Shown here: positions 1 through 42,429 of the stretch, in pieces
How positions within the stretch are numbered: position 1 is the stretch's first letter
Layout of the letters: each line of letters opens with the position of its first letter
Source of the DNA: Acidobacteriota bacterium
GTDB taxonomy: Bacteria > Acidobacteriota > Terriglobia > Terriglobales > Acidobacteriaceae
Assembly: GCA_021790655.1 (NCBI GenBank)
Contig: JAJYGR010000001.1
Coordinates: 1-42,429 of the forward strand
Length of the DNA: 42,429 bases
Direction of reading: 5' to 3'
The notes under the pieces: generated by a model
What the model saw: the letters and a program-made list of their open reading frames with translations, nothing else
What the model was told of the DNA's origin: nothing
The model's database searches: none
Program-made: the position numbers and the translations under genes

Positions 1-281
1 TTGAGGAAACTACTACATTCGTCGTCGTCACCTGCAAGAAGGCTTATTCAAGGCGAACTATATTCCTGGTTTCTGCCCATACAAGTTCTTCTATGTATGT
101 TTGGATTGGCTGCTTCCCGATGGCAACCTGGAAAAGAGCCTGGGATGGATGTACTGGTTGCCGAATCCGCTGTTTCCGTTTATCTGGTTCCGGGTTGCAC
201 TGCCGATCAATCATCCCGGGCTTTCCTACGAACGCGGTGATCTGGGTTTCTGATGGCCGGTTATTTTGATACAGGAATGTA

Positions 282-1308
282 TTGGACAAAGCGCCTATGA
301 AGTCAGAACTGCTGCGTTGTTGCCTCCTGTGTCCGATCCTGCTTGGTTGGGACGCCACCGGTTTCCCAAGCGGACGTATCGGCCAGTTTCCTGGTTCACA
401 TCGGGCAACGTGGAACAACCCTGTCGCTTCGTCGGAGGTAGTCCAGGTGGGTGGCGCTTCCATTCAGATTGATGTTGGCCCCAGCGATCTCGACGCGAAG
501 CACAAAGATGTTGTTCGGTGGGTCGAGGCGGCTGCCAGTGCTGTCTCCGTCTACTATGGAAAATTTCCTGTAGCGCGTGCGCGTGTCCTTGTCCTGCCGA
601 TTGCCGACGAGCGCGGAGTGCTGACCGGAACGACCTGGGGCCATGTGGATGGATTCCCGGCGCTTACCAGGATGCGCATCGGACAGCATACGACGGAGCA
701 GGACTTGGCAAACGACTGGACGATGACGCACGAACTTGTGCACATGATATTGCCCTCACTTTCGGAGAACAACCATTGGCTTGAAGAGGGGCTTGCAACC
801 TATATCGAGCCGATTGCCAGATCGCAAGCCAGCACTCTTGCCCCGGAAAAAGTATGGGGAGAGATGATTCGGAACATGCCCAAGGGAGAACCCGGGGCCT
901 CCGATCAGGGCTTGGATCAGACACATACCTGGGCAAGTACTTACTGGGGCGGCCCCTGTTTTCCTTCGTGGCAGACGTCACCATCTGGAAAAAGACTGGA
1001 GACCGAAGGGGTTGCAGGATGCATTACGCGCGATCGTCGCTGCGGGAGGGACCATTGATCAAGAGTGGCCCATCTCAAGGGTTGCTTGCCGTGGGCGACC
1101 AAGCCACAGGAACGTCGTATTGACCAGCCCTTACAAGACAATGAGAGAAGAGCCAGACCCCGTGGATCTGAGCCTGCTATGGAAGCAACTCGGCGTCCGT
1201 TCCGACAGCAGCCATATTGTCTTCGATAACGAGGCCCATCTCGTCGGAATACGACAAAAGATCATATCCCCAGAACTGCGTCCTGCGGGCACTCTGAAAT
1301 ACAGGTAA
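282..1308 (+). pseudogene. Gluzincin-type (HExxH...E) metallopeptidase-like gene, interrupted by several frameshifts
   Basis: ORF 282-1058 carries WTMTHELVHM...NHWLEEGLATY, which is HExxH plus a downstream Glu in WLxEG (MA-clan signature). After about 950 the protein-like reading continues only by hopping frames. The path is ...TYWGG (frame of 282), then LFSFVADVTIWKKTGDRRG (frame of ORF 854), then LQDALRAIVAAGGTIDQEWPIS (frame of ORF 1012), then LLAVGDQATGTS (frame of 854), then VLTSPYKTMREEPDPVDLSLLWKQLGV... (frame of 1012, stop at 1308). Confidence 0.6.
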
Positions 1309-1317
1309 ACCAGTCTC

Positions 1318-1365
1318 TTTGTCGTATAACCTTCTTTTCGCGCCGGAATCGTACTGGCTAGAGGA
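1318..1365 (+). promoter_or_regulatory. Promoter-like box, copy 1 (upstream of the ECF sigma gene), shared with 2341-2384
   Basis: The sequence tttgtcgtaTAACCttCTTTTCgcgcCGGAATCgtaCTGGctagagg aligns block for block with the box upstream of the Cys-rich precursor gene. Both have 13 nt between TAAC and CGGAATC. Confidence 0.45.
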
Positions 1366-1514
1366 ACAGGGCGAGGGATGAGATCGATGCTGAGTGATCA
1401 AATATAAATCAAAATAACAGCACCATAAAATCCGCCGGGGAGCAGGCCGAAGGCAACGCACGGTCACACGATTGCAGCAATTACGATCTTAGGCTCTCTC
1501 AGCTTTGCCTTCAC

Positions 1515-2190
1515 ATGCAGCAAGTTAGCGATCAAACAAAAATCTTCGTGAAGGATGTCGCGATGAATTCATTCAGCCTGGACAATAATGACAGAGCGCT
1601 TAGTATTGATGCTCAAAGCATGCACGAGAAGGGGCTTATCGGAGCGGCACAAGCCGGGCACGAATGGGCTTTCTTGGAGCTGTGCAAGCGCAATTCTTCA
1701 CGCATTTTCAAGACCCTCTACGGGGTGACGAAGAATCGTGAAGACGCAGAAGATGCACTTCAGGATTCCTTCATGAGAGCCTTCCTTCATTTAAGGCAAT
1801 TTGATGGAAGATCTAGCTTTTCTACCTGGTTCACTCGTATTGGAATTAATTCGGCAATCATGCTGTTGAGGAAGAAGTGTAAATATCGCGAAACATCGAT
1901 GGATACTTCCTTGGACGGAAGTGACACCTGGAATGACTGGGACGTCGCTGACCACTCGCTTGATCCAGAACAAAGTTACGCCGCCTGCGAGAGAACAATG
2001 CGCCTAAAGCAAGCAATCCGCCGTTTACCATCCCCCCCTTTGAACTGTCGTCGAGATTCGACAGGATGACAGTCTCTCGATGCGAGAGATGGCCGAGCTT
2101 GCAGGCATCTCCGTTCCTGCCGTTAAGTCACGATTGGTCCGCGCCAGGGCAACACTTCGCAGGTCACTCAGCGAACCCGTCCATGAGTAG
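1515..2190 (+). pseudogene. ECF (sigma-70 family) RNA polymerase sigma factor, frameshifted between region 2 and region 4
   Basis: ORF 1515-2069 has region 2 (EWAFLELCKRNSSRIFKTLYGVTKNREDAEDALQDSFMRAFLHLRQFDGRSSFSTWFTRIGINSAIMLLRK). The region-4 HTH is readable only in the +1 frame from 2044 to the TAG at 2188-2190: TVVEIRQDDSLSMREMAELAGISVPAVKSRLVRARATLRRSLSEPVHE. The upstream frame ends at the TGA at 2067-2069. The +1 frame has a TGA at 2041-2043, so the shift lies at about 2041-2046. Confidence 0.8.
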
Positions 2191-2340
2191 CCGCAAGACG
2201 GTGCATCCGCAATTCATATTGCGACCATTAGATAAAGACTGCGCGTAGAGGCAACGCGCCGACGCGGTTTCCATGATGCCCGCATGGTCATCAATACTCG
2301 AGGTCTGTTCGATCCGAGCAGAGCAAAACTTCTCCCCCCA

Positions 2341-2384
2341 TGTCTGTAACCTTTCTTTTCATTCGGAATCATTGCTGGTAAGGG
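2341..2384 (+). promoter_or_regulatory. Promoter-like box, copy 2 (upstream of the RiPP precursor gene)
   Basis: The sequence tgtctgTAACCtttCTTTTCattCGGAATCattgCTGGtaaggg lies about 50 nt upstream of the ATG at 2431. It has the same block order and spacing as 1318-1365. Confidence 0.45.
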
Positions 2385-2430
2385 CCGGACTCCGGTACGG
2401 CCTCATTCTGAATGAGGAAGGAATCACCGA

Positions 2431-2718
2431 ATGAACAACAACGTAAAAACGCTCATATTTGCAGCGGCTGTTACAGGTTTATTTACGGGAACCGCTGTTC
2501 GCGCCAACGCAGCTACGACTGCGGAAGGCGGCCACACACAGTACGCCACGCAGACTTCGACCAACTCGGCCCACTTGCTCTACACACAGCAAAAGACAGA
2601 GAAGCACTCCTGCAAGGGCAAGAACTCCTGCAAAGGGCAGGGCGCCGACCACAAGAACTCCTGCAAGGGCAAGGGGAGCTGTGCAACCGACGGGTCCAAA
2701 CCACCAAAGATGTCGTAG
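2431..2718 (+). CDS. Small secreted Cys-repeat protein; putative MNIO-modified RiPP precursor (bufferin/HvfA-like metallophore precursor)
   Basis: This is a 95-aa protein. It has a Sec-type signal peptide, MNNNVKTLIFAAAVTGLFTGTAVRANA|A. The mature part ends in EKHSCKGKNSCKGQGADHKNSCKGKGSCATDG, with four Cys each in an x-S-C-K/A-G context. A GAAGGA RBS precedes the start. The gene sits directly upstream of DUF692/DUF2063/DoxX genes. Confidence 0.75.
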   Translation: MNNNVKTLIFAAAVTGLFTGTAVRANAATTAEGGHTQYATQTSTNSAHLLYTQQKTEKHSCKGKNSCKGQGADHKNSCKGKGSCATDGSKPPKMS

Positions 2719-2797
2719 CATTGCACGGGATCGGGCGGTGGTCTGCCAGAAACATGCTCAGCACTGCCGCCCAATCTTTCAGTTTCTGGAGTGTTGT

Positions 2798-3673
2798 ATG
2801 GCAGCCAATCGGTTCAACGCCTTTACGGACTACGGCATCGGCATCGGCTTGCGCGTGCCGCATTACGGGCACATCCTCACGCAGCATCCGGTCGTCGATT
2901 GGTTTGAGGTCATCTCTGAAAATTACATGGTGGATGGCGGTCGACCGCTCGCAATGCTCGATAAGATTCTGGATCAATACCGGGTAGTGCAGCATGGCGT
3001 CTCCATGTATTTCGGCTCTGCCGATCGTTTGAACAAGGAACATCTTCGCCGTCTGAAAGCCCTCACACGTCGCACCAACACGCCTTGGCTCTCCGACCAT
3101 CTCTGCTGGGGCAGCGTCGATGGCCGCTACACGCACGACCTGCTACCGATGCCCTACACCTGGGAGGCCGTCAAAGTCACGGCGGAAAAAGTCCGGCAGG
3201 TGCAGGACTACCTCGAAATCCCCGTCGCCGTGGAAAATGTAAGCAGCTATGCTGAGTTTCACGTCTCGGAAATGACGGAGTGGCAATTCCTTACTGAGGT
3301 GGTAGAGCGCGCAGACTGCGGCATCTTGCTTGACGTGAACAACATTTACGTCAGTTCCATGAACCACAGCTTCGATCCTCGCGTTTATGTGGACTTTGTT
3401 CCCGCAGAGCGGGTCGCGCAGATCCACATTGCAGGCCATTCGCGCTTCCAGAAATATCTTCTCGATACGCACGATCACCCTGTTCTCGATCCGGTCTGGG
3501 ACCTTTACGCGCAGGCCATTCGCCGTTGTGGATCCACCGCAACGCTGCTGGAATGGGACGATAGCATCCCCTCATTTGAGGAAGTGCATGCAGAAGCCTT
3601 GAAGGCCAACCGCTTTCTGGCTGAAGTCAGCTCCGCCGCGAATACAAACCATGTTATGGAAGGTGCGCAATGA
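2798..3673 (+). CDS. DUF692 family multinuclear non-heme iron oxidative enzyme (MNIO; MbnB/BufB/HvfB-like)
   Basis: The motifs are typical of DUF692 TIM-barrel proteins: GIGLRVPHYGHIL...WFEVISENYM...HGVSMYFGS...PWLSDHLCW...DLLPMPYT...VENVSSY...LLDVNNIYVSSMNH...HIAGH. I chose the start at ATG 2798 (MAANRF..., GGAG RBS). The longer ORF starting at 2459 overlaps the precursor gene in another frame. Confidence 0.88.
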   Translation: MAANRFNAFTDYGIGIGLRVPHYGHILTQHPVVDWFEVISENYMVDGGRPLAMLDKILDQYRVVQHGVSMYFGSADRLNKEHLRRLKALTRRTNTPWLSDHLCWGSVDGRYTHDLLPMPYTWEAVKVTAEKVRQVQDYLEIPVAVENVSSYAEFHVSEMTEWQFLTEVVERADCGILLDVNNIYVSSMNHSFDPRVYVDFVPAERVAQIHIAGHSRFQKYLLDTHDHPVLDPVWDLYAQAIRRCGSTATLLEWDDSIPSFEEVHAEALKANRFLAEVSSAANTNHVMEGAQ

Positions 3674-4611
3674 GGGAGCTTAAGCAATTGCAGCGGCGCA
3701 TGGCCTCGGCAGTGATGACTCCTCTCACTCGCACCGATGGCATGAAGACGAAATTGCCGGATGGCGGCTCGATGCGCGCCGAGGTGAAGGAGTTCATCAA
3801 GCCGAATGACCGGCTTTCCTCCTTTGAACGGCTGGAGATCTACAACCAGCAGTATTGGTTCCGGATTCTCGATGCCTTTGCCGAAGACTTTCCCGGCCTC
3901 AGGGCCATCGTCGGCACGCACAGATTCGAGCAGTTGTCACTGGCCTATCTTACAGAGTGTCCCTCGCGCTCCTATACTTTGCGCAATCTCGGCAGCCGGC
4001 TGCTCGCATGGCTCCGCGCTCATCCGAAATGGGTGCAACCGCAGGAGCGATTGGCGCTCGACATGGTTCGTCTGGAATGGGCGCATGTGGAAGCCTTCGA
4101 CGCGGCGGACGAGCCTGTTGTTGGCCCAGAGGATCTCCTGGAAGTGACCCCGGCAACGCATTTTGCCATTCAGCCGCACATTAGCCTGCTGCAGCTCGCA
4201 TATCCCGTAGACGATTTGCTGCTCGCAGTAAAAGACGATTCAGACCAGCAGAGCGACGCAGCCAGCAATGCGGGTTCCTATCGGCGCAAGCAGCACCCAG
4301 CGGTCAAAAAGATGCAGCGACTCAACCGGGAGCGAATCTACGTTGCTGTCTATCGGCATCAATACAGCGTTTGGTTTCGACGGCTGACGCCCGAAGCATT
4401 CCGCATGCTCCGCTCGATGCGGCAGGGCAACCCGCTGGGGGTAGCCCTTGACCATGCGCTACATGGCAGCCGCTTGCGCGAAAGTGAACTTGCAACGCAG
4501 GCACAGGAGTTGTTCGCAGAGTGGTCGCAACTTGGCTGGTTCTGCAAAGCGTCCGATACTACGTGTTTGAATATGGGCAATTCGCCTGAACGGAGACAAG
4601 ACAAAATATGA
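3670..4611 (+). CDS. DUF2063 domain protein (MNIO partner; BufC/HvfC-like)
   Basis: There is an ATGA start/stop overlap with the DUF692 gene. The N-terminal pattern ...DRLSSFERLEIYNQQYWFRILDAFAEDFPGLRAIVG..FEQLSLAYLTECPSRSYTLRNLG is characteristic of DUF2063 proteins that pair with DUF692. Confidence 0.8.
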   Translation: MRELKQLQRRMASAVMTPLTRTDGMKTKLPDGGSMRAEVKEFIKPNDRLSSFERLEIYNQQYWFRILDAFAEDFPGLRAIVGTHRFEQLSLAYLTECPSRSYTLRNLGSRLLAWLRAHPKWVQPQERLALDMVRLEWAHVEAFDAADEPVVGPEDLLEVTPATHFAIQPHISLLQLAYPVDDLLLAVKDDSDQQSDAASNAGSYRRKQHPAVKKMQRLNRERIYVAVYRHQYSVWFRRLTPEAFRMLRSMRQGNPLGVALDHALHGSRLRESELATQAQELFAEWSQLGWFCKASDTTCLNMGNSPERRQDKI

Positions 4612-5090
4612 AAACCCAGCTTATCGGTTGCTATAGATCATTCAAGACGGCAACGTCAAACTTGCAGTCGTCGTTTCTGCTCGTCATCCGCCTCTATTGG
4701 GGCTTTCAATTTATGCAGATCGGCTGGGGTAAGCTGCATAACATCTCCGGAGTGACCAACTACTTCACGCAACTCGGTCTCCCGTTTCCCCACTTGACCG
4801 TCATCTTCATTGCGCTGCTCGAATTCGGCGGCGGCATTCTCTTGATGCTTGGCCTGGCATCGCGTTTGATCGCCGTTCCGCTTGCGAGCGACATGCTGGT
4901 CGCTTACATCGTCGCAGACCGCAAAGCTCTCCTCGCCTTTTTCAGCGACCCAGGTATGTTCTACATTGCGGACCCATTTACTTTCCTATTCATATCCTTG
5001 CTGATTCTCACCTTTGGCCCAGGCCGCTTCGCGTTCGATACGTTGATTGCTAAGTACTGGACTGGCTACGACAATCCGACAACGAGTTGA
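4608..5090 (+). CDS. DoxX family membrane protein
   Basis: There is an ATGA overlap with the DUF2063 gene. The 160-aa product has four hydrophobic segments and a DoxX-like pattern (LVIRLYWGFQFMQIGWGKL...LLEFGGGILLMLGLASRLIAVPL). Confidence 0.8.
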   Translation: MKTQLIGCYRSFKTATSNLQSSFLLVIRLYWGFQFMQIGWGKLHNISGVTNYFTQLGLPFPHLTVIFIALLEFGGGILLMLGLASRLIAVPLASDMLVAYIVADRKALLAFFSDPGMFYIADPFTFLFISLLILTFGPGRFAFDTLIAKYWTGYDNPTTS

Positions 5091-5183
5091 AGAGAGCGAT
5101 GCTGAAAGCAGCTAAAGCCAGGCGAACTACCACTTGGCTGCTGGTGGGGGAGCGGACTATCTATTCAGGGACAGGAGCTGACC

Positions 5184-7772
5184 ATGTTCCGGCTGAGATC
5201 CAGCACGATTCGCATTCTCATTATTGCCTTCGGAACTGCGGCAGTCTTGATCGCTGGCGTCCTGCTCCATCGATATCTCCAATATGAGGGAACCCCCGAA
5301 GCCCTACTAAGACGGGCCGACGATCTTTCGTGGAAAAACCAGTGGATGGAGGCGGCCCCGATTTACGCCAGGGCAGAGCGACTCTTCGCGAAAGAGCATC
5401 GACCATCGCAGGCGCTCTATGCTCATGTGAGCCAATTCATCCCGCAGGCGGAATCGGAAGAAATTCCCGTTTTGCTGCTCGAGCTTCAACAGGACCTGGC
5501 ATTGCCTGCGGCACAGGATCCCGATACCAGGCTCCGCATCCTTGTAATTCAGGGAATGATCGAGACGAATTACAACGCGGCGATGGCCTCGAAAACCTGG
5601 AGGCAGGTTCAGACCTTGGCGAGGCAACAGCATCACTATCTTCTGATGACCCGCGCGACGGGAGAACAAGGAATTGCCGCATTTCTACTGGGAGACATCA
5701 CAACCGCGAAAAAGCTCGTCGTGAGGGCATGGATCGTCGCAAAGTATCTTCATGATCCTGCCACGCAAGTGCGATACGCGAGTGTCTATGGGACAGGACT
5801 GGTTGAGATGCACCGATACGATGAGGCGATTCACGTCCTGGATGGCGCGATCAATACGGCGGCTCGCTCTCCTGGCATCGCCTACCCAAGTATCGCTGTC
5901 AATTCCAAGATCGATGCGCTGCGTGGTCTTCGCCGCTATCAGGCAGCCCTCGCGCTGTGCGACGAAGCCAGTCGCCGTCTACCCAGGGCACGCCTGGATG
6001 CACACCTCTTTCAGCTGTTGACCTCGAAAGGCCAAATCTACGAGGACATGGGCCGGTGGCAGGACGCCGCCCAGCAGTACACGCTCGCCCTCGACTATGC
6101 ACAGCGATTGAGTTACTGGCGTGGAATCACGCAGACGGATGGCTTACGCGCCCGCGCCTATGAGCACGAAGACGACCTCGGCCAGGCGCTGATGAGTATC
6201 AATGAGGCCATTGCGGCAAATACTCACTTGCCGCACGAGCTCTATTTCGTCCCACAAAACCTGGCGATCAAGGCGGAGATCCTTGAAAAACTGGGCCGCA
6301 CGCAGGAATCGCATGACCTCTACACAAAGAGCGCCGTTCTCATCGATTCTCTGCTTGCGACCGCACCAACTCCGGACGTCGAGCGGGAACTGCTTACCGC
6401 GTTGAGCCAGGTCTATTCAGGCGATTTTGAACTGCTGTCGAACGAGAGAAAATTTTCTCAGGCATTTCAGATCGTCGAAAAAGCGCGTGGACGGGTCGAG
6501 GCGCAATCCCTGGAACATCATGCAGTGCTCGAGCCACACCAACCTACTCTTCAGGAGCAGCGGATCACAGAATTGAACTTGCAACTCATCAATAGCGACG
6601 ATTCCTCCGTGAGACGCCAGCTCGCGCAAGCCCTCTATGACGCTGAGTTGCAGTTGGACGACTCGTCGCCTGCCGGGCGGACTGCCACACATCCTGTTCC
6701 GCTGAAGACTGTCCAGCGGGACCTTCGCCCCACGGAGCTTCTGATTGAGTATGTCCTCGATAAACCTCGTTCGTATGCTCTGGCGGTCACGCGCCATTCG
6801 GTCCATGTATACGAGCTTCCGTCAAAGACGGTGATCGAGGAGCAGGCATCAGAGTATCGACGCCTCCTTCGCAACCGCCAGACCAACACCGTACTGGCCC
6901 AGACGCTGTTCAAGGATCTGCTCTCCCCCATCCCTGAATACAGAAACAAGTTTTCGATCGTTATTGTGCCGGATGGAAACCTACATTTGCTCCCATTTTC
7001 CGCACTGATGGATCAAGGACGTTATACGATCCGGACGCACGCCTTCAGCACGGCACCATCGGCGACGGTCTTCTACATCCTGCGGAATCGGAGTCACGCA
7101 ACAGTGAGCGCTCAGCGATCTTATCTGGGTGTTGCCGCATGGTCGCAGCCCGCGGAACCTAGAATTCCGATCCTGCGAGCCATGGAAGGTCTGGAACGTC
7201 CCAAGCTTCAACCGTTGCCGGAAAGCAGGGCGGAGGTTGAAGCGATTGCGCACCTTCTTCCGGCGCCGAGCACTGTTCTGCTGGGAGCAAACGCTACTGA
7301 AAGCAACTTCAAAAGCCTACCTCTCGCCGAGTACCGCGTCGTTCATCTTGCCCTTCACGGGTATGCCGATCTCGAATATCCCGATCGTTCCGCACTTGTC
7401 TTTGCGCCGCAGGACAAGCCAACCGATGACGGCCTGCTTCAGGTGCGGGAGATCCGCAGGTTGCATCTAAACGCGCGACTCGTGACCCTGTCGGCTTGCG
7501 ATACTGGAATCGGGCCTGTCGGAGAAGCGGGTGTCGCCAACCTCACCAACGCCTTTATTGAGGCTGGCGCCGACACGGTTGTATCGACGCTCTGGGAGCT
7601 TGAGGACCAGCCAACCACCCAACTGATGACAGAGTTCTACACCAGGCTTGCGCAGCACCAAAACATAGGGCAGGCATTGCGTGGGGCCCAGCTCCAGTTT
7701 CTGCAGGCTGGCCTGGCCCCGTATTATTGGGCGAGCTTTGAAATCGTAGGCGACCCAGATGGCACAATCTGA
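5184..7772 (+). CDS. Membrane-anchored TPR-repeat CHAT-domain protein (caspase-like protease fold)
   Basis: The 862-aa product has an N-terminal TM helix (IRILIIAFGTAAVLIAGVLL) and a long helical TPR-like middle region. The C-terminal CHAT signature includes the His/Cys dyad context VVHLALHGYAD... and LVTLSACDTGIGPVGEAGVANLTNAFIEAGADTVVSTLWELED. An AGGAG RBS precedes the start. Confidence 0.85.
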   Translation: MFRLRSSTIRILIIAFGTAAVLIAGVLLHRYLQYEGTPEALLRRADDLSWKNQWMEAAPIYARAERLFAKEHRPSQALYAHVSQFIPQAESEEIPVLLLELQQDLALPAAQDPDTRLRILVIQGMIETNYNAAMASKTWRQVQTLARQQHHYLLMTRATGEQGIAAFLLGDITTAKKLVVRAWIVAKYLHDPATQVRYASVYGTGLVEMHRYDEAIHVLDGAINTAARSPGIAYPSIAVNSKIDALRGLRRYQAALALCDEASRRLPRARLDAHLFQLLTSKGQIYEDMGRWQDAAQQYTLALDYAQRLSYWRGITQTDGLRARAYEHEDDLGQALMSINEAIAANTHLPHELYFVPQNLAIKAEILEKLGRTQESHDLYTKSAVLIDSLLATAPTPDVERELLTALSQVYSGDFELLSNERKFSQAFQIVEKARGRVEAQSLEHHAVLEPHQPTLQEQRITELNLQLINSDDSSVRRQLAQALYDAELQLDDSSPAGRTATHPVPLKTVQRDLRPTELLIEYVLDKPRSYALAVTRHSVHVYELPSKTVIEEQASEYRRLLRNRQTNTVLAQTLFKDLLSPIPEYRNKFSIVIVPDGNLHLLPFSALMDQGRYTIRTHAFSTAPSATVFYILRNRSHATVSAQRSYLGVAAWSQPAEPRIPILRAMEGLERPKLQPLPESRAEVEAIAHLLPAPSTVLLGANATESNFKSLPLAEYRVVHLALHGYADLEYPDRSALVFAPQDKPTDDGLLQVREIRRLHLNARLVTLSACDTGIGPVGEAGVANLTNAFIEAGADTVVSTLWELEDQPTTQLMTEFYTRLAQHQNIGQALRGAQLQFLQAGLAPYYWASFEIVGDPDGTI

Positions 7773-7806
7773 ACGTGCTATCTAAAAACCAAGGAGGCAG
7801 TCTCCG

Positions 7807-9075
7807 ATGACCGTCCTGAATGAGAAACAACGGGCCGAGATCCTGGATGCAGTTTCAAAGACGGTAGTGAAGCGTTTCTACGATCCGCAGCTTCGCGGTA
7901 TCGATTGGGACGCAGCGGTTGCAAGACACAGAAGCGACATCGTGACTGCGCCGAATGCGGAGGCTTTTGAAAGTGCAATCTCCAAACTGCTCAGTGAACT
8001 GAAAACGTCTCACATAGGTTTCTATCATCACGCCCTGGAGAGGGCCACGAGCAAAATGGCAATCAGTGCCACCTATACCTCGTTTCCGGTCGATGGAAAC
8101 GAATGCTGGGTATTTCAAGATGTTCATCCGGGAGGAGCAGCGCATCTGGCGGGCATTCGCCCGGGAGACATTCTCGTGTCTGTAGACGGACGATCCTTTG
8201 CCCCGCCGGAGCATCCGGTCTTTCCCATGGGCCAGAAGGTGGAGCTGAAAGTAATCACGTCTATCCACCAGGCAGAGGTTCGACTTGTCGATGTCCCACC
8301 ACCAACCCGGAAGCGCAATCAGCTTCCCTACGCCCAGCCAAAACTTGTGAGCGGAAAGAGGCTCCGGGCCGATACAGGCTACATCCGGATCTCGATGTAT
8401 CCGGGAATGATAGGGATTGAGGTTGCGAATGAAATCTCTTCCACAGTAAAATTTTTGGGCTCGATCGAAAGACTGATCCTCGACCTACGCGGCAATACCG
8501 GCGGCGGAATCGGTGTTCTCCGGGCGATGAGTTTTCTGACCCCTGAGCGGATTCCAGTTGGTTACTCCCTGACGCGAAGACAACTTGAGAGCGCACACAA
8601 CATCGACCAGTCCTTGGTATTTGACCGCATCCCTGCAAAGAAACGCGGCTTGTTCCCCATGGCGTTCAAGTTCCTCGTGTTTCCCTGGCTGCTGAAGTTT
8701 GCAAGGCAGAAGAAATTCATCACTCTGGCAACCGAAGGGCTCGGCCATCAACCATTTCAGGGCCGCATTGTGTTGTTGGTCAATCGCCACACTGCGAGTG
8801 CGAATGAGATGCTGGTAGCCTTCGCGAAAGAGAACCGCCTGGCAACGATCGTCGGAGAAGCCACTCCCGGACGGCTGCTCGCCGGCAACAAGTTCAAGCT
8901 GCCCTACGATTACTGGCTTGCGCTTCCGGTGGGCGTTTATCGCACAGCGTCCGGCACACTGCTCGAAGGAACGCCGATTGTTCCCGACATTGAGGTCTCA
9001 TTCGATCCCGGACAGGCGCGCGAAGGAAGGGACACGCAGTTGGAGAAAGCCATCGAAATAGTCTCTCAGATCTAA
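7807..9075 (+). CDS. S41 family peptidase with PDZ domain (C-terminal processing protease-like)
   Basis: It has a PDZ-like segment (GGAAHLAGIRPGDILVSVDGRSF) and S41 motifs (LILDLRGNTGGGIG and VNRHTASANEMLVAF). A GGAGG RBS precedes the start. Confidence 0.85.
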   Translation: MTVLNEKQRAEILDAVSKTVVKRFYDPQLRGIDWDAAVARHRSDIVTAPNAEAFESAISKLLSELKTSHIGFYHHALERATSKMAISATYTSFPVDGNECWVFQDVHPGGAAHLAGIRPGDILVSVDGRSFAPPEHPVFPMGQKVELKVITSIHQAEVRLVDVPPPTRKRNQLPYAQPKLVSGKRLRADTGYIRISMYPGMIGIEVANEISSTVKFLGSIERLILDLRGNTGGGIGVLRAMSFLTPERIPVGYSLTRRQLESAHNIDQSLVFDRIPAKKRGLFPMAFKFLVFPWLLKFARQKKFITLATEGLGHQPFQGRIVLLVNRHTASANEMLVAFAKENRLATIVGEATPGRLLAGNKFKLPYDYWLALPVGVYRTASGTLLEGTPIVPDIEVSFDPGQAREGRDTQLEKAIEIVSQI

Positions 9076-9186
9076 AATCCATCCTGCCAAGGCTGTCAAA
9101 ACCGGCGACAAGGCGCTGATCCGCTTCCTAGGTTGACTCTCGATGAGTTCTTTACCAGAGCTCAACCCGCGACGATAGCGGTTTTG

Positions 9187-9960
9187 TTACTTGAGTTTTA
9201 GTGAGTAGAAGTAGGCGGCTGAGTCCCCTACATAAGTGGTCGCCAGATAGTATCGCCCTGGAGGTAAAGGCCGGAGATCAAGGCGCACAGAAAGACTCGT
9301 CTCCGCTCCCTGAGAGGTAGCGACTGCTCTGCCCTCCGTTTTGACCGATGCTAATTTCCGGTCTGTAGCCACTGAAACACGATAGGCGCCAGGAGGGCTG
9401 TAATACGGAAGTACTACGTGAAGGTCAATCAGTTTCCGTGGTAAGCAGTATTCTCCAGATGCGGGGACGCTGGTTCCTCGCTGTCCTCCGCTTTGGCTGA
9501 GATCGAGCACTTCCGAAACCGCTTGTTCCTCCTTTCTCGCGCGGCGTAATTGACTTCTCCAGCCAAGACCAATAACAAGCAAAACACAACCGAATGCCAC
9601 TGCGCCAGCCCAAACCATCCAACGGCGACTTCCGGAATGGATAGCGGGCAAAAGCGCAGAAGGCAGCTGAGGTACGTCCGTGATTTGGCGTCCCTGCCGG
9701 AGGGCCATTAAGTCCCGTGTGCACTCAGCGCATTTGAATATGTGGAGATATTTTGGATCTGCGAGATCCAGATTTTCCGGACAAGAAACAAACTCTTCGA
9801 GCGTTTGCCGATCGAGGCATCCGATGCGCTGAGGATTTGGATAATGTTCCAACACGTAGTCCTGCAGCGTGTCGAAGAGGAGAGTATCGTTCTCGTCGTT
9901 ATTTGAGAAAGGCTGACGCTCGTTCACAAAATCCTTTCCATGATTTCCGATGGCGCTCAA
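9187..9960 (-). CDS. Putative anti-sigma factor (Cys-rich cytoplasmic N-domain, one TM helix, extracytoplasmic beta-rich domain)
   Basis: The gene lies immediately downstream of a sigma-like gene with a 6-nt gap. It has a Cys/His cluster (IGCLDRQTLEEFVSCPENLD...HIFKCAECTRDLMAL), a TM helix (WMVWAGAVAFGCVLLVIGLGW), and then a C-terminal domain. Confidence 0.55.
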   Translation of the reverse strand: MSAIGNHGKDFVNERQPFSNNDENDTLLFDTLQDYVLEHYPNPQRIGCLDRQTLEEFVSCPENLDLADPKYLHIFKCAECTRDLMALRQGRQITDVPQLPSALLPAIHSGSRRWMVWAGAVAFGCVLLVIGLGWRSQLRRARKEEQAVSEVLDLSQSGGQRGTSVPASGEYCLPRKLIDLHVVLPYYSPPGAYRVSVATDRKLASVKTEGRAVATSQGAETSLSVRLDLRPLPPGRYYLATTYVGDSAAYFYSLKLK

Positions 9961-9966
9961 TGGAGT

Positions 9967-10545
9967 TTACGTCGAGCGGTCCGGAATACCGAGTCTTTGA
10001 CGGATTCGCTTCAACTCGCGTCGACAGCTTTTGCGAACCGCATCTTCGGTAGTGGCCATTCTATCCGCCACTTCGCTCCAGCGAGCGCAGCTACCGTAGC
10101 GCATCAGCAGAGCAATGCGCACCTCTGGACGGGTATCGCGAAGCACTGCTTCCAGATCAAGTTTCGCTTCAGCGTGGGTAAAATCATTTGCTGCCGTAAT
10201 ATCCGGCATCGACTCCAGTGCGGAACCGGGATAGGAAAGCCGCTTACGGGCATCTCTCCTCCGCCTCACTTCCAAACTATAAAAATGGCGCAGAACCGTG
10301 CAAGTATCTTCCACCCCGATGGGGCCGCCATCGGCGAGACGATTCACGGTCCGGTCAATCGCCCGCTCCATCATTTCCGAAACGAATGAATCGTCGCCCT
10401 GCTGCGCAATCGCTGTCCGCGTGGCCTCCTGCCAGTTCAACTCAACGGCAGTCCGTACAACCGGGCCGATCCATTGCTGCTGCGGCGGGATCTTCATAAC
10501 CCAGCAATGGTCAGAGGGAAAGGGTGCTGCCATAACATCTCCCAC
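9967..10545 (-). CDS. Sigma-70 region-4-like HTH protein (divergent ECF-like sigma factor)
   Basis: The C-terminus EVRIALLMRYGSCARWSEVADRMATTEDAVRKSCRRELKRIRQRLG resembles a sigma region 4 / LuxR-type HTH. The N-terminal half lacks an obvious region-2 motif. Confidence 0.5.
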   Translation of the reverse strand: MGDVMAAPFPSDHCWVMKIPPQQQWIGPVVRTAVELNWQEATRTAIAQQGDDSFVSEMMERAIDRTVNRLADGGPIGVEDTCTVLRHFYSLEVRRRRDARKRLSYPGSALESMPDITAANDFTHAEAKLDLEAVLRDTRPEVRIALLMRYGSCARWSEVADRMATTEDAVRKSCRRELKRIRQRLGIPDRST

Positions 10546-10707
10546 AACAGGGATTGCTCACACCCATGTCCGAAGGCGGGCTGGGCCTATTAAGGGTACG
10601 AGAAGTCACCACAAAAATCCACACATCTGTCCGATTTTTCACTTTTCCACAGCCTTTATAGGTAGAGGGGTTTTTGCCCCTCGCTCTCCTCGTAGTTGGA
10701 GGTGCGC

Positions 10708-11445
10708 ATGGGACTGGATCATCCCCTCACAGAACATTCCCGGACATGGGGGCCTGAAGCGCGGGCCCTGGCAGCCCAGGCACAGGTGTTGTCAGGAATC
10801 AAGCTTGACCAACTGGTTCGCCGCTTGCAACGTCAGACAGGGCAATCGCGCGAGGCATGTTGGCGCTTCGTCATCCAGCATGGACTCAAAGGAAGGGTCG
10901 AATACCGCAGGTGGAGCGAAGAGGAGATCGAAGAAGTTCGTGAGGAACTGGTGAAGCATTCTGTCGAAGAGGTAGCGAAAAAGCTGAAGCGAAGCGCCAA
11001 GGCCATACGCTGCATGTTGCACAGGAACAATCTGACCGTACGTGACATCCGGTGCGATTGCTTTTCAGTCGAGGCCCTGGCGAACGTTCTGCGTATTCGC
11101 AAGACAGAAATTCTCCATTGGATCGAACAGAAGTGGTTGCAGCCGACGGTTCGCACGATTGGGAAAAAGCAGTTCTATACCATAAGCCCGGAGGCGTTCC
11201 TCCTGCTTTACAAGCACCATCTGCATGACCTTCTGGAGCAACGACGGATTCCGAATCTGGCCATGTTCGAGGCATTTTACCAATACTGCTACACGCCCAA
11301 GCACACCGTAGGCGAGCAGTTGCTTGACGTTCGCCGGGATAAGCGAGAGCGCGCGGCTTATGCCGCGCTCCAAGAGAGCGAAGAAAACGAGGAAGAGGGG
11401 GAGGATTTCAATGCCGAAGCAAGTAGAGAATTCACCGAAAACTGA
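10708..11445 (+). CDS. Hypothetical DNA-binding protein (putative HTH, acidic C-tail)
   Basis: A GGAGG RBS lies 6 nt before ATG 10708. There is an HTH-like segment (FSVEALANVLRIRKTEILHWIEQKWLQ) and a SANT/Myb-like RRWSEEEIEEVREEL. No family was recognised with certainty. Confidence 0.5.
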   Translation: MGLDHPLTEHSRTWGPEARALAAQAQVLSGIKLDQLVRRLQRQTGQSREACWRFVIQHGLKGRVEYRRWSEEEIEEVREELVKHSVEEVAKKLKRSAKAIRCMLHRNNLTVRDIRCDCFSVEALANVLRIRKTEILHWIEQKWLQPTVRTIGKKQFYTISPEAFLLLYKHHLHDLLEQRRIPNLAMFEAFYQYCYTPKHTVGEQLLDVRRDKRERAAYAALQESEENEEEGEDFNAEASREFTEN

Positions 11446-11665
11446 AGAGACAATTGTCACAAGCCGGTGTCCACATTGTGGCGCCCAGACACTGCAGCCG
11501 TCAGGAACACGGGAGATCGTGATCGATATTCTTGGTTGTCTGCTGCTACTGGCGGTCCTGGTTCCATTGGCATATTTCGGAACTTGCTGGTTCGATCAGC
11601 AACTACAGGCTCACGCCTCACACTTTCTGTGGCATCAACCACTCGAATATTGGGATCTCCGTTGA
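11411..11665 (+). CDS. Small membrane protein with N-terminal CxxC motif (hypothetical)
   Basis: A GAGGA RBS precedes ATG 11411. The product has CPHCGAQ followed by one TM helix (VIDILGCLLLLAVLVPLAYFG). It overlaps the preceding gene by 35 nt. Confidence 0.45.
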   Translation: MPKQVENSPKTEETIVTSRCPHCGAQTLQPSGTREIVIDILGCLLLLAVLVPLAYFGTCWFDQQLQAHASHFLWHQPLEYWDLR

Positions 11666-11769
11666 TTTGTTTCTCCAATATGGCTCGGTTATATATTCAG
11701 ATGCTCGATTCGAGGTAGACGTCAAGCCACGAGAGGACTACGAGTGCTACGCTCGAAATTGGAGGAACT

Positions 11770-12030
11770 ATGAGCATACAAGGTGCTGTTGCTGAACTCG
11801 ATAAGGCGATTGCAGAACTGAATAAGGAGATCGAACGCCTGACAAAGATTCGCAGCTCGCTATTTTCAGGAGCGCCAACTCCCGGAACGCCAAAACTTTC
11901 AACGCCGGTACAAAAATCCGCTGTTCCGGCAAAGAAGAAAAGGACGCTCTCAGCAGAAGGCAGGAGGAATATATTGGAAGCGAACAAACGCAGATGGGCT
12001 GCCGCCAAGAACGAGAAAGCGAAAAAGTAG
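11770..12030 (+). CDS. Hypothetical small coiled-coil / basic-tail protein
   Basis: A GGAGGA RBS precedes the start. The 86-aa product has an N-terminal coiled coil (AVAELDKAIAELNKEIERLTK) and a Lys/Arg-rich tail (KKKRTLSAEGRRNILEANKRRWAAAKNEKAKK). Confidence 0.5.
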   Translation: MSIQGAVAELDKAIAELNKEIERLTKIRSSLFSGAPTPGTPKLSTPVQKSAVPAKKKRTLSAEGRRNILEANKRRWAAAKNEKAKK

Positions 12031-12091
12031 TCTTATTGTTTTTCTAAAGCTCAGTTACGCGACCAGCGTGGCGTGACGCCATGTTTGCGCG

Positions 12092-12550
12092 CTATGCGGC
12101 ACGCCGGAGTGCAAGGCGTCGGTGCCGCGCTTCAGCGTATGCGAGTTCGTCGGCGCGGGCCTGGAGCCGGTGGCCGCTGTGACCACGGACCCACGTCCAG
12201 CGTATACGCACCCCTTTCTCCAGTTGAAGCAACTCCCGCCACAACCCTTGATGCTGCAGTGGCAAACCGCGCCGGTTTCTCCATCCCCGGTTTTTCCATC
12301 TGGTTGTGAGATCGTTCATCCCGCGAATTAGATAATCTGAGTCGGAGTACAAATTTACTTTGGACCTTGCGGGAATCGAACGAAGTGCTTGAATCGCCGC
12401 CATAAGTTCCATCTCTGAAATTGTGGTCCAGGAGCTTCCGCCCGAAATCTCCCACTGCATACGTCCGTTCACGAGAACCGCCGCCCAACCACCGGGCCCG
12501 GGGTTCCCAATCGCGGAACCGTCCGTAACGACATAAAATTGCTGATTCAT
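12092..12550 (-). CDS. rnhA: Ribonuclease HI
   Basis: The sequence is VVTDGSAIGNPGPGGWAAVL...SEMELMAAIQAL...VNLYSDSDYLIRGM...WTWVRGHSGHRLQARADELA. The DEDD catalytic residues sit in canonical RNase H context. I chose the start at ATG 12550 because of a GGAGAG RBS. Confidence 0.88.
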   Translation of the reverse strand: MNQQFYVVTDGSAIGNPGPGGWAAVLVNGRMQWEISGGSSWTTISEMELMAAIQALRSIPARSKVNLYSDSDYLIRGMNDLTTRWKNRGWRNRRGLPLQHQGLWRELLQLEKGVRIRWTWVRGHSGHRLQARADELAYAEARHRRLALRRAA

Positions 12551-12805
12551 GAAAAAGCTCTCCAGCGCAAAGAAGGTTCCCGCGGTCACAGATGGTTCTG
12601 CATTTCGCTCTTGATTTGAGAAAAGGGCGGGAGACTTGCTATCGACAATGGAAGCCTATGCGGCGATTCTGGAAAGTGAGCGGAATCGTACGATAGTCTT
12701 TGCAGGTAATGTTGACTCCTGCGAGTGGATCAGAATGCTAAGAGCTTTACGTCCGCTGTTCGTCAGGCTGGGGCAGTGGCATGCGGCATGATCAAAACAA
12801 GGACC

Positions 12806-13255
12806 TTAGCGCTCAGTCGCTGCTCTGCGTCTCGCACTACGGAGCGGATTGAGAATGTTCACACCGGGAAAGTGCTTCTCGTTGTCTGTGACCACAACGC
12901 AATCGTTCACCTCGGCGATCGCGGCAATGACCATGTCGAAAGCGCTCCTGGGGCGCCCTGCTGCAGTACCTTCCGACATGAGACGGGCCCAGATAAGTGC
13001 TGCGTTTTCGTCGAAAGCCAACACGCGTCCTCGAAACAGCGCCTGAGGGCCCTCCGGTCCGTGAAACCATTCTTCAAGCTGCCTGCGCTTTTTCCCTGCC
13101 GACTTCTCCAGAACGCCGCGCCGGATTTCGGCCAGGCTCAATGTAGAAATGAACAAATCTTCGTCCACCTGTTCCTCCATCCATTCGATGAGCGGCTGCG
13201 AAGGGGTTGGCTTCGTGGCATTGCTGATGATGTTGGTGTCGAGGAGATACCTCAT
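12806..13255 (-). CDS. vapC: Type II toxin, PIN-domain ribonuclease (VapC/FitB-like)
   Basis: MRYLLDTNIISNATKP...STLSLAEIRRGV...DMVIAAIAEVNDCVVVTDNEKHF shows the acidic PIN residues in a typical arrangement. There is a 4-nt overlap with the upstream antitoxin gene. Confidence 0.88.
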   Translation of the reverse strand: MRYLLDTNIISNATKPTPSQPLIEWMEEQVDEDLFISTLSLAEIRRGVLEKSAGKKRRQLEEWFHGPEGPQALFRGRVLAFDENAALIWARLMSEGTAAGRPRSAFDMVIAAIAEVNDCVVVTDNEKHFPGVNILNPLRSARRRAATER

Positions 13256-13554
13256 AGATCGACTTTCCTGCCAGCGTCAAAGGGACGGTCAATCTCCAAC
13301 TCCAGTCCAACCAGCGGTGAGCGACGAAGGGCCGCAAGAATGCCACCCTTCTTTTGAGGTAGATCGGAGACCGTCTGCCTGACCTGCGACCGAATTTGGT
13401 TGGCCTCTGCGTCGTTCTGGGCCAGCCGCTTTGCGAGTGAGCGGATCAGGTCGCGATCGGCGTCGAGACCGAGAACTTCAAACCGCGCAACTCCCCGCTT
13501 GCGGAGGCGTTTCCGGTAGTTGTTAATCGCCCGCTTCTGGGCTGCGTTGTTCAT
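13252..13554 (-). CDS. vapB: Type II antitoxin (VapB/FitA-like)
   Basis: The 100-aa product has a basic N-terminal DNA-binding segment (QKRAINNYRKRLRKRGVARFEVLGLD). It is translationally coupled to the PIN gene. Confidence 0.75.
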   Translation of the reverse strand: MNNAAQKRAINNYRKRLRKRGVARFEVLGLDADRDLIRSLAKRLAQNDAEANQIRSQVRQTVSDLPQKKGGILAALRRSPLVGLELEIDRPFDAGRKVDL

Positions 13555-13782
13555 GTCCTGCCTCCCTTCTATATCCTGTAATATATCTGGTGAGTGTCTT
13601 CATTCGCAAGGAAATCACGTCCTGGCGTCCTGGCATTGGACTTGAAGACTTGTCCAGGAGACATATCCGATCTAATTGTGGGGGGCAACAGGTTATTCCG
13701 ATTCAAGCTTGATCGTTGTGGGAAGGAGCGAGGCCCCTACTCGCGTGAAGTTGGTGCCAGTTGGAAAGCCGACAATGGGGTT

Positions 13783-14388
13783 TCAGGCGACACGCACATG
13801 AGATCCCCGATGCACCTCAGCCCCGGGCACAATTTCCCCATGTCCGATGGCTTGCCGGATTGCTTCGTTATTAGGCATTTTCTGTTGGACGCAGGCTAAC
13901 AGAGCAACTTTGACGTCCTGTGGAAGACATTCCAAAACGGATTCCCAGAGGCTACCCTGAACTCTGACGTCCACCTCCCGAAAGGCCAGGGGTACCTGCA
14001 TTTCATCGATAATGCGCACTGAATCCTGACTATTCTTCTGCAACCGAAGAGTGAATTCTCTGCCCTCGATCTTCCTGAGGTCCCGGCTCTTGAGGTGGTA
14101 CAGCACCATGCCCTTCGTCCTCGCGATCTTGTTGTCTGCCGAGCGTGAGCGCTCCTGTAGGCGTGCAGCTTCGCTCTTGCAGTACAGCATCCGGGCCTCC
14201 ATCACACGCAGGAAGCGCCCGATCCGGTCCACTTTCTCGCCGTGGGCTTCGCAGAATTTCTGGAAGCGATCCATGAGATATGCTCTAGCCTCTCCCTGAT
14301 TCTCAATCTCTTCCTGAATCTCATCGAGAAGCGTGTCCAGTTCCGCATCGATCTCAAATAACGAATTCTCTTGAGCAATTGCAGACAT
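13783..14388 (-). CDS. Siphovirus Gp157-family protein (phage-derived, orphan)
   Basis: The layout LFEIDAELDTLLDEIQEEIENQGE...KVDRIGRFLRVMEARMLYCKSEAARLQERSRSADNKIARTKGMVLYHL...REFTLRLQKNSQDSVRIIDEMQVP matches the Gp157 family as I remember it. An AGGAGG RBS precedes ATG 14388. Confidence 0.6.
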   Translation of the reverse strand: MSAIAQENSLFEIDAELDTLLDEIQEEIENQGEARAYLMDRFQKFCEAHGEKVDRIGRFLRVMEARMLYCKSEAARLQERSRSADNKIARTKGMVLYHLKSRDLRKIEGREFTLRLQKNSQDSVRIIDEMQVPLAFREVDVRVQGSLWESVLECLPQDVKVALLACVQQKMPNNEAIRQAIGHGEIVPGAEVHRGSHVRVA

Positions 14389-14688
14389 TCTTGTCCCTCC
14401 TGGAACTTCTTGGTTTTGGTTGGCGAGGACGGTAGGCATCGATCTGAGAAAGCGGATTCATTTCGCCTGGATATTTCGCGACACTGGGCACTCTGCTGGT
14501 TGCTGGCCGCGATATCACCTAGACAAACACCTACCAGAAAAGGCCCTTCGCCATCGTTTCCCGAATGACGGGTAACACGGGAAGTTGGGTGATGGGTGAG
14601 AACGAATCTCATCATGGCACGGCGGATTGCTTCCGGAATGGCCGGCACGCCGGACGGAATTTCACTCCCATTTGTAGAGCCTGTTCCG

Positions 14689-15772
14689 TTACAACAAGAG
14701 CCGGGACGCATCTTCCCACAACTCCTGAGCAATGGTGCCGGCGAGTTCAGTCCGCGCGAACCTAGCGGCCTGCCCGGCACACAGTTGCATTCGGTCGGCA
14801 TCTCCCGCCTTCTGAGCATCTTCCCGCATCGCGCGAGTGAGTCCGCGTTGGACAGGATAAGGAGCTGGAGGAGGAACCTTTGGAGAAGCAGATGCACGAG
14901 CGTACGCCGTTGCTACGCAGCGTCCGGGGCGCCCGGTGAATGCACGCGTAACCATGGTTTCGTTGGCCTCCGTGTGCGCAAGTCTGTCTGCAAACGCAGG
15001 ATGTACCATCGCTTCCGGCGAGCGCAGGAATCCAGTTCCTATCTGTACCGCGCTGGCGCCCAGGATCAGCGCCGCCGCCACTCCGCGTGCGTCGGCACAA
15101 TTCCCCCAGTAGCGATGACGGGCACGGTAACGGCGTCCACCACTTGCAGCAAGAGAGCGATCAAGCCCTACCATTTGACATTCCGCCTCGTCAGCGTGGA
15201 AGGCCCGCGGTGTCCGCAAGCTTCCATACCCTGGGCAACAATGACGTCAGCACCCGCCGCCTCCGCAGCCCTGGCTTCGGCACCGTCGTAGCGGTGGCAA
15301 ACCACAGGATTCCGCATGCTTTTAATTCCGAGACAAAGGCCGGGGCGTAGAGGCCCATAATCGAAGAGACGCCTTCGGCGCTACGGTGATCATGGCCTGA
15401 CATTGCGCCTCAAAGTCCGACAACACCACGTCGCCCGCTTCCGGTGGAACCGGCTGTCCCCACGTTGCAAGATACTCCCGCTGCTGCTTTTCGGACTCGA
15501 AATCACGCACTGGTGCAGGGCCTGGAATCCAAAGGTTGAGTTGAAATTCTCCCTTACTCTGTTGACGACATTCGGCGCTCCAATCCTGGAGCGCCGAATG
15601 TCATCAACAAAGCTCCACACGCACCCAATCCTCCGGCATTGGCTACGGCAATCGACAGGAATGGAGGGCAGGCCCCCGCCATGGGTGCCAGCAGGACCGG
15701 CAGACGAATCCCTAGACGGTCGGTGAAAGCCTCGGCGCGCGCGCGAGGAGAGGAGTGTTTTTTGTCGCCCAT
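14689..15772 (-). pseudogene. Nitronate monooxygenase (NMO / 2-nitropropane dioxygenase family) pseudogene with at least 4-5 frame breaks
   Basis: NMO-like pieces are spread over three minus-strand frames. In order they are GIRLPVLLAPMAGACPPFLSIAVANAGGLGACGALLM, then SKGEFQLNLWIPGPAPVRDFE...AQCQAMITVAPKA, then SSIMGLYAPAFVSELKACGILWFATATTV, then ...GHRGAFHADEAECQMVGL, then IALLLQVVDAVTVPVIATGGI (other frame), then ADARGVAAALILGASAVQIGTGFLRSPEA...TRAFTGRPGR.... Confidence 0.8.
15561..15608. repeat. Near-perfect 22-bp inverted repeat (4-nt spacer) inside the NMO pseudogene
   Basis: The arms are gttgacgacattcggcgctcca (15561-15582) and tggagcgccgaatgtcatcaac (15587-15608), separated by atcc, with one mismatch. 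The repeat coincides with the first frame break of the pseudogene. Confidence 0.9.
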
Positions 15773-15917
15773 GGGGGAACCTCCGAGCAGAAATCAGGCT
15801 CCTCTAACTGTGAGCCGCGAGAAAGAAGGTTGCTCTGTCTTCAGGATAATCATCCCTGGCAAGTTTGGTTGTTACAGCCTGATGGCCGGCTTGCCGCTCA
15901 GCGGCTTAGAAGAACAA

Positions 15918-16349
15918 CTAGGCGCGGGCAAAAGGGTTTTCAATGCCTATACCAGCGATCCGTTGACCAGCGTTCAAGTCCTCCGAGATGATTCGCACTG
16001 CACCGGCCTTCCGTGCGGCAGCAAGAATGAGGGCGTCCCAAAAATTGATTCGGGCTTCATCCTCAATCTGGAATGCCATGGAAATGTCCTCCACTGCCGT
16101 GTCGACACACCAGATGGCATAGCTGTTCACGACGCCACGGGCCGCCTTCTTGCTTAAAGGCGAAGAGATCTTCCGGGTCGCATTTACGTAAAATTCCTGG
16201 AGCACCTGCATACTGAGGACACCGGTGCGGCTACTCCAGAGGCCAAGCAGGACCTCTTTCGCAATCTCATGCTTCGCTTTGGCATCGAGATCATGCGCGT
16301 AGATCAAAATATTTGTGTCCACGAAGGTCTTATCGCTCATGCAGTTCAT
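15918..16349 (-). CDS. vapC: Type II toxin, PIN-domain ribonuclease (VapC-like)
   Basis: The sequence is FVDTNILIYAHDLDA...LSMQVLQEFYVNATRK...FWDALILAAARKAGAVRIISEDLN. An alternative start exists at 16340. The gene overlaps the 3' end of the antitoxin gene. Confidence 0.85.
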   Translation of the reverse strand: MNCMSDKTFVDTNILIYAHDLDAKAKHEIAKEVLLGLWSSRTGVLSMQVLQEFYVNATRKISSPLSKKAARGVVNSYAIWCVDTAVEDISMAFQIEDEARINFWDALILAAARKAGAVRIISEDLNAGQRIAGIGIENPFARA

Positions 16350-16578
16350 CTCGGCTGGCAGAGATCACGCCGCCCATATGAAAACCTCTTTCCAACAGTG
16401 CCAGGGCGGCTCGTTCGGCCTGCTCATAGGCTTCTTCCGTACCCACGAGGACGTCGATTTGTTCGGCGAGAAGCCCGCTGATCGAGGTAGAACGTTTGGC
16501 CGCGAGCACTTTCGCTTTCTGAATGGTCTGTGGAGTCAGACTGACCGTAACATTTTGCTTCTTGATGGCTTGTGCCAT
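16330..16578 (-). CDS. Type II antitoxin (small, RHH-like N-terminus)
   Basis: MAQAIKKQNVTVSLTPQTIQKAKVLAAKRSTSISGLLAEQI... shows a beta-strand plus helix pattern. A GAGG RBS precedes ATG 16578. The gene lies upstream of and overlaps the PIN gene. Confidence 0.65.
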   Translation of the reverse strand: MAQAIKKQNVTVSLTPQTIQKAKVLAAKRSTSISGLLAEQIDVLVGTEEAYEQAERAALALLERGFHMGGVISASRDELHER

Positions 16579-16600
16579 GACATAGCTACCTCTTTTACTT

Positions 16601-16630
16601 ATTTTACGTGCTGCACGCATTTTACGTGCT
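16601..16630 (-). promoter_or_regulatory. Candidate operator: two identical 12-nt direct repeats upstream of the antitoxin gene
   Basis: The repeat attttacgtgct occurs at 16601-16612 and again at 16619-16630 (18-nt period, ACGT core). The nearer copy is 23 nt upstream of the antitoxin start. Confidence 0.45.
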
Positions 16631-16972
16631 TGCGTCGTTAACTGCAACTTCGGAGCTAGCACCAGCGTGGAGGACCTTCCGCGTCATTTCAGAGCGTTCC
16701 GATCCTGTGAGCGACTTTGGGTGAAACTCCCAGGACCGACTCGACCCGATACTTTGCACCGCTCCTGTAGCTTACGGCGCTCGTAACGCGCGTCAATCCC
16801 CATGGTTTGCAGCTAGACTAAATCCCATTGAGCACAACGGTTTTTAGTGCTGAACAGAAATTTATTATCCTCTTACACGAGCGATAACTATAGAAAGCAT
16901 CAAAGAAGCGAGTCTGTCCCTCTACTTCAAATCGCATAGACTGGTTACTGGAAACTTGACAAGCGCGGACCG

Positions 16973-17419
16973 TCAGAACTTCGCGATCAGCGTGACGCCA
17001 GCTATCAGCAGCAGACCTCCCAGGAATCTCCAGAGGTTCAGAGGATGCTGATCCATCCGAAACCAACCGAAGTGGTCAATCGCCAATGACATGATGAGCG
17101 CTGCCGTCACTGTGAAGCCGACAAACAGTCCTGTTCCCACCTTGGTGACAAGAGTAAGCCCGGCATAGACCTGAACTGCTCCAACCAATCCGCCTATGGC
17201 CGCCCACCAAGGCATGGATGCAATATCTTTTGCCGTGGGCAAAGGACGCGGCATGATGAGGAAAGCGCCAGTGAAAAAGAAGGTGATGAGCGCAAACGAT
17301 ATTGCTGAAGCAAGCCACGGATTCACGATCGACTTGTTCAGTTGACCGTTCATGGCCGCTCCGCACGATTGCAGCGCGCCGCCCAGAATGATAAATGGAA
17401 TGACCCAGCCAGCATTCAT
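16973..17419 (-). CDS. DMT-superfamily small membrane transporter (DUF606/YdcZ-like)
   Basis: The 148-aa product has five hydrophobic segments. The N-terminus WVIPFIILGGALQSCGAAMNGQL and the overall layout are typical of the family. Confidence 0.65.
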   Translation of the reverse strand: MNAGWVIPFIILGGALQSCGAAMNGQLNKSIVNPWLASAISFALITFFFTGAFLIMPRPLPTAKDIASMPWWAAIGGLVGAVQVYAGLTLVTKVGTGLFVGFTVTAALIMSLAIDHFGWFRMDQHPLNLWRFLGGLLLIAGVTLIAKF

Positions 17420-17461
17420 TGGATTCTCCTTGCGAAAAGTCGTTCATAAAGACCGAGCAAC

Positions 17462-18742
17462 TTACGGAATACAAAAAAGCGTCTTCATTAAAATCGCGGC
17501 TCCAATAGAAAGCAGCAAGGCTATGGGCATGGCTACCGCGCCAACCTTGAGGAACCGCCAGAAACTGACATCGAGCTTCTCCTTGCGCAAGGCAAGGAGC
17601 CACAGAATCGTTGCCAGCGATCCGGTGATCGAGAGGTTTGGTCCCAGATCGACGCCAATCAACACGGCATTCGCGATCAGGTCCTTGGCATGCGCGGCCT
17701 GCAATGTTCCGCCAGCAATGAGTCCGAGGGGAAGGTTGTTGACGAGGTTGTTTGCGACACCTACGGAAAAGCCCGTCACCAGAGCGCCTGCCGCAGGCAC
17801 GAGTCCTTGCACCCATGCCAGCCATGTCTGTGTTAGCTTCAGCGCACCGATACTTTCCACGGCGTCGACCATGACGAAGAGCCCAGCCACCAAAGCCAGC
17901 GTTCCCCAACTGATCTCGCGTGCCAGCCGCACTGGATTGCTGCGTGATTTGATGGACACGGCGGCGGTAATGGCCAGAGCAGCCAGGCAGGTCGGCAGGC
18001 CCAGGTCCTTGCCGAGAGAAGATGACGTGAGCAGTACAAGTACCATCGCTGCTATGCCACCGAGCACCAGCTTGCCGTTACCATTCAGCGGCTTCGACGC
18101 AACTTCGCATTCGAGCGAGGTACAGAGTTCTTTCCGAAAAAGCCACCGCATAACGGCGTAGGTCGCGGCAATCGAAAGGACGGATGGAACGTCGAACGAA
18201 AGCAGCCACTGTCCCAGCGGAGGCATGCCGGTGCGAAAAACCACCAGGTTCGCGGGATTGGAGATGGGCAACACAAACGACGCCGCATTCGCGATGAGAG
18301 CGCAGATGAATAGGTAGGGCAACGGCTCAACTTTGGCCTTGCGTACTGCTGTAAGAATTGCCGGCGTCAGCACCACTGCCGTCGCATCGTTGGACATGAA
18401 GATAGTGACTACGGTGCCGATACCGTAAACAAGGGTGAACAGCCGCGAGCACGATCCGTTTGCGTTTCGCACAGCGACCGACGAGAGCCAGTCGAAGACC
18501 CCGTATTCGCGCGCCAGTTCTGAGAGCACCATCATGCCGATCAAAAAGAGATATACGTCCGTCCCCTCCGCAACTGCCCGGCCTGCGAGCTGCAAGGGAA
18601 CCAGGCGCAGCAGAAGCAGTAAAAGCGCACCCCCACCAATCCAGTAGAACTCCGGGATACCGCGTGGACGGATAAGCATCAGCGCGATACTGACGGCCAC
18701 AATGAGTGGCAGCAGAATATGCGCCAGCGCAGGCGATATCAT
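17462..18742 (-). CDS. ArsB/NhaD-superfamily permease (arsenical-pump-like / anion permease)
   Basis: The 426-aa polytopic product contains GTDVYLFLIGMMVLSELAREYGVFDWL...IFMSNDATAVVLTPAIL...ANAASFVLPISNPANLVVF, which matches the ArsB/NhaD pattern. Confidence 0.8.
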   Translation of the reverse strand: MISPALAHILLPLIVAVSIALMLIRPRGIPEFYWIGGGALLLLLLRLVPLQLAGRAVAEGTDVYLFLIGMMVLSELAREYGVFDWLSSVAVRNANGSCSRLFTLVYGIGTVVTIFMSNDATAVVLTPAILTAVRKAKVEPLPYLFICALIANAASFVLPISNPANLVVFRTGMPPLGQWLLSFDVPSVLSIAATYAVMRWLFRKELCTSLECEVASKPLNGNGKLVLGGIAAMVLVLLTSSSLGKDLGLPTCLAALAITAAVSIKSRSNPVRLAREISWGTLALVAGLFVMVDAVESIGALKLTQTWLAWVQGLVPAAGALVTGFSVGVANNLVNNLPLGLIAGGTLQAAHAKDLIANAVLIGVDLGPNLSITGSLATILWLLALRKEKLDVSFWRFLKVGAVAMPIALLLSIGAAILMKTLFCIP

Positions 18743-19675
18743 CTACCACTTTCTCCCGTTCTTGTTCGGTCCCAATTGCGTACCCAGCAAGCCGTGCTCT
18801 GGCCAAGCCGCAAGTGCATTGTCCTGGTCGCGGTCGAATCTTTTTCTCGGTAGCATGACTGCGGCACCCACGGGCACTCGGATAGCGTCCTCTGCTGCCC
18901 TTCCGTCGGCATCTTCTGCATGTACCCGGAGCGAGTACACGCCTGACAAATGATTGGCAGGAAGGATCCCTTCCCAGACTTGGCTGCCCGTGATCCGTTG
19001 AAGTTCCAAGTTCTGCTCTGCGAAAGTCGCATGAACGCGCTGGATTTCGGTGTTACTCCAAACCTTGGCGCGGACACGAAGACCATCTCGTGCAGGACGG
19101 TGAACCAGGCTGGAATCTGTCATGAGGCGTTCGTCGCTCGGCGACGTAATCATGACCGCCGGCAGATCTCCCAATTCAAAAAAGCGCCAGCTTACAAATC
19201 CACCGTCTATATTTGTGACGGAGAAGCCGACCGGGCCTTCTTCGATCTGCCCTGTCGATCGAGTCGCTGTGTAGAGGGTTCGGCCGTCGTTGGCAATCTC
19301 GTTGTAGTGAGTGTGACCCATGTCGATCAACTGCACGTTGTACTTTCTCACGAGATCACGTAATTCTTCACTTCCGGCCTTCAGATCGCTGGGATAACAG
19401 TGCAGGAGCAGGATCTTGCCCTGCCCGCGGGCGCTCGCATTTTCAAGCTGTCCTTCGAGCCATTGCATCTGTTGCGACAGCATGGCAAAGGACCTGGGGT
19501 CTGGTATATCGAATGCGTTCATCGCAAGAAACCGCGTGTCACCCACCGCGAAGGCGTAGTGTGTCAGTCGCGCTATCGAGTCGAGAAAGTTTTGAAAGCT
19601 CTTCGCATGCACGTCATGGTCACCGAGGATCGCGCACCACGGAGCCCGCAGCCAGTCGAGTGACTGGCGCACCAC
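18743..19675 (-). CDS. Metallophosphoesterase (calcineurin-like), apparently lacking the N-terminal DxH motif
   Basis: The motifs ILGDHDVH, LLLHCYP and MGHTHYNE are present. The GDxxDDG motif (SHSFVYLPGDIADDG) lies upstream of the only listed start (GTG 19675), in the same frame. That frame is closed by a TAG about 30 codons further up, and there is no ATG in between. Confidence 0.7.
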   Translation of the reverse strand: MVRQSLDWLRAPWCAILGDHDVHAKSFQNFLDSIARLTHYAFAVGDTRFLAMNAFDIPDPRSFAMLSQQMQWLEGQLENASARGQGKILLLHCYPSDLKAGSEELRDLVRKYNVQLIDMGHTHYNEIANDGRTLYTATRSTGQIEEGPVGFSVTNIDGGFVSWRFFELGDLPAVMITSPSDERLMTDSSLVHRPARDGLRVRAKVWSNTEIQRVHATFAEQNLELQRITGSQVWEGILPANHLSGVYSLRVHAEDADGRAAEDAIRVPVGAAVMLPRKRFDRDQDNALAAWPEHGLLGTQLGPNKNGRKW

Positions 19676-19739
19676 CGCGTAGGCGGCACGACTGCCATCG
19701 TCGGCAATGTCTCCGGGCAGATATACGAAGCTGTGCGAC

Positions 19740-20276
19740 TCAGGAGGCGGAGAGCTTGAGACGTTCCACTCCGTCCGCTATTCTGTGGGGCCCATGCTGC
19801 TTCACGTCTGCCAGAGCGTCAGCCGTACGCGCAAATTCGAGCGCCCGATAATAATCGCCGCGCTTCAGCGCCTGGCTCGCTTTTTGCAGAGAATTCTTGT
19901 AGATCGCAATCAAGGCTTCTTGGCGCTCACCTCCATGCTCCCAGTGCTCCTCGGCTTTGCGGACCAGACACTCGAACTCATCCGTGACCGCACTTCCTAG
20001 GTCCTTAGCAAGTTGAGAGCTTCTTGCATTTTCACTGGCCGGTGCAGCAAAGTTCAGGTGTTCTGCCGCTCGGAGAAGCTCAGCCGCTTCCTTGATGTGG
20101 CCGCTCTGTAGTTCTTGCCGGGCCAGCGCGGCGAGCACGCTCACCTCTTCGGCGGGAGCCGGTTTGAGAGATCGCTGAAGAATCTCTACTCGGCCCATGT
20201 GCTCGTAGGCACGGCGCAGGTCTTTCGCTTCGTGACGGTTTTCGGCATGAAGTTTCGCGGCCTTCTTAGGGGGCAT
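19740..20276 (-). CDS. Hypothetical helical protein
   Basis: An AAGGA RBS precedes ATG 20276 (MPPKKAAKLHAENRHEAKDL...). The product is predicted all-helical (TPR-like pairs: GHIKEAAELLRAAEHL, GDYYRALEFARTA). No family was recognised. Confidence 0.5.
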   Translation of the reverse strand: MPPKKAAKLHAENRHEAKDLRRAYEHMGRVEILQRSLKPAPAEEVSVLAALARQELQSGHIKEAAELLRAAEHLNFAAPASENARSSQLAKDLGSAVTDEFECLVRKAEEHWEHGGERQEALIAIYKNSLQKASQALKRGDYYRALEFARTADALADVKQHGPHRIADGVERLKLSAS

Positions 20277-20528
20277 GGATGAATCCTTTCTCTGGGTAGT
20301 GCGTGAGATGCGAGAGATGGAGGCGCGGCGCATGGGCAGATTGTGCGCCGCATCCTGTCACTGGACCGGGTCGCTAAGATAAAATTCACGGCGGTTACCT
20401 CTCGCCCTTGGTTAAAGCACCTGCCATGCCATTCCGCGACAAAGATAGATGGCTTTGATTTCAAATACCTTGCGAGCAGAGGAGGAATCCATAGGGTGAA
20501 TCATTGACCGCTATCCACTCACCAACCG

Positions 20529-20633
20529 TGTACGCTTAGCGGACACTATACTCACCCGTAATCCCCGTCTTCACTCGGAAACGCACGAGACACAGCAGAT
20601 CCGCTGCCTGGGGATAATGGAATTTGAGTTGCA
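20529..20633 (+). promoter_or_regulatory. Sigma54-type promoter with upstream 17-bp dyad (kinase/regulator operon)
   Basis: The -24/-12 element is TGGaatttgagTTGCA at 20618-20633 (GG-N10-GC), about 30 nt before ATG 20664. The dyad TGTACGCTTAGCGGACA is at 20529-20545, centred 82 bp upstream of the GG. An extra half-site TGACCGCTA is at 20505-20513. Confidence 0.6.
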
Positions 20634-20663
20634 TGAACGTTATCGGAGCCTAGAGGAACCAGC

Positions 20664-22349
20664 ATGCAGGAGCATCGCCAAAGAACTCACATTGCAAAGC
20701 TTCTTTGGGGAAGTCTACGATCGCGCATTCTTTTGCTTGCTGTCCTCACCTGCCTGTTCCTCGCGGGCGCAGCGTTCAGCTTCTTCGCGTTCCTTCGCAG
20801 CAGCCATGCCGCTACGCTTTCAGCGGCGGAGAGTCATCTGGTCAATGTGGCCACTAGTCTCGCTCGCAACTATACCGAACACGCAGCCACCACGCTGTCT
20901 CTGCGCTCGGTTCGGCCGCTTCCACCGATGCACCCACCACCACCACCTCCGCCGCCCGGCGCGAGCGCTCCGTGGCCACCACCCCCACCTCCTCATCCAC
21001 CCGCTCCCGATCCGCTCGCCCAGCTTACGGCGCAGACCCTACGACAGGAACCTGGCATCGAAGGAGGATTTTTCGCTGCCGCCTCCAATACTCTGCTCGG
21101 GTACGCATTCCCCACGCATGAGGGTCCCGGACCCAGCAGGGTGATGCCCCTACGCGAACGCCCTACTATTGAGAGTCTGGTGCACGATGCTGTCGCGACT
21201 GGCTCCACCAAGACCTTCCGCTTTGAAGGGCCTCACGACGCCGTTCTCTTTGCGGCCGTGCCCATTTGGGAGTCGCAGGTTGGCACGCAAACCGCAAGCG
21301 CATCGGTTCCAGAAATCACCGGGGCGGTGTGGCTCATGGAGCGAATACCCGGCATCAACCGAGGACGCAACCGCCAACTTCTCTTCGGCAGTATTGGCTT
21401 CGGCGCCGCTGCGCTCATCACGGCCCTGCTGGCCTTTTTCGTTACAACGGAAGTTCGCAGCGGCGTGAACTCCGTTCTCGCGCACCTGGGAAGTCTCGAA
21501 GGCGGGTTATCTGGAAAGGTTGCCCAACCAACTGCTCGTCCTCCATTGGAGGAGTTCGATCGCGTGCTCCGTGGCATCGACGTGCTTGCGTTATCGCTGC
21601 AACAGAAGATTGAAAACGAGCGAGCGCTGGAGGCCCAGGTGCGTCACAAGGAGCGCCTCTCCGCGCTGGGACAGTTTGCCGCCGGCATTGCCCATGAGTT
21701 GCGCAATCCGCTGGCAACGATTCGCCTGCGGACACAGTTGACCCAACGCGCAAATGCCGACGCTGCAACCCAGAAGAACGCGGCTGTGGTTCTCGAAGAG
21801 ATCACGCGGCTCGACGCGATGATCGAACGTCTGCTCTATTTCTCGCGACCGATTCAACTCGTGATTCAGCCGACGGACTTGAGCGCGCTTTGCAACACGC
21901 TATTGCAATCGTGGTCGGGCCGCTTACACGAGGCGGGAGTTGAATCTGAATGTGCTGGCGCGGACCATCTGGAATGCGCCGTTGATAGCCCGAAGTTCCG
22001 GCAGGTGCTTGATAATCTCGTCTCCAACTCGTTGGAGGCTCTGCGGGAAAGTTTCAGACAACCAAGGAAAATTACGATTCGTCTCTCCGCCGAGGACCAT
22101 TTCGCTCAACTTCAGGTTGAAGACAACGGACCGGGACTTACTGCGGAAGCGCAATCGAAGGCATTCAATCCATTCTTTACGACGAAAGACCGGGGAACGG
22201 GACTGGGGCTATCGATCGCTTACGAAATTGTGAAGGCCCACGAAGGAGAACTCCGGCTGGAGAATCGAGCGGAGGGTGGCGCCGTCACAACCGTGCGGTT
22301 GCCGCTCACACGGAACTGGGAGGACTTGGGGACAGCAGATGAGCGATAA
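20664..22349 (+). CDS. Sensor histidine kinase (two TM helices, periplasmic domain with poly-proline insert, HAMP-like linker, HisKA, HATPase_c)
   Basis: The H-box is LSALGQFAAGIAHELRNPLATI. The N and G boxes are VLDNLVSNSLEAL, VEDNGPGL and GTGLGLSIAYEIV. The periplasmic stretch is PPMHPPPPPPPPGASAPWPPPPPPHPPAPDP. Confidence 0.9.
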   Translation: MQEHRQRTHIAKLLWGSLRSRILLLAVLTCLFLAGAAFSFFAFLRSSHAATLSAAESHLVNVATSLARNYTEHAATTLSLRSVRPLPPMHPPPPPPPPGASAPWPPPPPPHPPAPDPLAQLTAQTLRQEPGIEGGFFAAASNTLLGYAFPTHEGPGPSRVMPLRERPTIESLVHDAVATGSTKTFRFEGPHDAVLFAAVPIWESQVGTQTASASVPEITGAVWLMERIPGINRGRNRQLLFGSIGFGAAALITALLAFFVTTEVRSGVNSVLAHLGSLEGGLSGKVAQPTARPPLEEFDRVLRGIDVLALSLQQKIENERALEAQVRHKERLSALGQFAAGIAHELRNPLATIRLRTQLTQRANADAATQKNAAVVLEEITRLDAMIERLLYFSRPIQLVIQPTDLSALCNTLLQSWSGRLHEAGVESECAGADHLECAVDSPKFRQVLDNLVSNSLEALRESFRQPRKITIRLSAEDHFAQLQVEDNGPGLTAEAQSKAFNPFFTTKDRGTGLGLSIAYEIVKAHEGELRLENRAEGGAVTTVRLPLTRNWEDLGTADER

Positions 22350-23736
22350 GATTCTGGTTGTAGACGATGATGTCAATCTCCGGCGGACGCTCCGGGATGT
22401 TCTTGAGTCAGCCGGCTACGAGGTGGATGAGGCCGAGAATGGCCTAGGGGCGCTTGCACATCTCGATCAGGGGCCTTCCGATGCGGTCCTCTGCGATTGG
22501 AAGATGCCCGGGCAAGGCGGCGAGGGTTTGCTGCGGGCACTGATGATCCGCGAACCTGCGGAACAACTGCCTGTAATCATCATGACTGCACACGGCACTG
22601 GCCCCAATGCCATCACGGCGATGCAACTGGGCGCCTACGACTTCGTGACCAAGCCATTCGACATCGATGAGGTGCTCGCGACGGTACGACGCGCCCTGCA
22701 GCATGTTCGCCTGCAACGTGAGGTGGAACAGTTGCGCAATCACGAGCAGGAATCGCTGACGGCCATCGAAGAGAAGGAACACCGCCTGGTAGGCATATCC
22801 CGTGGGATGCTCGAAGTCTTCAAGTCCATTGGCCGCGTCGCAAAAACCGATGTGACGGTTCTGCTGCAAGGCGAGACGGGCACAGGCAAGGAACTTGCCG
22901 CATGCACCATTCACGAAAGGAGCTTCCGCAGCCAGCGCCCTTTTGTCGTTGTCAACTGCGCGGCGCTTCCTGCCGAATTGCTGGAATCCGAGTTGTTCGG
23001 TCACGAAAGAGGTGCCTTCACGGGTGCGACCAACCGCAAGCTCGGCAAATTCGAGAGTGCTTCCGGCGGGACTGTTTTCCTGGATGAGATTGGCGAACTT
23101 CCTCTGACGTTGCAGCCGAAATTGCTGCGTGTATTGCAGGAGCATACTTTCGAGCGTGTGGGTGGAACGGAATCCATTCATGCGGATTTTCGGATCATTG
23201 CCGCGACCAACCGTGTGCTCGAAGAAGAAGTCGAGGAAAAGCAGTTTCGCTCCGATCTCTACTATCGGCTGAAGGGTTTCAGTATCCAGTTACCCGCTCT
23301 GCGTGAGCGGCGCTCGGACATTCTGCCACTCGCCGAATACTTTCTGACCAGATTCAACCAGCAAAATCAACAACATGTCCCCGGATTTACAGAAGATGCG
23401 ATTGTCTTGCTGCAGCAGTATTCCTATCCCGGCAACATCCGGGAGTTGGAACATATCGTCGAGCGAGCCGCAGTCGAGGCTGCGGGACGCGCCATCACCA
23501 GGGAAATCGTCTCCAAGGCGCTTCCGGCTTTTGAATCTGGCCCGATAGAAACCACCTTGACTGGACTGCTACGCCTTCCGTTTCATGCGTCGGTTGCCGC
23601 ATGGGAGAAACGCCTGATCGAAGACGCCCTGACGGAAAGCGGCGGCAATAAAGCCGACGCTGCGAGAAAACTTCAGATTCATCGCAGACTTCTATACGAG
23701 AAGATGGAACAGCTAGGAATTGGGAAGCCTGAGTAA
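22339..23736 (+). CDS. Sigma54-dependent response regulator (NtrC family: receiver, AAA+, Fis-type HTH)
   Basis: The receiver is KILVVDDDVNLRRTL...DAVLCDWKMPG. Walker A is GETGTGKE. The sigma54-contact loop ERGAFTGAT (GAFTGA) and ESELFGHE are present. The C-terminal HTH is NKADAARKLQIHRRLLYEKM. I chose the start at ATG 22339, which overlaps the kinase stop. Confidence 0.92.
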   Translation: MSDKILVVDDDVNLRRTLRDVLESAGYEVDEAENGLGALAHLDQGPSDAVLCDWKMPGQGGEGLLRALMIREPAEQLPVIIMTAHGTGPNAITAMQLGAYDFVTKPFDIDEVLATVRRALQHVRLQREVEQLRNHEQESLTAIEEKEHRLVGISRGMLEVFKSIGRVAKTDVTVLLQGETGTGKELAACTIHERSFRSQRPFVVVNCAALPAELLESELFGHERGAFTGATNRKLGKFESASGGTVFLDEIGELPLTLQPKLLRVLQEHTFERVGGTESIHADFRIIAATNRVLEEEVEEKQFRSDLYYRLKGFSIQLPALRERRSDILPLAEYFLTRFNQQNQQHVPGFTEDAIVLLQQYSYPGNIRELEHIVERAAVEAAGRAITREIVSKALPAFESGPIETTLTGLLRLPFHASVAAWEKRLIEDALTESGGNKADAARKLQIHRRLLYEKMEQLGIGKPE

Positions 23737-23742
23737 TGATTC

Positions 23743-24057
23743 CTAATTTGACCCGTGGCGCAAGTCATCGACCATTTTCAGATACTCATCCCGATTGATT
23801 TCTCCCTTGGCATAGCGTTCGGCCGCAACCTGTATGCCCGCGCTTGCCACCGTTGGGCGAGAACCGCTGGCGTTCTTGCGGATAAATCTTTGCGCGCGAG
23901 GCCACAGGAGAACCGCCCCGATGAGGATCAATCCCCAAAAGACAACCTGGTCGAGCCCCGGCCCCAAACCGAGCGGCGGCCCAATGGGGCCGACGGCACA
24001 GCCCCCTTCAAAGATGAGTAACGAGAACGAAGCGACGATGAATACCAAATTCCTCAT
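23743..24057 (-). CDS. SHOCT-domain membrane protein
   Basis: There is an N-terminal hydrophobic segment followed by Cys (FSLLIFEGGC), a second TM helix, and a C-terminal AAERYAKGEINRDEYLKMVDDL, which is the SHOCT motif. Confidence 0.7.
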   Translation of the reverse strand: MRNLVFIVASFSLLIFEGGCAVGPIGPPLGLGPGLDQVVFWGLILIGAVLLWPRAQRFIRKNASGSRPTVASAGIQVAAERYAKGEINRDEYLKMVDDLRHGSN

Positions 24058-24119
24058 GACAACTCTCCTTTACGGGTGATCGTTCCTGTCGTTCGTAATG
24101 CGGCTTGCCATTTTCTCGC

Positions 24120-24656
24120 TCACGGCAAACGCACGACAAGGCCCGTGCTGATTGTTTTCGGGTTGAGACTGCTACCCATTTTCGGGTTGAGGTTGCTGCC
24201 CAGACCTGAAACTCCGCCGTAGCTGAACTCCACCACGCGCCAATCGATACGAGGCAGAATCGTCATATCCAATCCTCCTAAAAACTGATATTCAAAATCT
24301 GTGTCGGTTTGTTTCGCAACACCCTGCCCAAACTGGGTATGGCCAACCCCGATTAGGGCCTCCGCATAGGGCTGAAAAGGCAGTACATGGGGTATAAAAA
24401 CCAGCCGGGGACCGGCCAGGCCGCTGTCAAGTGTGGTCGAGCCAGTACCGAGAAATGCGGCGCGGAGGTCGATCCCAGCACCGAGGAACGGAACATGCCA
24501 GGGATCGTAATATGCTCCCAATGTAGGACCATACAGCCAACTGGTGTTTGGCCGATTGATCTCGGCCGTGCTGAACTCGCCATACACGCCAACCTGGGCC
24601 ATCGCGCCGAGTGCCGAAACGAGTAGCAGCAGTGGAGAGAAGCGTAACCATTTCAT
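24120..24656 (-). CDS. Small outer-membrane beta-barrel protein (OmpW/porin-family-like)
   Basis: I chose the start at ATG 24656. The signal peptide is MKWLRFSPLLLLVSALGAMAQ. Alternating beta-strand pattern runs throughout (YGEFS, GAYYD, GIDLRAAF, PYAEALIGVG, EYQFLGGLDM, VVEFSYG). Confidence 0.7.
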   Translation of the reverse strand: MKWLRFSPLLLLVSALGAMAQVGVYGEFSTAEINRPNTSWLYGPTLGAYYDPWHVPFLGAGIDLRAAFLGTGSTTLDSGLAGPRLVFIPHVLPFQPYAEALIGVGHTQFGQGVAKQTDTDFEYQFLGGLDMTILPRIDWRVVEFSYGGVSGLGSNLNPKMGSSLNPKTISTGLVVRLP

Positions 24657-24681
24657 TGACTGCCTCCTTTGAAAGTAGGAC

Positions 24682-25338
24682 TCATTGTAGTGGCGGTGGT
24701 GGCGGTGGAGGTACAGGTCCGCCAGGTGGAGGTGGCGGTGGTGGAGGTGATCCTGCAGGCGCACCTGTCGGTGGTGGCGCAGATGCAAAGGTCTGCTGGT
24801 TCGCAGTTACACTTTGCGCGAAAAGCGTCGTTTCGCCGCCGATCGCCTGTTGCTGTCCGCTTACCTGAATCAACGTGCCTCTGTTCAAAACGCCGCGCAG
24901 TTGTATTCCTAAATCTGGCGGAACACTCACGGCCACTCCATCGCGCAGTGTGAGCCCCTGCACCTCACCCTGTGGCCCATAAATGATGGTGCGCACATGG
25001 CTCGTGCGGGTGACAGGCGCCCCACCTGCGACTAAGCCAGCAGTAGCTGTTGGTGGCGGAGCGGGTGCATACCCAACAGGCGGCGGTGGCGGCGGTGCGC
25101 CGTATTGCGGAGGAGGAGGAGGAGGTGCACCGTATTGCGCTGGCGGAGGAGGAGGTGGCGCACCATATTGCGCTGGAGGTGGCGGCGGTGGTGGACACGT
25201 GCATGGTTGGGCCAGAGCTGGCGGTGGAGGGGGCGGTGGAGGTGGAACTGGCCGACAACCCGTGACCAGCAGAAGGCCCACCCCTGCTAACAACATGGAG
25301 CACATGGATGCGGTGATCGATTGCGAATGTAGTTTCAT
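24682..25338 (-). CDS. Poly-proline lipoprotein A (paralog of 25343-25966)
   Basis: The lipobox is LLLVTGC. Then come PPPPPPPPPP, three QYGAPPPPPP-type repeats, a beta-rich core (VRTIIYGPQGEVQGLTLRDGVAVSVPPDLG...GTLIQVSG) and a C-terminal PPPPPPPPGGPVPPPPPPP. I chose the start at ATG 25338. Confidence 0.7.
   Translation of the reverse strand: MKLHSQSITASMCSMLLAGVGLLLVTGCRPVPPPPPPPPPALAQPCTCPPPPPPPAQYGAPPPPPPAQYGAPPPPPPQYGAPPPPPPVGYAPAPPPTATAGLVAGGAPVTRTSHVRTIIYGPQGEVQGLTLRDGVAVSVPPDLGIQLRGVLNRGTLIQVSGQQQAIGGETTLFAQSVTANQQTFASAPPPTGAPAGSPPPPPPPPGGPVPPPPPPPLQ
25081..25197. repeat. Tandem repeat of about 30-33 nt (3 units) encoding (A)QYGAPPPPPP
   Basis: On the plus strand the units read ...ggtgcgccgtattgcggaggaggaggaggag / gtgcaccgtattgcgctggcggaggaggaggtg / gcgcaccatattgcgctggaggtggcggcggtggtgg. 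Two related units occur in the neighbouring gene at 25393-25440. Confidence 0.85.
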
Positions 25339-25342
25339 GGTG

Positions 25343-25966
25343 CTAGCTCCTTGAAAATCGTTCAGACCCCCTGCGTGACTGTGGCGGCGGTGGTGCACCG
25401 TATTGCGGTGGCGGAGGCGGCGGTGGTGGCGCACCATATGGAGGAAGCAGTGGAGGCGGTGCGACTCCATTCGCTGTCGGTGGCGGCAGAGGTGGAGGTT
25501 GCGGTGGAGCTACAGCAAGATCGCCCGGAGGAGGTGCGGAAGGAGCTGTTGCGGTCACCGATCCGATACGTCTTCCGGCAGCTTGTGCGATAAGCTGCGC
25601 AGTCATCACCGTGCGTCCTGACACGGAAGGATGCAGTGCTCCGTAGATATTCACACGAGTTCTTAGCGGTGGAATGATGCCTGAGAAGTTGTCCGGCAGA
25701 TCAATCAATGTTCCGTCATCGAGCAGGAAGCCATTGAGCCTTCCATCTTCCGCATAGTTCAGTTGGCGGATGCGTCCCCGCGCTGTGTAGTTCGCGGTCT
25801 GAAGTTGTGTAGGAGCAGAAATTGCCGGATTTGGCTGTACTGTCTGGGGCGCGTTCGCTGCGGATGTATTTGGCGGTGCCGCGGGTGCGGGCGCTTGACT
25901 CGCGCAGCCAGCGATGGAAATCAGAGCCAGGACTGTAGGCACGAAGAGAAAAGTCCTTAATCGCAT
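25343..25966 (-). CDS. Poly-proline lipoprotein B (paralog of 24682-25338)
   Basis: The lipobox is LISIAGC. The core is GRIRQLNYAEDGRLNGFLLDDGTLIDLPDNF...RTRVNIYG. The tail is Pro-rich: PPQPPPLPPP...YGAPPPPPPPPQYGAPPPP. I chose the start at ATG 25966 (G6 RBS); an alternative ATG is at 25984. Confidence 0.7.
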   Translation of the reverse strand: MRLRTFLFVPTVLALISIAGCASQAPAPAAPPNTSAANAPQTVQPNPAISAPTQLQTANYTARGRIRQLNYAEDGRLNGFLLDDGTLIDLPDNFSGIIPPLRTRVNIYGALHPSVSGRTVMTAQLIAQAAGRRIGSVTATAPSAPPPGDLAVAPPQPPPLPPPTANGVAPPPLLPPYGAPPPPPPPPQYGAPPPPQSRRGSERFSRS

Positions 25967-25994
25967 AAGGCGCCCCCCATTCATCCGTGGATAA

Positions 25995-26098
25995 TGCACG
26001 GCTATTGCCAAACGCACAGATTTCCGTTGTGTCCGCGATTCAACAAGATGCATGCAGACGACGCAGATCGAAAGCCATTGTTGACCGCTAAGCGGACA
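25995..26098 (-). promoter_or_regulatory. Sigma54-type promoter with upstream 17-bp dyad (lipoprotein/OMP/SHOCT operon)
   Basis: Read on the minus strand, TGGCAATAGCCGTGCA (26010-25995) has GG-N10-GC. The dyad TGTCCGCTTAGCGGTCA (26098-26082) is centred 81 bp upstream of the GG. The predicted TSS is near 25985. Confidence 0.6.
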
Positions 26099-26189
26099 AT
26101 GGCATGTGACAAAAGCGAACAGAAGATAGAAAGAGCGCCCCAGCTCCGGCAGGAATGGATCAACAGACTTCACCTCCGAACTGCGGATG

Positions 26190-29129
26190 CTAGAAGTTGA
26201 AGTGAGCCTCCAGAAAGATGCTGCGGTTGCCACCTTCAGGCGGCGTGAAGGGGCCGGTAGCCAGCGACTGCGATTTGAAACGCAGAGACGGTGGCGAGGT
26301 AAGCGTGCCGTTCGGCGTGCCTAAGTTCTGATGGTTGAAGACATTCGTGAACATGGCCGCGAAGGTCAGGCCGTACCTGCGAGAGACAGTCGTATCCATC
26401 TTGCCCGGACCTGCGGGACCGCTGCTTAACCCGCCAGGTCCGAGTCCACCCGGATCTCCGCCCGGCGGAGGCGGTGGAGGCCCGCCAGGTTCGCCGCCGG
26501 GTTCGCCTGTCACGCGCGGACCAATGCCGATGATTTTGCTGATGTGGAGATTCAGACCAACATTGGAAGGCCCAGTGCCGAAGCCATAAGGAATAATCTT
26601 TTCGCTGGTTCCTATGGGTTTGGCATCGAGGCAGCCATAAGGCGTGGACACATATTGCGCCGATGTGCCACAACGGGCCGGGTTTGCCATCGTAGGCCGC
26701 GCATTGAATTGGTTGTTGCCGGTAAGGTCGCTGCCAATGGTGATGTTGTAAGGCGTGCCGGAGTTATAGCCGAAGAAGGGCGATACCTGGAAACCATACG
26801 GCGCTGAGATGTTTCCGATGATGTTGATGCGGTTGTGAATGTCGAAACCTGTGCGCCCATCGTCGAACCCAGGGTCCTGCGCGACCGATGGCACATACGC
26901 GACGCCGCTCGTATCGCCTTTCGCATTGTTATAGATGTAAAAGCCGAAAAGACTGAAGCGGCGGTAGCGGGCTGTCCCGGTAAGGATGATCTGGTGCTGG
27001 CGATAGACACCTCCCGATTGATATTGCATCAGGTTTTTGGAAGCTGCCGGTAGCGGCTGGCTTGGATATGTGTTGAGAGTCACTGTGGAAAATGGCGGCG
27101 CTCCGATATTGTTGGTCAAGTATTGATGCACGCCACGCGAGTAGAGGTAGGTGATATTTCCAGTAATGTTCTTCGCCACCTGACGGTCGATGCCCACCGC
27201 TGCCTGCATGTCGTTGGCGACGTGAAAGTCTCTCGCGATGCTGTATTGGGTCAGTGCACTTTCACTAGAGGTTGGATTCGGCGGCTTGATGGCGATACCG
27301 GGACTTGTCTCCTGATAACCCGCAGGATCGGTTACCGTGTAGCCGACTTGGTTGACTCCGTTCTGGTGGATTGCGGTGGTGATGTAAGGCGTGCCCGCAG
27401 TGGAATCGAAGCTGTTTGGCACCGTGAAGCGCTGATAGAACCATCCGTATCCCGCGCGCAACACAGTTTTTGCCGGCTTTCTGCGGGTCGCATGCCCAAG
27501 CGCATAAGCAAAGGAAATGCGCGGCGCCCAATCACTTTTGTCACTGATGCGGTTCTGCGATTCCCAGCGCAGTCCGTAGCTGAAGGTGAAACGCGGGTTG
27601 ACCTTCCAATCGTCCTGATAGAAGAGCGCTGCGTCGAGGACCATCACGCGAGCCGTGTATTTTTTGACTACAGTCACGGCGTACTTTTGCGGTGCTCTGG
27701 CCAGATAATCCGCCGTCGACTGGAATATGTAGGAACCATTGGTTTCGGCGTTCGTGAAATTCGTGTCATCATAGGCGCGCAGGCGTCCGCCGAAGTTCAG
27801 CGAGTGATTGCCCTTGGCTGCCGCGAAGGAGTTCTGCAGCTCAAAGTCGTCCTGGCTGTCATCCACGGCTCCGGAGTTGCTGCCGCCATCGGTGAATGCG
27901 CCCTGCACCGTGACGGTGGGCGAGGTATTCTGCGCAACTTGCTGGCTGCGGATGCGCCGGTACTGGAAGCGGATGTCATCGACGACATTCCTGCTCAAGA
28001 CAAGGCTGTCGCTTAACTGAAATTTGTGTTCGAGGTTGTGCGTGTTGTAGGCCTGCAAGGGCAGGCTTGTTTCTCCCACGCCCTGGTTCGTGTCTACCAC
28101 ACGAAAAAAGTCGTAACGAAGTATCAGCGTGTTTGTGCGGCCAAGCTGCAGATCAATCCGCGGACTCGCATCGATGCGGGAACTGGGATTGTTGAAAGGC
28201 TCGTTCAGCAGCGTTCCGTCTGGATTCGATGGGGTGATGCTGGACGGGTCCGCCGCATCCACCACCTGCACGCTTTGATGGTTGCGCGCAAATGCGCTGA
28301 AGAGGTAAGAAGCATTTGTTGAGAGAGGGCCGCCTACATTGCCGTCAACATCGTAGGAGTGATAGGCGGGTTCCGGGCCTATCAGAAGCGGGTTGCGCGA
28401 GTTGAAAGCCGAATCGTTGCCGCGGGAACCAATTTGCCCGTGCAGTTTGTCCGTGCCAGGTTTGGTGAAGATCTCAATGCGGCCATACCCAAGACGATCG
28501 AACTGCGCCGAGAACGGGTTTTGATTGATCCGAATTTCGCGAATGGAGGATTTCGGCGGAAGCTGCCCTCCGGTAAAGTCATCGATATAGATCTCGCCGC
28601 CATTCGGTCCGGCGGACGGACCCGCCAACGCCTGCAATTCATTCAACAACTCGTCAGGGTCGTCGGAAAGCGCGTCGAGGTCCTTGCCCTGGATGACGAT
28701 TGCGTTGGCATTGCGGCTGGGACTGGTGCTGACAGCTTGGCTCTCATCGCTCACCGTGACTTGTTGCTGCTCTACCTGAATGGAAAGTGCGAAATTCAGT
28801 TCTGTCGATTGTCCCCTGACAACTACGACATTCTGCGCCTGAAACGGAGCGAATCCTGGCGCTGTCACCGTCACACTGTAGATGCCTGTCGCAAGTCCGC
28901 GCATGGCGTAAGTGCCCGTTGCATTGGAGGTCGCCGTCGTGGTCTGCCCCGTGGTTGAGATGACCTTGACAATCGCATTCGGAATCACAGCGCCGGAAGG
29001 GTCTGCCACCTGGCCTCGAAGCGTTCCTGGGTTTCTCCGTCCTGTCTGCGCAGGCACAGAATGCAGGCCAACGATCAGAAGCGCGAGGATCAGGAAACAG
29101 AAACAACGGACCGCTTGATGAATCTGCAT
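26190..29129 (-). CDS. TonB-dependent receptor with N-terminal carboxypeptidase-regulatory-like domain
   Basis: The 979-aa product has a signal peptide and a CarboxypepD_reg-like domain (GTLRGQVADPSGAVIPNAIVKVISTTGQTTTATSNATGTYAMRGLATGIYSVTVTAPGF). It has a plug (IVIQGKDLDALSDDPDELLNELQALAGPS...IEIFTKPG), a long barrel and a terminal ...FLEAHFNF. Confidence 0.88.
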   Translation of the reverse strand: MQIHQAVRCFCFLILALLIVGLHSVPAQTGRRNPGTLRGQVADPSGAVIPNAIVKVISTTGQTTTATSNATGTYAMRGLATGIYSVTVTAPGFAPFQAQNVVVVRGQSTELNFALSIQVEQQQVTVSDESQAVSTSPSRNANAIVIQGKDLDALSDDPDELLNELQALAGPSAGPNGGEIYIDDFTGGQLPPKSSIREIRINQNPFSAQFDRLGYGRIEIFTKPGTDKLHGQIGSRGNDSAFNSRNPLLIGPEPAYHSYDVDGNVGGPLSTNASYLFSAFARNHQSVQVVDAADPSSITPSNPDGTLLNEPFNNPSSRIDASPRIDLQLGRTNTLILRYDFFRVVDTNQGVGETSLPLQAYNTHNLEHKFQLSDSLVLSRNVVDDIRFQYRRIRSQQVAQNTSPTVTVQGAFTDGGSNSGAVDDSQDDFELQNSFAAAKGNHSLNFGGRLRAYDDTNFTNAETNGSYIFQSTADYLARAPQKYAVTVVKKYTARVMVLDAALFYQDDWKVNPRFTFSYGLRWESQNRISDKSDWAPRISFAYALGHATRRKPAKTVLRAGYGWFYQRFTVPNSFDSTAGTPYITTAIHQNGVNQVGYTVTDPAGYQETSPGIAIKPPNPTSSESALTQYSIARDFHVANDMQAAVGIDRQVAKNITGNITYLYSRGVHQYLTNNIGAPPFSTVTLNTYPSQPLPAASKNLMQYQSGGVYRQHQIILTGTARYRRFSLFGFYIYNNAKGDTSGVAYVPSVAQDPGFDDGRTGFDIHNRINIIGNISAPYGFQVSPFFGYNSGTPYNITIGSDLTGNNQFNARPTMANPARCGTSAQYVSTPYGCLDAKPIGTSEKIIPYGFGTGPSNVGLNLHISKIIGIGPRVTGEPGGEPGGPPPPPPGGDPGGLGPGGLSSGPAGPGKMDTTVSRRYGLTFAAMFTNVFNHQNLGTPNGTLTSPPSLRFKSQSLATGPFTPPEGGNRSIFLEAHFNF

Positions 29130-29335
29130 AGCCCTCCAGGAGAATCACAATCGGCAGTACGCCTGATGCGGCTCGGGTATTTCCAGCACCGCAACCTGTA
29201 ATTCAGAGGCTCCACAAGCTGGAATCAGCCTTGACGGTCTTGGCCCCGCATCCGGCTGGGCAAGCCAGTTCTGGAACTGCGGCACGAGAAAAGGCTTCTT
29301 TGTCGGCAAATCCTCCTCCCCACTCAGTCGGAGAA

Positions 29336-29439
29336 GGCACGGCTATTGCCAAAGGAGCGGATCAGCGTGAGACCTTCTATTCAACGAGATACAGATAGAA
29401 GAACATGCGGGATAGAAAATGCTGACCGCTAAGCGGACA
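29336..29439 (-). promoter_or_regulatory. Sigma54-type promoter with upstream 17-bp dyad (TonB-dependent receptor gene)
   Basis: Read on the minus strand, the promoter is TGGCAATAGCCGTGCC (29351-29336). The dyad TGTCCGCTTAGCGGTCA (29439-29423) is centred 81 bp upstream. The whole 125-bp region is a block-wise copy of 25996-26120. The leader to ATG 29129 is about 200 nt. Confidence 0.6.
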
Positions 29440-29533
29440 GCGAGCGTGGCAAAAGCGAACGGAATTTTCAAATCGAGGCAGACCCGGACATTCTTGACGC
29501 GCGCTTCGGTTCTTGCATGAGTGCGGTTGCGGC

Positions 29534-30487
29534 TCAGTGGTGTAGAACGAAGAAGAGGAAAACTCCGTAGGCAATGAAGAGTGCTATCGCATGGCGACGT
29601 ATTAAACGCTTGCGGGGAATCGCGAGTCCGATGACCAAAACCAGGGATGCGAGCATTGCCAGCAGCGGTAGGTGCAATTGATTCATATCCTGCAAGACGA
29701 GCGGATGGACGAGTGCAGCGGCTCCGAGCGTCATCGTAACGTTGTAGGCAAAAGACCCGACAACGCCAGCCACGACCGCTTCCGCTGCTCCGCGCCGGGA
29801 TGCCGACCACGCTAAGACAACCAGCTCAAAACCTGTTGCGAAACCGACCACCGTAAGGCCCAATTTGGTCTGTGTCGATTGAATGTGGCTGATGCGGCGC
29901 ACGGCCTCGACCAGCAAGGTTGCTCCCGCCGCCATCGCGAGCACGCCCGAAACAACAAAGATCAGGTCGAGGCCAACCCTTTTAGATCTGTCGGGGTACC
30001 GGTGAGCTTCCGCAAGCTCTCCCACTTCTCCTAATGTCGGCGGATGTCGCTCGACGATCCAGATCAGCACCACATAGACCAAATAGAGTATTACAAGAAT
30101 GGTCCCCTCGGGCCGGCTTACGTTCCCGTCCCAGGCAAACCAAGCGCCAATGACGCCGAGTGGCAGGCCGAGCAGTGCGTAGCGCAGAGCGCTTCCTGAA
30201 AATGGAAGCGGTGCGATCATCGCGCCAACGCCGAGAGCGATAAGACAGACCGTGACATTGGCTCCGATTACATCTCCCAGCGCAATACCCGGTGAACCGC
30301 GCAACGAAGCCGCCACCGCTGTTGCCAGTTCTTCAGGTTCCGCACCCGCAAGCAGCAGCGCCAGCGCGAAGCTGCTCACTCCTAAAGCGACAGCAGCTTT
30401 TCCAAGGTGTTCGGCGAAAGCCTCGGCTCCCCATACAATGGCACCGATGCCTGCGAGGAAGGCGATGAGCCATAGAAATGTCGTCAT
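29534..30487 (-). CDS. Ca2+/cation antiporter (CaCA family, YrbG-like)
   Basis: The 317-aa product has about 10 TM segments and an internal two-fold repeat layout (…LLLAGAEPEELATAVAA… / …VGFATGFELVVLAWSA…). GDVIGANV fits the family. Confidence 0.7.
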   Translation of the reverse strand: MTTFLWLIAFLAGIGAIVWGAEAFAEHLGKAAVALGVSSFALALLLAGAEPEELATAVAASLRGSPGIALGDVIGANVTVCLIALGVGAMIAPLPFSGSALRYALLGLPLGVIGAWFAWDGNVSRPEGTILVILYLVYVVLIWIVERHPPTLGEVGELAEAHRYPDRSKRVGLDLIFVVSGVLAMAAGATLLVEAVRRISHIQSTQTKLGLTVVGFATGFELVVLAWSASRRGAAEAVVAGVVGSFAYNVTMTLGAAALVHPLVLQDMNQLHLPLLAMLASLVLVIGLAIPRKRLIRRHAIALFIAYGVFLFFVLHH

Positions 30488-30565
30488 GAGTCAATACCTT
30501 TTACATCCAAAATGCTGAATCATGCTGATGACCCTCGTGTCCAACACCGCGTTGGGAGAAATGCA

Positions 30566-33500
30566 CTATCCTTCGTACCGGCGCTTTTCAAATCGTCCGA
30601 AGCGCAGCGCCAATGTAGGCAACACCAACAGATTGAGCGCTGTCGATGTAATCAACCCTCCAAGGATGACAATGGCGAGTGGCCCTTCAATCTCCTGCCC
30701 TGCGGCCCCGCTCCCGATGGCCAGCGGCAGCAGCCCGAGCGCGGTGACGAGCGCCGTCATCAAAATCGGAGCCAGCCTCTCTGAAGCCCCTTGGACGGCG
30801 GTTTCATATCCCCACTCCATCCCTTCCACTTCGACCAGATGCTCGTAGTGCGAGATCAGCATGATGGAGTTACGCAGGGTAATTCCAAAGAGAGTGACGA
30901 ATCCGACCATCGCTCCCAACGAAAGTTCACCGCCGCCGGCAAAGACCGCAAGGACGCCGCCGACCAATGCAAAGGGTATATTCACGAGCACAAGCAACAA
31001 ATTGTGCCAATTCATCAGAACGACGGAAAGCAGCAGTACGATTCCCAGCGCAGCCAGCAACGAGTGGACCAGCAGATCGCGGCGCGATTGCGCCTGGGCC
31101 TCCGCCGTCCCGGTGAACTGCACGTAATCTCCAGGGGCCAGATGCACTTTGGCGGCAATCTGCGCCTGGGCATTTTGGACGAATGCGCTCGTGTTGTTTC
31201 CCGCGACATTCAGCGTGATCGTCTGGACCCGCCGGGCGCCGTCATGCAGTATGTTGTAGCGGCCAGCCTTTTCATACACGCTCGCCAGTTTTCCGAGAGG
31301 AACGTAAATACCTTCCGGACTCTTGATGGGAAGTGCAGCGATGGAGTCCACACGGTTTCTATCTTTGGGCGGCAAAATCACCGACACGGCAAAGACTCGG
31401 TTTCCTTCGTAAATCTCTCCCACCTGCTGGCCCTGATATGCGGTTTGAACGTCCTGCAACACAGTCATCGGGTCGAAACCCCAATGCAGAAGTTCCGGCG
31501 CGCGAAGATCGACCGCCATCTCCGGCGTTCCTGGCGGGGATTGCATTTGGATGTCGGTCGCTCCCGGCACTCCGCTCAAGACGCGCGTGACCTGCTGGGC
31601 TTCTCGATCCAACTGATCGAGATCGTTTCCGTAAATATTGACGACCGTGGACGCGGTGTATCCAGAGATGGTCTCTTCGATGCGCTCGGTGAGAAAAGTA
31701 AGCACGGAAAAGCTCAACCCGGAAAACTGAGAGAGCGTGCTACGGATTTGACCGAGCGCCGCTTCCTCCTGCTCGCCACTCATGGGCTTCAGGTCTACGT
31801 CGATCTCGCTGTAATTCGGCCCCCAGGTGTCTTCGGACAGTTCGGCCCGCCCGACTCTCTGCGAAACGGACCTGATGAACGGAAATTTGTTCAGTGCCGC
31901 CGTCACTTCCCGGCCTATGCGTAAAGAGTCTTCGAGCGAGGTGCCGGGAACGGCGATCATATGCACGATGTAATGGCCTTCGCGAAGTTCCGGTAGAAAG
32001 CTGGTTGAGAAGAAGGGCAACGCCACAACGCCGAGAACAGTCAGGATCACGACGCCGCTCATGACGAGCCGTGGCGCACGCTCAATGCGCGCGAGCACAG
32101 CGCCATATCGCTTCTTGAGCCAGAGGACCACCGGAGGTTCGGTCGTGCGAATCTGACGATGACCCAGGAACAGCAATGAAAGCGCCGGAGTGACCGTCAA
32201 CGCAACAACCAGCGAGGCCAGCACAGAGAGAATGTACGCAATTCCTAACGGAGCGAAAAGCCTTCCCGCAACACCGGAAAGCGTGAGAATCGGCAGAAAT
32301 ACCAGGATAACGGCGAAGGTCGCATAGACCACTGCGCTGCGCACTTCGATGGAAGCATCGAAGACAACAGAAAAAACGGAGCGAGGATGCCCTTGTGCAG
32401 CATTCTCCCGCAGGCGGCGCAGAATGTTTTCGACATCGATGACGGCGTCGTCCACCACTTCGCCGATGGCTATGGCGAGGCCGCCCAGCGTCAGCGTGTT
32501 CAACGAATAGCCCATGTGGTCCATCACGGTGACGGCAATCAGCAGAGACAGCGGGATCGCGGTGCAGGAGATGGCGGCGGTGCGCAGGTCGAACAAAAAC
32601 AAGAAGAGCACGACGATGACAAACGCAGCCCCAAGCAGAAGCGAGTTACGCACATTATGCACAGCGATATCGATAAACTTTGCAGGCTTGAAGAGATCGG
32701 TGCGGATGACGATGCCTTGCTGCTGCAAGGCTGGATTCAACTCCTGGAGCGCCTTTTCTACCTGAGCACTGACATCGGCGGTGTTCGAGCCGTATTGTCC
32801 GGACACTACGATATCCACACCCGTCTTGCCCTCTATGGAAGCGGCCCCGAAAGGCGGCGCTGGCCCTTTGACAACGTTCGCCACTTGGCCTAATGTCGCG
32901 TTGGCTCCATTCTGGCGGACAAGCACGGTGGCGGCGATCTGAGCAGGCGTGAGCGACTGACCTTGCGATTGCAGAATGAGCCGCTGGTTCCCGTTCTCGA
33001 TAAATCCAGCGCCCAAAATTCCTGTGGCCTTCTGCGCCGCGGCGACGACATCATTGAGCGAGAGACCATAGTGGACGAGCTTGTCCGGCAGAAATTGAAT
33101 TTGAATCTGCTTTACTTCGCCGCCGAATATGGACACGCTTGCCACGCCCGGTACTGCAAGCAGACGGGGACGAAGGGTCCAGTCCGCTACCGTTCGCAGA
33201 TCCATCAGGGACTTGCTCTTGGAGGTCAGCCCCAGAACCAGCACCGTTCCCGTGGAAACCGTAAGCGGCGTCATGATGGGCGCCTGCACTCCATGAGGAA
33301 GCTGTGTGGCCACGGTAGCCAGGCGCTCGTTCACGAGCTGTCGGTCAAGGTAGATACCGCTGCTGTTCTTGAAGATCACCGTGATGATGGACAGACCCTG
33401 GATGGAGTTCGAGCGCAGCGAATCGATGCCGGTGACACCGTTGACAACGTTCTCAATCGGCTGCGTTACCAGCAACTCAACCTGCTCCGGGGAAAGACCG

Positions 33501-33661
33501 GGCGCTTCCGTCTGGATGGTTACGATAGGAGGCGCAAACTCCGGGAAGACATCGTACTTCGCCTGCGTGAGCGTGTAGAGGCCATAGCCGAGCGTAGCAA
33601 GGGCGAGCGACAGGACTGCGCCGCGAAAACGGAGCGAGAAGCGAACGATGGTACTCAACAT
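30566..33661 (-). CDS. RND efflux permease (CzcA/CusA-like heavy-metal-efflux type)
   Basis: The 1031-aa product has an N-terminus typical of RND permeases: IVRFSLRFRGAVLSLALATLGYGLYTLTQAKYDVFPEFAPPIVTIQTEAPGLSPEQVELLVTQPIE. It has twelve TM segments and two large periplasmic loops. The metal specificity is inferred from context. Confidence 0.85.
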   Translation of the reverse strand: MLSTIVRFSLRFRGAVLSLALATLGYGLYTLTQAKYDVFPEFAPPIVTIQTEAPGLSPEQVELLVTQPIENVVNGVTGIDSLRSNSIQGLSIITVIFKNSSGIYLDRQLVNERLATVATQLPHGVQAPIMTPLTVSTGTVLVLGLTSKSKSLMDLRTVADWTLRPRLLAVPGVASVSIFGGEVKQIQIQFLPDKLVHYGLSLNDVVAAAQKATGILGAGFIENGNQRLILQSQGQSLTPAQIAATVLVRQNGANATLGQVANVVKGPAPPFGAASIEGKTGVDIVVSGQYGSNTADVSAQVEKALQELNPALQQQGIVIRTDLFKPAKFIDIAVHNVRNSLLLGAAFVIVVLFLFLFDLRTAAISCTAIPLSLLIAVTVMDHMGYSLNTLTLGGLAIAIGEVVDDAVIDVENILRRLRENAAQGHPRSVFSVVFDASIEVRSAVVYATFAVILVFLPILTLSGVAGRLFAPLGIAYILSVLASLVVALTVTPALSLLFLGHRQIRTTEPPVVLWLKKRYGAVLARIERAPRLVMSGVVILTVLGVVALPFFSTSFLPELREGHYIVHMIAVPGTSLEDSLRIGREVTAALNKFPFIRSVSQRVGRAELSEDTWGPNYSEIDVDLKPMSGEQEEAALGQIRSTLSQFSGLSFSVLTFLTERIEETISGYTASTVVNIYGNDLDQLDREAQQVTRVLSGVPGATDIQMQSPPGTPEMAVDLRAPELLHWGFDPMTVLQDVQTAYQGQQVGEIYEGNRVFAVSVILPPKDRNRVDSIAALPIKSPEGIYVPLGKLASVYEKAGRYNILHDGARRVQTITLNVAGNNTSAFVQNAQAQIAAKVHLAPGDYVQFTGTAEAQAQSRRDLLVHSLLAALGIVLLLSVVLMNWHNLLLVLVNIPFALVGGVLAVFAGGGELSLGAMVGFVTLFGITLRNSIMLISHYEHLVEVEGMEWGYETAVQGASERLAPILMTALVTALGLLPLAIGSGAAGQEIEGPLAIVILGGLITSTALNLLVLPTLALRFGRFEKRRYEG

Positions 33662-33682
33662 GGTGTTTTCCTCTGGCCTTTA

Positions 33683-34741
33683 TCAGTCCTGATCTGTGTC
33701 CTGCTCTGCCTGGATTTGGGAACGGAACTCTTCGGACAGGAGGGTCTGTGCGCCCTTGATGACGACGCGAGCACCTGGCCGAATCCCTTCTGTCTCAAAA
33801 AAACCATTCGCAACAGGGTCGGATGTCTGTACCGGCGTGCGCACGAACTTTCCGGGCAGATCTTCGACATAGCACCAGGCGCTTCCTTGCGACCACACCA
33901 CCGCCGTAGAGGGGATGACAATTCCGGTTTGCTCCGGTCCGGCAGGCAAAAACACACTCAGGTTGATCCCCGGAACCAGACCCGGATGGGCGCCAACTTC
34001 ATAAAGAAGACTTGGCACCTGCAGGCGCGGATCGAGTTGGGGAAGGACGGATATGAAGTTGGCGGTCGCATGGGCGCCATCGGCAAACTGCACCACCGCC
34101 TGCCTGGGTGCGGCAAAGGAACTGGCGCTTGTCCCCGTTACCTGGAGAAGAAATTTCCGCTGCATCAGCAGAGCATCCATTTGCGCTGAGTTTCCCTCGA
34201 TCCACCTGGCTACGACAGGCCCCCAATGAAGCAGGGTTGTGCCTTTCAAAACCGTGATCGCCTGCTGCGCATTCTGTACCAGGGCGGCATCGCTTTCGGC
34301 GGCCGCGCGCGCCGCTTCAACCGCCTTGTCCGAGGCGTTCTTGCCATCTTGGTTCAATTGACGGAGACGCTCATATTCTGCCGAGGATGCGCGCGCGTTC
34401 GCGCGTGCTCTCAATAGGTCCGTCGCGGGCGTGTTGTAGCTGGACTTCAAATCAAGAAGGGGTTGGATCTGTACAACAACGCCGGTTGCCGGGCTCTCTA
34501 TTTGTTGCTCGGTTGAACCCAGAGTGGTGGTGGTGATGCCGTTCGCCTTTTGCGACGCAGCATCGAAAGTAAGAACAGTGTGTCCGTTCTCCGATGTAAC
34601 ACGTGAGGGCGCTTGCACCGGGGCTTCGCTCTGCGCTTCCGCAGCTTGCTCCGAACGTCCCGCAAGGAAACCCCAGATCAGCCCACCCGCAATGGCGATG
34701 CTGATCAGGGAAAAGATGACGATACGAAGAATGGATTTCAT
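33683..34741 (-). CDS. RND efflux periplasmic adaptor (MFP) subunit
   Basis: There is an N-terminal TM/signal anchor, a coiled-coil hairpin (LLRARANARASSAEYERLRQL...AARAAAESDAALVQNAQQA), and beta-barrel/MP domains. The gene lies immediately upstream of the RND permease. Confidence 0.85.
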   Translation of the reverse strand: MKSILRIVIFSLISIAIAGGLIWGFLAGRSEQAAEAQSEAPVQAPSRVTSENGHTVLTFDAASQKANGITTTTLGSTEQQIESPATGVVVQIQPLLDLKSSYNTPATDLLRARANARASSAEYERLRQLNQDGKNASDKAVEAARAAAESDAALVQNAQQAITVLKGTTLLHWGPVVARWIEGNSAQMDALLMQRKFLLQVTGTSASSFAAPRQAVVQFADGAHATANFISVLPQLDPRLQVPSLLYEVGAHPGLVPGINLSVFLPAGPEQTGIVIPSTAVVWSQGSAWCYVEDLPGKFVRTPVQTSDPVANGFFETEGIRPGARVVIKGAQTLLSEEFRSQIQAEQDTDQD

Positions 34742-34768
34742 CGGTGACTCCCTTTCGGACTCCTGTTG

Positions 34769-36163
34769 CTACCGTGGCGCGATTCGTGGAAAGGCAGGCG
34801 TTGTTCCGGGATCAATAGGCCGCTGGAGTGCGTCCTCCAGCAAGCCGAGAGACAATTGCGCTTGATGCTGCGCGTCCAAACGGGAGCGCTCCGCAACTGC
34901 CGTTTGAACCTCAGCGGCGATTACCGTGAACTGCTCGGTTTCTCCCGACTGAAGCAGCCGGGTGGCTATCCGTTGCTGCTGCTCCAATTCGGAGACGGAA
35001 TGCCTGCTCTCCTGAAGCGTTGCGTAGATAGCGGCATATTGCGCCAACGCTTTGTCGCTATCGGAAATGACCGTACTTTGGATAGCGAGTAGCTGCGTGC
35101 CCGCTACCTTGCGCTGGGCCTCGGCTTCGGCAATCGGGCCTTCGTTGTGGTTTCGCAGCGGCAAGATGGACGACAAGCGGAGAGAAAGCAAGTGGTAGCC
35201 CTCTTCATAGGCGTAGCCCGGTCCGATGTTGATGTCTGGATACTGGAGGGCAGCTTGCAATTGCAGGTTGGATTGCGCCGCTTCATATTGTTCCAGCGCG
35301 CGCTGTACGTCGAGCCGGTTCAGCACGGCCGCCTCATGGATCGTCCGAGATGGAAGCGAGGCGAGGTCAGGCGGATGATCAAGTTCGCGCCAGATCAAGG
35401 TCTTCCCATCGAGGGCGGAATCAGGAATTCCAATCGCCGATGCGAGAGCGGCGTGAGTCGTATTCACCTGACCTTCCGCCGCGCGGAGCGCTTGGCGAAG
35501 ACTGGTCAGATCGATTCGTGCAGTGGTGACTTCAGGCAGCGCGATCTCGCCGGCGCGGAAGCGTGTTTCGATGATCTCCGCATACTTGCTTTGCAGCGAC
35601 TCTTGCGTCCGCAGCAGTCCGGCTGCCTTTTTCGCGAAGAGATAATCTACAAATGCCGAACGAACCCGGCTACGCACAACCCATGCTGTCTGGGCAAGTT
35701 GGATGCGGCTGGCCCGGCTCAAATGCGTGGCGCTCGCAATCCGGTAGCCGCGTTTTCCCGCCGTCTCTATGGGCAGAGAGAAATCGATTCCCATGATGAA
35801 GGGCGCTTCCGGCGCCGTCTCATAGCCAGGTCCGGCACTCACGGTGGGATTTGGTTTCATGGCGGCGGTTTGAATCGCCGCTTCTGCGGAAGCTACGTTC
35901 GCGCGAGCAACGTCCAGGTCCGGATTGAAATAAAACGCCGCCAGCGTCAACGAATCCAGGTCCCAGCCCTGGAGCGGCCATACGGATGTTTGGAAATCTG
36001 CATTCCGTTCCATCCATGACCGCAGATCGGGATCGTCGAGGCTGCGGCTATAAAGGCCCTGGGCCAAAGCTGCGGGTGAAACGGGAGCTGCGTGGTACTT
36101 GTAGGGAGCACAGCCCGCGAGAAACACTGCGGCGAGCAGCACCCATATTGCAATGGGTTTCAT
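34769..36163 (-). CDS. Outer-membrane efflux protein (TolC/NodT family lipoprotein)
   Basis: I chose the start at ATG 36163. The lipobox is VFLAGC. The duplicated OEP repeat pattern is present (LTLAAFYFNPDLDVARANVASAEAAIQTA... and ...LNRLDVQRALEQYEAAQSNLQLQ). Confidence 0.85.
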   Translation of the reverse strand: MKPIAIWVLLAAVFLAGCAPYKYHAAPVSPAALAQGLYSRSLDDPDLRSWMERNADFQTSVWPLQGWDLDSLTLAAFYFNPDLDVARANVASAEAAIQTAAMKPNPTVSAGPGYETAPEAPFIMGIDFSLPIETAGKRGYRIASATHLSRASRIQLAQTAWVVRSRVRSAFVDYLFAKKAAGLLRTQESLQSKYAEIIETRFRAGEIALPEVTTARIDLTSLRQALRAAEGQVNTTHAALASAIGIPDSALDGKTLIWRELDHPPDLASLPSRTIHEAAVLNRLDVQRALEQYEAAQSNLQLQAALQYPDINIGPGYAYEEGYHLLSLRLSSILPLRNHNEGPIAEAEAQRKVAGTQLLAIQSTVISDSDKALAQYAAIYATLQESRHSVSELEQQQRIATRLLQSGETEQFTVIAAEVQTAVAERSRLDAQHQAQLSLGLLEDALQRPIDPGTTPAFPRIAPR

Positions 36164-36247
36164 GGAAACTCCTGGGAGCCAAAGTTCGAGAGGAACGCAA
36201 GCAGGCGTACTGCTGCGCATGAACTGGAGACAGGAAGAGGGGAAGGA

Positions 36248-36595
36248 CTAGATACGGAGAGAGGTAACGCTTAAGGGCGGGGAGAAGAGAAGACGTTCGC
36301 GTTCAAATGCTTCGCGTTGGTGCATTGAGCTACGCGATAACCCCAGAAGGCCAAGTGGAAGCAGTTCGGATAAAGATAAATTTAAGCTGAACAAACGGCG
36401 AACCAATGCTGCGATGCCGAAACACAAGATCAGCATTGAAGTGAGCATCATCAGCAGGAATTCTGGATCGATCGCAAATGGCTTCGTGTCGTGGATATCG
36501 AAGGCTTCATATATCAGCGCTCCCACCATCACAGAAATCATGACGGCGACGGTGAACCCGATAATGCGCTTCCAAGACACATCGTAATCATACAT
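36248..36595 (-). CDS. Hypothetical small membrane protein (first gene of the efflux operon)
   Basis: The 115-aa product has two clear TM helices (IIGFTVAVMISVMVGALIY; LLMMLTSMLILCFGIAALV). No family was recognised. Confidence 0.45.
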   Translation of the reverse strand: MYDYDVSWKRIIGFTVAVMISVMVGALIYEAFDIHDTKPFAIDPEFLLMMLTSMLILCFGIAALVRRLFSLNLSLSELLPLGLLGLSRSSMHQREAFERERLLFSPPLSVTSLRI

Positions 36596-36693
36596 CAGCG
36601 CCCACAGCTCCTCAATTTCATAAGACCGGATCGCAACCGGCTATGCCCGTAAATCGGAACAATTCATAAGAGGCTTATGCTGTACGAGACGGT

Positions 36694-37338
36694 ATGTCTG
36701 GATTGTTTCCAACGCGCTCTCCGCTTCCTCATGCTCAGGTGTGTGCCCCTGAGCGCCGCCACGCCACTGCAATCTTCTGGCTTCAGGGGATAACGCTCGC
36801 ATGGATGCTGGTGGAGACTGCGGTCTCACTCTACGCCGCTGTAGAGGCTCACAGCCCGGCCATGCTGGCATTCGGTTCCGATAGCATTGTCGAGTTGTTC
36901 TCTGCAAGCGTGGTGCTCTTGCAGTTCGTACCGCAAATCTCGATTTCGGAACGGATTGCTGGCCGCACTGCCGGGGCGCTTCTCTTTCTTCTTGCACTGG
37001 TCGTATTGCTGATGGCGGCTCTATCGCTGGCGCTGCATCTACGACCTGAGACAAGTCGTGCGGGAATCGGAATCACCGTCGCCGCCATCATCGCTATGCC
37101 AATCCTTGCAGGACTAAAGCGCCGGGAAGCGCGGCGTAGAAACAATCCTGCCTTGGCAGCGGATGCGACCCAATCCGCTACGTGTGCATATCTGGCCTTC
37201 ATCACCTTGGTTGGACTATCGTTAAACGCCATCTTCCATATCGGATGGTTTGATTCCATCGCCGCATTGGTCGCCCTCCCACTCCTCCTAAAAGAGGGCC
37301 AAGCATCTTGGCAGGGAAACCCCTGCGGTTGTTGCTAA
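36694..37338 (+). CDS. Short cation-efflux (CDF-like) membrane protein lacking the cytoplasmic C-terminal domain
   Basis: The sequence LQGITLAWMLVETAVSLYAAVEAHSPAMLAFGSDSIVELFSASVVLLQF resembles TM1-TM2 of cation diffusion facilitators. The 214-aa product ends in ...WQGNPCGCC. Confidence 0.6.
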   Translation: MSGLFPTRSPLPHAQVCAPERRHATAIFWLQGITLAWMLVETAVSLYAAVEAHSPAMLAFGSDSIVELFSASVVLLQFVPQISISERIAGRTAGALLFLLALVVLLMAALSLALHLRPETSRAGIGITVAAIIAMPILAGLKRREARRRNNPALAADATQSATCAYLAFITLVGLSLNAIFHIGWFDSIAALVALPLLLKEGQASWQGNPCGCC

Positions 37339-37383
37339 TGACATCTTCGCTCTGAACTGACTCGGTCCTCATACACAACAAAA

Positions 37384-37416
37384 AGAGCGCGGTAAGCGCT
37401 CCGCGCGCCCTTTTTC
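37384..37416 (+). terminator. Rho-independent terminator candidate downstream of the CDF-like gene
   Basis: The sequence is aaaaGAGCGCGGtaagcgctCCGCGCgcccTTTTT. It has a GC-rich stem (37387-37392 pairing with 37401-37406), an 8-nt loop and a T5 run at 37411-37415. An A-run on the 5' side makes it potentially bidirectional. Confidence 0.55.
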
Positions 37417-37660
37417 CACTTCGCGCCGCTCCGGTGGCGCCCCAGCGCATAAAGCCACGCTGAACGGGCCTTTCTGAGTCTGTTCGGGCCAGCACGTCTG
37501 CGTGCCAAACTATCGTACGTGTTTGGCACTTGCCGCGCCCACCCTCCATCCTCCCACCTCCGCTGCCCTCGTTCTGCCTTGGTGTCCGTTTGTCCGGGTT
37601 TGTCCGCTGCGCTTTGTGAAGGACAAACCACTCCCAAACGAAACACCAAGGAGAAAAACA

Positions 37661-37819
37661 ATGTTATCAACCAACAACAACCGCAGCAGCAACAGCAACG
37701 GCACGCCGCGCAATGAAAACGCGACGCAGAAACTTATCCGCGAAAACGTGGACTTCCTCATCGAGCAGCTTGAGGCGGGACAGAGTGACGCACTATCTTC
37801 GCCCGCCCGACAGTCCTGA
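37661..37819 (+). other. Short ORF (52 aa), possibly an N-terminal remnant of a plasmid/ICE ArdC-like gene
   Basis: An AAGGAG RBS precedes ATG 37661. The product is MLSTNNNRSSNSNGTPRNENATQKLIRENVDFLIEQLEAGQSDALSS.... The xxVxxxIIxxLEAG pattern recalls N-termini of ArdC/antirestriction-type ssDNA-binding proteins. The ORF stops after 52 codons. Confidence 0.3.
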
Positions 37820-37859
37820 CCCGACAGAATAAACATTCTGAAGTTTCCTCATTTCCCGC

Positions 37860-37891
37860 TTGACTCTATACCTAAGTACAGGGTTTACCGT
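37860..37891 (+). promoter_or_regulatory. MerR-type promoter/operator (long spacer with merO-like dyad)
   Basis: The sequence is TTGACT (37860-37865), then ctatacctaagtacagggt (19 nt), then TTACCG. The spacer holds the dyad CTATAC-ctaa-GTACAG, compared with the Tn501 merO CCGTAC-atga-GTACGG. The merR-like ATG at 37898 follows within about 7 nt. Confidence 0.55.
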
Positions 37892-37897
37892 GGATTC

Positions 37898-38308
37898 ATG
37901 AACAGCTTGAGCATCAGCCAAGTGGCGAAGCGTGGAGGCGTCAACATTCAGACGATTCGATACTACGAGCGTCAGGGACTTCTCGCGCCCACGTCGCGTA
38001 CAGAAGCCGGTTATCGCATCTTTTCCGCCGAATCGGTGCGGCGGATTCGTTTCATCAAGCGGGCCCAGGAGCTGGGCTTTTCGTTGAAAGAGATTGAGGA
38101 TCTGCTTTCCTTGCGCATCGACGCGCATACGACACAGGCCGACATTCGCAACCGGACGCAGGCAAAGATTGCCGATGTGGAGCAGAAGATTCTGCATCTC
38201 CAAGCCATCCATGCAAGCCTTTTGCGGATGGCGGAAAATTGCTCCGGTTGCGGTTCTTTGAAGGATTGCCCCATTCTCGAAAGCCTGGATAAAGAGGAAT
38301 TCTCATGA
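37898..38308 (+). CDS. MerR-family metal-responsive transcriptional regulator
   Basis: The HTH is LSISQVAKRGGVNIQTIRYYERQGLL. There is a dimerisation coiled coil and a C-terminal Cys cluster, ENCSGCGSLKDCPILESL (C115, C118, C124). Confidence 0.88.
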   Translation: MNSLSISQVAKRGGVNIQTIRYYERQGLLAPTSRTEAGYRIFSAESVRRIRFIKRAQELGFSLKEIEDLLSLRIDAHTTQADIRNRTQAKIADVEQKILHLQAIHASLLRMAENCSGCGSLKDCPILESLDKEEFS

Positions 38309-38736
38309 CCAACCGCACCTGGAAACAGAACCTGCTTGCTGCGCCTGGCATCGGACTCTCGCTGCTGCCGAAAATTGCCTGTCCAGCATGCTGGCCCGCT
38401 TACGCGGGACTACTGTCCTCCATCGGACTTGGCTTCCTGATTCCAAATGCCAAATATCTCCTTCCGCTGACTGCGGCGTTCCTGGTGCTAGCAGTGGGGA
38501 TGCTTGCGTTTCGCGCACGCCGACGGCATGGATATGTGCCGTTTGCTCTGGGAACTCTTGCAGCCAGTTTGATTTTGCTCGGAAAGTTTTCTCTAGCTTC
38601 CAATCCTGTTCTGTATGCCGGATTGGCACTGCTCATCCTGGCCTCTGTTTGGAACAGTTGGCCCATAGTTTCCCGTTGTATCTGCGTCCCGGCAACGGAA
38701 AAGTTCCACCCATCCGGGGCGCTCAAGGAGAAATAA
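38305..38736 (+). CDS. merC: MerC-family mercuric-ion transporter-like membrane protein
   Basis: IACPACWPAYAGLLSSIGLGFL...LLPLTAAFLVLAV...YAGLALLILASVWNSW parallels Tn21 MerC (GCAACFPALASFGAAIGLGFL...LLPLFAAL...YVGLALMIGVSIWDF). There is an ATGA overlap with the MerR gene. Confidence 0.75.
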   Translation: MTNRTWKQNLLAAPGIGLSLLPKIACPACWPAYAGLLSSIGLGFLIPNAKYLLPLTAAFLVLAVGMLAFRARRRHGYVPFALGTLAASLILLGKFSLASNPVLYAGLALLILASVWNSWPIVSRCICVPATEKFHPSGALKEK

Positions 38737-38737
38737 A

Positions 38738-39007
38738 ATGACCGCCAAAAAAAGAAACGTGGAAGTCTTCAGTGCAGGGTGCGGGGTGTGCGATGAAACC
38801 GTTGCGCTCGTGCAGAGCTTGGCCTGTGGATCATGCGACGTTGTTGTCCATGACATGCACCAACCCGAAGTAGCAGCAAAAGCCAAACGATATGGCGTGC
38901 ATAGCGTGCCTGCTGTCGTCGTAGATGGCAAGCTGGCCGATTGCTGCGCTGGCCACGGACCGGAAGAACATGTGTTGCGTGCTGCTGGAACCGGCGTTCA
39001 ACTCTGA
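38738..39007 (+). CDS. Small thioredoxin-fold protein (Thioredoxin_3/glutaredoxin-like) with CxxC
   Basis: VEVFSAGCGVCDETVALV...YGVHSVPAVVVDGKL matches the compact thioredoxin-like family. Additional Cys are present (ACGSC, DCC). Confidence 0.7.
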   Translation: MTAKKRNVEVFSAGCGVCDETVALVQSLACGSCDVVVHDMHQPEVAAKAKRYGVHSVPAVVVDGKLADCCAGHGPEEHVLRAAGTGVQL

Positions 39008-39166
39008 ACCGCATTGCCAATGAGTCGGCGTGGCGTTTACAGACAACCCGTACACCGCGCCCGCCTCATGGCGAGCGAGATCCTTCCTCAACGGTCGATG
39101 ACGTCTGCCGTTCTGACTCAATCCAGAGCTGTCATTCGTCACTCGTTTACGCCGGAGTTCTTCTCC

Positions 39167-40396
39167 ATGCCCGATCAGGCCAGCCATCCTGTGTCGATTT
39201 CTCCCGCTCAGCACGAAGGGTTAATCCAGGCGCTCGCCGCCGCAACGTTCTTGATTTTCTTTCAAGCCTATATGGTGGCCCCGCTCATCCCCCGTTTGTC
39301 CCATACATTTCGCGTGTCCGAGCAGTTGATCGGACTGATGGTACCGGCCTACATGATTCCGTATGGCTTATCCACCTTGTTCTATGGACTGCTTTCCGAC
39401 CGGCTGGGCCGACGTCGCATTATGCTCGGATCGCTGGCTGCGTTCATCGTTCTTACCCTCATCACAGCGACAGCGCGCTCCGCTCCACAAATTCTCTGGT
39501 GGAGGCTCTTGACGGGATTGGGCGCGAGCGGGGTAGTTCCATTGGCGCTGGCGCTTATCGGGGATTTGTTTCCCTACGAGCAGCGCGGACGGCCTCTGGG
39601 CTGGCTCTTTGGAGCCATGGCAGGCGGAATGGCATTTGGTTCCAGTTTTGGAGTCATACTGACTCCGTACATTGGCTGGCGCATGCTTTTTGTCGGTGTG
39701 GCATCTGCAACCGCGGTCGTGTTCGGGTTGCTGCTCAAGTACAGTGTCCTCCTGGGCAGACAAACTTTCGCATCGGGCCTCTCTGTAGCCGGTGTGCTAA
39801 GGGGATATCGCAGCCTCCTCGACAACGCGCGCGGAGCCCGCACCTACGGCTATGTCCTGCTGAACAGTCTGTTTCACTCCGGCGTTTACACCGGGCTCGG
39901 CGTCTTCTTCTCCCAGCGGTATCACCTTGGAGAAATTGGCATCGGTCTCGCTCTTCTGGGCGACGGGGTTCCGGGATTCCTTTTGGGGCCGGTGATTGGC
40001 CGCTGGGCAGACCGCTGGGGACGCCGCTGGCTCATACCGCTGGGGCTGGTAACTGCCGCACTCTCGGTTGCCGCTCTGATCTTCGATCTACCACTCTTGG
40101 CGGCGGGACTCGCTGTAACACTGCTATCCCTTGGCTATGACATGACGCAACCACTGCTAGCCGGAATCGTGACGCAGTTGGGAGGCAAGCGGGCCGGACA
40201 GGCGATGGGGCTGAACGTCTTCATCCTCTTTACAGGATTCGGCGTCGGCAGCATGGTGTTCGGTGCGGTGTTTCCGCTCGGCTTTGGAGCGGCTTTTGCT
40301 ATTTTCAGTGCCATTCAAATGTTGTTCGGTCTGGCCGCCCTTTTCCTGTTTCGCGGTGAAATGGCAAAAAGCGAAAAGTCTCAGCAGCTTCCGTAG
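39167..40396 (+). CDS. MFS transporter
   Basis: I chose the start at ATG 39167, giving 410 aa. There are twelve TM segments and the MFS motif A region is GLLSDRLGRRRIMLGS. Confidence 0.85.
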   Translation: MPDQASHPVSISPAQHEGLIQALAAATFLIFFQAYMVAPLIPRLSHTFRVSEQLIGLMVPAYMIPYGLSTLFYGLLSDRLGRRRIMLGSLAAFIVLTLITATARSAPQILWWRLLTGLGASGVVPLALALIGDLFPYEQRGRPLGWLFGAMAGGMAFGSSFGVILTPYIGWRMLFVGVASATAVVFGLLLKYSVLLGRQTFASGLSVAGVLRGYRSLLDNARGARTYGYVLLNSLFHSGVYTGLGVFFSQRYHLGEIGIGLALLGDGVPGFLLGPVIGRWADRWGRRWLIPLGLVTAALSVAALIFDLPLLAAGLAVTLLSLGYDMTQPLLAGIVTQLGGKRAGQAMGLNVFILFTGFGVGSMVFGAVFPLGFGAAFAIFSAIQMLFGLAALFLFRGEMAKSEKSQQLP

Positions 40397-40549
40397 TCTC
40401 CCAGGAATAGCTAAGCAGAGCGTGAATCGACTGCAAGGTGCCTGATCGGGCTTGACGATTCGGCCACCATTTTCTCTGTGCAGTGACTAGCAGCGCCGTT
40501 TGAACCAGAACCAGCGATTCCAGCAATACTTGGCAGGACTCACCGAGAG

Positions 40550-41242
40550 TCAGTGCATGTGGTGCCCCAAATGACCGCCGAGAAGATGTCGAAGGGTCAT
40601 CAGAAGTACAAAGGCGAGGATTCCAAACACATATATCCAACGTGATGTATCGACGGTCGATCCTTCGGCAAGCTCGACGCCCTGCTCGCACAGTTTGCGC
40701 CGTCCATACCGCGTCAGTCCCCAGGGTTTATATACCGACAACGTCGTGACCACGAGCAGCACCATCAAACCGCCAGCGGAATGGATCAGGAGTTCTCTCC
40801 CCGCCGCGTTGAGATCGGTACTGGACAATGCAAGCGCTGCGGCTTGGCGGGCAGCGTAACCAATCAAAGGTGTCTTCAGCAACAACACGACGGTGGCAAA
40901 CAGGGTGAGCAGAAGTTTCACCAATATCCAATAATGCCGGAACAATCCCCACGGGGTACCGAGTGCCTGGATGATGCCGGTCAGCAGCGAAGCGAAGGCC
41001 AACGGAACGATAATGAATCGAGCGATGAGCGCCATTGAGAGATAGGCGGCACGCACCATCTGAGCGTCCTTGCCGTTCAGGGCGGTGATCGCGAGCGCGA
41101 GAAATCCTGCAACCGCACCAAGCCAGCCGACCGAGGAGGTGATATGCGCGGTGAGAATCAACTTGCGGAAGCCGGGCTTCATCACCGGACTCTTCCTTCC
41201 AGCTTTCCCGAGTGCCTTGTCTGGGATCGCAGCCGTATTCAT
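40550..41242 (-). CDS. Hypothetical polytopic membrane protein with His-rich C-terminus
   Basis: I chose the start at ATG 41242; an alternative ATG is at 41182. There are about 5 TM helices and the tail is HLLGGHLGHHMH. The gene lies 46 nt downstream of the MarR gene on the same strand. Confidence 0.55.
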   Translation of the reverse strand: MNTAAIPDKALGKAGRKSPVMKPGFRKLILTAHITSSVGWLGAVAGFLALAITALNGKDAQMVRAAYLSMALIARFIIVPLAFASLLTGIIQALGTPWGLFRHYWILVKLLLTLFATVVLLLKTPLIGYAARQAAALALSSTDLNAAGRELLIHSAGGLMVLLVVTTLSVYKPWGLTRYGRRKLCEQGVELAEGSTVDTSRWIYVFGILAFVLLMTLRHLLGGHLGHHMH

Positions 41243-41288
41243 TGTCAAAGTGCCCCTGTGGTGTAGTTTCTCGTCAGCAGCCGTCTCT

Positions 41289-41909
41289 TCAAGCATGTGG
41301 GTCTGGCCTCTTGCTAAGAAATCGCCGTCCGTTCCTCGTCTGTTTCTTCGATTTACTCCTATCTGATAACGATTCCTTGTCCGTGTTGCTGCTACCGTTA
41401 TAGGCTGGGGCCAATGTATCCTGAGCACGCAACAAGGCAGCATGGCGGTAGGCAAATTCCGTGCTCTGCGCCAGGAACTTGGCGATGGTGGTCAATTCGT
41501 GTTTATCGAGACCTTCCAGCAGCGTGGCCACGTCTTTTCGTATCGGGGCAAATACGTTGTGGATCTCTCGCGCCCGCTCCATGTCTGGGTAAAGGAGTTG
41601 CCGACGCTGGTCTTGCGGGTCCGGTTCACGACGCAGAAATCCCGCTCGCTCCAGTCGTGCGACCACACCGGTCATTGCGCCCGTGGTCAGTCCAGTGATC
41701 GCGGCCAGTTTGCTGGCGGTGATCGTCTCTCCGGCGGCGATACCCCCGCGTTCACGCAGCAAGTCGAGACATTTATGGTCCGTTGGGCCCAGCCCCAAAC
41801 GTTCAGCGACAGCCTGATGAAACAGCACCACCGCAGTGCTGTGCCGACCCGCCAGCCGCCCGACAATCTCTTCGATCAATTCCTGATCGCGTTTGTTTAC
41901 GGTTTTCAT
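41289..41909 (-). CDS. MarR-family transcriptional regulator
   Basis: The winged HTH is ITASKLAAITGLTTGAMTGVVARLERAGFLRREPDPQDQRRQLL. An unusual extended basic C-terminal tail follows. Confidence 0.85.
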   Translation of the reverse strand: MKTVNKRDQELIEEIVGRLAGRHSTAVVLFHQAVAERLGLGPTDHKCLDLLRERGGIAAGETITASKLAAITGLTTGAMTGVVARLERAGFLRREPDPQDQRRQLLYPDMERAREIHNVFAPIRKDVATLLEGLDKHELTTIAKFLAQSTEFAYRHAALLRAQDTLAPAYNGSSNTDKESLSDRSKSKKQTRNGRRFLSKRPDPHA

Positions 41910-41933
41910 TTCACCAGTCCACGTTCACTCATA

Positions 41934-41956
41934 ATATAACTTACTTCATAAGCTAT
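41934..41956. promoter_or_regulatory. Candidate MarR operator (9-bp inverted repeat)
   Basis: The sequence is TATAACTTA-cttca-TAAGCTATA, with 8 of 9 arm positions complementary. It lies 25 nt upstream of the MarR start codon. Confidence 0.45.
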
Positions 41957-42086
41957 ATAGAAAGCATACTACTGTCAAGCCTCCGTTTGCGCTGGAGGTA
42001 GTTTTTCTCTGGCTTACAGTTTTCTGCCAGTGAAGCACTGCGCAGGTCGTGCAAGAACAGAAATGACCGAGCATAGCGCAGCTCTT

Positions 42087-42429
42087 CTATGAAGGATGCA
42101 TGTGGCTGTGCCGGCTCGCATTCTCAGACGGCTTGCTCATCATGCGAAGCATCTGTGGGCCCCCGGTGCGCAGAAAACGCCAAGCGAGCAACGCGGCAAT
42201 TATCAGAAAAATAATATTGAGCCAGGTTGTGTAATTCCAGCGGATGCTTTCTTGGGCAATCTGGATCGAGCGCTCGTGCGGAATGAGATGCAGAAGACCA
42301 AAGATGAACTCGACAGCGAGAGCTGCTACCGACATGGAAAAATAAAAGACGACAGTCAAAAATGCCGTCATCTTCAGCCCGTAGTATTTGCGGTAGATGT
42401 CGAGAATGGGCAATACGATGAGATCGGCG
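42087..42429 (-). CDS. Permease (ArsP/DUF318-like), C-terminal part; gene continues beyond the window
   Basis: The reading frame is open to the window edge (ADLIVLPILDIYRKYYGLKMTAFLTVVFYFSMSVAALAVEF...). The LPILxIYRKYYG motif is typical of this permease family. Confidence 0.6.
   Translation of the reverse strand, partial: ADLIVLPILDIYRKYYGLKMTAFLTVVFYFSMSVAALAVEFIFGLLHLIPHERSIQIAQESIRWNYTTWLNIIFLIIAALLAWRFLRTGGPQMLRMMSKPSENASRHSHMHPS

What the first reader, a model, noticed from the sequence alone, without database searches (positions are those of the whole stretch)
2431..5090. MNIO (DUF692)-DUF2063-DoxX cassette with a Sec-exported Cys-repeat precursor: a bufferin/HvfABC-type periplasmic RiPP metallophore system with an atypical core peptide
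Four co-directional genes are tightly coupled, with ATGA overlaps at 3670 and 4608. The first encodes a 95-aa protein with a classical signal peptide (cleavage predicted after ANA). Its only Cys residues lie in a compact repeat: HSCKG-KNSCKG-(8 aa)-NSCKG-KGSCA. The next genes are a DUF692 TIM-barrel enzyme (the multinuclear non-heme iron oxidase family that includes MbnB), its usual DUF2063 partner, and DoxX. This is the architecture reported for bufferins (the gig operon of Cupriavidus, buf operons of Caulobacter) and for HvfABC of Haemophilus. In those systems Cys residues of a signal-peptide-bearing precursor are oxidised to thiooxazole or oxazolone/thioamide copper ligands. The precursor here fits neither of the two described precursor types as I remember them (DUF2282 with CxGxxKAGxNDC...SCAG, or EGKCG repeats). 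Its unit is x-S-C-K-G, and the host appears to be an acidobacterium. It therefore probably represents an uncharacterised precursor subclass. Predicted product: a periplasmic, roughly 68-residue peptide with up to four modified Cys that binds Cu or another soft metal.
Basis: partly seen in the sequence, partly recalled or inferred. Interest (0 to 1): 0.85.

Follow-up and report, generated by a model that had tools for sequence, protein, structure and literature searches.

The report
Four-cysteine bufferin-2-type metallophore operon
This is an ordinary member of a recently described and very widespread bacterial system that turns cysteines of a small exported peptide into metal-binding rings; its only unusual point is that the peptide has four cysteines, not the six or twelve described for its family.

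Summary
Window 2431-5090 holds four co-directional, translationally coupled genes: a 95-aa signal-peptide precursor with four Cys, an MNIO enzyme, a DUF2063 partner and DoxX.

The enzyme passes NCBI's curated BufB (bufferin maturase) cut-off and fails the HvfB and MbnB cut-offs.

Its C-K-G units define the Buf2 (BUF_6/12Cys) or "Cys-Lys captophorin" group. Its closest relatives (72-73% identical) are six-Cys peptides of that group, found in Terriglobales next to the same genes. The window peptide is that six-Cys peptide minus an eight-residue segment carrying Cys III and IV.

Four-Cys forms make up about 12% of the 150 best cluster representatives and occur in at least four separate enzyme clades. 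The papers I read do not mention them.

By homology with Caulobacter Buf2 and Buf1, I predict two 5-thiooxazoles (Cys67, Cys78) and one Cys61-Cys84 disulfide, not four modified Cys.

A conserved TGTAACC box, matching the -35 element of Caulobacter sigma-F, lies upstream of the precursor gene.

Verdict: a new variant of a known kind, of low to moderate interest.

The parts
2345..2371 (+). Putative ECF-type promoter. It has a TGTAACC -35 box (2345-2351), a 16-nt spacer and ATCA (2368-2371), and lies 80 nt upstream of the precursor start codon.
   Evidence: This is the only TGTAACC in the 42-kb window. The same heptamer lies within 260 nt upstream of the precursor gene in 37 of 88 related loci, at 1.66 per kb against 0.026 per kb elsewhere in those loci. 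A T-C pair is conserved 16-17 nt downstream. The box matches the experimentally derived Caulobacter sigma-F site GTAACC-N16-CGAA (PMC3511200) and the Brucella BcrS sites TGTAACCTTT (PMC8315932). Promoter function here is inferred, not shown.
2431..2718 (+). Precursor peptide gene (95 aa). The signal peptide is encoded by 2431-2511 and the 68-aa core by 2512-2715. The Cys-rich domain K58-K90 is encoded by 2602-2700, with C61, C67, C78 and C84.
   Evidence: ORF and sequence. The only profile hit is NCBIfam BufA2, NF050166, at 21.9 bits against a cut-off of 60. There are 3307 homologues. Alignment A1 shows a six-Cys Buf2-type domain lacking an 8-aa segment that holds Cys III and IV. Purifying selection is shown.
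2798..3673 (+). MNIO (DUF692) maturase of the BufB type, 291 aa.
   Evidence: PF05114 scores 361.9 bits. NCBIfam MNIO_BufB scores 352.4 against a cut-off of 310. HvfB scores 254.7 (cut-off 360), ApyH 92.5 (400), ChrH 67.7 (600) and MbnB 40.6 (325). It aligns to PDB 3BWW with the conserved motifs sDHL, vEN, lDvNNiyv, HiaGH and DTH. The EWDD motif at aa 252-255 matches the 'Asp after the catalytic Asp' signature of Cys-Lys MNIOs, whereas 3BWW has ERDF (PMC13097082).
3670..4611 (+). DUF2063 partner protein (BufC / PME1 type), 313 aa. Its start overlaps the MNIO stop codon (ATGA).
   Evidence: PF09836 scores 59.1 bits against a cut-off of 27.2. The C-terminal NGO1945_C hit is weak, 18.7 against 27. 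NCBIfam HvfC scores 45.4 against 142. No PDB sequence match was found. The gene is conserved directly after the MNIO gene in related loci.
4608..5090 (+). DoxX membrane protein (BufD / HvfX-like), 160 aa. Its start overlaps the DUF2063 stop codon (ATGA).
   Evidence: PF07681 scores 66.3 bits against a cut-off of 23.6. NCBIfam HvfX family scores 61.7 against 80. It is the fourth gene in 71 of 80 loci.
1515..2188 (+). Adjacent ECF sigma factor gene, disrupted by a frameshift. It is not a conserved part of the cluster.
   Evidence: Region 2 is in the frame of 1515-2069 (Sigma70_r2, 54.7 bits). Region 4 is in another frame at 2044-2188 (Sigma70_r4_2, 30.8 bits against a cut-off of 25.7). The segment 1273-2342 is absent from the closest relatives L081 and L082.

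Best explanation
The cassette is a Buf2-type bufferin operon (in the later nomenclature, a 'Cys-Lys' captophorin operon) of a Terriglobales acidobacterium.

Proposed mechanism:
1. The 95-aa precursor is made in the cytoplasm.
2. The MNIO enzyme (2798-3673), working with its DUF2063 partner (3670-4611), oxidises selected Cys residues of the precursor to 5-thiooxazoles. This is a four-electron oxidation, about -4 Da per Cys.
3. The peptide is exported by the Sec pathway and its 27-residue signal peptide is removed after ANA. This leaves a 68-residue periplasmic peptide that sequesters copper, and possibly other soft metals, under metal stress.
4. DoxX (4608-5090) is an accessory membrane protein of unknown step.

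The precursor is a four-Cys derivative of the family's standard six-Cys domain. It lacks the segment that carries Cys III and IV. By positional homology, Cys61 and Cys84 (equivalent to Cys I and VI) stay unmodified and form a disulfide, while Cys67 and Cys78 (equivalent to Cys II and V, both in N-S-C-K-G) become thiooxazoles. The predicted product is therefore about -10 Da relative to the 7.10-kDa core, with one two-thiooxazole metal site, the same count as Buf1.

Expression is probably driven by an ECF sigma factor acting on the TGTAACC box at 2345-2351.

Shown here: gene content, family assignments, homology to six-Cys forms, conservation and synteny. Inferred: the chemistry, which Cys are modified, the metal, the regulation, and the timing of modification relative to export.
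For: - The MNIO passes the BufB equivalog cut-off (352.4 against 310) and no other MNIO model. The MNIOs next to both four-Cys and six-Cys precursors in relatives score the same, 350-364 bits.
- DUF2063 and DoxX pass their Pfam cut-offs. The gene order bufA-B-C-D with ATGA overlaps is present and is kept in 71 of 80 loci.
- The precursor's only profile hit is BufA2. It is 72-73% identical, N-terminal region included, to the six-Cys peptides P0009 and P0011. The alignment shows a clean 8-aa gap that removes two Cys.
- 77 of 83 precursors in the GTDB loci have six Cys in the pattern C-x5-C-x5-C-x6-C-x5-C-x5-C.
- Table S2 of PMC12452194 lists Buf_6-12Cys precursors followed by MNIO and DUF2063 genes with consecutive accession numbers in Koribacter versatilis and the assembly GCF_000178955.2, and a Buf_6-12Cys precursor together with MNIO and DUF2063 genes in Terriglobus saanensis.
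- The MNIO motif EWDD is present here and in 77 of 78 related loci, against ERDF in the EGKCG-type 3BWW. Gadgil et al. report that Cys-Lys MNIOs replace this Phe with Asp, and that in their model the Asp contacts the substrate Lys (PMC13097082).
- Chemistry and Cys usage come from Caulobacter. In Buf1, Cys I and IV form a disulfide and Cys II and III become 5-thiooxazoles. In Buf2, Cys I and VI are unmodified and the four central Cys each lose 4.03 Da (PMC11626156; thiooxazole confirmed in 10.64898/2025.12.15.693703).
- Metal link in a relative: the four-Cys operon in L085/L086 sits between genes for an ECF sigma, a zf-HC2 protein, AhpC/redoxin, MFS, a pyridine-nucleotide disulfide oxidoreductase, MerT and HMA on one side and a YHS/HMBD P-type ATPase on the other.
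- Promoter box.
Against: - The precursor fails the NCBIfam BufA2 cut-off (21.9 against 60) and lacks two of the six Cys that define BUF_6/12Cys. The acidobacterial six-Cys forms also fail that cut-off (30-36 bits).
- I could not obtain a bona fide Caulobacter BufA2 sequence. The mapping of Cys I/VI therefore rests on the acidobacterial six-Cys forms and on the published description. The published Cys24-Cys50 spacing (26 residues) differs from the 31-residue Cys I-VI spacing seen here.
- Both AlphaFold2 models of the precursor were of low confidence (pLDDT 48.6 and 51.3). No structural support for a Cys61-Cys84 disulfide was obtained.
- Nothing next to the operon in the window is metal-specific.
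- The only adjacent sigma gene is frameshifted.
- No expression or chemical data exist for any acidobacterial member.
Confidence: 0.75

Rival explanations
1. The system is the same, but all four Cys are converted to thiooxazoles. That would give a peptide with two metal sites and no disulfide.
For: Three of the four Cys (C61, C67, C78) sit in the same x-S-C-K-G context, and the MNIO carries the Lys-recognising EWDD signature. Losing Cys III and IV could shift the enzyme's register. No structural model argues for a C61-C84 disulfide.
Against: In Caulobacter Buf2 the first Cys is unmodified and the last Cys is also unmodified. In Buf1 the outer pair forms a disulfide (PMC11626156). C84 is followed by Ala-Thr, not Lys-Gly, in every homologue. 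H59 before C61 and the A-T-D-G after C84 are invariant or nearly so, which suggests a structural role distinct from the internal units.
Confidence: 0.15
2. The peptide is made and modified as proposed, but its physiological target is not copper. The target would be another soft metal such as Hg, or an oxidant stress such as hypochlorite.
For: A four-Cys operon in a relative lies next to genes for MerT, an HMA protein and a pyridine-nucleotide disulfide oxidoreductase that could be a mercuric reductase, plus AhpC/redoxin (L085/L086). MerC-Buf2 fusions are reported (PMC12452194). The matching TGTAACCTTT promoter type in Brucella belongs to a hypochlorite-responsive ECF system (PMC8315932). A second four-Cys subtype is linked to a thioredoxin/DsbH-like protein (L087-L089).
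Against: Both characterised bufferins, and all characterised EGKCG captophorins, bind copper. In the reporter assays cited for Caulobacter, the buf genes were induced by Cu but not by Fe, Zn or Mn (PMC11626156; PMC13097082). The same L085 locus also carries a copper-type P-type ATPase (YHS, HMBD). No mer genes lie near the operon in the window.
Confidence: 0.2
3. The precursor belongs to a genuinely new, uncharacterised class, unrelated to Buf1, Buf2 or EGKCG peptides.
For: It has no Pfam hit and only a sub-threshold NCBIfam hit. Public records call the homologues 'hypothetical protein' or leave them unannotated. The four-Cys state is not mentioned in the papers I read.
Against: It is 72-73% identical to six-Cys peptides with the Buf2 pattern, and the alignment shows a simple internal deletion. 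There is a continuum of 4-, 5-, 6-, 8-, 10- and 12-Cys forms in one HMM family. The maturases are the same BufB-type enzymes. Terriglobales members are already classed as Buf_6-12Cys, and 69 Acidobacteriota MNIO-PME1 clusters are catalogued.
Confidence: 0.04
4. The operon is silent or decaying in this organism, and the peptide is either not made or is an unmodified Cys-rich periplasmic protein.
For: The adjacent ECF sigma gene is frameshifted. Stand-alone precursor genes without an MNIO gene exist in relatives (L084; L033).
Against: All four ORFs are intact and translationally coupled. From about 2910 onward, the MNIO gene and the aligned part of the DUF2063 gene are nearly identical to three independent assemblies. 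The Cys region is under strong purifying selection. The sigma gene is not a conserved component, so its loss need not silence the operon. The conserved promoter box is intact.
Confidence: 0.06

Closest known systems
Bufferin 2 (Buf2; BufA2-BufB2-BufC2 of Caulobacter vibrioides; BUF_6/12Cys family; the 'Cys-Lys' captophorin group)
   Same: Both have a Sec-signal-peptide precursor with Cys-Lys-Gly units encoded directly upstream of a BufB-type MNIO and a DUF2063 partner. The MNIO carries the Asp-Asp (EWDD) signature of Cys-Lys enzymes. BufA2 is the precursor's only profile hit. The upstream -35 box GTAACC matches the one used by Caulobacter sigma-F for its buf operons.
   Different: The window peptide has four Cys, not six or twelve; Cys III and IV are missing. 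It scores below the NCBIfam BufA2 cut-off. A DoxX gene is present, whereas the Caulobacter buf2 operon lacks one. The host is an acidobacterium. The -10 element differs (xTCx against CGAA).
Bufferin 1 (Buf1; DUF2282 precursor; the gig operon of Cupriavidus and buf1ABCD of Caulobacter)
   Same: Both have the four-gene layout precursor-MNIO-DUF2063-DoxX. Both precursors have four Cys, and the predicted outcome here (outer pair as a disulfide, inner pair as thiooxazoles, -10 Da) is what was measured for Buf1. ECF sigma genes are often nearby.
   Different: The window precursor has no DUF2282 (PF10048) match and its Cys spacing and sequence context are different. The resemblance in Cys count is convergent, reached by loss from a six-Cys Buf2 domain. 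No NrsF anti-sigma gene was seen.
HvfABC / oxazolin, fontiphorin, gonophorin, bulbicupramide (EGKCG or 'Lys-Cys' captophorins)
   Same: Both have an MNIO, a DUF2063 partner and a DoxX-family gene, and a signal-peptide precursor with repeated Cys units. Both are assigned to the same large MNIO sequence cluster. The products are 5-thiooxazole copper binders.
   Different: Here the repeat unit is x-S-C-K-G (Lys after Cys), not E-G-K-C-G (Lys before Cys). HvfB, HvfC and HvfX all score below their cut-offs. This MNIO has EWDD where the EGKCG-type enzyme 3BWW has ERDF. FonBC did not process an N-A-C-K-G substrate (PMC13097082).
Methanobactin MbnABC
   Same: Both use an MNIO-superfamily enzyme that oxidises Cys of a ribosomal peptide to give copper ligands.
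   Different: MbnB scores 40.6 bits against a cut-off of 325. There is no MbnC. The partner here is DUF2063. The methanobactin precursor has a leader peptide and no Sec signal, and its chemistry is oxazolone/thioamide.

Membership tests
Bufferin / captophorin biosynthetic cluster (MNIO + PME1) | MNIO enzyme of the bufferin-maturase subfamily | tested here: met
   NCBIfam MNIO_BufB NF050167 scores 352.4 bits against a cut-off of 310. PF05114 scores 361.9 bits.
Bufferin / captophorin biosynthetic cluster (MNIO + PME1) | DUF2063 partner protein encoded directly after the MNIO gene | tested here: met
   PF09836 scores 59.1 bits against 27.2, and the ATGA overlap lies at 3670. The C-terminal RRE-like NGO1945_C domain scores only 18.7 against 27, so that part is inconclusive.
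Bufferin / captophorin biosynthetic cluster (MNIO + PME1) | Cys-containing precursor with a Sec signal peptide, encoded directly upstream of the MNIO gene (order bufA-B-C) | tested here: met
   The 95-aa ORF ends 79 nt before the MNIO start. It has an n/h/c region with A-N-A|A, and the A-x-A-like site is conserved in homologues. No dedicated signal-peptide predictor was available.
Bufferin / captophorin biosynthetic cluster (MNIO + PME1) | DoxX gene as the fourth core gene | tested here: met
   PF07681 scores 66.3 bits against 23.6, with an ATGA overlap at 4608. It is present in 71 of 80 related loci.
Bufferin / captophorin biosynthetic cluster (MNIO + PME1) | Cys residues converted to 5-thiooxazoles, and a product that binds copper | not testable with these tools
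   This needs co-expression, MS, NMR, UV-vis and metal-binding assays.
Buf2 / BUF_6/12Cys (BufA2) precursor family | Six (or twelve) conserved Cys | tested here: not met
   The peptide has four Cys (C61, C67, C78, C84). The alignment shows that Cys III and IV are absent.
Buf2 / BUF_6/12Cys (BufA2) precursor family | Score at or above the curated cut-off of the NCBIfam BufA2 equivalog model | tested here: not met
   NF050166 scores 21.9 bits against a cut-off of 60, although it is the only hit. Nineteen relatives were scanned and all stay below the cut-off. The six-Cys forms score 30-36 bits and the best, a twelve-Cys form, scores 59.2. The model is therefore narrower than the family defined by Antoine et al.
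Buf2 / BUF_6/12Cys (BufA2) precursor family | Sequence homology to six-Cys members that sit next to BufB-type MNIOs | tested here: met
   It is 72-73% identical to the six-Cys P0009 and P0011 over the full length. The six-Cys L001 locus has an MNIO 87% identical to the window's. Terriglobales precursors are classed as Buf_6-12Cys in Table S2 of PMC12452194.
Buf2 / BUF_6/12Cys (BufA2) precursor family | Match to the authors' own Buf_6/12Cys HMM | not testable with these tools
   The HMM is not in any library available here.
'Cys-Lys' captophorin group (Gadgil et al. 2026) | Multiple Cys-Lys dyads in the precursor, and Asp in place of Phe after the catalytic Asp in the MNIO | tested here: met
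   Three C-K-G units are present. The MNIO has EWDD at aa 252-255, against ERDF in 3BWW, and the motif is conserved in 77 of 78 loci (PMC13097082).
Buf1 / DUF2282 precursor family | Match to Pfam DUF2282 (PF10048) | tested here: not met
   No Pfam family matched the precursor at E<=0.1.
HvfABC / EGKCG (oxazolin) system | EGKCG repeats in the precursor, and HvfB, HvfC and HvfX equivalog scores above their cut-offs | tested here: not met
   The peptide has no EGKCG motif. HvfB scores 254.7 against 360, HvfC 45.4 against 142 and HvfX 61.7 against 80.
Methanobactin (MbnB/MbnC) | MbnB equivalog score above the cut-off, and an MbnC partner | tested here: not met
   TIGR04159 scores 40.6 bits against 325. 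The partner here is DUF2063, not MbnC.

The most novel reading that the evidence does not exclude
The four-Cys 'C-K-G-Q-G-A-D-x-K-N-x-C' core is not a set of independent decay products. It is a distinct, ancient precursor allele that moves between Buf2-type operons by recombination, and it retunes the product from four thiooxazoles to two. That would change metal stoichiometry or selectivity, for example towards Hg in mer-linked loci.

The evidence does not exclude this:
- Nearly the same four-Cys core occurs next to MNIOs that are only 48% identical (L032).
- It occurs in at least three separate MNIO clades whose nearest neighbours have six-Cys precursors.
- A sharp recombination junction lies just downstream of the precursor gene in this very locus.
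Probability: 0.15. Interest if true: 0.5.

Novelty: new variant of a known kind. Interest (0 to 1): 0.3.

Why it matters
Bufferins (captophorins) are among the largest RiPP families, and only a few members have been characterised chemically. For Buf2 only mass shifts and a UV spectrum are published.

This locus adds little to the list of system types. It does point to a natural series of precursors with four, five, six, eight, ten and twelve Cys that are served by nearly interchangeable enzymes. For example, the window's MNIO is 87% identical to that of L001, whose substrate has six Cys.

Such pairs are convenient material for asking three questions: how the MNIO/DUF2063 pair chooses which Cys to oxidise, why the outer Cys are spared, and how the number of thiooxazoles sets metal stoichiometry.

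It also shows two further points. The curated NCBIfam BufA2 model misses the whole acidobacterial branch, so these precursors remain 'hypothetical' or uncalled in public records. And the sigma-F-type -35 box travels with Buf2-type operons well beyond the Proteobacteria.

Tried and rejected
1. Structure prediction of the precursor. I ran AlphaFold2 with a 15-sequence alignment and with a 146-sequence alignment. Both gave low confidence (mean pLDDT 48.6 and 51.3). I therefore made no fold comparison and could not test the disulfide geometry.

2. Obtaining a bona fide BufA2 sequence to map Cys I-VI directly. The PNAS paper has no supplements held as text. The Gadgil supplement does not contain the term 'BufA2'. 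None of the 19 relatives scanned reached the NCBIfam cut-off. Cluster look-ups gave no useful names.

3. PDB sequence search with the DUF2063 protein. No significant hit was found; 3DEE is too distant for phmmer.

4. Treating the TPR-CHAT gene (5184-7772) and the S41 peptidase gene (7807-9075) as part of the cluster. Rejected: neither the CHAT gene nor anything similar follows DoxX in any of the 80 related loci.

5. Treating the upstream sigma gene as the cognate regulator. Not supported: it is frameshifted, absent from the closest relatives, and replaced in L090 by an ECF sigma gene with no detectable nucleotide similarity.

6. A consensus sigma-70 promoter and terminator scan of 1300-5400. 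It gave only chance-level promoter matches and nothing at the operon ends.

7. Rfam and tRNA scans of the window. Both found nothing.

8. Looking for metal-resistance genes next to the operon in the window. The nearest candidates, an RND efflux system and a cation-efflux-family protein, lie more than 25 kb away and are not specific.

Full report
**1. The observation**

- 2431-2718: 95 aa.
- 2798-3673: 291 aa.
- 3670-4611: 313 aa.
- 4608-5090: 160 aa.

All four are on the + strand, with ATGA start/stop overlaps at 3670 and 4608. Shine-Dalgarno-like GGAG/GAGG motifs lie before the first two genes.

The small protein reads MNNNVKTLIFAAAVTGLFTGTAVRANA|ATTAEGGHTQYATQTSTNSAHLLYTQQKTEKHSCKGKNSCKGQGADHKNSCKGKGSCATDGSKPPKMS. 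It has a basic n-region, a hydrophobic h-region and an A-N-A cleavage motif, which leaves a 68-residue core of 7.10 kDa. It has no lipobox. Its only Cys are C61, C67, C78 and C84.

The gene is real:
- A search of the 5.8-billion-protein collection found 3307 homologues at E<=0.01.
- In 80 loci from GTDB species genomes, the order precursor-MNIO-DUF2063-DoxX is kept in 71. Most exceptions are contig ends.
- Codon comparison with three relatives gives pN 0.013-0.038 against pS 0.41-0.66 in the Cys region.

**2. What the four proteins are**

- The enzyme matches Pfam MbnB_TglH_ChrH at 361.9 bits. It passes the curated NCBIfam cut-off of exactly one MNIO model, MNIO_BufB, 'bufferin maturase' (352.4 against 310). 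It fails HvfB (254.7 against 360), ApyH, ChrH and MbnB.
- The third protein passes Pfam DUF2063 (59.1 against 27.2). Its hit to the C-terminal NGO1945_C domain is sub-threshold.
- The fourth protein passes Pfam DoxX (66.3 against 23.6).
- The HvfC and HvfX models are hit below their cut-offs.
- The precursor has no Pfam hit. Its single NCBIfam hit is BufA2, 'periplasmic bufferin-type metallophore', at 21.9 bits against a cut-off of 60.

**3. The precursor is a four-Cys derivative of the six-Cys Buf2 domain**

In the GTDB loci, 77 of 83 precursors have six Cys in the pattern KHSCKGKNDCKGQGGCKSSDNGCKGKNSCKGKGGCATDGSK.

Alignment A1 shows that the window peptide is 72-73% identical over its whole length, including the variable N-terminal region, to six-Cys peptides such as P0009 and P0011. 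It differs by an eight-residue gap that removes Cys III and Cys IV:
- six-Cys: ...CKGQGG CKSSDNGC KGKNSC...
- window: ...CKGQGA -------- DHKNSC...

A second four-Cys subtype keeps part of the length but replaces both Cys (CKGQGGGKHPGKNSC).

An HMM search of 1.84 billion cluster representatives found 1049 family members at E<=1e-3. By raw Cys count, the best 150 comprise 102 with six Cys, 18 with four, 7 with twelve, and smaller numbers with other counts between 3 and 15; a few of these counts include stray Cys outside the domain.

The literature describes this family:
- Leprevost et al. named it BUF_6/12Cys. They showed that Caulobacter Buf2 loses 4.03 Da on each of its four central Cys, while Cys I and VI stay unmodified and probably form a disulfide (PMC11626156).
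- Antoine et al. state that members have six Cys in 90% of cases and twelve in the rest (PMC12452194). Their Table S2 lists Buf_6-12Cys precursors followed by MNIO and DUF2063 genes with consecutive accession numbers in Koribacter versatilis and in the assembly GCF_000178955.2 (labelled only Acidobacteriaceae). It also lists a Buf_6-12Cys precursor together with MNIO and DUF2063 genes in Terriglobus saanensis.
- Gadgil et al. call the group 'Cys-Lys' captophorins, and they catalogue 69 MNIO-PME1 clusters in Acidobacteriota, 64 of them in Terriglobales (PMC13097082).

The x-S-C-K-G unit is therefore the hallmark of a known precursor type. What I could not find in these papers is any mention of four-Cys members.

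**4. The enzyme agrees with that assignment**

Gadgil et al. report that MNIOs acting on Cys-Lys substrates have Asp in place of the Phe that follows the catalytic Asp. In their model this Asp contacts the substrate Lys.
- The window enzyme reads E-W-D-D at residues 252-255.
- The EGKCG-type structure 3BWW reads E-R-D-F at the aligned position.
- 77 of 78 MNIOs in the related loci read EWDD.
- MNIOs next to four-Cys and six-Cys precursors score alike on the BufB model, at 350-364 bits.

**5. How the four-Cys form is distributed**

In a neighbour-joining tree of the MNIOs, four-Cys precursors fall in at least four separate places:
- The window with L081, L083 and L090; this clade is sister to the six-Cys L001, whose MNIO is 87% identical to the window's.
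- L007, L021, L085 and L086.
- L087-L089, which carry the substitution subtype.
- L032, a MAG labelled Rickettsiales, whose MNIO is only 48% identical to the window's.

The deletion-type core (CKGxNxCKGQGADxKNxCKGKGSCATDGSK) is almost the same in the first, second and fourth groups. This suggests either repeated loss of the same segment or exchange of precursor alleles. I cannot tell which.

**6. Most likely mechanism**

I infer the mechanism by homology. The MNIO/DUF2063 pair oxidises Cys67 and Cys78 (equivalent to Cys II and V, both in N-S-C-K-G) to 5-thiooxazoles. Cys61 and Cys84 (equivalent to Cys I and VI; the latter is always followed by A-T-D-G, not K-G) form a disulfide. After Sec export and signal-peptide cleavage, the 68-residue peptide would carry one two-thiooxazole metal site. 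The predicted mass shift is about -10 Da, which is the value measured for Buf1.

The 5-thiooxazole assignment now also covers the EGKCG peptides that were first reported as oxazolone/thioamide.

Copper is the default metal, because every characterised member binds it. One four-Cys relative, L085/L086, does sit between an ECF sigma / zf-HC2 / AhpC-redoxin / MFS / pyridine-nucleotide-disulfide-oxidoreductase / MerT / HMA block and a YHS/HMBD P-type ATPase. Mercury or a broader soft-metal role is therefore not excluded.

Structure prediction of the precursor failed to give a confident model. The disulfide and the choice of Cys remain inference.

**7. Regulation**

The heptamer TGTAACC occurs once in the window, at 2345-2351, 80 nt upstream of the start codon. 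In 37 of 88 related loci it lies within 260 nt upstream of the precursor gene. That is a 64-fold enrichment over the rest of those loci, and a T-C pair is conserved 16-17 nt downstream.

GTAACC-N16-CGAA is the sigma-F site in front of the Caulobacter buf operons (PMC3511200). TGTAACCTTT is the -35 box of Brucella BcrS (PMC8315932). An ECF-type promoter is therefore likely.

Antoine et al. found sigma genes in Buf1 clusters but not in Buf2 clusters. Here, ECF sigma genes are common next to acidobacterial Buf2-type operons, in varying positions. The one in the window is frameshifted, and it is absent from the closest relatives.

**8. Verdict**

The system is a Buf2-type bufferin (Cys-Lys captophorin) operon. 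It is not HvfABC-type and it is not a new precursor class. Its precursor fails two formal BufA2/BUF_6/12Cys criteria, the Cys number and the NCBIfam cut-off. I therefore file it as a four-Cys variant of that family and not as a plain member. The maturation enzyme is a member of BufB by the curated test.

The finding is of low to moderate interest. Its value is as a natural substrate variant for studying Cys selection and metal stoichiometry, and as evidence that curated models miss the acidobacterial branch.

Noticed in passing
window 1515-2188: The ECF sigma factor gene is split by a frameshift. Region 2 is in the frame of 1515-2069, and region 4 (TVVEIRQDDSLSMREMAELAGISVPAVKSRLVRARATLRRSL) is in another frame at 2044-2188. 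A run of seven C lies just upstream, at 2031-2039. It is either a pseudogene or an assembly error.
   Followed up: partly
window 1273-2342, compared with L081 and L082: The roughly 1.07-kb segment that carries the sigma gene is missing from the closest relatives. There, the sequence matching window 1272 lies about 53 bp from the sequence matching window 2343, right next to the TGTAACC box. This is an insertion here or a deletion there.
   Followed up: partly
window 2343-4690, compared with L081, L082 and L083: The locus is a sharp mosaic. Three independent assemblies carry an identical precursor allele (P0001) that is about 18-20% diverged from the window at the DNA level. From about 2910 onward the MNIO and DUF2063 genes are 100% identical to the window, except for a 10-mismatch patch at 3736-3935. 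This indicates a recent recombination junction inside the 5' end of the MNIO gene.
   Followed up: partly
window 282-1058: A 258-aa ORF with an HELVH metalloprotease-like motif has no Pfam hit. Homologues recur within a few kb of the operon in L001, L014, L049, L053, L073, L077 and L079. This may be plain synteny or a loose functional link.
   Followed up: no
L085 1-5800 and 11256-12276; L086: A four-Cys operon in a relative is flanked by a divergently transcribed gene block: ECF sigma, zf-HC2 protein, AhpC/redoxin, MFS, a pyridine-nucleotide disulfide oxidoreductase (possibly a mercuric reductase), MerT and an HMA protein. On the other side lies a YHS/HMBD P-type ATPase.
   Followed up: no
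L087-L089 and L084: The second four-Cys subtype (CKGQGGGKHPGKNSC) has a different layout: precursor-MNIO-DUF2063-thioredoxin/DsbH-like protein (598 aa), with DoxX divergent upstream. In L084 (a 4.48-Mb contig) the precursor is followed by a 74-aa ORF and the DsbH-like gene, with no MNIO.
   Followed up: no
L090 6961-7850: A relative with a 76%-identical precursor has a different ECF sigma gene upstream, interrupted by an in-frame stop codon. It is followed by a short ORF with a zf-HC2-like H-x3-C-x2-C motif that was not profile-tested. This is the second disrupted sigma gene seen next to this operon type.
   Followed up: no
L079 3278-8622; L059; L075: Some genomes carry duplicated systems. L079 has two divergently oriented precursor-MNIO-DUF2063 sets. 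L059 and L075 have tandem precursor genes, and one in L075 has nine Cys.
   Followed up: no
window 5184-9075: A TPR-CHAT protein (862 aa; weak Csx29-like hit) and a PDZ/S41 peptidase follow DoxX on the same strand. The CHAT gene is not found next to the operon in any related locus.
   Followed up: partly
window 2431-2715 (database record): The exact precursor sequence is in the public collection on a contig of 42,429 bases, so the window is a whole MAG contig. In the 90% clustering it is grouped, oddly, with DUF692 proteins. Its homologues are unnamed or 'hypothetical protein'.
   Followed up: no

Follow-up and report, generated by a model that had tools for sequence, protein, structure and literature searches.

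The stretch of acidobacterial DNA analysed here (42,429 nt, the window) encodes a sensor kinase and an NtrC-family regulator close to genes for lipoproteins and an outer-membrane barrel protein, raising the question of which promoters this two-component system controls and through which sites. The sequence-only reading had proposed that the adjacent regulator, carrying a GAFTGA loop, acts on a 17-bp dyad and regulates its own operon, and this central reading was supported by computational tests. The features listed in Table 1 probably make up a sigma-54-dependent two-component regulon with paired enhancers and four promoters, the system's own operon included. The system is conserved but unstudied, and is found here in a soil acidobacterium.

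Table 1. Positions of genes, promoters and candidate binding sites in the window
Feature	Position	Strand	Basis or remark
Distal P_div operon genes (probable)	16973..19675	-	Pfam + NCBIfam; predicted membership
YdcZ DMT transporter	16973-17419	-	Pfam/NCBIfam
ArsB/CitMHS-like permease	17462-18742	-	Pfam/NCBIfam
Metallophosphoesterase, 5'-truncated	18743-19675	-	Pfam/NCBIfam
P_div target, 178-aa all-helical protein	19740..20276	-	Lysine-rich N-terminus; without signal peptide
Sigma-54 promoter P_div TGGCATGGCAGGTGCT	20416..20431	-	Divergent from kinase promoter; 18.6 bits
Second enhancer site TGACCGCTATCCACTCA	20506..20522	.	Read from sequence
Enhancer dyad A TGTACGCTTAGCGGACA	20529..20545	.	Exact match; 82 bp to GG of P_HK
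Sigma-54 promoter P_HK TGGAATTTGAGTTGCA	20618..20633	+	Predicted start ~20643; 15.5 bits
Sensor histidine kinase	20664..22349	+	HisKA + HATPase_c domains
NtrC-family response regulator/sigma-54 activator	22339..23736	+	Pfam domains; GAFTGA in translation
Operon downstream of P_lipoB	23743..25966	-	ORFs; operon inferred from spacing
SHOCT lipoprotein	23743-24057	-	ORF
Small outer-membrane barrel-like protein	24120-24653	-	ORF
Lipoprotein A, proline-rich	24682-25338	-	ORF
Lipoprotein B	25343-25966	-	ORF
Sigma-54 promoter P_lipoB TGGCAATAGCCGTGCA	25995..26010	-	Predicted start ~25985; 8.1 bits
Mid-region block B ATCTTGTTGAAT	26038..26049	-	~35 bp upstream of GG
Enhancer dyad B TGTCCGCTTAGCGGTCA	26082..26098	.	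Exact match; 81 bp to GG
Distal site B TGTTCGCTTTTGTCACA	26105..26121	.	23 bp upstream of dyad B; read from sequence
Large outer-membrane barrel protein	26190..29129	-	CarboxypepD_reg + OMP_b-brl_4
Sigma-54 promoter P_OMP TGGCAATAGCCGTGCC	29336..29351	-	Predicted start ~29326; 7.9 bits
Mid-region block C ATCTCGTTGAAT	29379..29390	-	Nine-module alignment
Enhancer dyad C TGTCCGCTTAGCGGTCA	29423..29439	.	Exact match; 81 bp to GG
Distal site C CGTTCGCTTTTGCCACG	29445..29461	.	22 bp upstream of dyad C; read from sequence + alignment

The two-component system and predicted sigma-54 promoters

The kinase has a pair of membrane segments and a ~190-aa periplasmic region including a proline-rich tract; its core was nearest AtoS/ZraS, yet scored far under their cut-offs. 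Pfam domains of the regulator were Response_reg (4e-28), Sigma54_activat (3.6e-70), AAA_lid_14 and HTH_8 (5e-12), and thus all bEBP domains were found together with the GAFTGA loop noticed earlier. The phospho-acceptor Asp of the regulator (in DWKMP) and the H-box His of the kinase were both present. The best solved relatives of the regulator were NtrC1, NtrC4 and ZraR, and it fell under every NCBIfam equivalog cut-off. Assignment to ZraSR was rejected (ZraR, 371 vs 760 bits; ZraS, 166 vs 479 bits), as were assignments to AtoC (436/714), NtrC (429/559), GlrR (318/763) and NifA (362/529 bits).

Sigma-54 promoters were scored by GG and GC 10 bp apart in a TGGCAC-N5-TTGCW-like context, and TGG-N9-TGC was present at all four sites. 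The window itself has no rpoN gene. The GG-N10-GC elements of P_HK, P_lipoB and P_OMP had been located by the sequence-only reading and were confirmed, but a fourth promoter, P_div, had been overlooked. With a matrix derived from 72 promoters of orthologous loci, the window excluded, P_div was the top match in the window and P_HK the second; P_lipoB was weaker (rank 13), P_OMP ranked 14, and both have GTGC, not TTGC, at -14/-12. TGG-N9-TGC alone was frequent (45 in the window vs 31 expected), indicating that the signal lies in the coupling of promoter and dyad and not in the promoter pattern by itself.

Dyads, second sites and promoter modules

Exact matches to TGTMCGCTTAGCGGWCA were detected at the three dyads proposed earlier (plus orientation at A, minus at B and C), and their distances from centre to GG were as claimed (Table 1). 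No further site with up to three mismatches was present in the 42-kb window. The window had six strand-matches where 0.19 would be expected, a count that no shuffle out of 100 attained. The enhancer had been described as a single dyad; this part did not hold, since a degenerate second site lies 22-23 bp upstream of each. The left half of the 20506-20522 site is identical to the dyad half-site, and the whole site aligned to a conserved TGACCGCAAT..GCTCA site of orthologous loci. It is 23 bp from dyad A (centre to centre), proximal to P_div and distal to P_HK; the GG of P_div is 84 bp from its centre and 107 bp from the main dyad. The paired sites are thus placed 81-84 bp and ~104-107 bp from GG.

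A relaxed dyad, TGTNCGN5CGNACA, occurred 22 times in 1.15 Mb (related loci plus window), 21 of them upstream of a kinase gene. Among 120 exact dyad occurrences in unrelated metagenome contigs, used as a negative control, a single one had TGG-N9-TGC at the right distance.

Palindromic 17-mers are typical for many dimeric regulators, and the dyads might serve a repressor or a sigma-70-type activator as operators, with transcription of the genes from sigma-70 promoters. We regard this as extremely improbable. A scan of the four upstream regions with the E. coli consensus, from which acidobacterial sigma-70 promoters may deviate, found no sigma-70-like hexamer pair; only GG and GC, exactly 10 bp apart, were invariant downstream of the sites; and a centre lying ~105 bp ahead of the start fits an enhancer, not an operator.

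The regions carrying P_lipoB and P_OMP (modules B and C) were block-wise alike, as the sequence-only reading had stated, with 57 of 62 positions identical in four blocks and 28 of 65 in the filler; the promoter spacer AATAGCC was the same in both. Such modules were also found in four other genomes (L065, L069, L068 and L018). In an alignment of nine modules from five genomes, TTTGG and TGC at the promoter, AT...TTGA.T in the mid-region block and GT.CGCTT...CAC at the distal site (as in distal site B) were invariant. The mid-region block is possibly a site for a DNA-bending protein, agreeing by eye with the IHF consensus at 7 of 9 positions.

The repeats of the 17-mer and the likeness between modules B and C could also be the trace of a duplication or small repeat that has no regulatory role, with GG-N10-GC present by chance. 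The abundance of TGG-N9-TGC, the common descent suggested by the identical AATAGCC spacer and the modest matrix scores of B and C are in its favour, but the blocks keep their order and spacing before orthologous genes in four genomes (78-92% identity, vs 34-43% in the filler), the modules always face a gene, and all but one of the 120 metagenome dyads lacked the promoter pattern at the right distance. A mere repeat trace is thus very unlikely, and the conserved blocks point to selection on binding sites, as had been suggested.

Candidate target genes and their conservation

Lipoproteins A and B have a domain in common (E 1e-4), with a predicted OB fold (pLDDT 84; Foldseek TM ~0.6 to OB folds). 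This domain occurred in 369 representative clusters, frequently as tandem copies, and is joined to a lipobox and to tails rich in proline. A Pfam scan of lipoproteins A and B matched no family, BOF included, and membership of the BOF family was rejected.

The gene behind P_OMP, called a TonB-dependent receptor before, encodes a large barrel protein that has a carboxypeptidase-regulatory-like domain at its N-terminus. A Pfam scan detected no plug domain in it at E values up to 0.01; a weak PF00593 match was recorded in its relatives. The protein was 82% identical to its orthologue in L065, where the same module lies upstream. The start codon is separated from promoter C by ~197 nt, and this leader is partly an insertion not present in relatives.

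Contrary to what had been claimed, not all targets would be envelope proteins, since P_div is predicted to drive a cytoplasmic helical protein. This 178-aa protein had 88 homologues, all unnamed, and no Pfam match; no structural match to its AlphaFold model (pLDDT 80) was found. Its gene was syntenic in most related loci and is probably the first of an operon running to 16973, the distal genes of which had an identical order and tight spacing in L064-L067.

Some of these genes bear signs of damage, and the architecture may be ancestral and non-working in this genome, the window representing a decaying regulon. Beside P_div an MFS gene is absent and the phosphoesterase is truncated, the receptor leader carries its insertion, and receptor remnants were present in relatives (L018 and L068). 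The closest relative, L016, has a regulator with GAFTSA and no lipoprotein/receptor cluster, suggesting that parts of the system may be decaying in the lineage. Against loss of function in the window itself, there is no break in the ORFs for the kinase, regulator, lipoproteins or receptor, each of the three dyads matches exactly, and the GAFTGA loop, phospho-acceptor Asp and H-box His are retained; a non-working regulon is therefore unlikely.

Sixty-three related loci were found for the kinase. As proposed, the architecture was conserved upstream of the kinase gene at orthologous loci: in ~40 of ~50 informative Acidobacteriaceae loci, divergent promoters separated by 182-187 bp enclosed two sites. 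A 25-locus alignment had invariant columns only at GCA..CCA, at TGG..TGC and in the bases of the sites. Homologues of the kinase and activator genes were also found on Methylocystis, Bradyrhizobium and Burkholderia plasmids (regulator 42% and kinase 28% identity), along with those of the MFS, anion and DMT transporter genes, which come after the kinase/activator pair on the Methylocystis and Bradyrhizobium plasmids. On the plasmids of all three genera, similar 17-bp dyads precede sigma-54 promoters of genes for OB-fold periplasmic proteins, at 84 bp from GG (Methylocystis and Bradyrhizobium) or 61 and 93 bp (Burkholderia).

From co-localisation and conservation, the adjacent regulator is the predicted binder of the dyad. 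Such bacteria probably encode several NtrC-family regulators with a similar Fis-type HTH, and it is co-localisation that ties the regulator to the dyad; the dyad might therefore belong to a different sigma-54 activator encoded elsewhere, with the adjacent two-component system as a target and not the regulator. This is quite unlikely, as the dyad accompanies the kinase/regulator pair in the ~40 Acidobacteriaceae loci and lies beside its distant homologues on alpha- and betaproteobacterial plasmids, and the regulator family retains the recognition helix IHRRLLYEK just as the dyad retains its outer bases.

Proposed mechanism and comparison with known systems

Under control by the adjacent regulator, the membrane kinase would sense a periplasmic or envelope signal and phosphorylate the regulator, which would assemble on a site pair composed of the strong dyad TGTnCG-N5-CGnACA and the weaker site 22-23 bp off. 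DNA looping, possibly via a bending protein at the ATC-N3-TTGAAT block, would bring the regulator to the holoenzyme, and its AAA+ domain would remodel the sigma-54 holoenzyme ~81-84 bp downstream; this looping we infer, as we do transcription starts and operon extents. P_HK and P_div would be a divergent pair with one common enhancer. P_HK would provide autoregulation of the kinase/regulator operon, and P_div would drive the 178-aa helical protein and probably the truncated phosphoesterase gene, the ArsB-like permease and the YdcZ transporter. P_lipoB and P_OMP, copies of one 150-bp promoter-enhancer module, would drive the OB-fold proline-rich lipoproteins, the small outer-membrane protein and the SHOCT protein, and the large barrel protein, respectively. 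Tentatively, the signal may be stress to the envelope or from metal(loid)s, with the OB-fold lipoproteins as periplasmic accessory proteins, like ZraP for ZraS, a suggestion in which we place rather little confidence.

At glnAp2, two neighbouring enhancer sites ~100-130 bp ahead of the start are where the phosphorylated REC-AAA+-HTH regulator of NtrBC oligomerises, and looping brings it into contact with the sigma-54 holoenzyme. The domain architecture of our regulator is identical, but it scored under the NtrC cut-off (429 vs 559 bits), no nitrogen-assimilation genes lie near the system, and its kinase is transmembrane with a periplasmic domain, whereas NtrB is soluble. BOF proteins such as YgiW are small, periplasmic OB-fold proteins encoded beside qseBC and controlled by it. 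The lipoprotein domain resembles them in its predicted OB fold, but is often in tandem and, besides a lipobox, carries proline-rich tails; QseB belongs to the OmpR-type regulators, and the activator here is of the sigma-54 type.

The upstream activator sequence of NifA is TGT-N10-ACA. The GlrR site at the glmY/glmZ enhancers (GlrKR/QseEF) is TGTC-N10-GACA (PMC4987338). Our dyads share with both the TGT...ACA outer bases and a place upstream of sigma-54 promoters, but they are 17 bp long (TGT-N11-ACA, core TGTnCG-N5-CGnACA) and paired with sites 22-23 bp apart, the proximal centre being 81-84 bp from GG, and the regulator falls under the GlrR and NifA cut-offs.

In ZraPSR (HydHG) of E. coli and Salmonella, an NtrC-family system, two divergent sigma-54 promoters with a common intergenic enhancer serve the system's own kinase/regulator operon and an accessory stress gene (PMC4987338). 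The system in the window likewise has divergent sigma-54 promoters, a common enhancer and its own kinase/regulator operon among the predicted targets, and in most orthologous loci the gene beside the divergent promoter is one for a periplasmic protein. A divergent target of the ZraP/CpxP/Spy family was rejected: the product here has neither a signal peptide nor a Pfam match, and the neighbour in relatives is an OB-fold protein. Unlike in ZraPSR, the divergent targets are an OB-fold lipoprotein (in relatives) and a helical cytoplasmic protein, and additional promoters precede the outer-membrane barrel gene and the lipoprotein operon. The sequence-only reading knew of no described system of this kind; that stands for the composition, but the design is a textbook one, and the system resembles ZraPSR in design while not being a member of it.

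Predicted enhancer sites and sigma-54 promoters of the kinase-regulator region

The sequence-only reading had proposed three sigma-54 promoters, each with a single 17-bp dyad, and an NtrC-type regulator acting on them. As listed in the table, the three dyads, the three GG-N10-GC elements and their spacing of 81–82 bp were all found again, but a fourth promoter (P_div, divergent from the kinase-operon promoter P_HK) and a second, degenerate site 22–23 bp upstream of every dyad (3/3) had been missed. The observation of these elements was confirmed and extended, and its interpretation, a sigma-54 regulon in which the adjacent regulator would act at the dyads, was supported.

Features of the predicted regulon and its flanks (window positions)
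Feature	Positions	Strand	Remark
Dyad A (site 2)	20529-20545	+	exact match
Dyad B	26098-26082	-	exact match
Dyad C	29439-29423	-	exact match
Site 1, degenerate, TGACCGCTATCCACTCA	20506-20522		paired with dyad A
Distal site B, degenerate, TGTTCGCTTTTGTCACA	26121-26105		paired with dyad B
Distal site C, degenerate, CGTTCGCTTTTGCCACG	29461-29445		paired with dyad C
P_HK, GG-N10-GC	20618-20633	+	GG to dyad centre 82 bp
P_lipoB (promoter B), GG-N10-GC	26010-25995	-	GG to dyad centre 81 bp
P_OMP (promoter C), GG-N10-GC	29351-29336	-	GG to dyad centre 81 bp
P_div, fourth sigma-54 promoter, TGGCATGGCAGGTGCT	20431-20416	-	divergent from P_HK
178-aa ORF	19740-20276	-	faced by P_div; start set from homologues
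Kinase	20664-22349		HisKA, HATPase_c
Regulator	22339-23736		REC, Sigma54_activat, AAA_lid, HTH_8
czcCBA-type RND efflux operon	30566-36220	-	flanks regulon
Cation-diffusion-facilitator (CDF) gene	36694-37338		flanks regulon

With up to three mismatches allowed, the dyad occurred at only three places in the 42-kb window (6 strand-matches against 0.19 expected), a number reached in 0 of 100 shuffles. TGG-N9-TGC alone was common in the window (45 matches against 31 expected), so the informative signal was the coupling of promoter and dyad. A metagenome scan met the dyad by chance in unrelated contigs, so that it gave no delimitation of the regulon; used as a negative control, these contigs contained at least 120 exact dyads, and among the matches listed one had TGG-N9-TGC at the right distance.

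The region upstream of the kinase was symmetric: P_div, 84 bp, site 1, 23 bp, site 2, 82 bp, P_HK, the two promoters being 187 bp apart. When a promoter matrix derived from 72 orthologous promoters (window excluded) was applied to the window, P_div ranked first (18.6 bits) and P_HK second (15.5 bits); promoters B and C came 13th and 14th (about 8 bits), in part owing to GTGC in place of TTGC. Scanning with the E. coli consensus, from which acidobacterial promoters may deviate, detected no sigma-70-like promoter in the four upstream regions.

Conservation of the architecture in Acidobacteriaceae

A kinase-based genome scan yielded 63 related loci, mostly of Granulicella, Terriglobus and Edaphobacter (kinase identity around 57%). 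Among strains in culture, Terriglobus roseus DSM 18391, Granulicella paludicola DSM 22464 and G. rosea DSM 18704 carry the predicted circuit. The strict 17-mer of the window was nearly absent from the 63 loci; the site sequence depends on the clade, and its recovery needs a relaxed consensus together with position. The relaxed dyad TGTNCGN5CGNACA was found 22 times in 1.15 Mb, 21 of them in the intergenic region upstream of the kinase. The architecture was retained at orthologous loci (e.g. TGACCGCAATTCGCTCA-N6-TGTGCGGATTGCGTACA, then TGGCAGCCAAGTTGCA 80–86 bp further), with both divergent promoters in about 40 of them, 182–187 bp apart. In an alignment of 25 loci the only invariant columns were GCA..CCA of P_div, bases of both sites and TGG..TGC of P_HK.

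Enhancer-promoter modules were also found before the lipoprotein B and barrel-protein orthologues of four other genomes (loci L065, L069, L068 and L018 of the scan; the barrel protein of L065 was 82% identical). Aligning nine modules confined the invariant columns to four blocks, namely the distal site (GT.CGCTT...CAC), the dyad, ATC-N3-TTGA.T some 35 bp before the GG, and TTTGG...TGC. Between modules B and C of the window, 57/62 block positions but 28/65 filler positions were identical; over all B-type versus C-type pairs the blocks were 78% and the filler 34% identical, which bore out the proposal that the block pattern reflects selection on binding sites. The identical promoter spacer suggests that modules B and C share a common ancestry. 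It is unlikely that their similarity stems simply from duplication or from a repeat element, since the modules were conserved at orthologous loci while the filler had diverged.

In classical sigma-54 promoters, sites for bending proteins lie at a position matching the mid-region block. The ATC-N3-TTGAAT block, agreeing by eye with 7/9 consensus positions, might be an IHF-like site; in Granulicella-type loci the corresponding block, CATCTGATCT, does not match IHF.

Only remnants of the barrel-protein gene were seen in L018 (4600–4870, a 41-aa fragment) and L068 (7740–7790, the last codons GNRSIFLEAHFNF), and recognisable enhancer-promoter modules lay beside them.

Target genes and genomic neighbourhood

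The true start of the 178-aa ORF was set from 44 homologues, all beginning MP(P)KKAAK; a homologue search found such proteins in Acidobacteriaceae only. Its AlphaFold model was all-helical (pLDDT 80), no Pfam match was obtained, and comparison with PDB structures gave no meaningful match (best E-value 0.28, to designed helical proteins). Closely behind it lay genes for a metallophosphoesterase, an ArsB/CitMHS-like permease and a YdcZ DMT transporter. In most related loci the gene beside P_div encoded an OB-fold protein like lipoprotein A, followed by the 178-aa protein, an MFS transporter, the phosphoesterase and the ArsB-like permease; the window differed in having its OB-fold genes on the opposite side of the regulator. 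The window (18743–20276) also lacked the MFS gene located between the 178-aa and metallophosphoesterase genes in the related loci L064–L067 and L069, and its phosphoesterase was 5′-truncated (310 aa versus 387 in relatives; Pfam match beginning at profile position 56), as if part of the predicted divergent operon had been deleted.

Promoter B was followed by four tightly spaced minus-strand genes: those for lipoprotein B and the proline-rich lipoprotein A, then one for a small barrel-like protein of the outer membrane and one for a SHOCT lipoprotein. Lipoproteins A and B had a common domain (E 1e-4), whose AlphaFold model (pLDDT 84) matched OB folds only (ExoVII, LysRS and RPA; TM about 0.6, E about 2e-3). 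By exhaustive search, 369 representative clusters contained the 87-aa domain of lipoprotein A, often as 2–4 tandem copies.

The gene behind promoter C encodes 979 aa that comprise a CarboxypepD_reg domain and a large barrel of the outer membrane; a Pfam scan detected no plug domain in this protein. The start codon of the gene was about 197 nt from the promoter (leader within 29130–29336), whereas L065 and L069 have leaders of about 100 nt; roughly 90 nt of the window's leader were absent from relatives. A non-conserved 54-codon ORF (29145–29309), lying largely inside this insertion, was regarded as spurious. No Rfam family was found at E up to 1 across 19000–31000, the long leader included.

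The closest relative, L016 (887–6700; 85% identical in the kinase and 87% in the regulator), carried GAFTSA in place of GAFTGA in its regulator, and had arsenic-resistance genes (ArsC-like phosphatase, methyltransferase, ArsR and ACR3-like permease) where the window has the cluster of lipoprotein and outer-membrane-protein genes. The system may have decayed in part in this lineage, and these replacements in L016, the deleted MFS gene, truncated phosphoesterase and leader insertion of the window, and the barrel-gene remnants of L018 and L068 all point in that direction.

Metal-related genes of the window comprised czcCBA, the CDF transporter and a Na/Ca exchanger; elsewhere, ars genes occurred in L016, MerR in L067 and a cation transporter on the Methylocystis plasmid. 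Neither dyad nor sigma-54 promoter was found upstream of the czcCBA operon or the CDF gene. Our best guess for the function, a tentative one, is that the system responds to envelope or metal(loid) stress, given the metal-gene-rich neighbourhood, the efflux-like divergent operon, the envelope nature of the other predicted targets and the analogy with ZraPSR.

An ECF-type sigma factor gene followed by MbnB/TglH/ChrH-family (E 6e-108), DUF2063 and DoxX genes was seen at 1515–5090. A run of genes resembling those of phages or mobile elements (HTH_17, RNase H, Siphovirus Gp157 and PIN) was located at 10696–16349, just upstream of the regulon, and ArdC, ParB and MerR genes adjoined the same operon in L064 and L067; the regulon region may therefore lie on or beside a mobile element. 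No PLSDB plasmid matched at the nucleotide level.

The kinase-regulator family and its relation to known systems

The GAFTGA loop ascribed to the regulator was present in its sequence. Its recognition helix, IHRRLLYEK (IHRQLLY in proteobacterial homologues), was conserved in parallel with the outer dyad bases. A search for HTH-dyad covariation gave an only suggestive result, because the helix showed hardly any variation and it is in the central bases that the dyad differs by clade. The periplasmic region of the kinase contained a proline-rich tract (PPMHPPPPPPPPGASAPWPPPPPPHPPAPDP, residues about 85–115, window 20900–21010); the T. roseus kinase had a comparable tract, and the regulated lipoproteins of the window had poly-proline tails.

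A plasmid protein search revealed kinase homologues (28% identical over residues 125–547, part of the sensor domain included), each adjoining a sigma-54 regulator gene. On Methylocystis, Bradyrhizobium and Burkholderia plasmids the kinase was accompanied by homologues of other window proteins: the regulator (42% identical), tandem OB-fold proteins, an MFS transporter (38–41%), an anion transporter (26%) and a YdcZ DMT transporter (50%). Sigma-54 promoters stood in front of the plasmid OB-fold genes, with 17-bp dyads upstream of them: TGTCCGCTCGACGGACA in Methylocystis and CGTCCGCTGATCGGACG in Bradyrhizobium, each 84 bp from the GG, the latter with another dyad 22 bp beyond, and two TGTCGG-N5-CCGACA dyads in Burkholderia. 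That the dyad type accompanies this kinase-regulator family across phyla is the strongest argument for the adjacent regulator as the probable dyad-binding protein; use of the dyads by a different activator is improbable.

A broader reading, which we consider rather unlikely as a whole, is that the kinase, activator, OB-fold periplasmic proteins and MFS, anion-permease and DMT transporters would form one ancient, unstudied stress-response module common to Acidobacteriota and Alpha- and Betaproteobacteria (there often plasmid-borne), that the proline-rich OB-fold lipoproteins would be periplasmic co-sensors exerting feedback on the kinase's proline-rich sensor domain, and that the 150-bp enhancer-promoter cassette would be a portable unit bringing new envelope genes, such as that of the barrel protein, into the regulon by duplication.

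Acidobacteriota are among the most abundant soil phyla, and to our knowledge almost nothing is known of their gene regulation. The locus provides a fully specified, testable predicted circuit with sensor, activator, binding-site consensus, four promoters and target list. Finding its signal would give a role to widespread unnamed families (e.g. the tandem OB-fold periplasmic domain and the 178-aa helical protein) and to the linked MFS, ArsB-like and YdcZ transporters, and would make inducible promoters available for use in Acidobacteria. The system is conserved and well delimited, and its predicted mechanism would be no surprise to specialists.

The regulator scored far under the NCBIfam equivalog cut-offs of AtoC (436 versus 714), NtrC (429 versus 559) and ZraR (371 versus 760), and the kinase under that of ZraS (166 versus 479), so the system belongs to no named family. 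Its composition had been thought undescribed, and literature on acidobacterial sigma-54 two-component systems, this dyad type and metal-linked NtrC-type systems likewise contained no description of it. The NifA site is TGT-N10-ACA. The dyad here has the same TGT...ACA form, as does the GlrR site, TGTC-N10-GACA (PMC4987338). Although the targets are not ZraP-like, the design resembles that of ZraPSR, in which ZraR drives the divergent sigma-54 promoters of zraSR and zraP (PMC4987338): here too, one of the two predicted divergent sigma-54 promoters is that of the system's own kinase-regulator operon.

Follow-up and report, generated by a model that had tools for sequence, protein, structure and literature searches.

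The BOF protein SipA binds OmpA and is induced via a dedicated two-component system (PMC6370654, PMC5636140), and the lipoprotein NlpE, which is associated with OmpA, acts as a Cpx sensor that activates a histidine kinase (10.1101/2022.10.18.512811). RcsF signalling depends on the length of its linker relative to the width of the periplasm (PMC5736177), and about half of the outer-membrane lipoproteins of E. coli carry disordered N-terminal linkers (10.1101/2021.01.05.425367). The sigma-54 two-component system ZraPSR includes a periplasmic accessory protein (PMC4987338, PMC12314577). The locus analysed here shares features with each of these systems. In the window, which is the whole 42,429-nt stretch of DNA analysed and comes from mine drainage metagenomes, two adjacent genes, A and B, are considered, with somewhat better than even confidence, to encode lipid-anchored OB-fold proteins on proline spacers, which would be the first genes of a sigma-54-dependent operon in the regulon of the adjacent kinase and regulator and would serve as periplasmic binding or accessory modules. 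The features of the locus are listed in Table 1.

Table 1. Features of the lipoprotein locus and its predicted regulon (window coordinates).
Feature	Position	Strand	Remarks
Divergent operon	16973-20333	minus	197-aa helical protein, metallophosphoesterase, ArsB/CitMHS-family permease, YdcZ-type DMT protein
Third promoter, sigma-54-like	20416-20431	minus	between kinase gene and divergent operon
Third enhancer palindrome, putative	20528-20546	minus	between kinase gene and divergent operon
Sensor histidine kinase	20664-22349	plus	poly-Pro insertion in periplasmic domain, ~20917-21012
NtrC-type sigma-54-dependent response regulator	22339-23736	plus	
Small membrane protein, C-terminal SHOCT domain	23743-24057	minus	conserved downstream partner of the OB genes
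178-aa secreted protein	24120-24656	minus	in operon with A and B; putative small outer-membrane barrel
Gene A	24682-25338	minus	218-aa lipoprotein; identical protein assembled in 2 further runs
C-terminal poly-Pro tail of gene A	24685-24777	minus	aa 188-218
OB-fold core of gene A (predicted)	24778-25026	minus	aa 105-187; AF2 pLDDT 82
Poly-Pro lipoprotein module of gene A	25015-25254	minus	aa 29-108; homologous to free-standing ~112-aa lipoproteins
Three QYGAPPPPPP units, gene A	25078-25170	minus	30-33 nt each
Gene B	25343-25966	minus	207-aa lipoprotein; start agrees with orthologues
YGAPPPPPPPP and QYGAPPPP units, gene B tail	25382-25438	minus	YGAPPPP(P) twice
OB-fold core of gene B (predicted)	25562-25801	minus	aa 56-135; AF2 pLDDT 83
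Sigma-54-type -24/-12 promoter TGGCAATAGCCGTGCA	25995-26010	minus	upstream of gene B
Enhancer region, GTTCGCTTTTGTCAC then palindrome TTGTCCGCTTAGCGGTCAA, putative	26081-26120	minus	
979-aa outer-membrane protein	26190-29129	minus	CarboxypepD_reg and OMP_b-brl_4; conserved Gly/Pro loop
Second sigma-54 promoter TGGCAATAGCCGTGCC	29336-29351	minus	upstream of 979-aa gene; near-identical to TGGCAATAGCCGTGCA
Second enhancer palindrome, putative	29422-29440	minus	upstream of 979-aa gene

The two minus-strand lipoprotein frames were found exactly where the initial annotation had placed them, and both begin with an N-terminal signal peptide followed by a lipobox of the form [LVI][ASTVI][GAS]C. In gene A, a basic n-region and the h-region MLLAGVGLLLV precede the lipobox LLVTG/C28, and in gene B, MRLR and a hydrophobic core precede ISIAG/C21. 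The lipobox is kept in B-type orthologues and in free-standing poly-Pro lipoproteins of related loci, and A and B are predicted to be signal peptidase II substrates, that is, envelope proteins that would be lipid-anchored. Behind Cys28, gene A encodes a poly-Pro linker of 80 aa that includes the conserved motif AQPCTC, the core domain and a 31-aa poly-Pro tail; behind Cys21, gene B encodes a short Ala/Pro linker, the core domain and a Pro-rich tail of 72 aa with the basic end QSRRGSERFSRS. The Pro content is 29% in A and 20% in B, and the consecutive runs reported earlier on both sides of the core were observed with 6-9 Pro (in gene A 9, 7, 6, 6, 6, 8 and 7). The genes are separated by a gap of 4 nt, and gene A has the ribosome-binding site AAGGAG. 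The start of gene B at 25966 lies ~30 nt downstream of a -12 element; a 236-aa version of the gene (start 26053) was rejected, since its start would be upstream of the promoter. Identical contigs were obtained in three runs. In clusters at 90% identity, A and B were each singletons, and metatranscriptomes of the same study yielded only spurious ~20-nt matches in GGN repeats, which are uninformative on expression.

A common small beta-domain had been claimed for the two paralogous lipoproteins, and this was borne out by structure prediction and Foldseek. The common core extends over ~80 aa (pairwise BLASTP E=1e-4, 25% identity) instead of the ~60 aa assumed, and it was recovered with an iterated family profile at E=8e-28 for A and E=1.2e-22 for B; the leading G of the proposed sequence motif is missing from gene A, which has S-H-V-R there. 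The AF2 model of the A core has the topology b1-b2-b3-helix-b4-b5, and the strand order of the B core matches it. The best Foldseek matches were RPA32, SSB and the AspRS N-terminal domain for the A core and the ExoVII OB domain, RPA32/14 and the LysRS N-terminal domain for the B core, and almost all of the top 50 PDB matches were OB folds (TM ~0.55-0.67, E ~1e-3 to 6e-2). According to these models, the shared core is an OB fold, a five-stranded closed beta-barrel.

An exhaustive profile search collected 557 representative proteins with this core at E<=1e-3. Reconfirmation succeeded for 147 of the best 150, which carry 1-4 copies of the domain each and mostly a signal peptide; three of the top matches (P0003, P0004 and P0100) represented Calx-beta or low-complexity sequence and were lost under the iterated profile. 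The domain occurs in hundreds of secreted proteins, frequently between Pro-rich linkers, and many members have neither Pro-rich segments nor a lipobox, indicating that the Pro spacer is not essential to the function of the domain. Family-wide conservation was confined to structural Gly, Leu and Pro positions; neither conserved ligand-binding residues nor a conserved His/Cys/Met/Asp cluster in the OB core was found across the family. The family is uncurated, without a Pfam or NCBIfam model. For A, B (Pfam E<=1) and the 178-aa protein, neither Pfam nor NCBIfam returned a match. The weak Pfam matches of relatives were to OB-clan families only; multi-copy relatives reached weak summed scores, for tRNA_anti-codon in 23 of 74, DUF5818 in 5 of 74 and DUF5666 in 5 of 74. 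Neither A nor B matched DUF5818 or DUF5666 at E<=1, let alone above the gathering threshold, and the BOF profile PF04076 matched neither of them (E<=1) and was not among the families of the 74 relatives. A Peptidase_M56 match of one relative was discarded, as HExxH is absent from all relatives. A word-indexed homologue search returned nothing with the 81-aa core and only 23 hypothetical proteins with the family alignment, and the family profile, searched against PDB sequences, had no match below E=0.09.

The poly-Pro module of gene A has a history of its own. In four related loci, a gene encoding only a signal peptide, a lipobox and ~85 aa of poly-Pro stands alone as an ORF that has a ribosome-binding site of its own, and the module of gene A is 63-67% identical to these free-standing lipoproteins. 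Within the modules, GCRP, PPPPPPAL..AQPCTC and QYG.P are invariant, and a CxC is conserved in all of them as PCTC or PCAC. Judged from this alignment, gene A combines two proteins: a poly-Pro lipoprotein, encoded separately in relatives, has been fused to an A-type OB protein. The fusion, the widespread domain family and the membership in a sigma-54 regulon had been overlooked before. A word-indexed search with the poly-Pro module added one further allele.

The QYGAPPPPPP repeats described earlier were found three times in A, and B carries YGAPPPP(P) twice. They had also been called near-identical tandem DNA repeats, which did not hold: TRF gave 78-84% matches, and the three units of gene A encode one peptide and differ at third codon positions and synonymous sites only. 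Identical unit peptides with synonymous divergence point to purifying selection on the peptide. In keeping with the suggested instability of the repeats, Pro-tract length and unit number vary among the assembled alleles of close relatives, and the suggested recombination between A and B found no support. The number of QYG units is 3, 2 or 1 in three alleles, and the tail of gene A is 31, 18 or 17 aa long by allele; a co-occurring variant carries a +GGT insertion, and all indels are in frame. All of these alleles were assembled from short reads, a procedure in which repeats can be collapsed.

The main alternative for these tracts is that they are neutral slippage expansions, flexible linkers of no defined length, and that function depends on the OB domain and lipid anchor alone. 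This would agree with the differences in tract length and number of units between alleles with 90-94% identical cores, with the many family members lacking Pro-rich regions, and with the poly-Pro of the kinase, which is a lineage-specific insertion of ~20 aa in a variable loop. The insertion itself, with (CCN) runs at 20934-20957 and 20976-20993, was present as annotated, but it is absent from nine orthologous kinases, one of them from a locus with a poly-Pro lipoprotein, and the idea that it reflects a general interaction principle of the system was therefore abandoned. Against neutral expansion stand the maintenance of the poly-Pro-only lipoprotein as a separate ORF in four related loci with AQPCTC and QYG.P invariant, and the selection on the repeat peptides noted above. 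In addition, all 11 (CCN)>=5 runs of the 42-kb window fall in four genes, encoding the kinase, A, B and the 979-aa outer-membrane protein, so that every poly-Pro run lies in this one regulon. Neutral expansion is regarded as unlikely, and a poly-Pro spacer is the preferred reading.

For the regulation of the A/B operon, control by the neighbouring sigma-54 two-component system is suggested by promoter motifs and synteny. The promoter of gene B has the GG of the -24 and the GC of the -12 element in the exact spacing TGGCAC-N5-TTGC. TTTGGC-N8-TGC is invariant in 12 of 12 aligned promoter regions and is also present in B-type loci. By count alone, the strict sigma-54 motif is not significant in the window (2 versus 1.08 expected), and what gives it weight is where it lies, that it is repeated and that it is conserved. 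The palindrome was found at three places versus 0.07 expected, all intergenic and ~70-90 nt upstream at three promoters, with the gene of the NtrC-type regulator adjacent, and the predicted target site of the regulator at these three sites is TGTCCGCT-N-AGCGGACA. Promoter and enhancer are kept upstream of A-type and B-type orthologues in other Acidobacteriaceae; the exact palindrome was not found in other loci, where the relaxed core CGCT-N-AGCG with flanks was found. Scans for sigma-70 promoters and terminators gave nothing above shuffled expectation.

The kinase and regulator genes are linked to the OB gene in 10 of 12 Acidobacteriaceae loci as well as in B-type loci, and regulator orthologues (57-80% identity) adjoin A-type or B-type genes in most loci. 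The synteny of OB, SHOCT, metallophosphoesterase, ArsB-like permease and YdcZ genes is conserved; in other Acidobacteriaceae, the last three directly follow the OB gene. The OB protein, the sigma-54 two-component system, the metallophosphoesterase and the ArsB/CitMHS permease are linked on planctomycete-like contigs too. With a common promoter and palindrome upstream of B, the 979-aa gene and the divergent operon, and with their conservation in orthologous loci, the kinase that had been presented as cognate very probably is so. The 178-aa protein is less well defined: its gene is missing from the locus of the closest allele, and its assignment as a barrel is weak, since a signal peptide is all that was recognised in it, family and structure searches, PDB sequences included, having given nothing.

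Taken together, B and A would each carry one OB domain of ~80 aa flanked by Pro-rich segments, probably in polyproline-II conformation, and would be transcribed from a sigma-54-dependent operon in the order B, A, small secreted protein, SHOCT membrane protein. Two further predicted sigma-54 promoters with the same palindrome would serve the 979-aa outer-membrane protein and the operon of the 197-aa protein, metallophosphoesterase, ArsB-CitMHS permease and YdcZ, and the three promoters together may make up the regulon controlled by the histidine kinase and the NtrC-type regulator encoded next to them. Gene A arose when a free-standing poly-Pro lipoprotein was fused to an A-type OB protein. The lipid anchor and the semi-rigid Pro spacer would set the distance between membrane and domain; the spacer of gene A, with 61-83 residues, could reach up to roughly 200-250 Angstrom when fully extended. 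A membrane-tethered envelope binding or accessory module on a poly-proline spacer is the role we infer as most likely, with the OB domains possibly acting as periplasmic modules for the transport and stress function of the regulon, and the A/B proteins may feed back on the kinase. The genes, their predicted fold, the domain family, the promoter and enhancer motifs, the synteny, the fusion and the length polymorphism were observed in the sequences and models, and the localisation, the ligand, the spacer role and any contact with the kinase belong to the proposed part of this picture. A more elaborate version appears improbable to us: a cross-phylum signalling and transport module of kinase, sigma-54 regulator, new-family OB protein, metallophosphoesterase and ArsB/CitMHS permease, in which polyproline-II rods (the lipoprotein module, the OB tails and the kinase insert) would be strain-tunable rulers or mutual recognition elements positioning the OB domains relative to kinase and outer-membrane proteins.

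A second alternative is that A and B handle metals or cations in the periplasm, acting as chaperones or buffers like CusF or ZraP within a regulon for metal stress, via the CxC motif and the OB surface. The mine drainage origin, the CusA/CzcA-type RND system, CDF and CaCA antiporter directly adjoining the regulon, the CxC in all poly-Pro modules, the ZraPSR precedent, and the similarity of the kinase core to AtoS/ZraS and of the regulator to AtoC/NtrC/ZraR as the nearest models would all be consistent with it. However, these kinase and regulator matches are all far below the equivalog cut-offs, the OB core has no His, Cys, Met or Asp cluster conserved across the family, and no sequence relation to ZraP/CpxP or CusF was found. 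Moreover, A-type orthologues of soil Acidobacteriaceae have no CxC and no RND genes within 10 kb, and the RND neighbourhood is weak context only, because it is not conserved in orthologous loci. We rate a metal-handling role as quite unlikely.

It is very unlikely that A and B are purely structural envelope or surface proteins (membrane-wall tethers or rulers, or Pro-rich adhesins) with no binding or signalling role. Such a role would fit the combination of a lipid anchor with long Pro-rich rods, the outer-membrane proteins in the same operon and the existence of beads-on-a-string multi-domain relatives, but the outer-membrane protein neighbour is not conserved even at the closest allele, and the close linkage with a sigma-54 two-component system and permeases, which is seen in more than one phylum, speaks for a role that is inducible and specific to this system, not for structural housekeeping.

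That the Pro frame is an artefact of the GC-rich repeats, the Gly-rich plus-strand ORFs of 85 and 123 aa (24611-24868 and 24983-25354) being the real genes, is for practical purposes refuted. In favour of it are the existence of these ORFs and the synonymous to non-synonymous ratio between alleles, which is only slightly better for the gene A frame (21:15) than for the codon-aligned antisense frame (18:16) and is not used as main evidence. Against it, ribosome-binding sites, signal peptides and lipoboxes were all found in the minus frames, which also have confident predicted folds for both domains and a conserved operon structure, and encode a non-repetitive OB domain found across phyla with E down to 1e-28, so that A and B are real genes and the Gly-rich ORFs their shadows.

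If the preferred reading of A and B as tethered OB modules of a sigma-54 regulon is right, the locus defines a new secreted OB-fold family outside all Pfam and NCBIfam models with a testable sigma-54 two-component context, and a regulon conserved in Acidobacteriota and planctomycete-like genomes, groups whose envelope signalling is, to our knowledge, little characterised. It would also predict which enhancer sequence belongs to an NtrC-type regulator that is so far an orphan, and supply a natural series of spacer lengths (61, 80 and 83 residues) on which the 'periplasmic ruler' idea could be examined in bacteria other than enterobacteria, and the cultivable relatives Tunturibacter and Edaphobacter would open the regulon to dissection. 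If the reading is wrong on function, A and B are ordinary Pro-rich hypothetical lipoproteins.

Compared with the known systems, the BOF family (YgiW/VisP, YdeI/OmdA and V. cholerae SipA; PF04076) is similar in that small secreted OB-fold proteins stand beside a two-component system and are controlled by it, which for A and B is predicted, and in the association with outer-membrane proteins, which for A and B is drawn from gene context. Unlike BOF proteins, A and B have no sequence match to that family, a sigma-54-dependent regulator, and a lipid anchor with poly-Pro spacers, and their domain can occur in 1-4 tandem copies. In RcsF, NlpE and LpoB, as in A and B, a long N-terminal linker of non-globular sequence connects a lipid anchor to a small globular domain; in contrast to these non-homologous proteins, A and B have an extreme poly-Pro linker with conserved landmarks, which also exists as a stand-alone gene, and their signalling role is at most putative.

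In ZraPSR, which like CpxP-CpxAR pairs a two-component system with an induced periplasmic accessory protein, a kinase and an NtrC-type sigma-54 regulator are encoded beside the gene of a secreted protein that is sigma-54-driven, as is predicted here, and a divergent arrangement like that of zraP-zraSR (PMC4987338) was observed in most orthologous loci. ZraP and CpxP, however, are alpha-helical and unrelated to A and B in sequence or fold; A and B gave no Pfam or NCBIfam match to the alpha-helical LTXXQ-type proteins ZraP, CpxP and Spy, and their predicted fold is all-beta. The kinase and regulator of this locus are far below the ZraS/ZraR cut-offs, and the regulon adds permeases and a phosphoesterase. 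TonB, finally, resembles A in having a Pro-rich segment that links a membrane anchor to a small globular domain and is in principle long enough to cross the periplasm, and by its length alone the 80-residue linker of A is a plausible periplasm-spanning spacer of this kind, as had been proposed for it. The transmembrane-helix anchor, the Glu-Pro/Lys-Pro repeats and the TonB_C domain are TonB's own; A and B have instead a lipobox anchor, a spacer of homo-Pro and QYGA, and no match to TonB_C.

Gene A and gene B, the two adjacent poly-Pro lipoprotein genes, are read from the minus strand with 4 nt between them. The N-termini of both proteins carry a basic n-region, then a hydrophobic core and then a lipobox, in agreement with the initial annotation of two adjacent lipoproteins. 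The gene A protein contains 64 Pro (29%), with seven runs of 6-9 consecutive Pro, and the gene B protein contains 42 Pro (20%). The G+C content of the window is 56%, and all runs of at least five CCN codons in the 42.4 kb (11/11) fall within four genes, those of the kinase, A, B and a 979-aa outer-membrane protein. The plus-strand Gly-rich ORFs were rejected as the real genes and are shadows of the Pro frame, since the minus-strand frames have start signals, signal peptides, a non-repetitive domain found across phyla and a conserved operon layout. Synonymous and non-synonymous counts between two alleles lean only slightly to the gene A frame and were given no weight. An identical gene A protein was independently assembled from other runs of the same study. 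The gene caller of public assemblies places the start of gene B at ATG 26053 (236 aa; cf. L001 and L002), which is probably a wrong start since this site lies upstream of the sigma-54 promoter, within the enhancer-to-promoter spacer (25967-26053). Tracts of 6-9 consecutive Pro codons, as in gene A, should make translation strongly EF-P-dependent, and this could be an extra layer of translational control on the operon.

The two proteins align over about 80 aa with 25% identity (E=1e-4), indicating that the small β-domain first described is indeed shared. Neither protein matched any Pfam or NCBIfam model. When a profile of the two cores was searched against 1.84 billion representative proteins, 557 proteins were found at E<=1e-3, 89 of them at E<=1e-10; one profile iteration confirmed 147 of the top 150, with 1, 2, 3 or 4 domain copies, and the iterated family profile recovered gene A at 8e-28 and gene B at 1e-22. 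Three high-ranking profile matches were discarded as spurious. A signal peptide stands at the N-terminus of most family members, and roughly one in five carries a lipobox-like motif; runs of at least four Pro occur in 79/149, and Pro makes up a median of 20% of the sequence outside the domains. Both cores were modelled confidently by AlphaFold2 (pLDDT 82 and 83) with the strand order b1-b2-b3-(helix)-b4-b5, and nearly all of their top Foldseek matches in the PDB had an OB fold (RPA32/14, SSB, the N-terminal domains of AspRS and LysRS, and ExoVII). Among 74 relatives, the weak, summed Pfam matches were to the OB clan only (tRNA_anti-codon in 23/74, DUF5818 and DUF5666 in 5/74 each), and BOF was matched by 0/74. 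No solved structure was detectable by sequence search with the family. Family-wide, the conserved columns hold Gly, Leu or Pro in structural positions, with no obvious conserved ligand site and no conserved metal-binding residues in the core. As modelled, the core of gene A and gene B is a widespread OB-fold domain family without a curated model.

A palindrome, TGTCCGCT-N-AGCGGACA, is located about 70-110 nt upstream of each of three predicted sigma-54 promoters (3 matches vs 0.07 expected). The number of strict sigma-54 matches alone in the window is not significant, and the promoters are argued from their position, their repetition together with the enhancer, and their conservation. When ten promoter regions of A-type relatives (those resembling gene A) were aligned with the window's two, GTTCGC.TT, CGC...AGCG..ACA and TTTGGC-N8-TGC were invariant. 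The locus has the architecture of a sigma-54-type regulon with a conserved predicted enhancer.

Coordinates of the lipoprotein genes, their predicted regulatory sites and the neighbouring genes
Feature	Positions	Strand	Remarks
Metallophosphoesterase, ArsB/CitMHS permease and YdcZ genes	16973-19675		In the divergent operon
Divergent sigma-54-type operon	16973-20546		Also encodes a 197-aa helical protein without family match
Third sigma-54 match	20416-20431		Upstream of operon divergent from kinase gene
Enhancer palindrome	20528-20546		Intergenic
Histidine kinase	20664-22349		Between the promoters
NtrC-type sigma-54 activator	22339-23736		Between the promoters
SHOCT gene	23743-24057	minus	
178-aa gene	24120-24656	minus	Putative small secreted outer-membrane protein
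Gene A	24682-25338	minus	218 aa; AAGGAG ribosome-binding site; lipobox V-T-G-C28
Three QYGAPPPPPP units	25078-25170		Gene A
CxC motif	25192-25203		Gene A, aa 46-48
Gene B	25343-25966	minus	207 aa; lipobox I-A-G-C21
YGAPPPPPPPP and QYGAPPPP	25382-25438		Gene B
Sigma-54 promoter TGGCAATAGCCGTGCA	25995-26010		About 30 nt upstream of gene B start; exact GG-N10-GC spacing
Enhancer palindrome	26081-26099		Intergenic
Sigma-54 promoter, near-identical copy TGGCAATAGCCGTGCC	29336-29351		Upstream of 979-aa CarboxypepD_reg/OMP_b-brl_4 gene
Enhancer palindrome	29422-29440		Intergenic
Metal- and cation-efflux cluster	29534-37338		Directly adjoins the regulon
CaCA antiporter	29534-30487	minus	
CusA/CzcA-family RND pump	30566-33661	minus	TIGR00914, 718 bits vs cut-off 701
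Adaptor	33683-34741		Efflux cluster
Outer-membrane factor	34769-36220		Efflux cluster
CDF protein	36694-37338	plus	

When one genome was scanned per species, 12 A-type loci were found, all in Acidobacteriaceae (Tunturibacter empetritectus and an Edaphobacter among them). In 10 of the 12, a kinase orthologue (42-44% identity) and a regulator orthologue (about 57%) are encoded about 2 kb away. After the OB gene, these loci encode a SHOCT membrane protein, a metallophosphoesterase, an ArsB/CitMHS-family permease and a YdcZ-type protein. Conservation within the module is highest for the permease gene (74-79% identity to the window copy). In the window, the metallophosphoesterase, permease and YdcZ genes are in the divergent operon and not after the OB gene. 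B-type loci, whose OB genes resemble gene B, were found in metagenomes with the same enhancer and promoter, SHOCT gene and kinase/regulator pair (regulator 80-94% identical). Distant OB family members on planctomycete-like contigs (P0172, P0161, P0166 and P0162; L020 and L021) adjoin the same partners, in the arrangements kinase, sigma-54 regulator, OB, EamA, ArsB/CitMHS; OB, Metallophos, MFS_1_like, ArsB/CitMHS; OB, MFS_1_like, EamA, kinase, sigma-54 regulator; and OB, ArsB/CitMHS, MFS_1_like. These neighbourhoods look like a module conserved across phyla, which indicates that the OB protein is a constant part of a module made up of a sigma-54 two-component system and transporters. Several of the planctomycete-like OB proteins have a coiled-coil-like C-terminal segment (DREQRLRDLE..QRLR).

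The tandem repeats had been described as near-identical DNA. The peptide repeat is exact, but Tandem Repeats Finder gave periods of 30-36 nt with matches of only 76-84%, and the three gene A units encode the same peptide with DNA differing at third codon positions. Repeat number varies among three gene A alleles with cores 90-94% identical, all from short-read assemblies in which repeat collapse is possible: the window allele has 3 QYG units, a linker of 80 aa and a tail of 31 aa, P0002 has 2 units, 83 aa and 18 aa, and P0176 has 1 unit, 61 aa and 17 aa. Relative to the window, the P0176 DNA has two gaps within the repeats (57 and 42 nt, both in frame), and on its contig gene A is followed directly by the SHOCT gene, without the 178-aa gene. 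In the window, the 178-aa gene carries near its 3' end a 24-nt tandem duplication (24155-24202; 2 copies, 87% matches) encoding the repeated LNPKMGSS/LNPKTIST. A strain co-occurring in one run has an additional GGT in the first Pro run of gene A and an altered 3' end. The Pro-rich tails of B-type or A-type genes at L017 2027-2563 and L008 9683-10480 shift frame (e.g., ...PPPPLPTLVWLLRHRRQ, then stop), which could be a genuine frameshift or an assembly error in poly-Pro-coding DNA.

In B-type loci, B is followed by a gene for a lipoprotein of about 112 aa, solely signal peptide, lipobox and poly-Pro, with its own ribosome-binding site. This lipoprotein is 63-67% identical to residues 1-106 of gene A, with invariant GCRP, PPPPPPAL..AQPCTC and QYG.P. 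Over its OB core and tail, gene A shares 50-60% identity with A-type proteins of other genera, each with an ordinary signal peptide and a Pro-rich tail that ends in PPPQM. Since both halves are found separately elsewhere, gene A joins two modules, and sequence comparison identifies it as a fusion of a poly-Pro lipoprotein and an A-type OB protein. Inside its poly-Pro tract is a CxC motif (AQPCTC; PCAC in one allele), invariant across all poly-Pro lipoprotein modules (L015-L017 and P0176), which could serve as a disulfide, metal-binding or attachment site. In the SHOCT protein, a lipobox-like N-terminal signal is accompanied by a GPxGPPLGLGPGxD segment and a single TM helix. In the relative P0042, a similar N-terminal PLGLGP..D-plus-TM segment is fused to an OB domain, hinting at a functional link and suggesting that SHOCT and OB proteins act together.

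The poly-Pro insert noticed in the kinase is present as about 20 additional residues (PPMHPPPPPPPPGASAPWPPPPPP) relative to nine orthologues; they lie in a variable loop, and the rest of the periplasmic domain is conserved. The orthologous kinase in L017 is without the insert, yet a poly-Pro lipoprotein is encoded in the same locus, indicating that the insert is lineage-specific and not a general feature of the system. The 979-aa protein has a Gly/Pro loop that is conserved in shorter form.

The paired lipoproteins are therefore real and more structured than first seen: the genes are genuine, their cores belong to one predicted OB-fold family, their synteny is conserved, and they are polymorphic in length. 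Their OB domains may be periplasmic binding or accessory modules of the regulon (kinase, NtrC-type regulator, gene B/gene A operon, 979-aa protein gene and divergent operon), with the lipid anchor and Pro spacer setting their distance from a membrane. Polyproline II extends about 3.1 Angstrom per residue, and by textbook geometry a spacer of 61-83 residues could reach roughly 190-260 Angstrom, comparable to the periplasm. Possible interaction partners are the kinase, the SHOCT protein and the outer-membrane proteins. Metal handling is a possible role, given the mine-drainage source and the CusA/CzcA-type RND system beside the regulon, but this neighbourhood is not conserved (the efflux cluster was not found within 10 kb of orthologous loci) and the OB core is without conserved metal-binding residues.

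The analogues nearest in function are BOF proteins, for example SipA, an OmpA-binding protein induced through a two-component system (PMC6370654), RcsF, in which linker length relative to periplasm width governs signalling (PMC5736177), NlpE (10.1101/2022.10.18.512811), and ZraP within ZraPSR (PMC4987338). By sequence, the gene A and gene B proteins are outside the BOF, RcsF, NlpE and ZraP families; in kind, they resemble known envelope proteins controlled by two-component systems, both OB-fold accessory proteins and lipoproteins with linkers.
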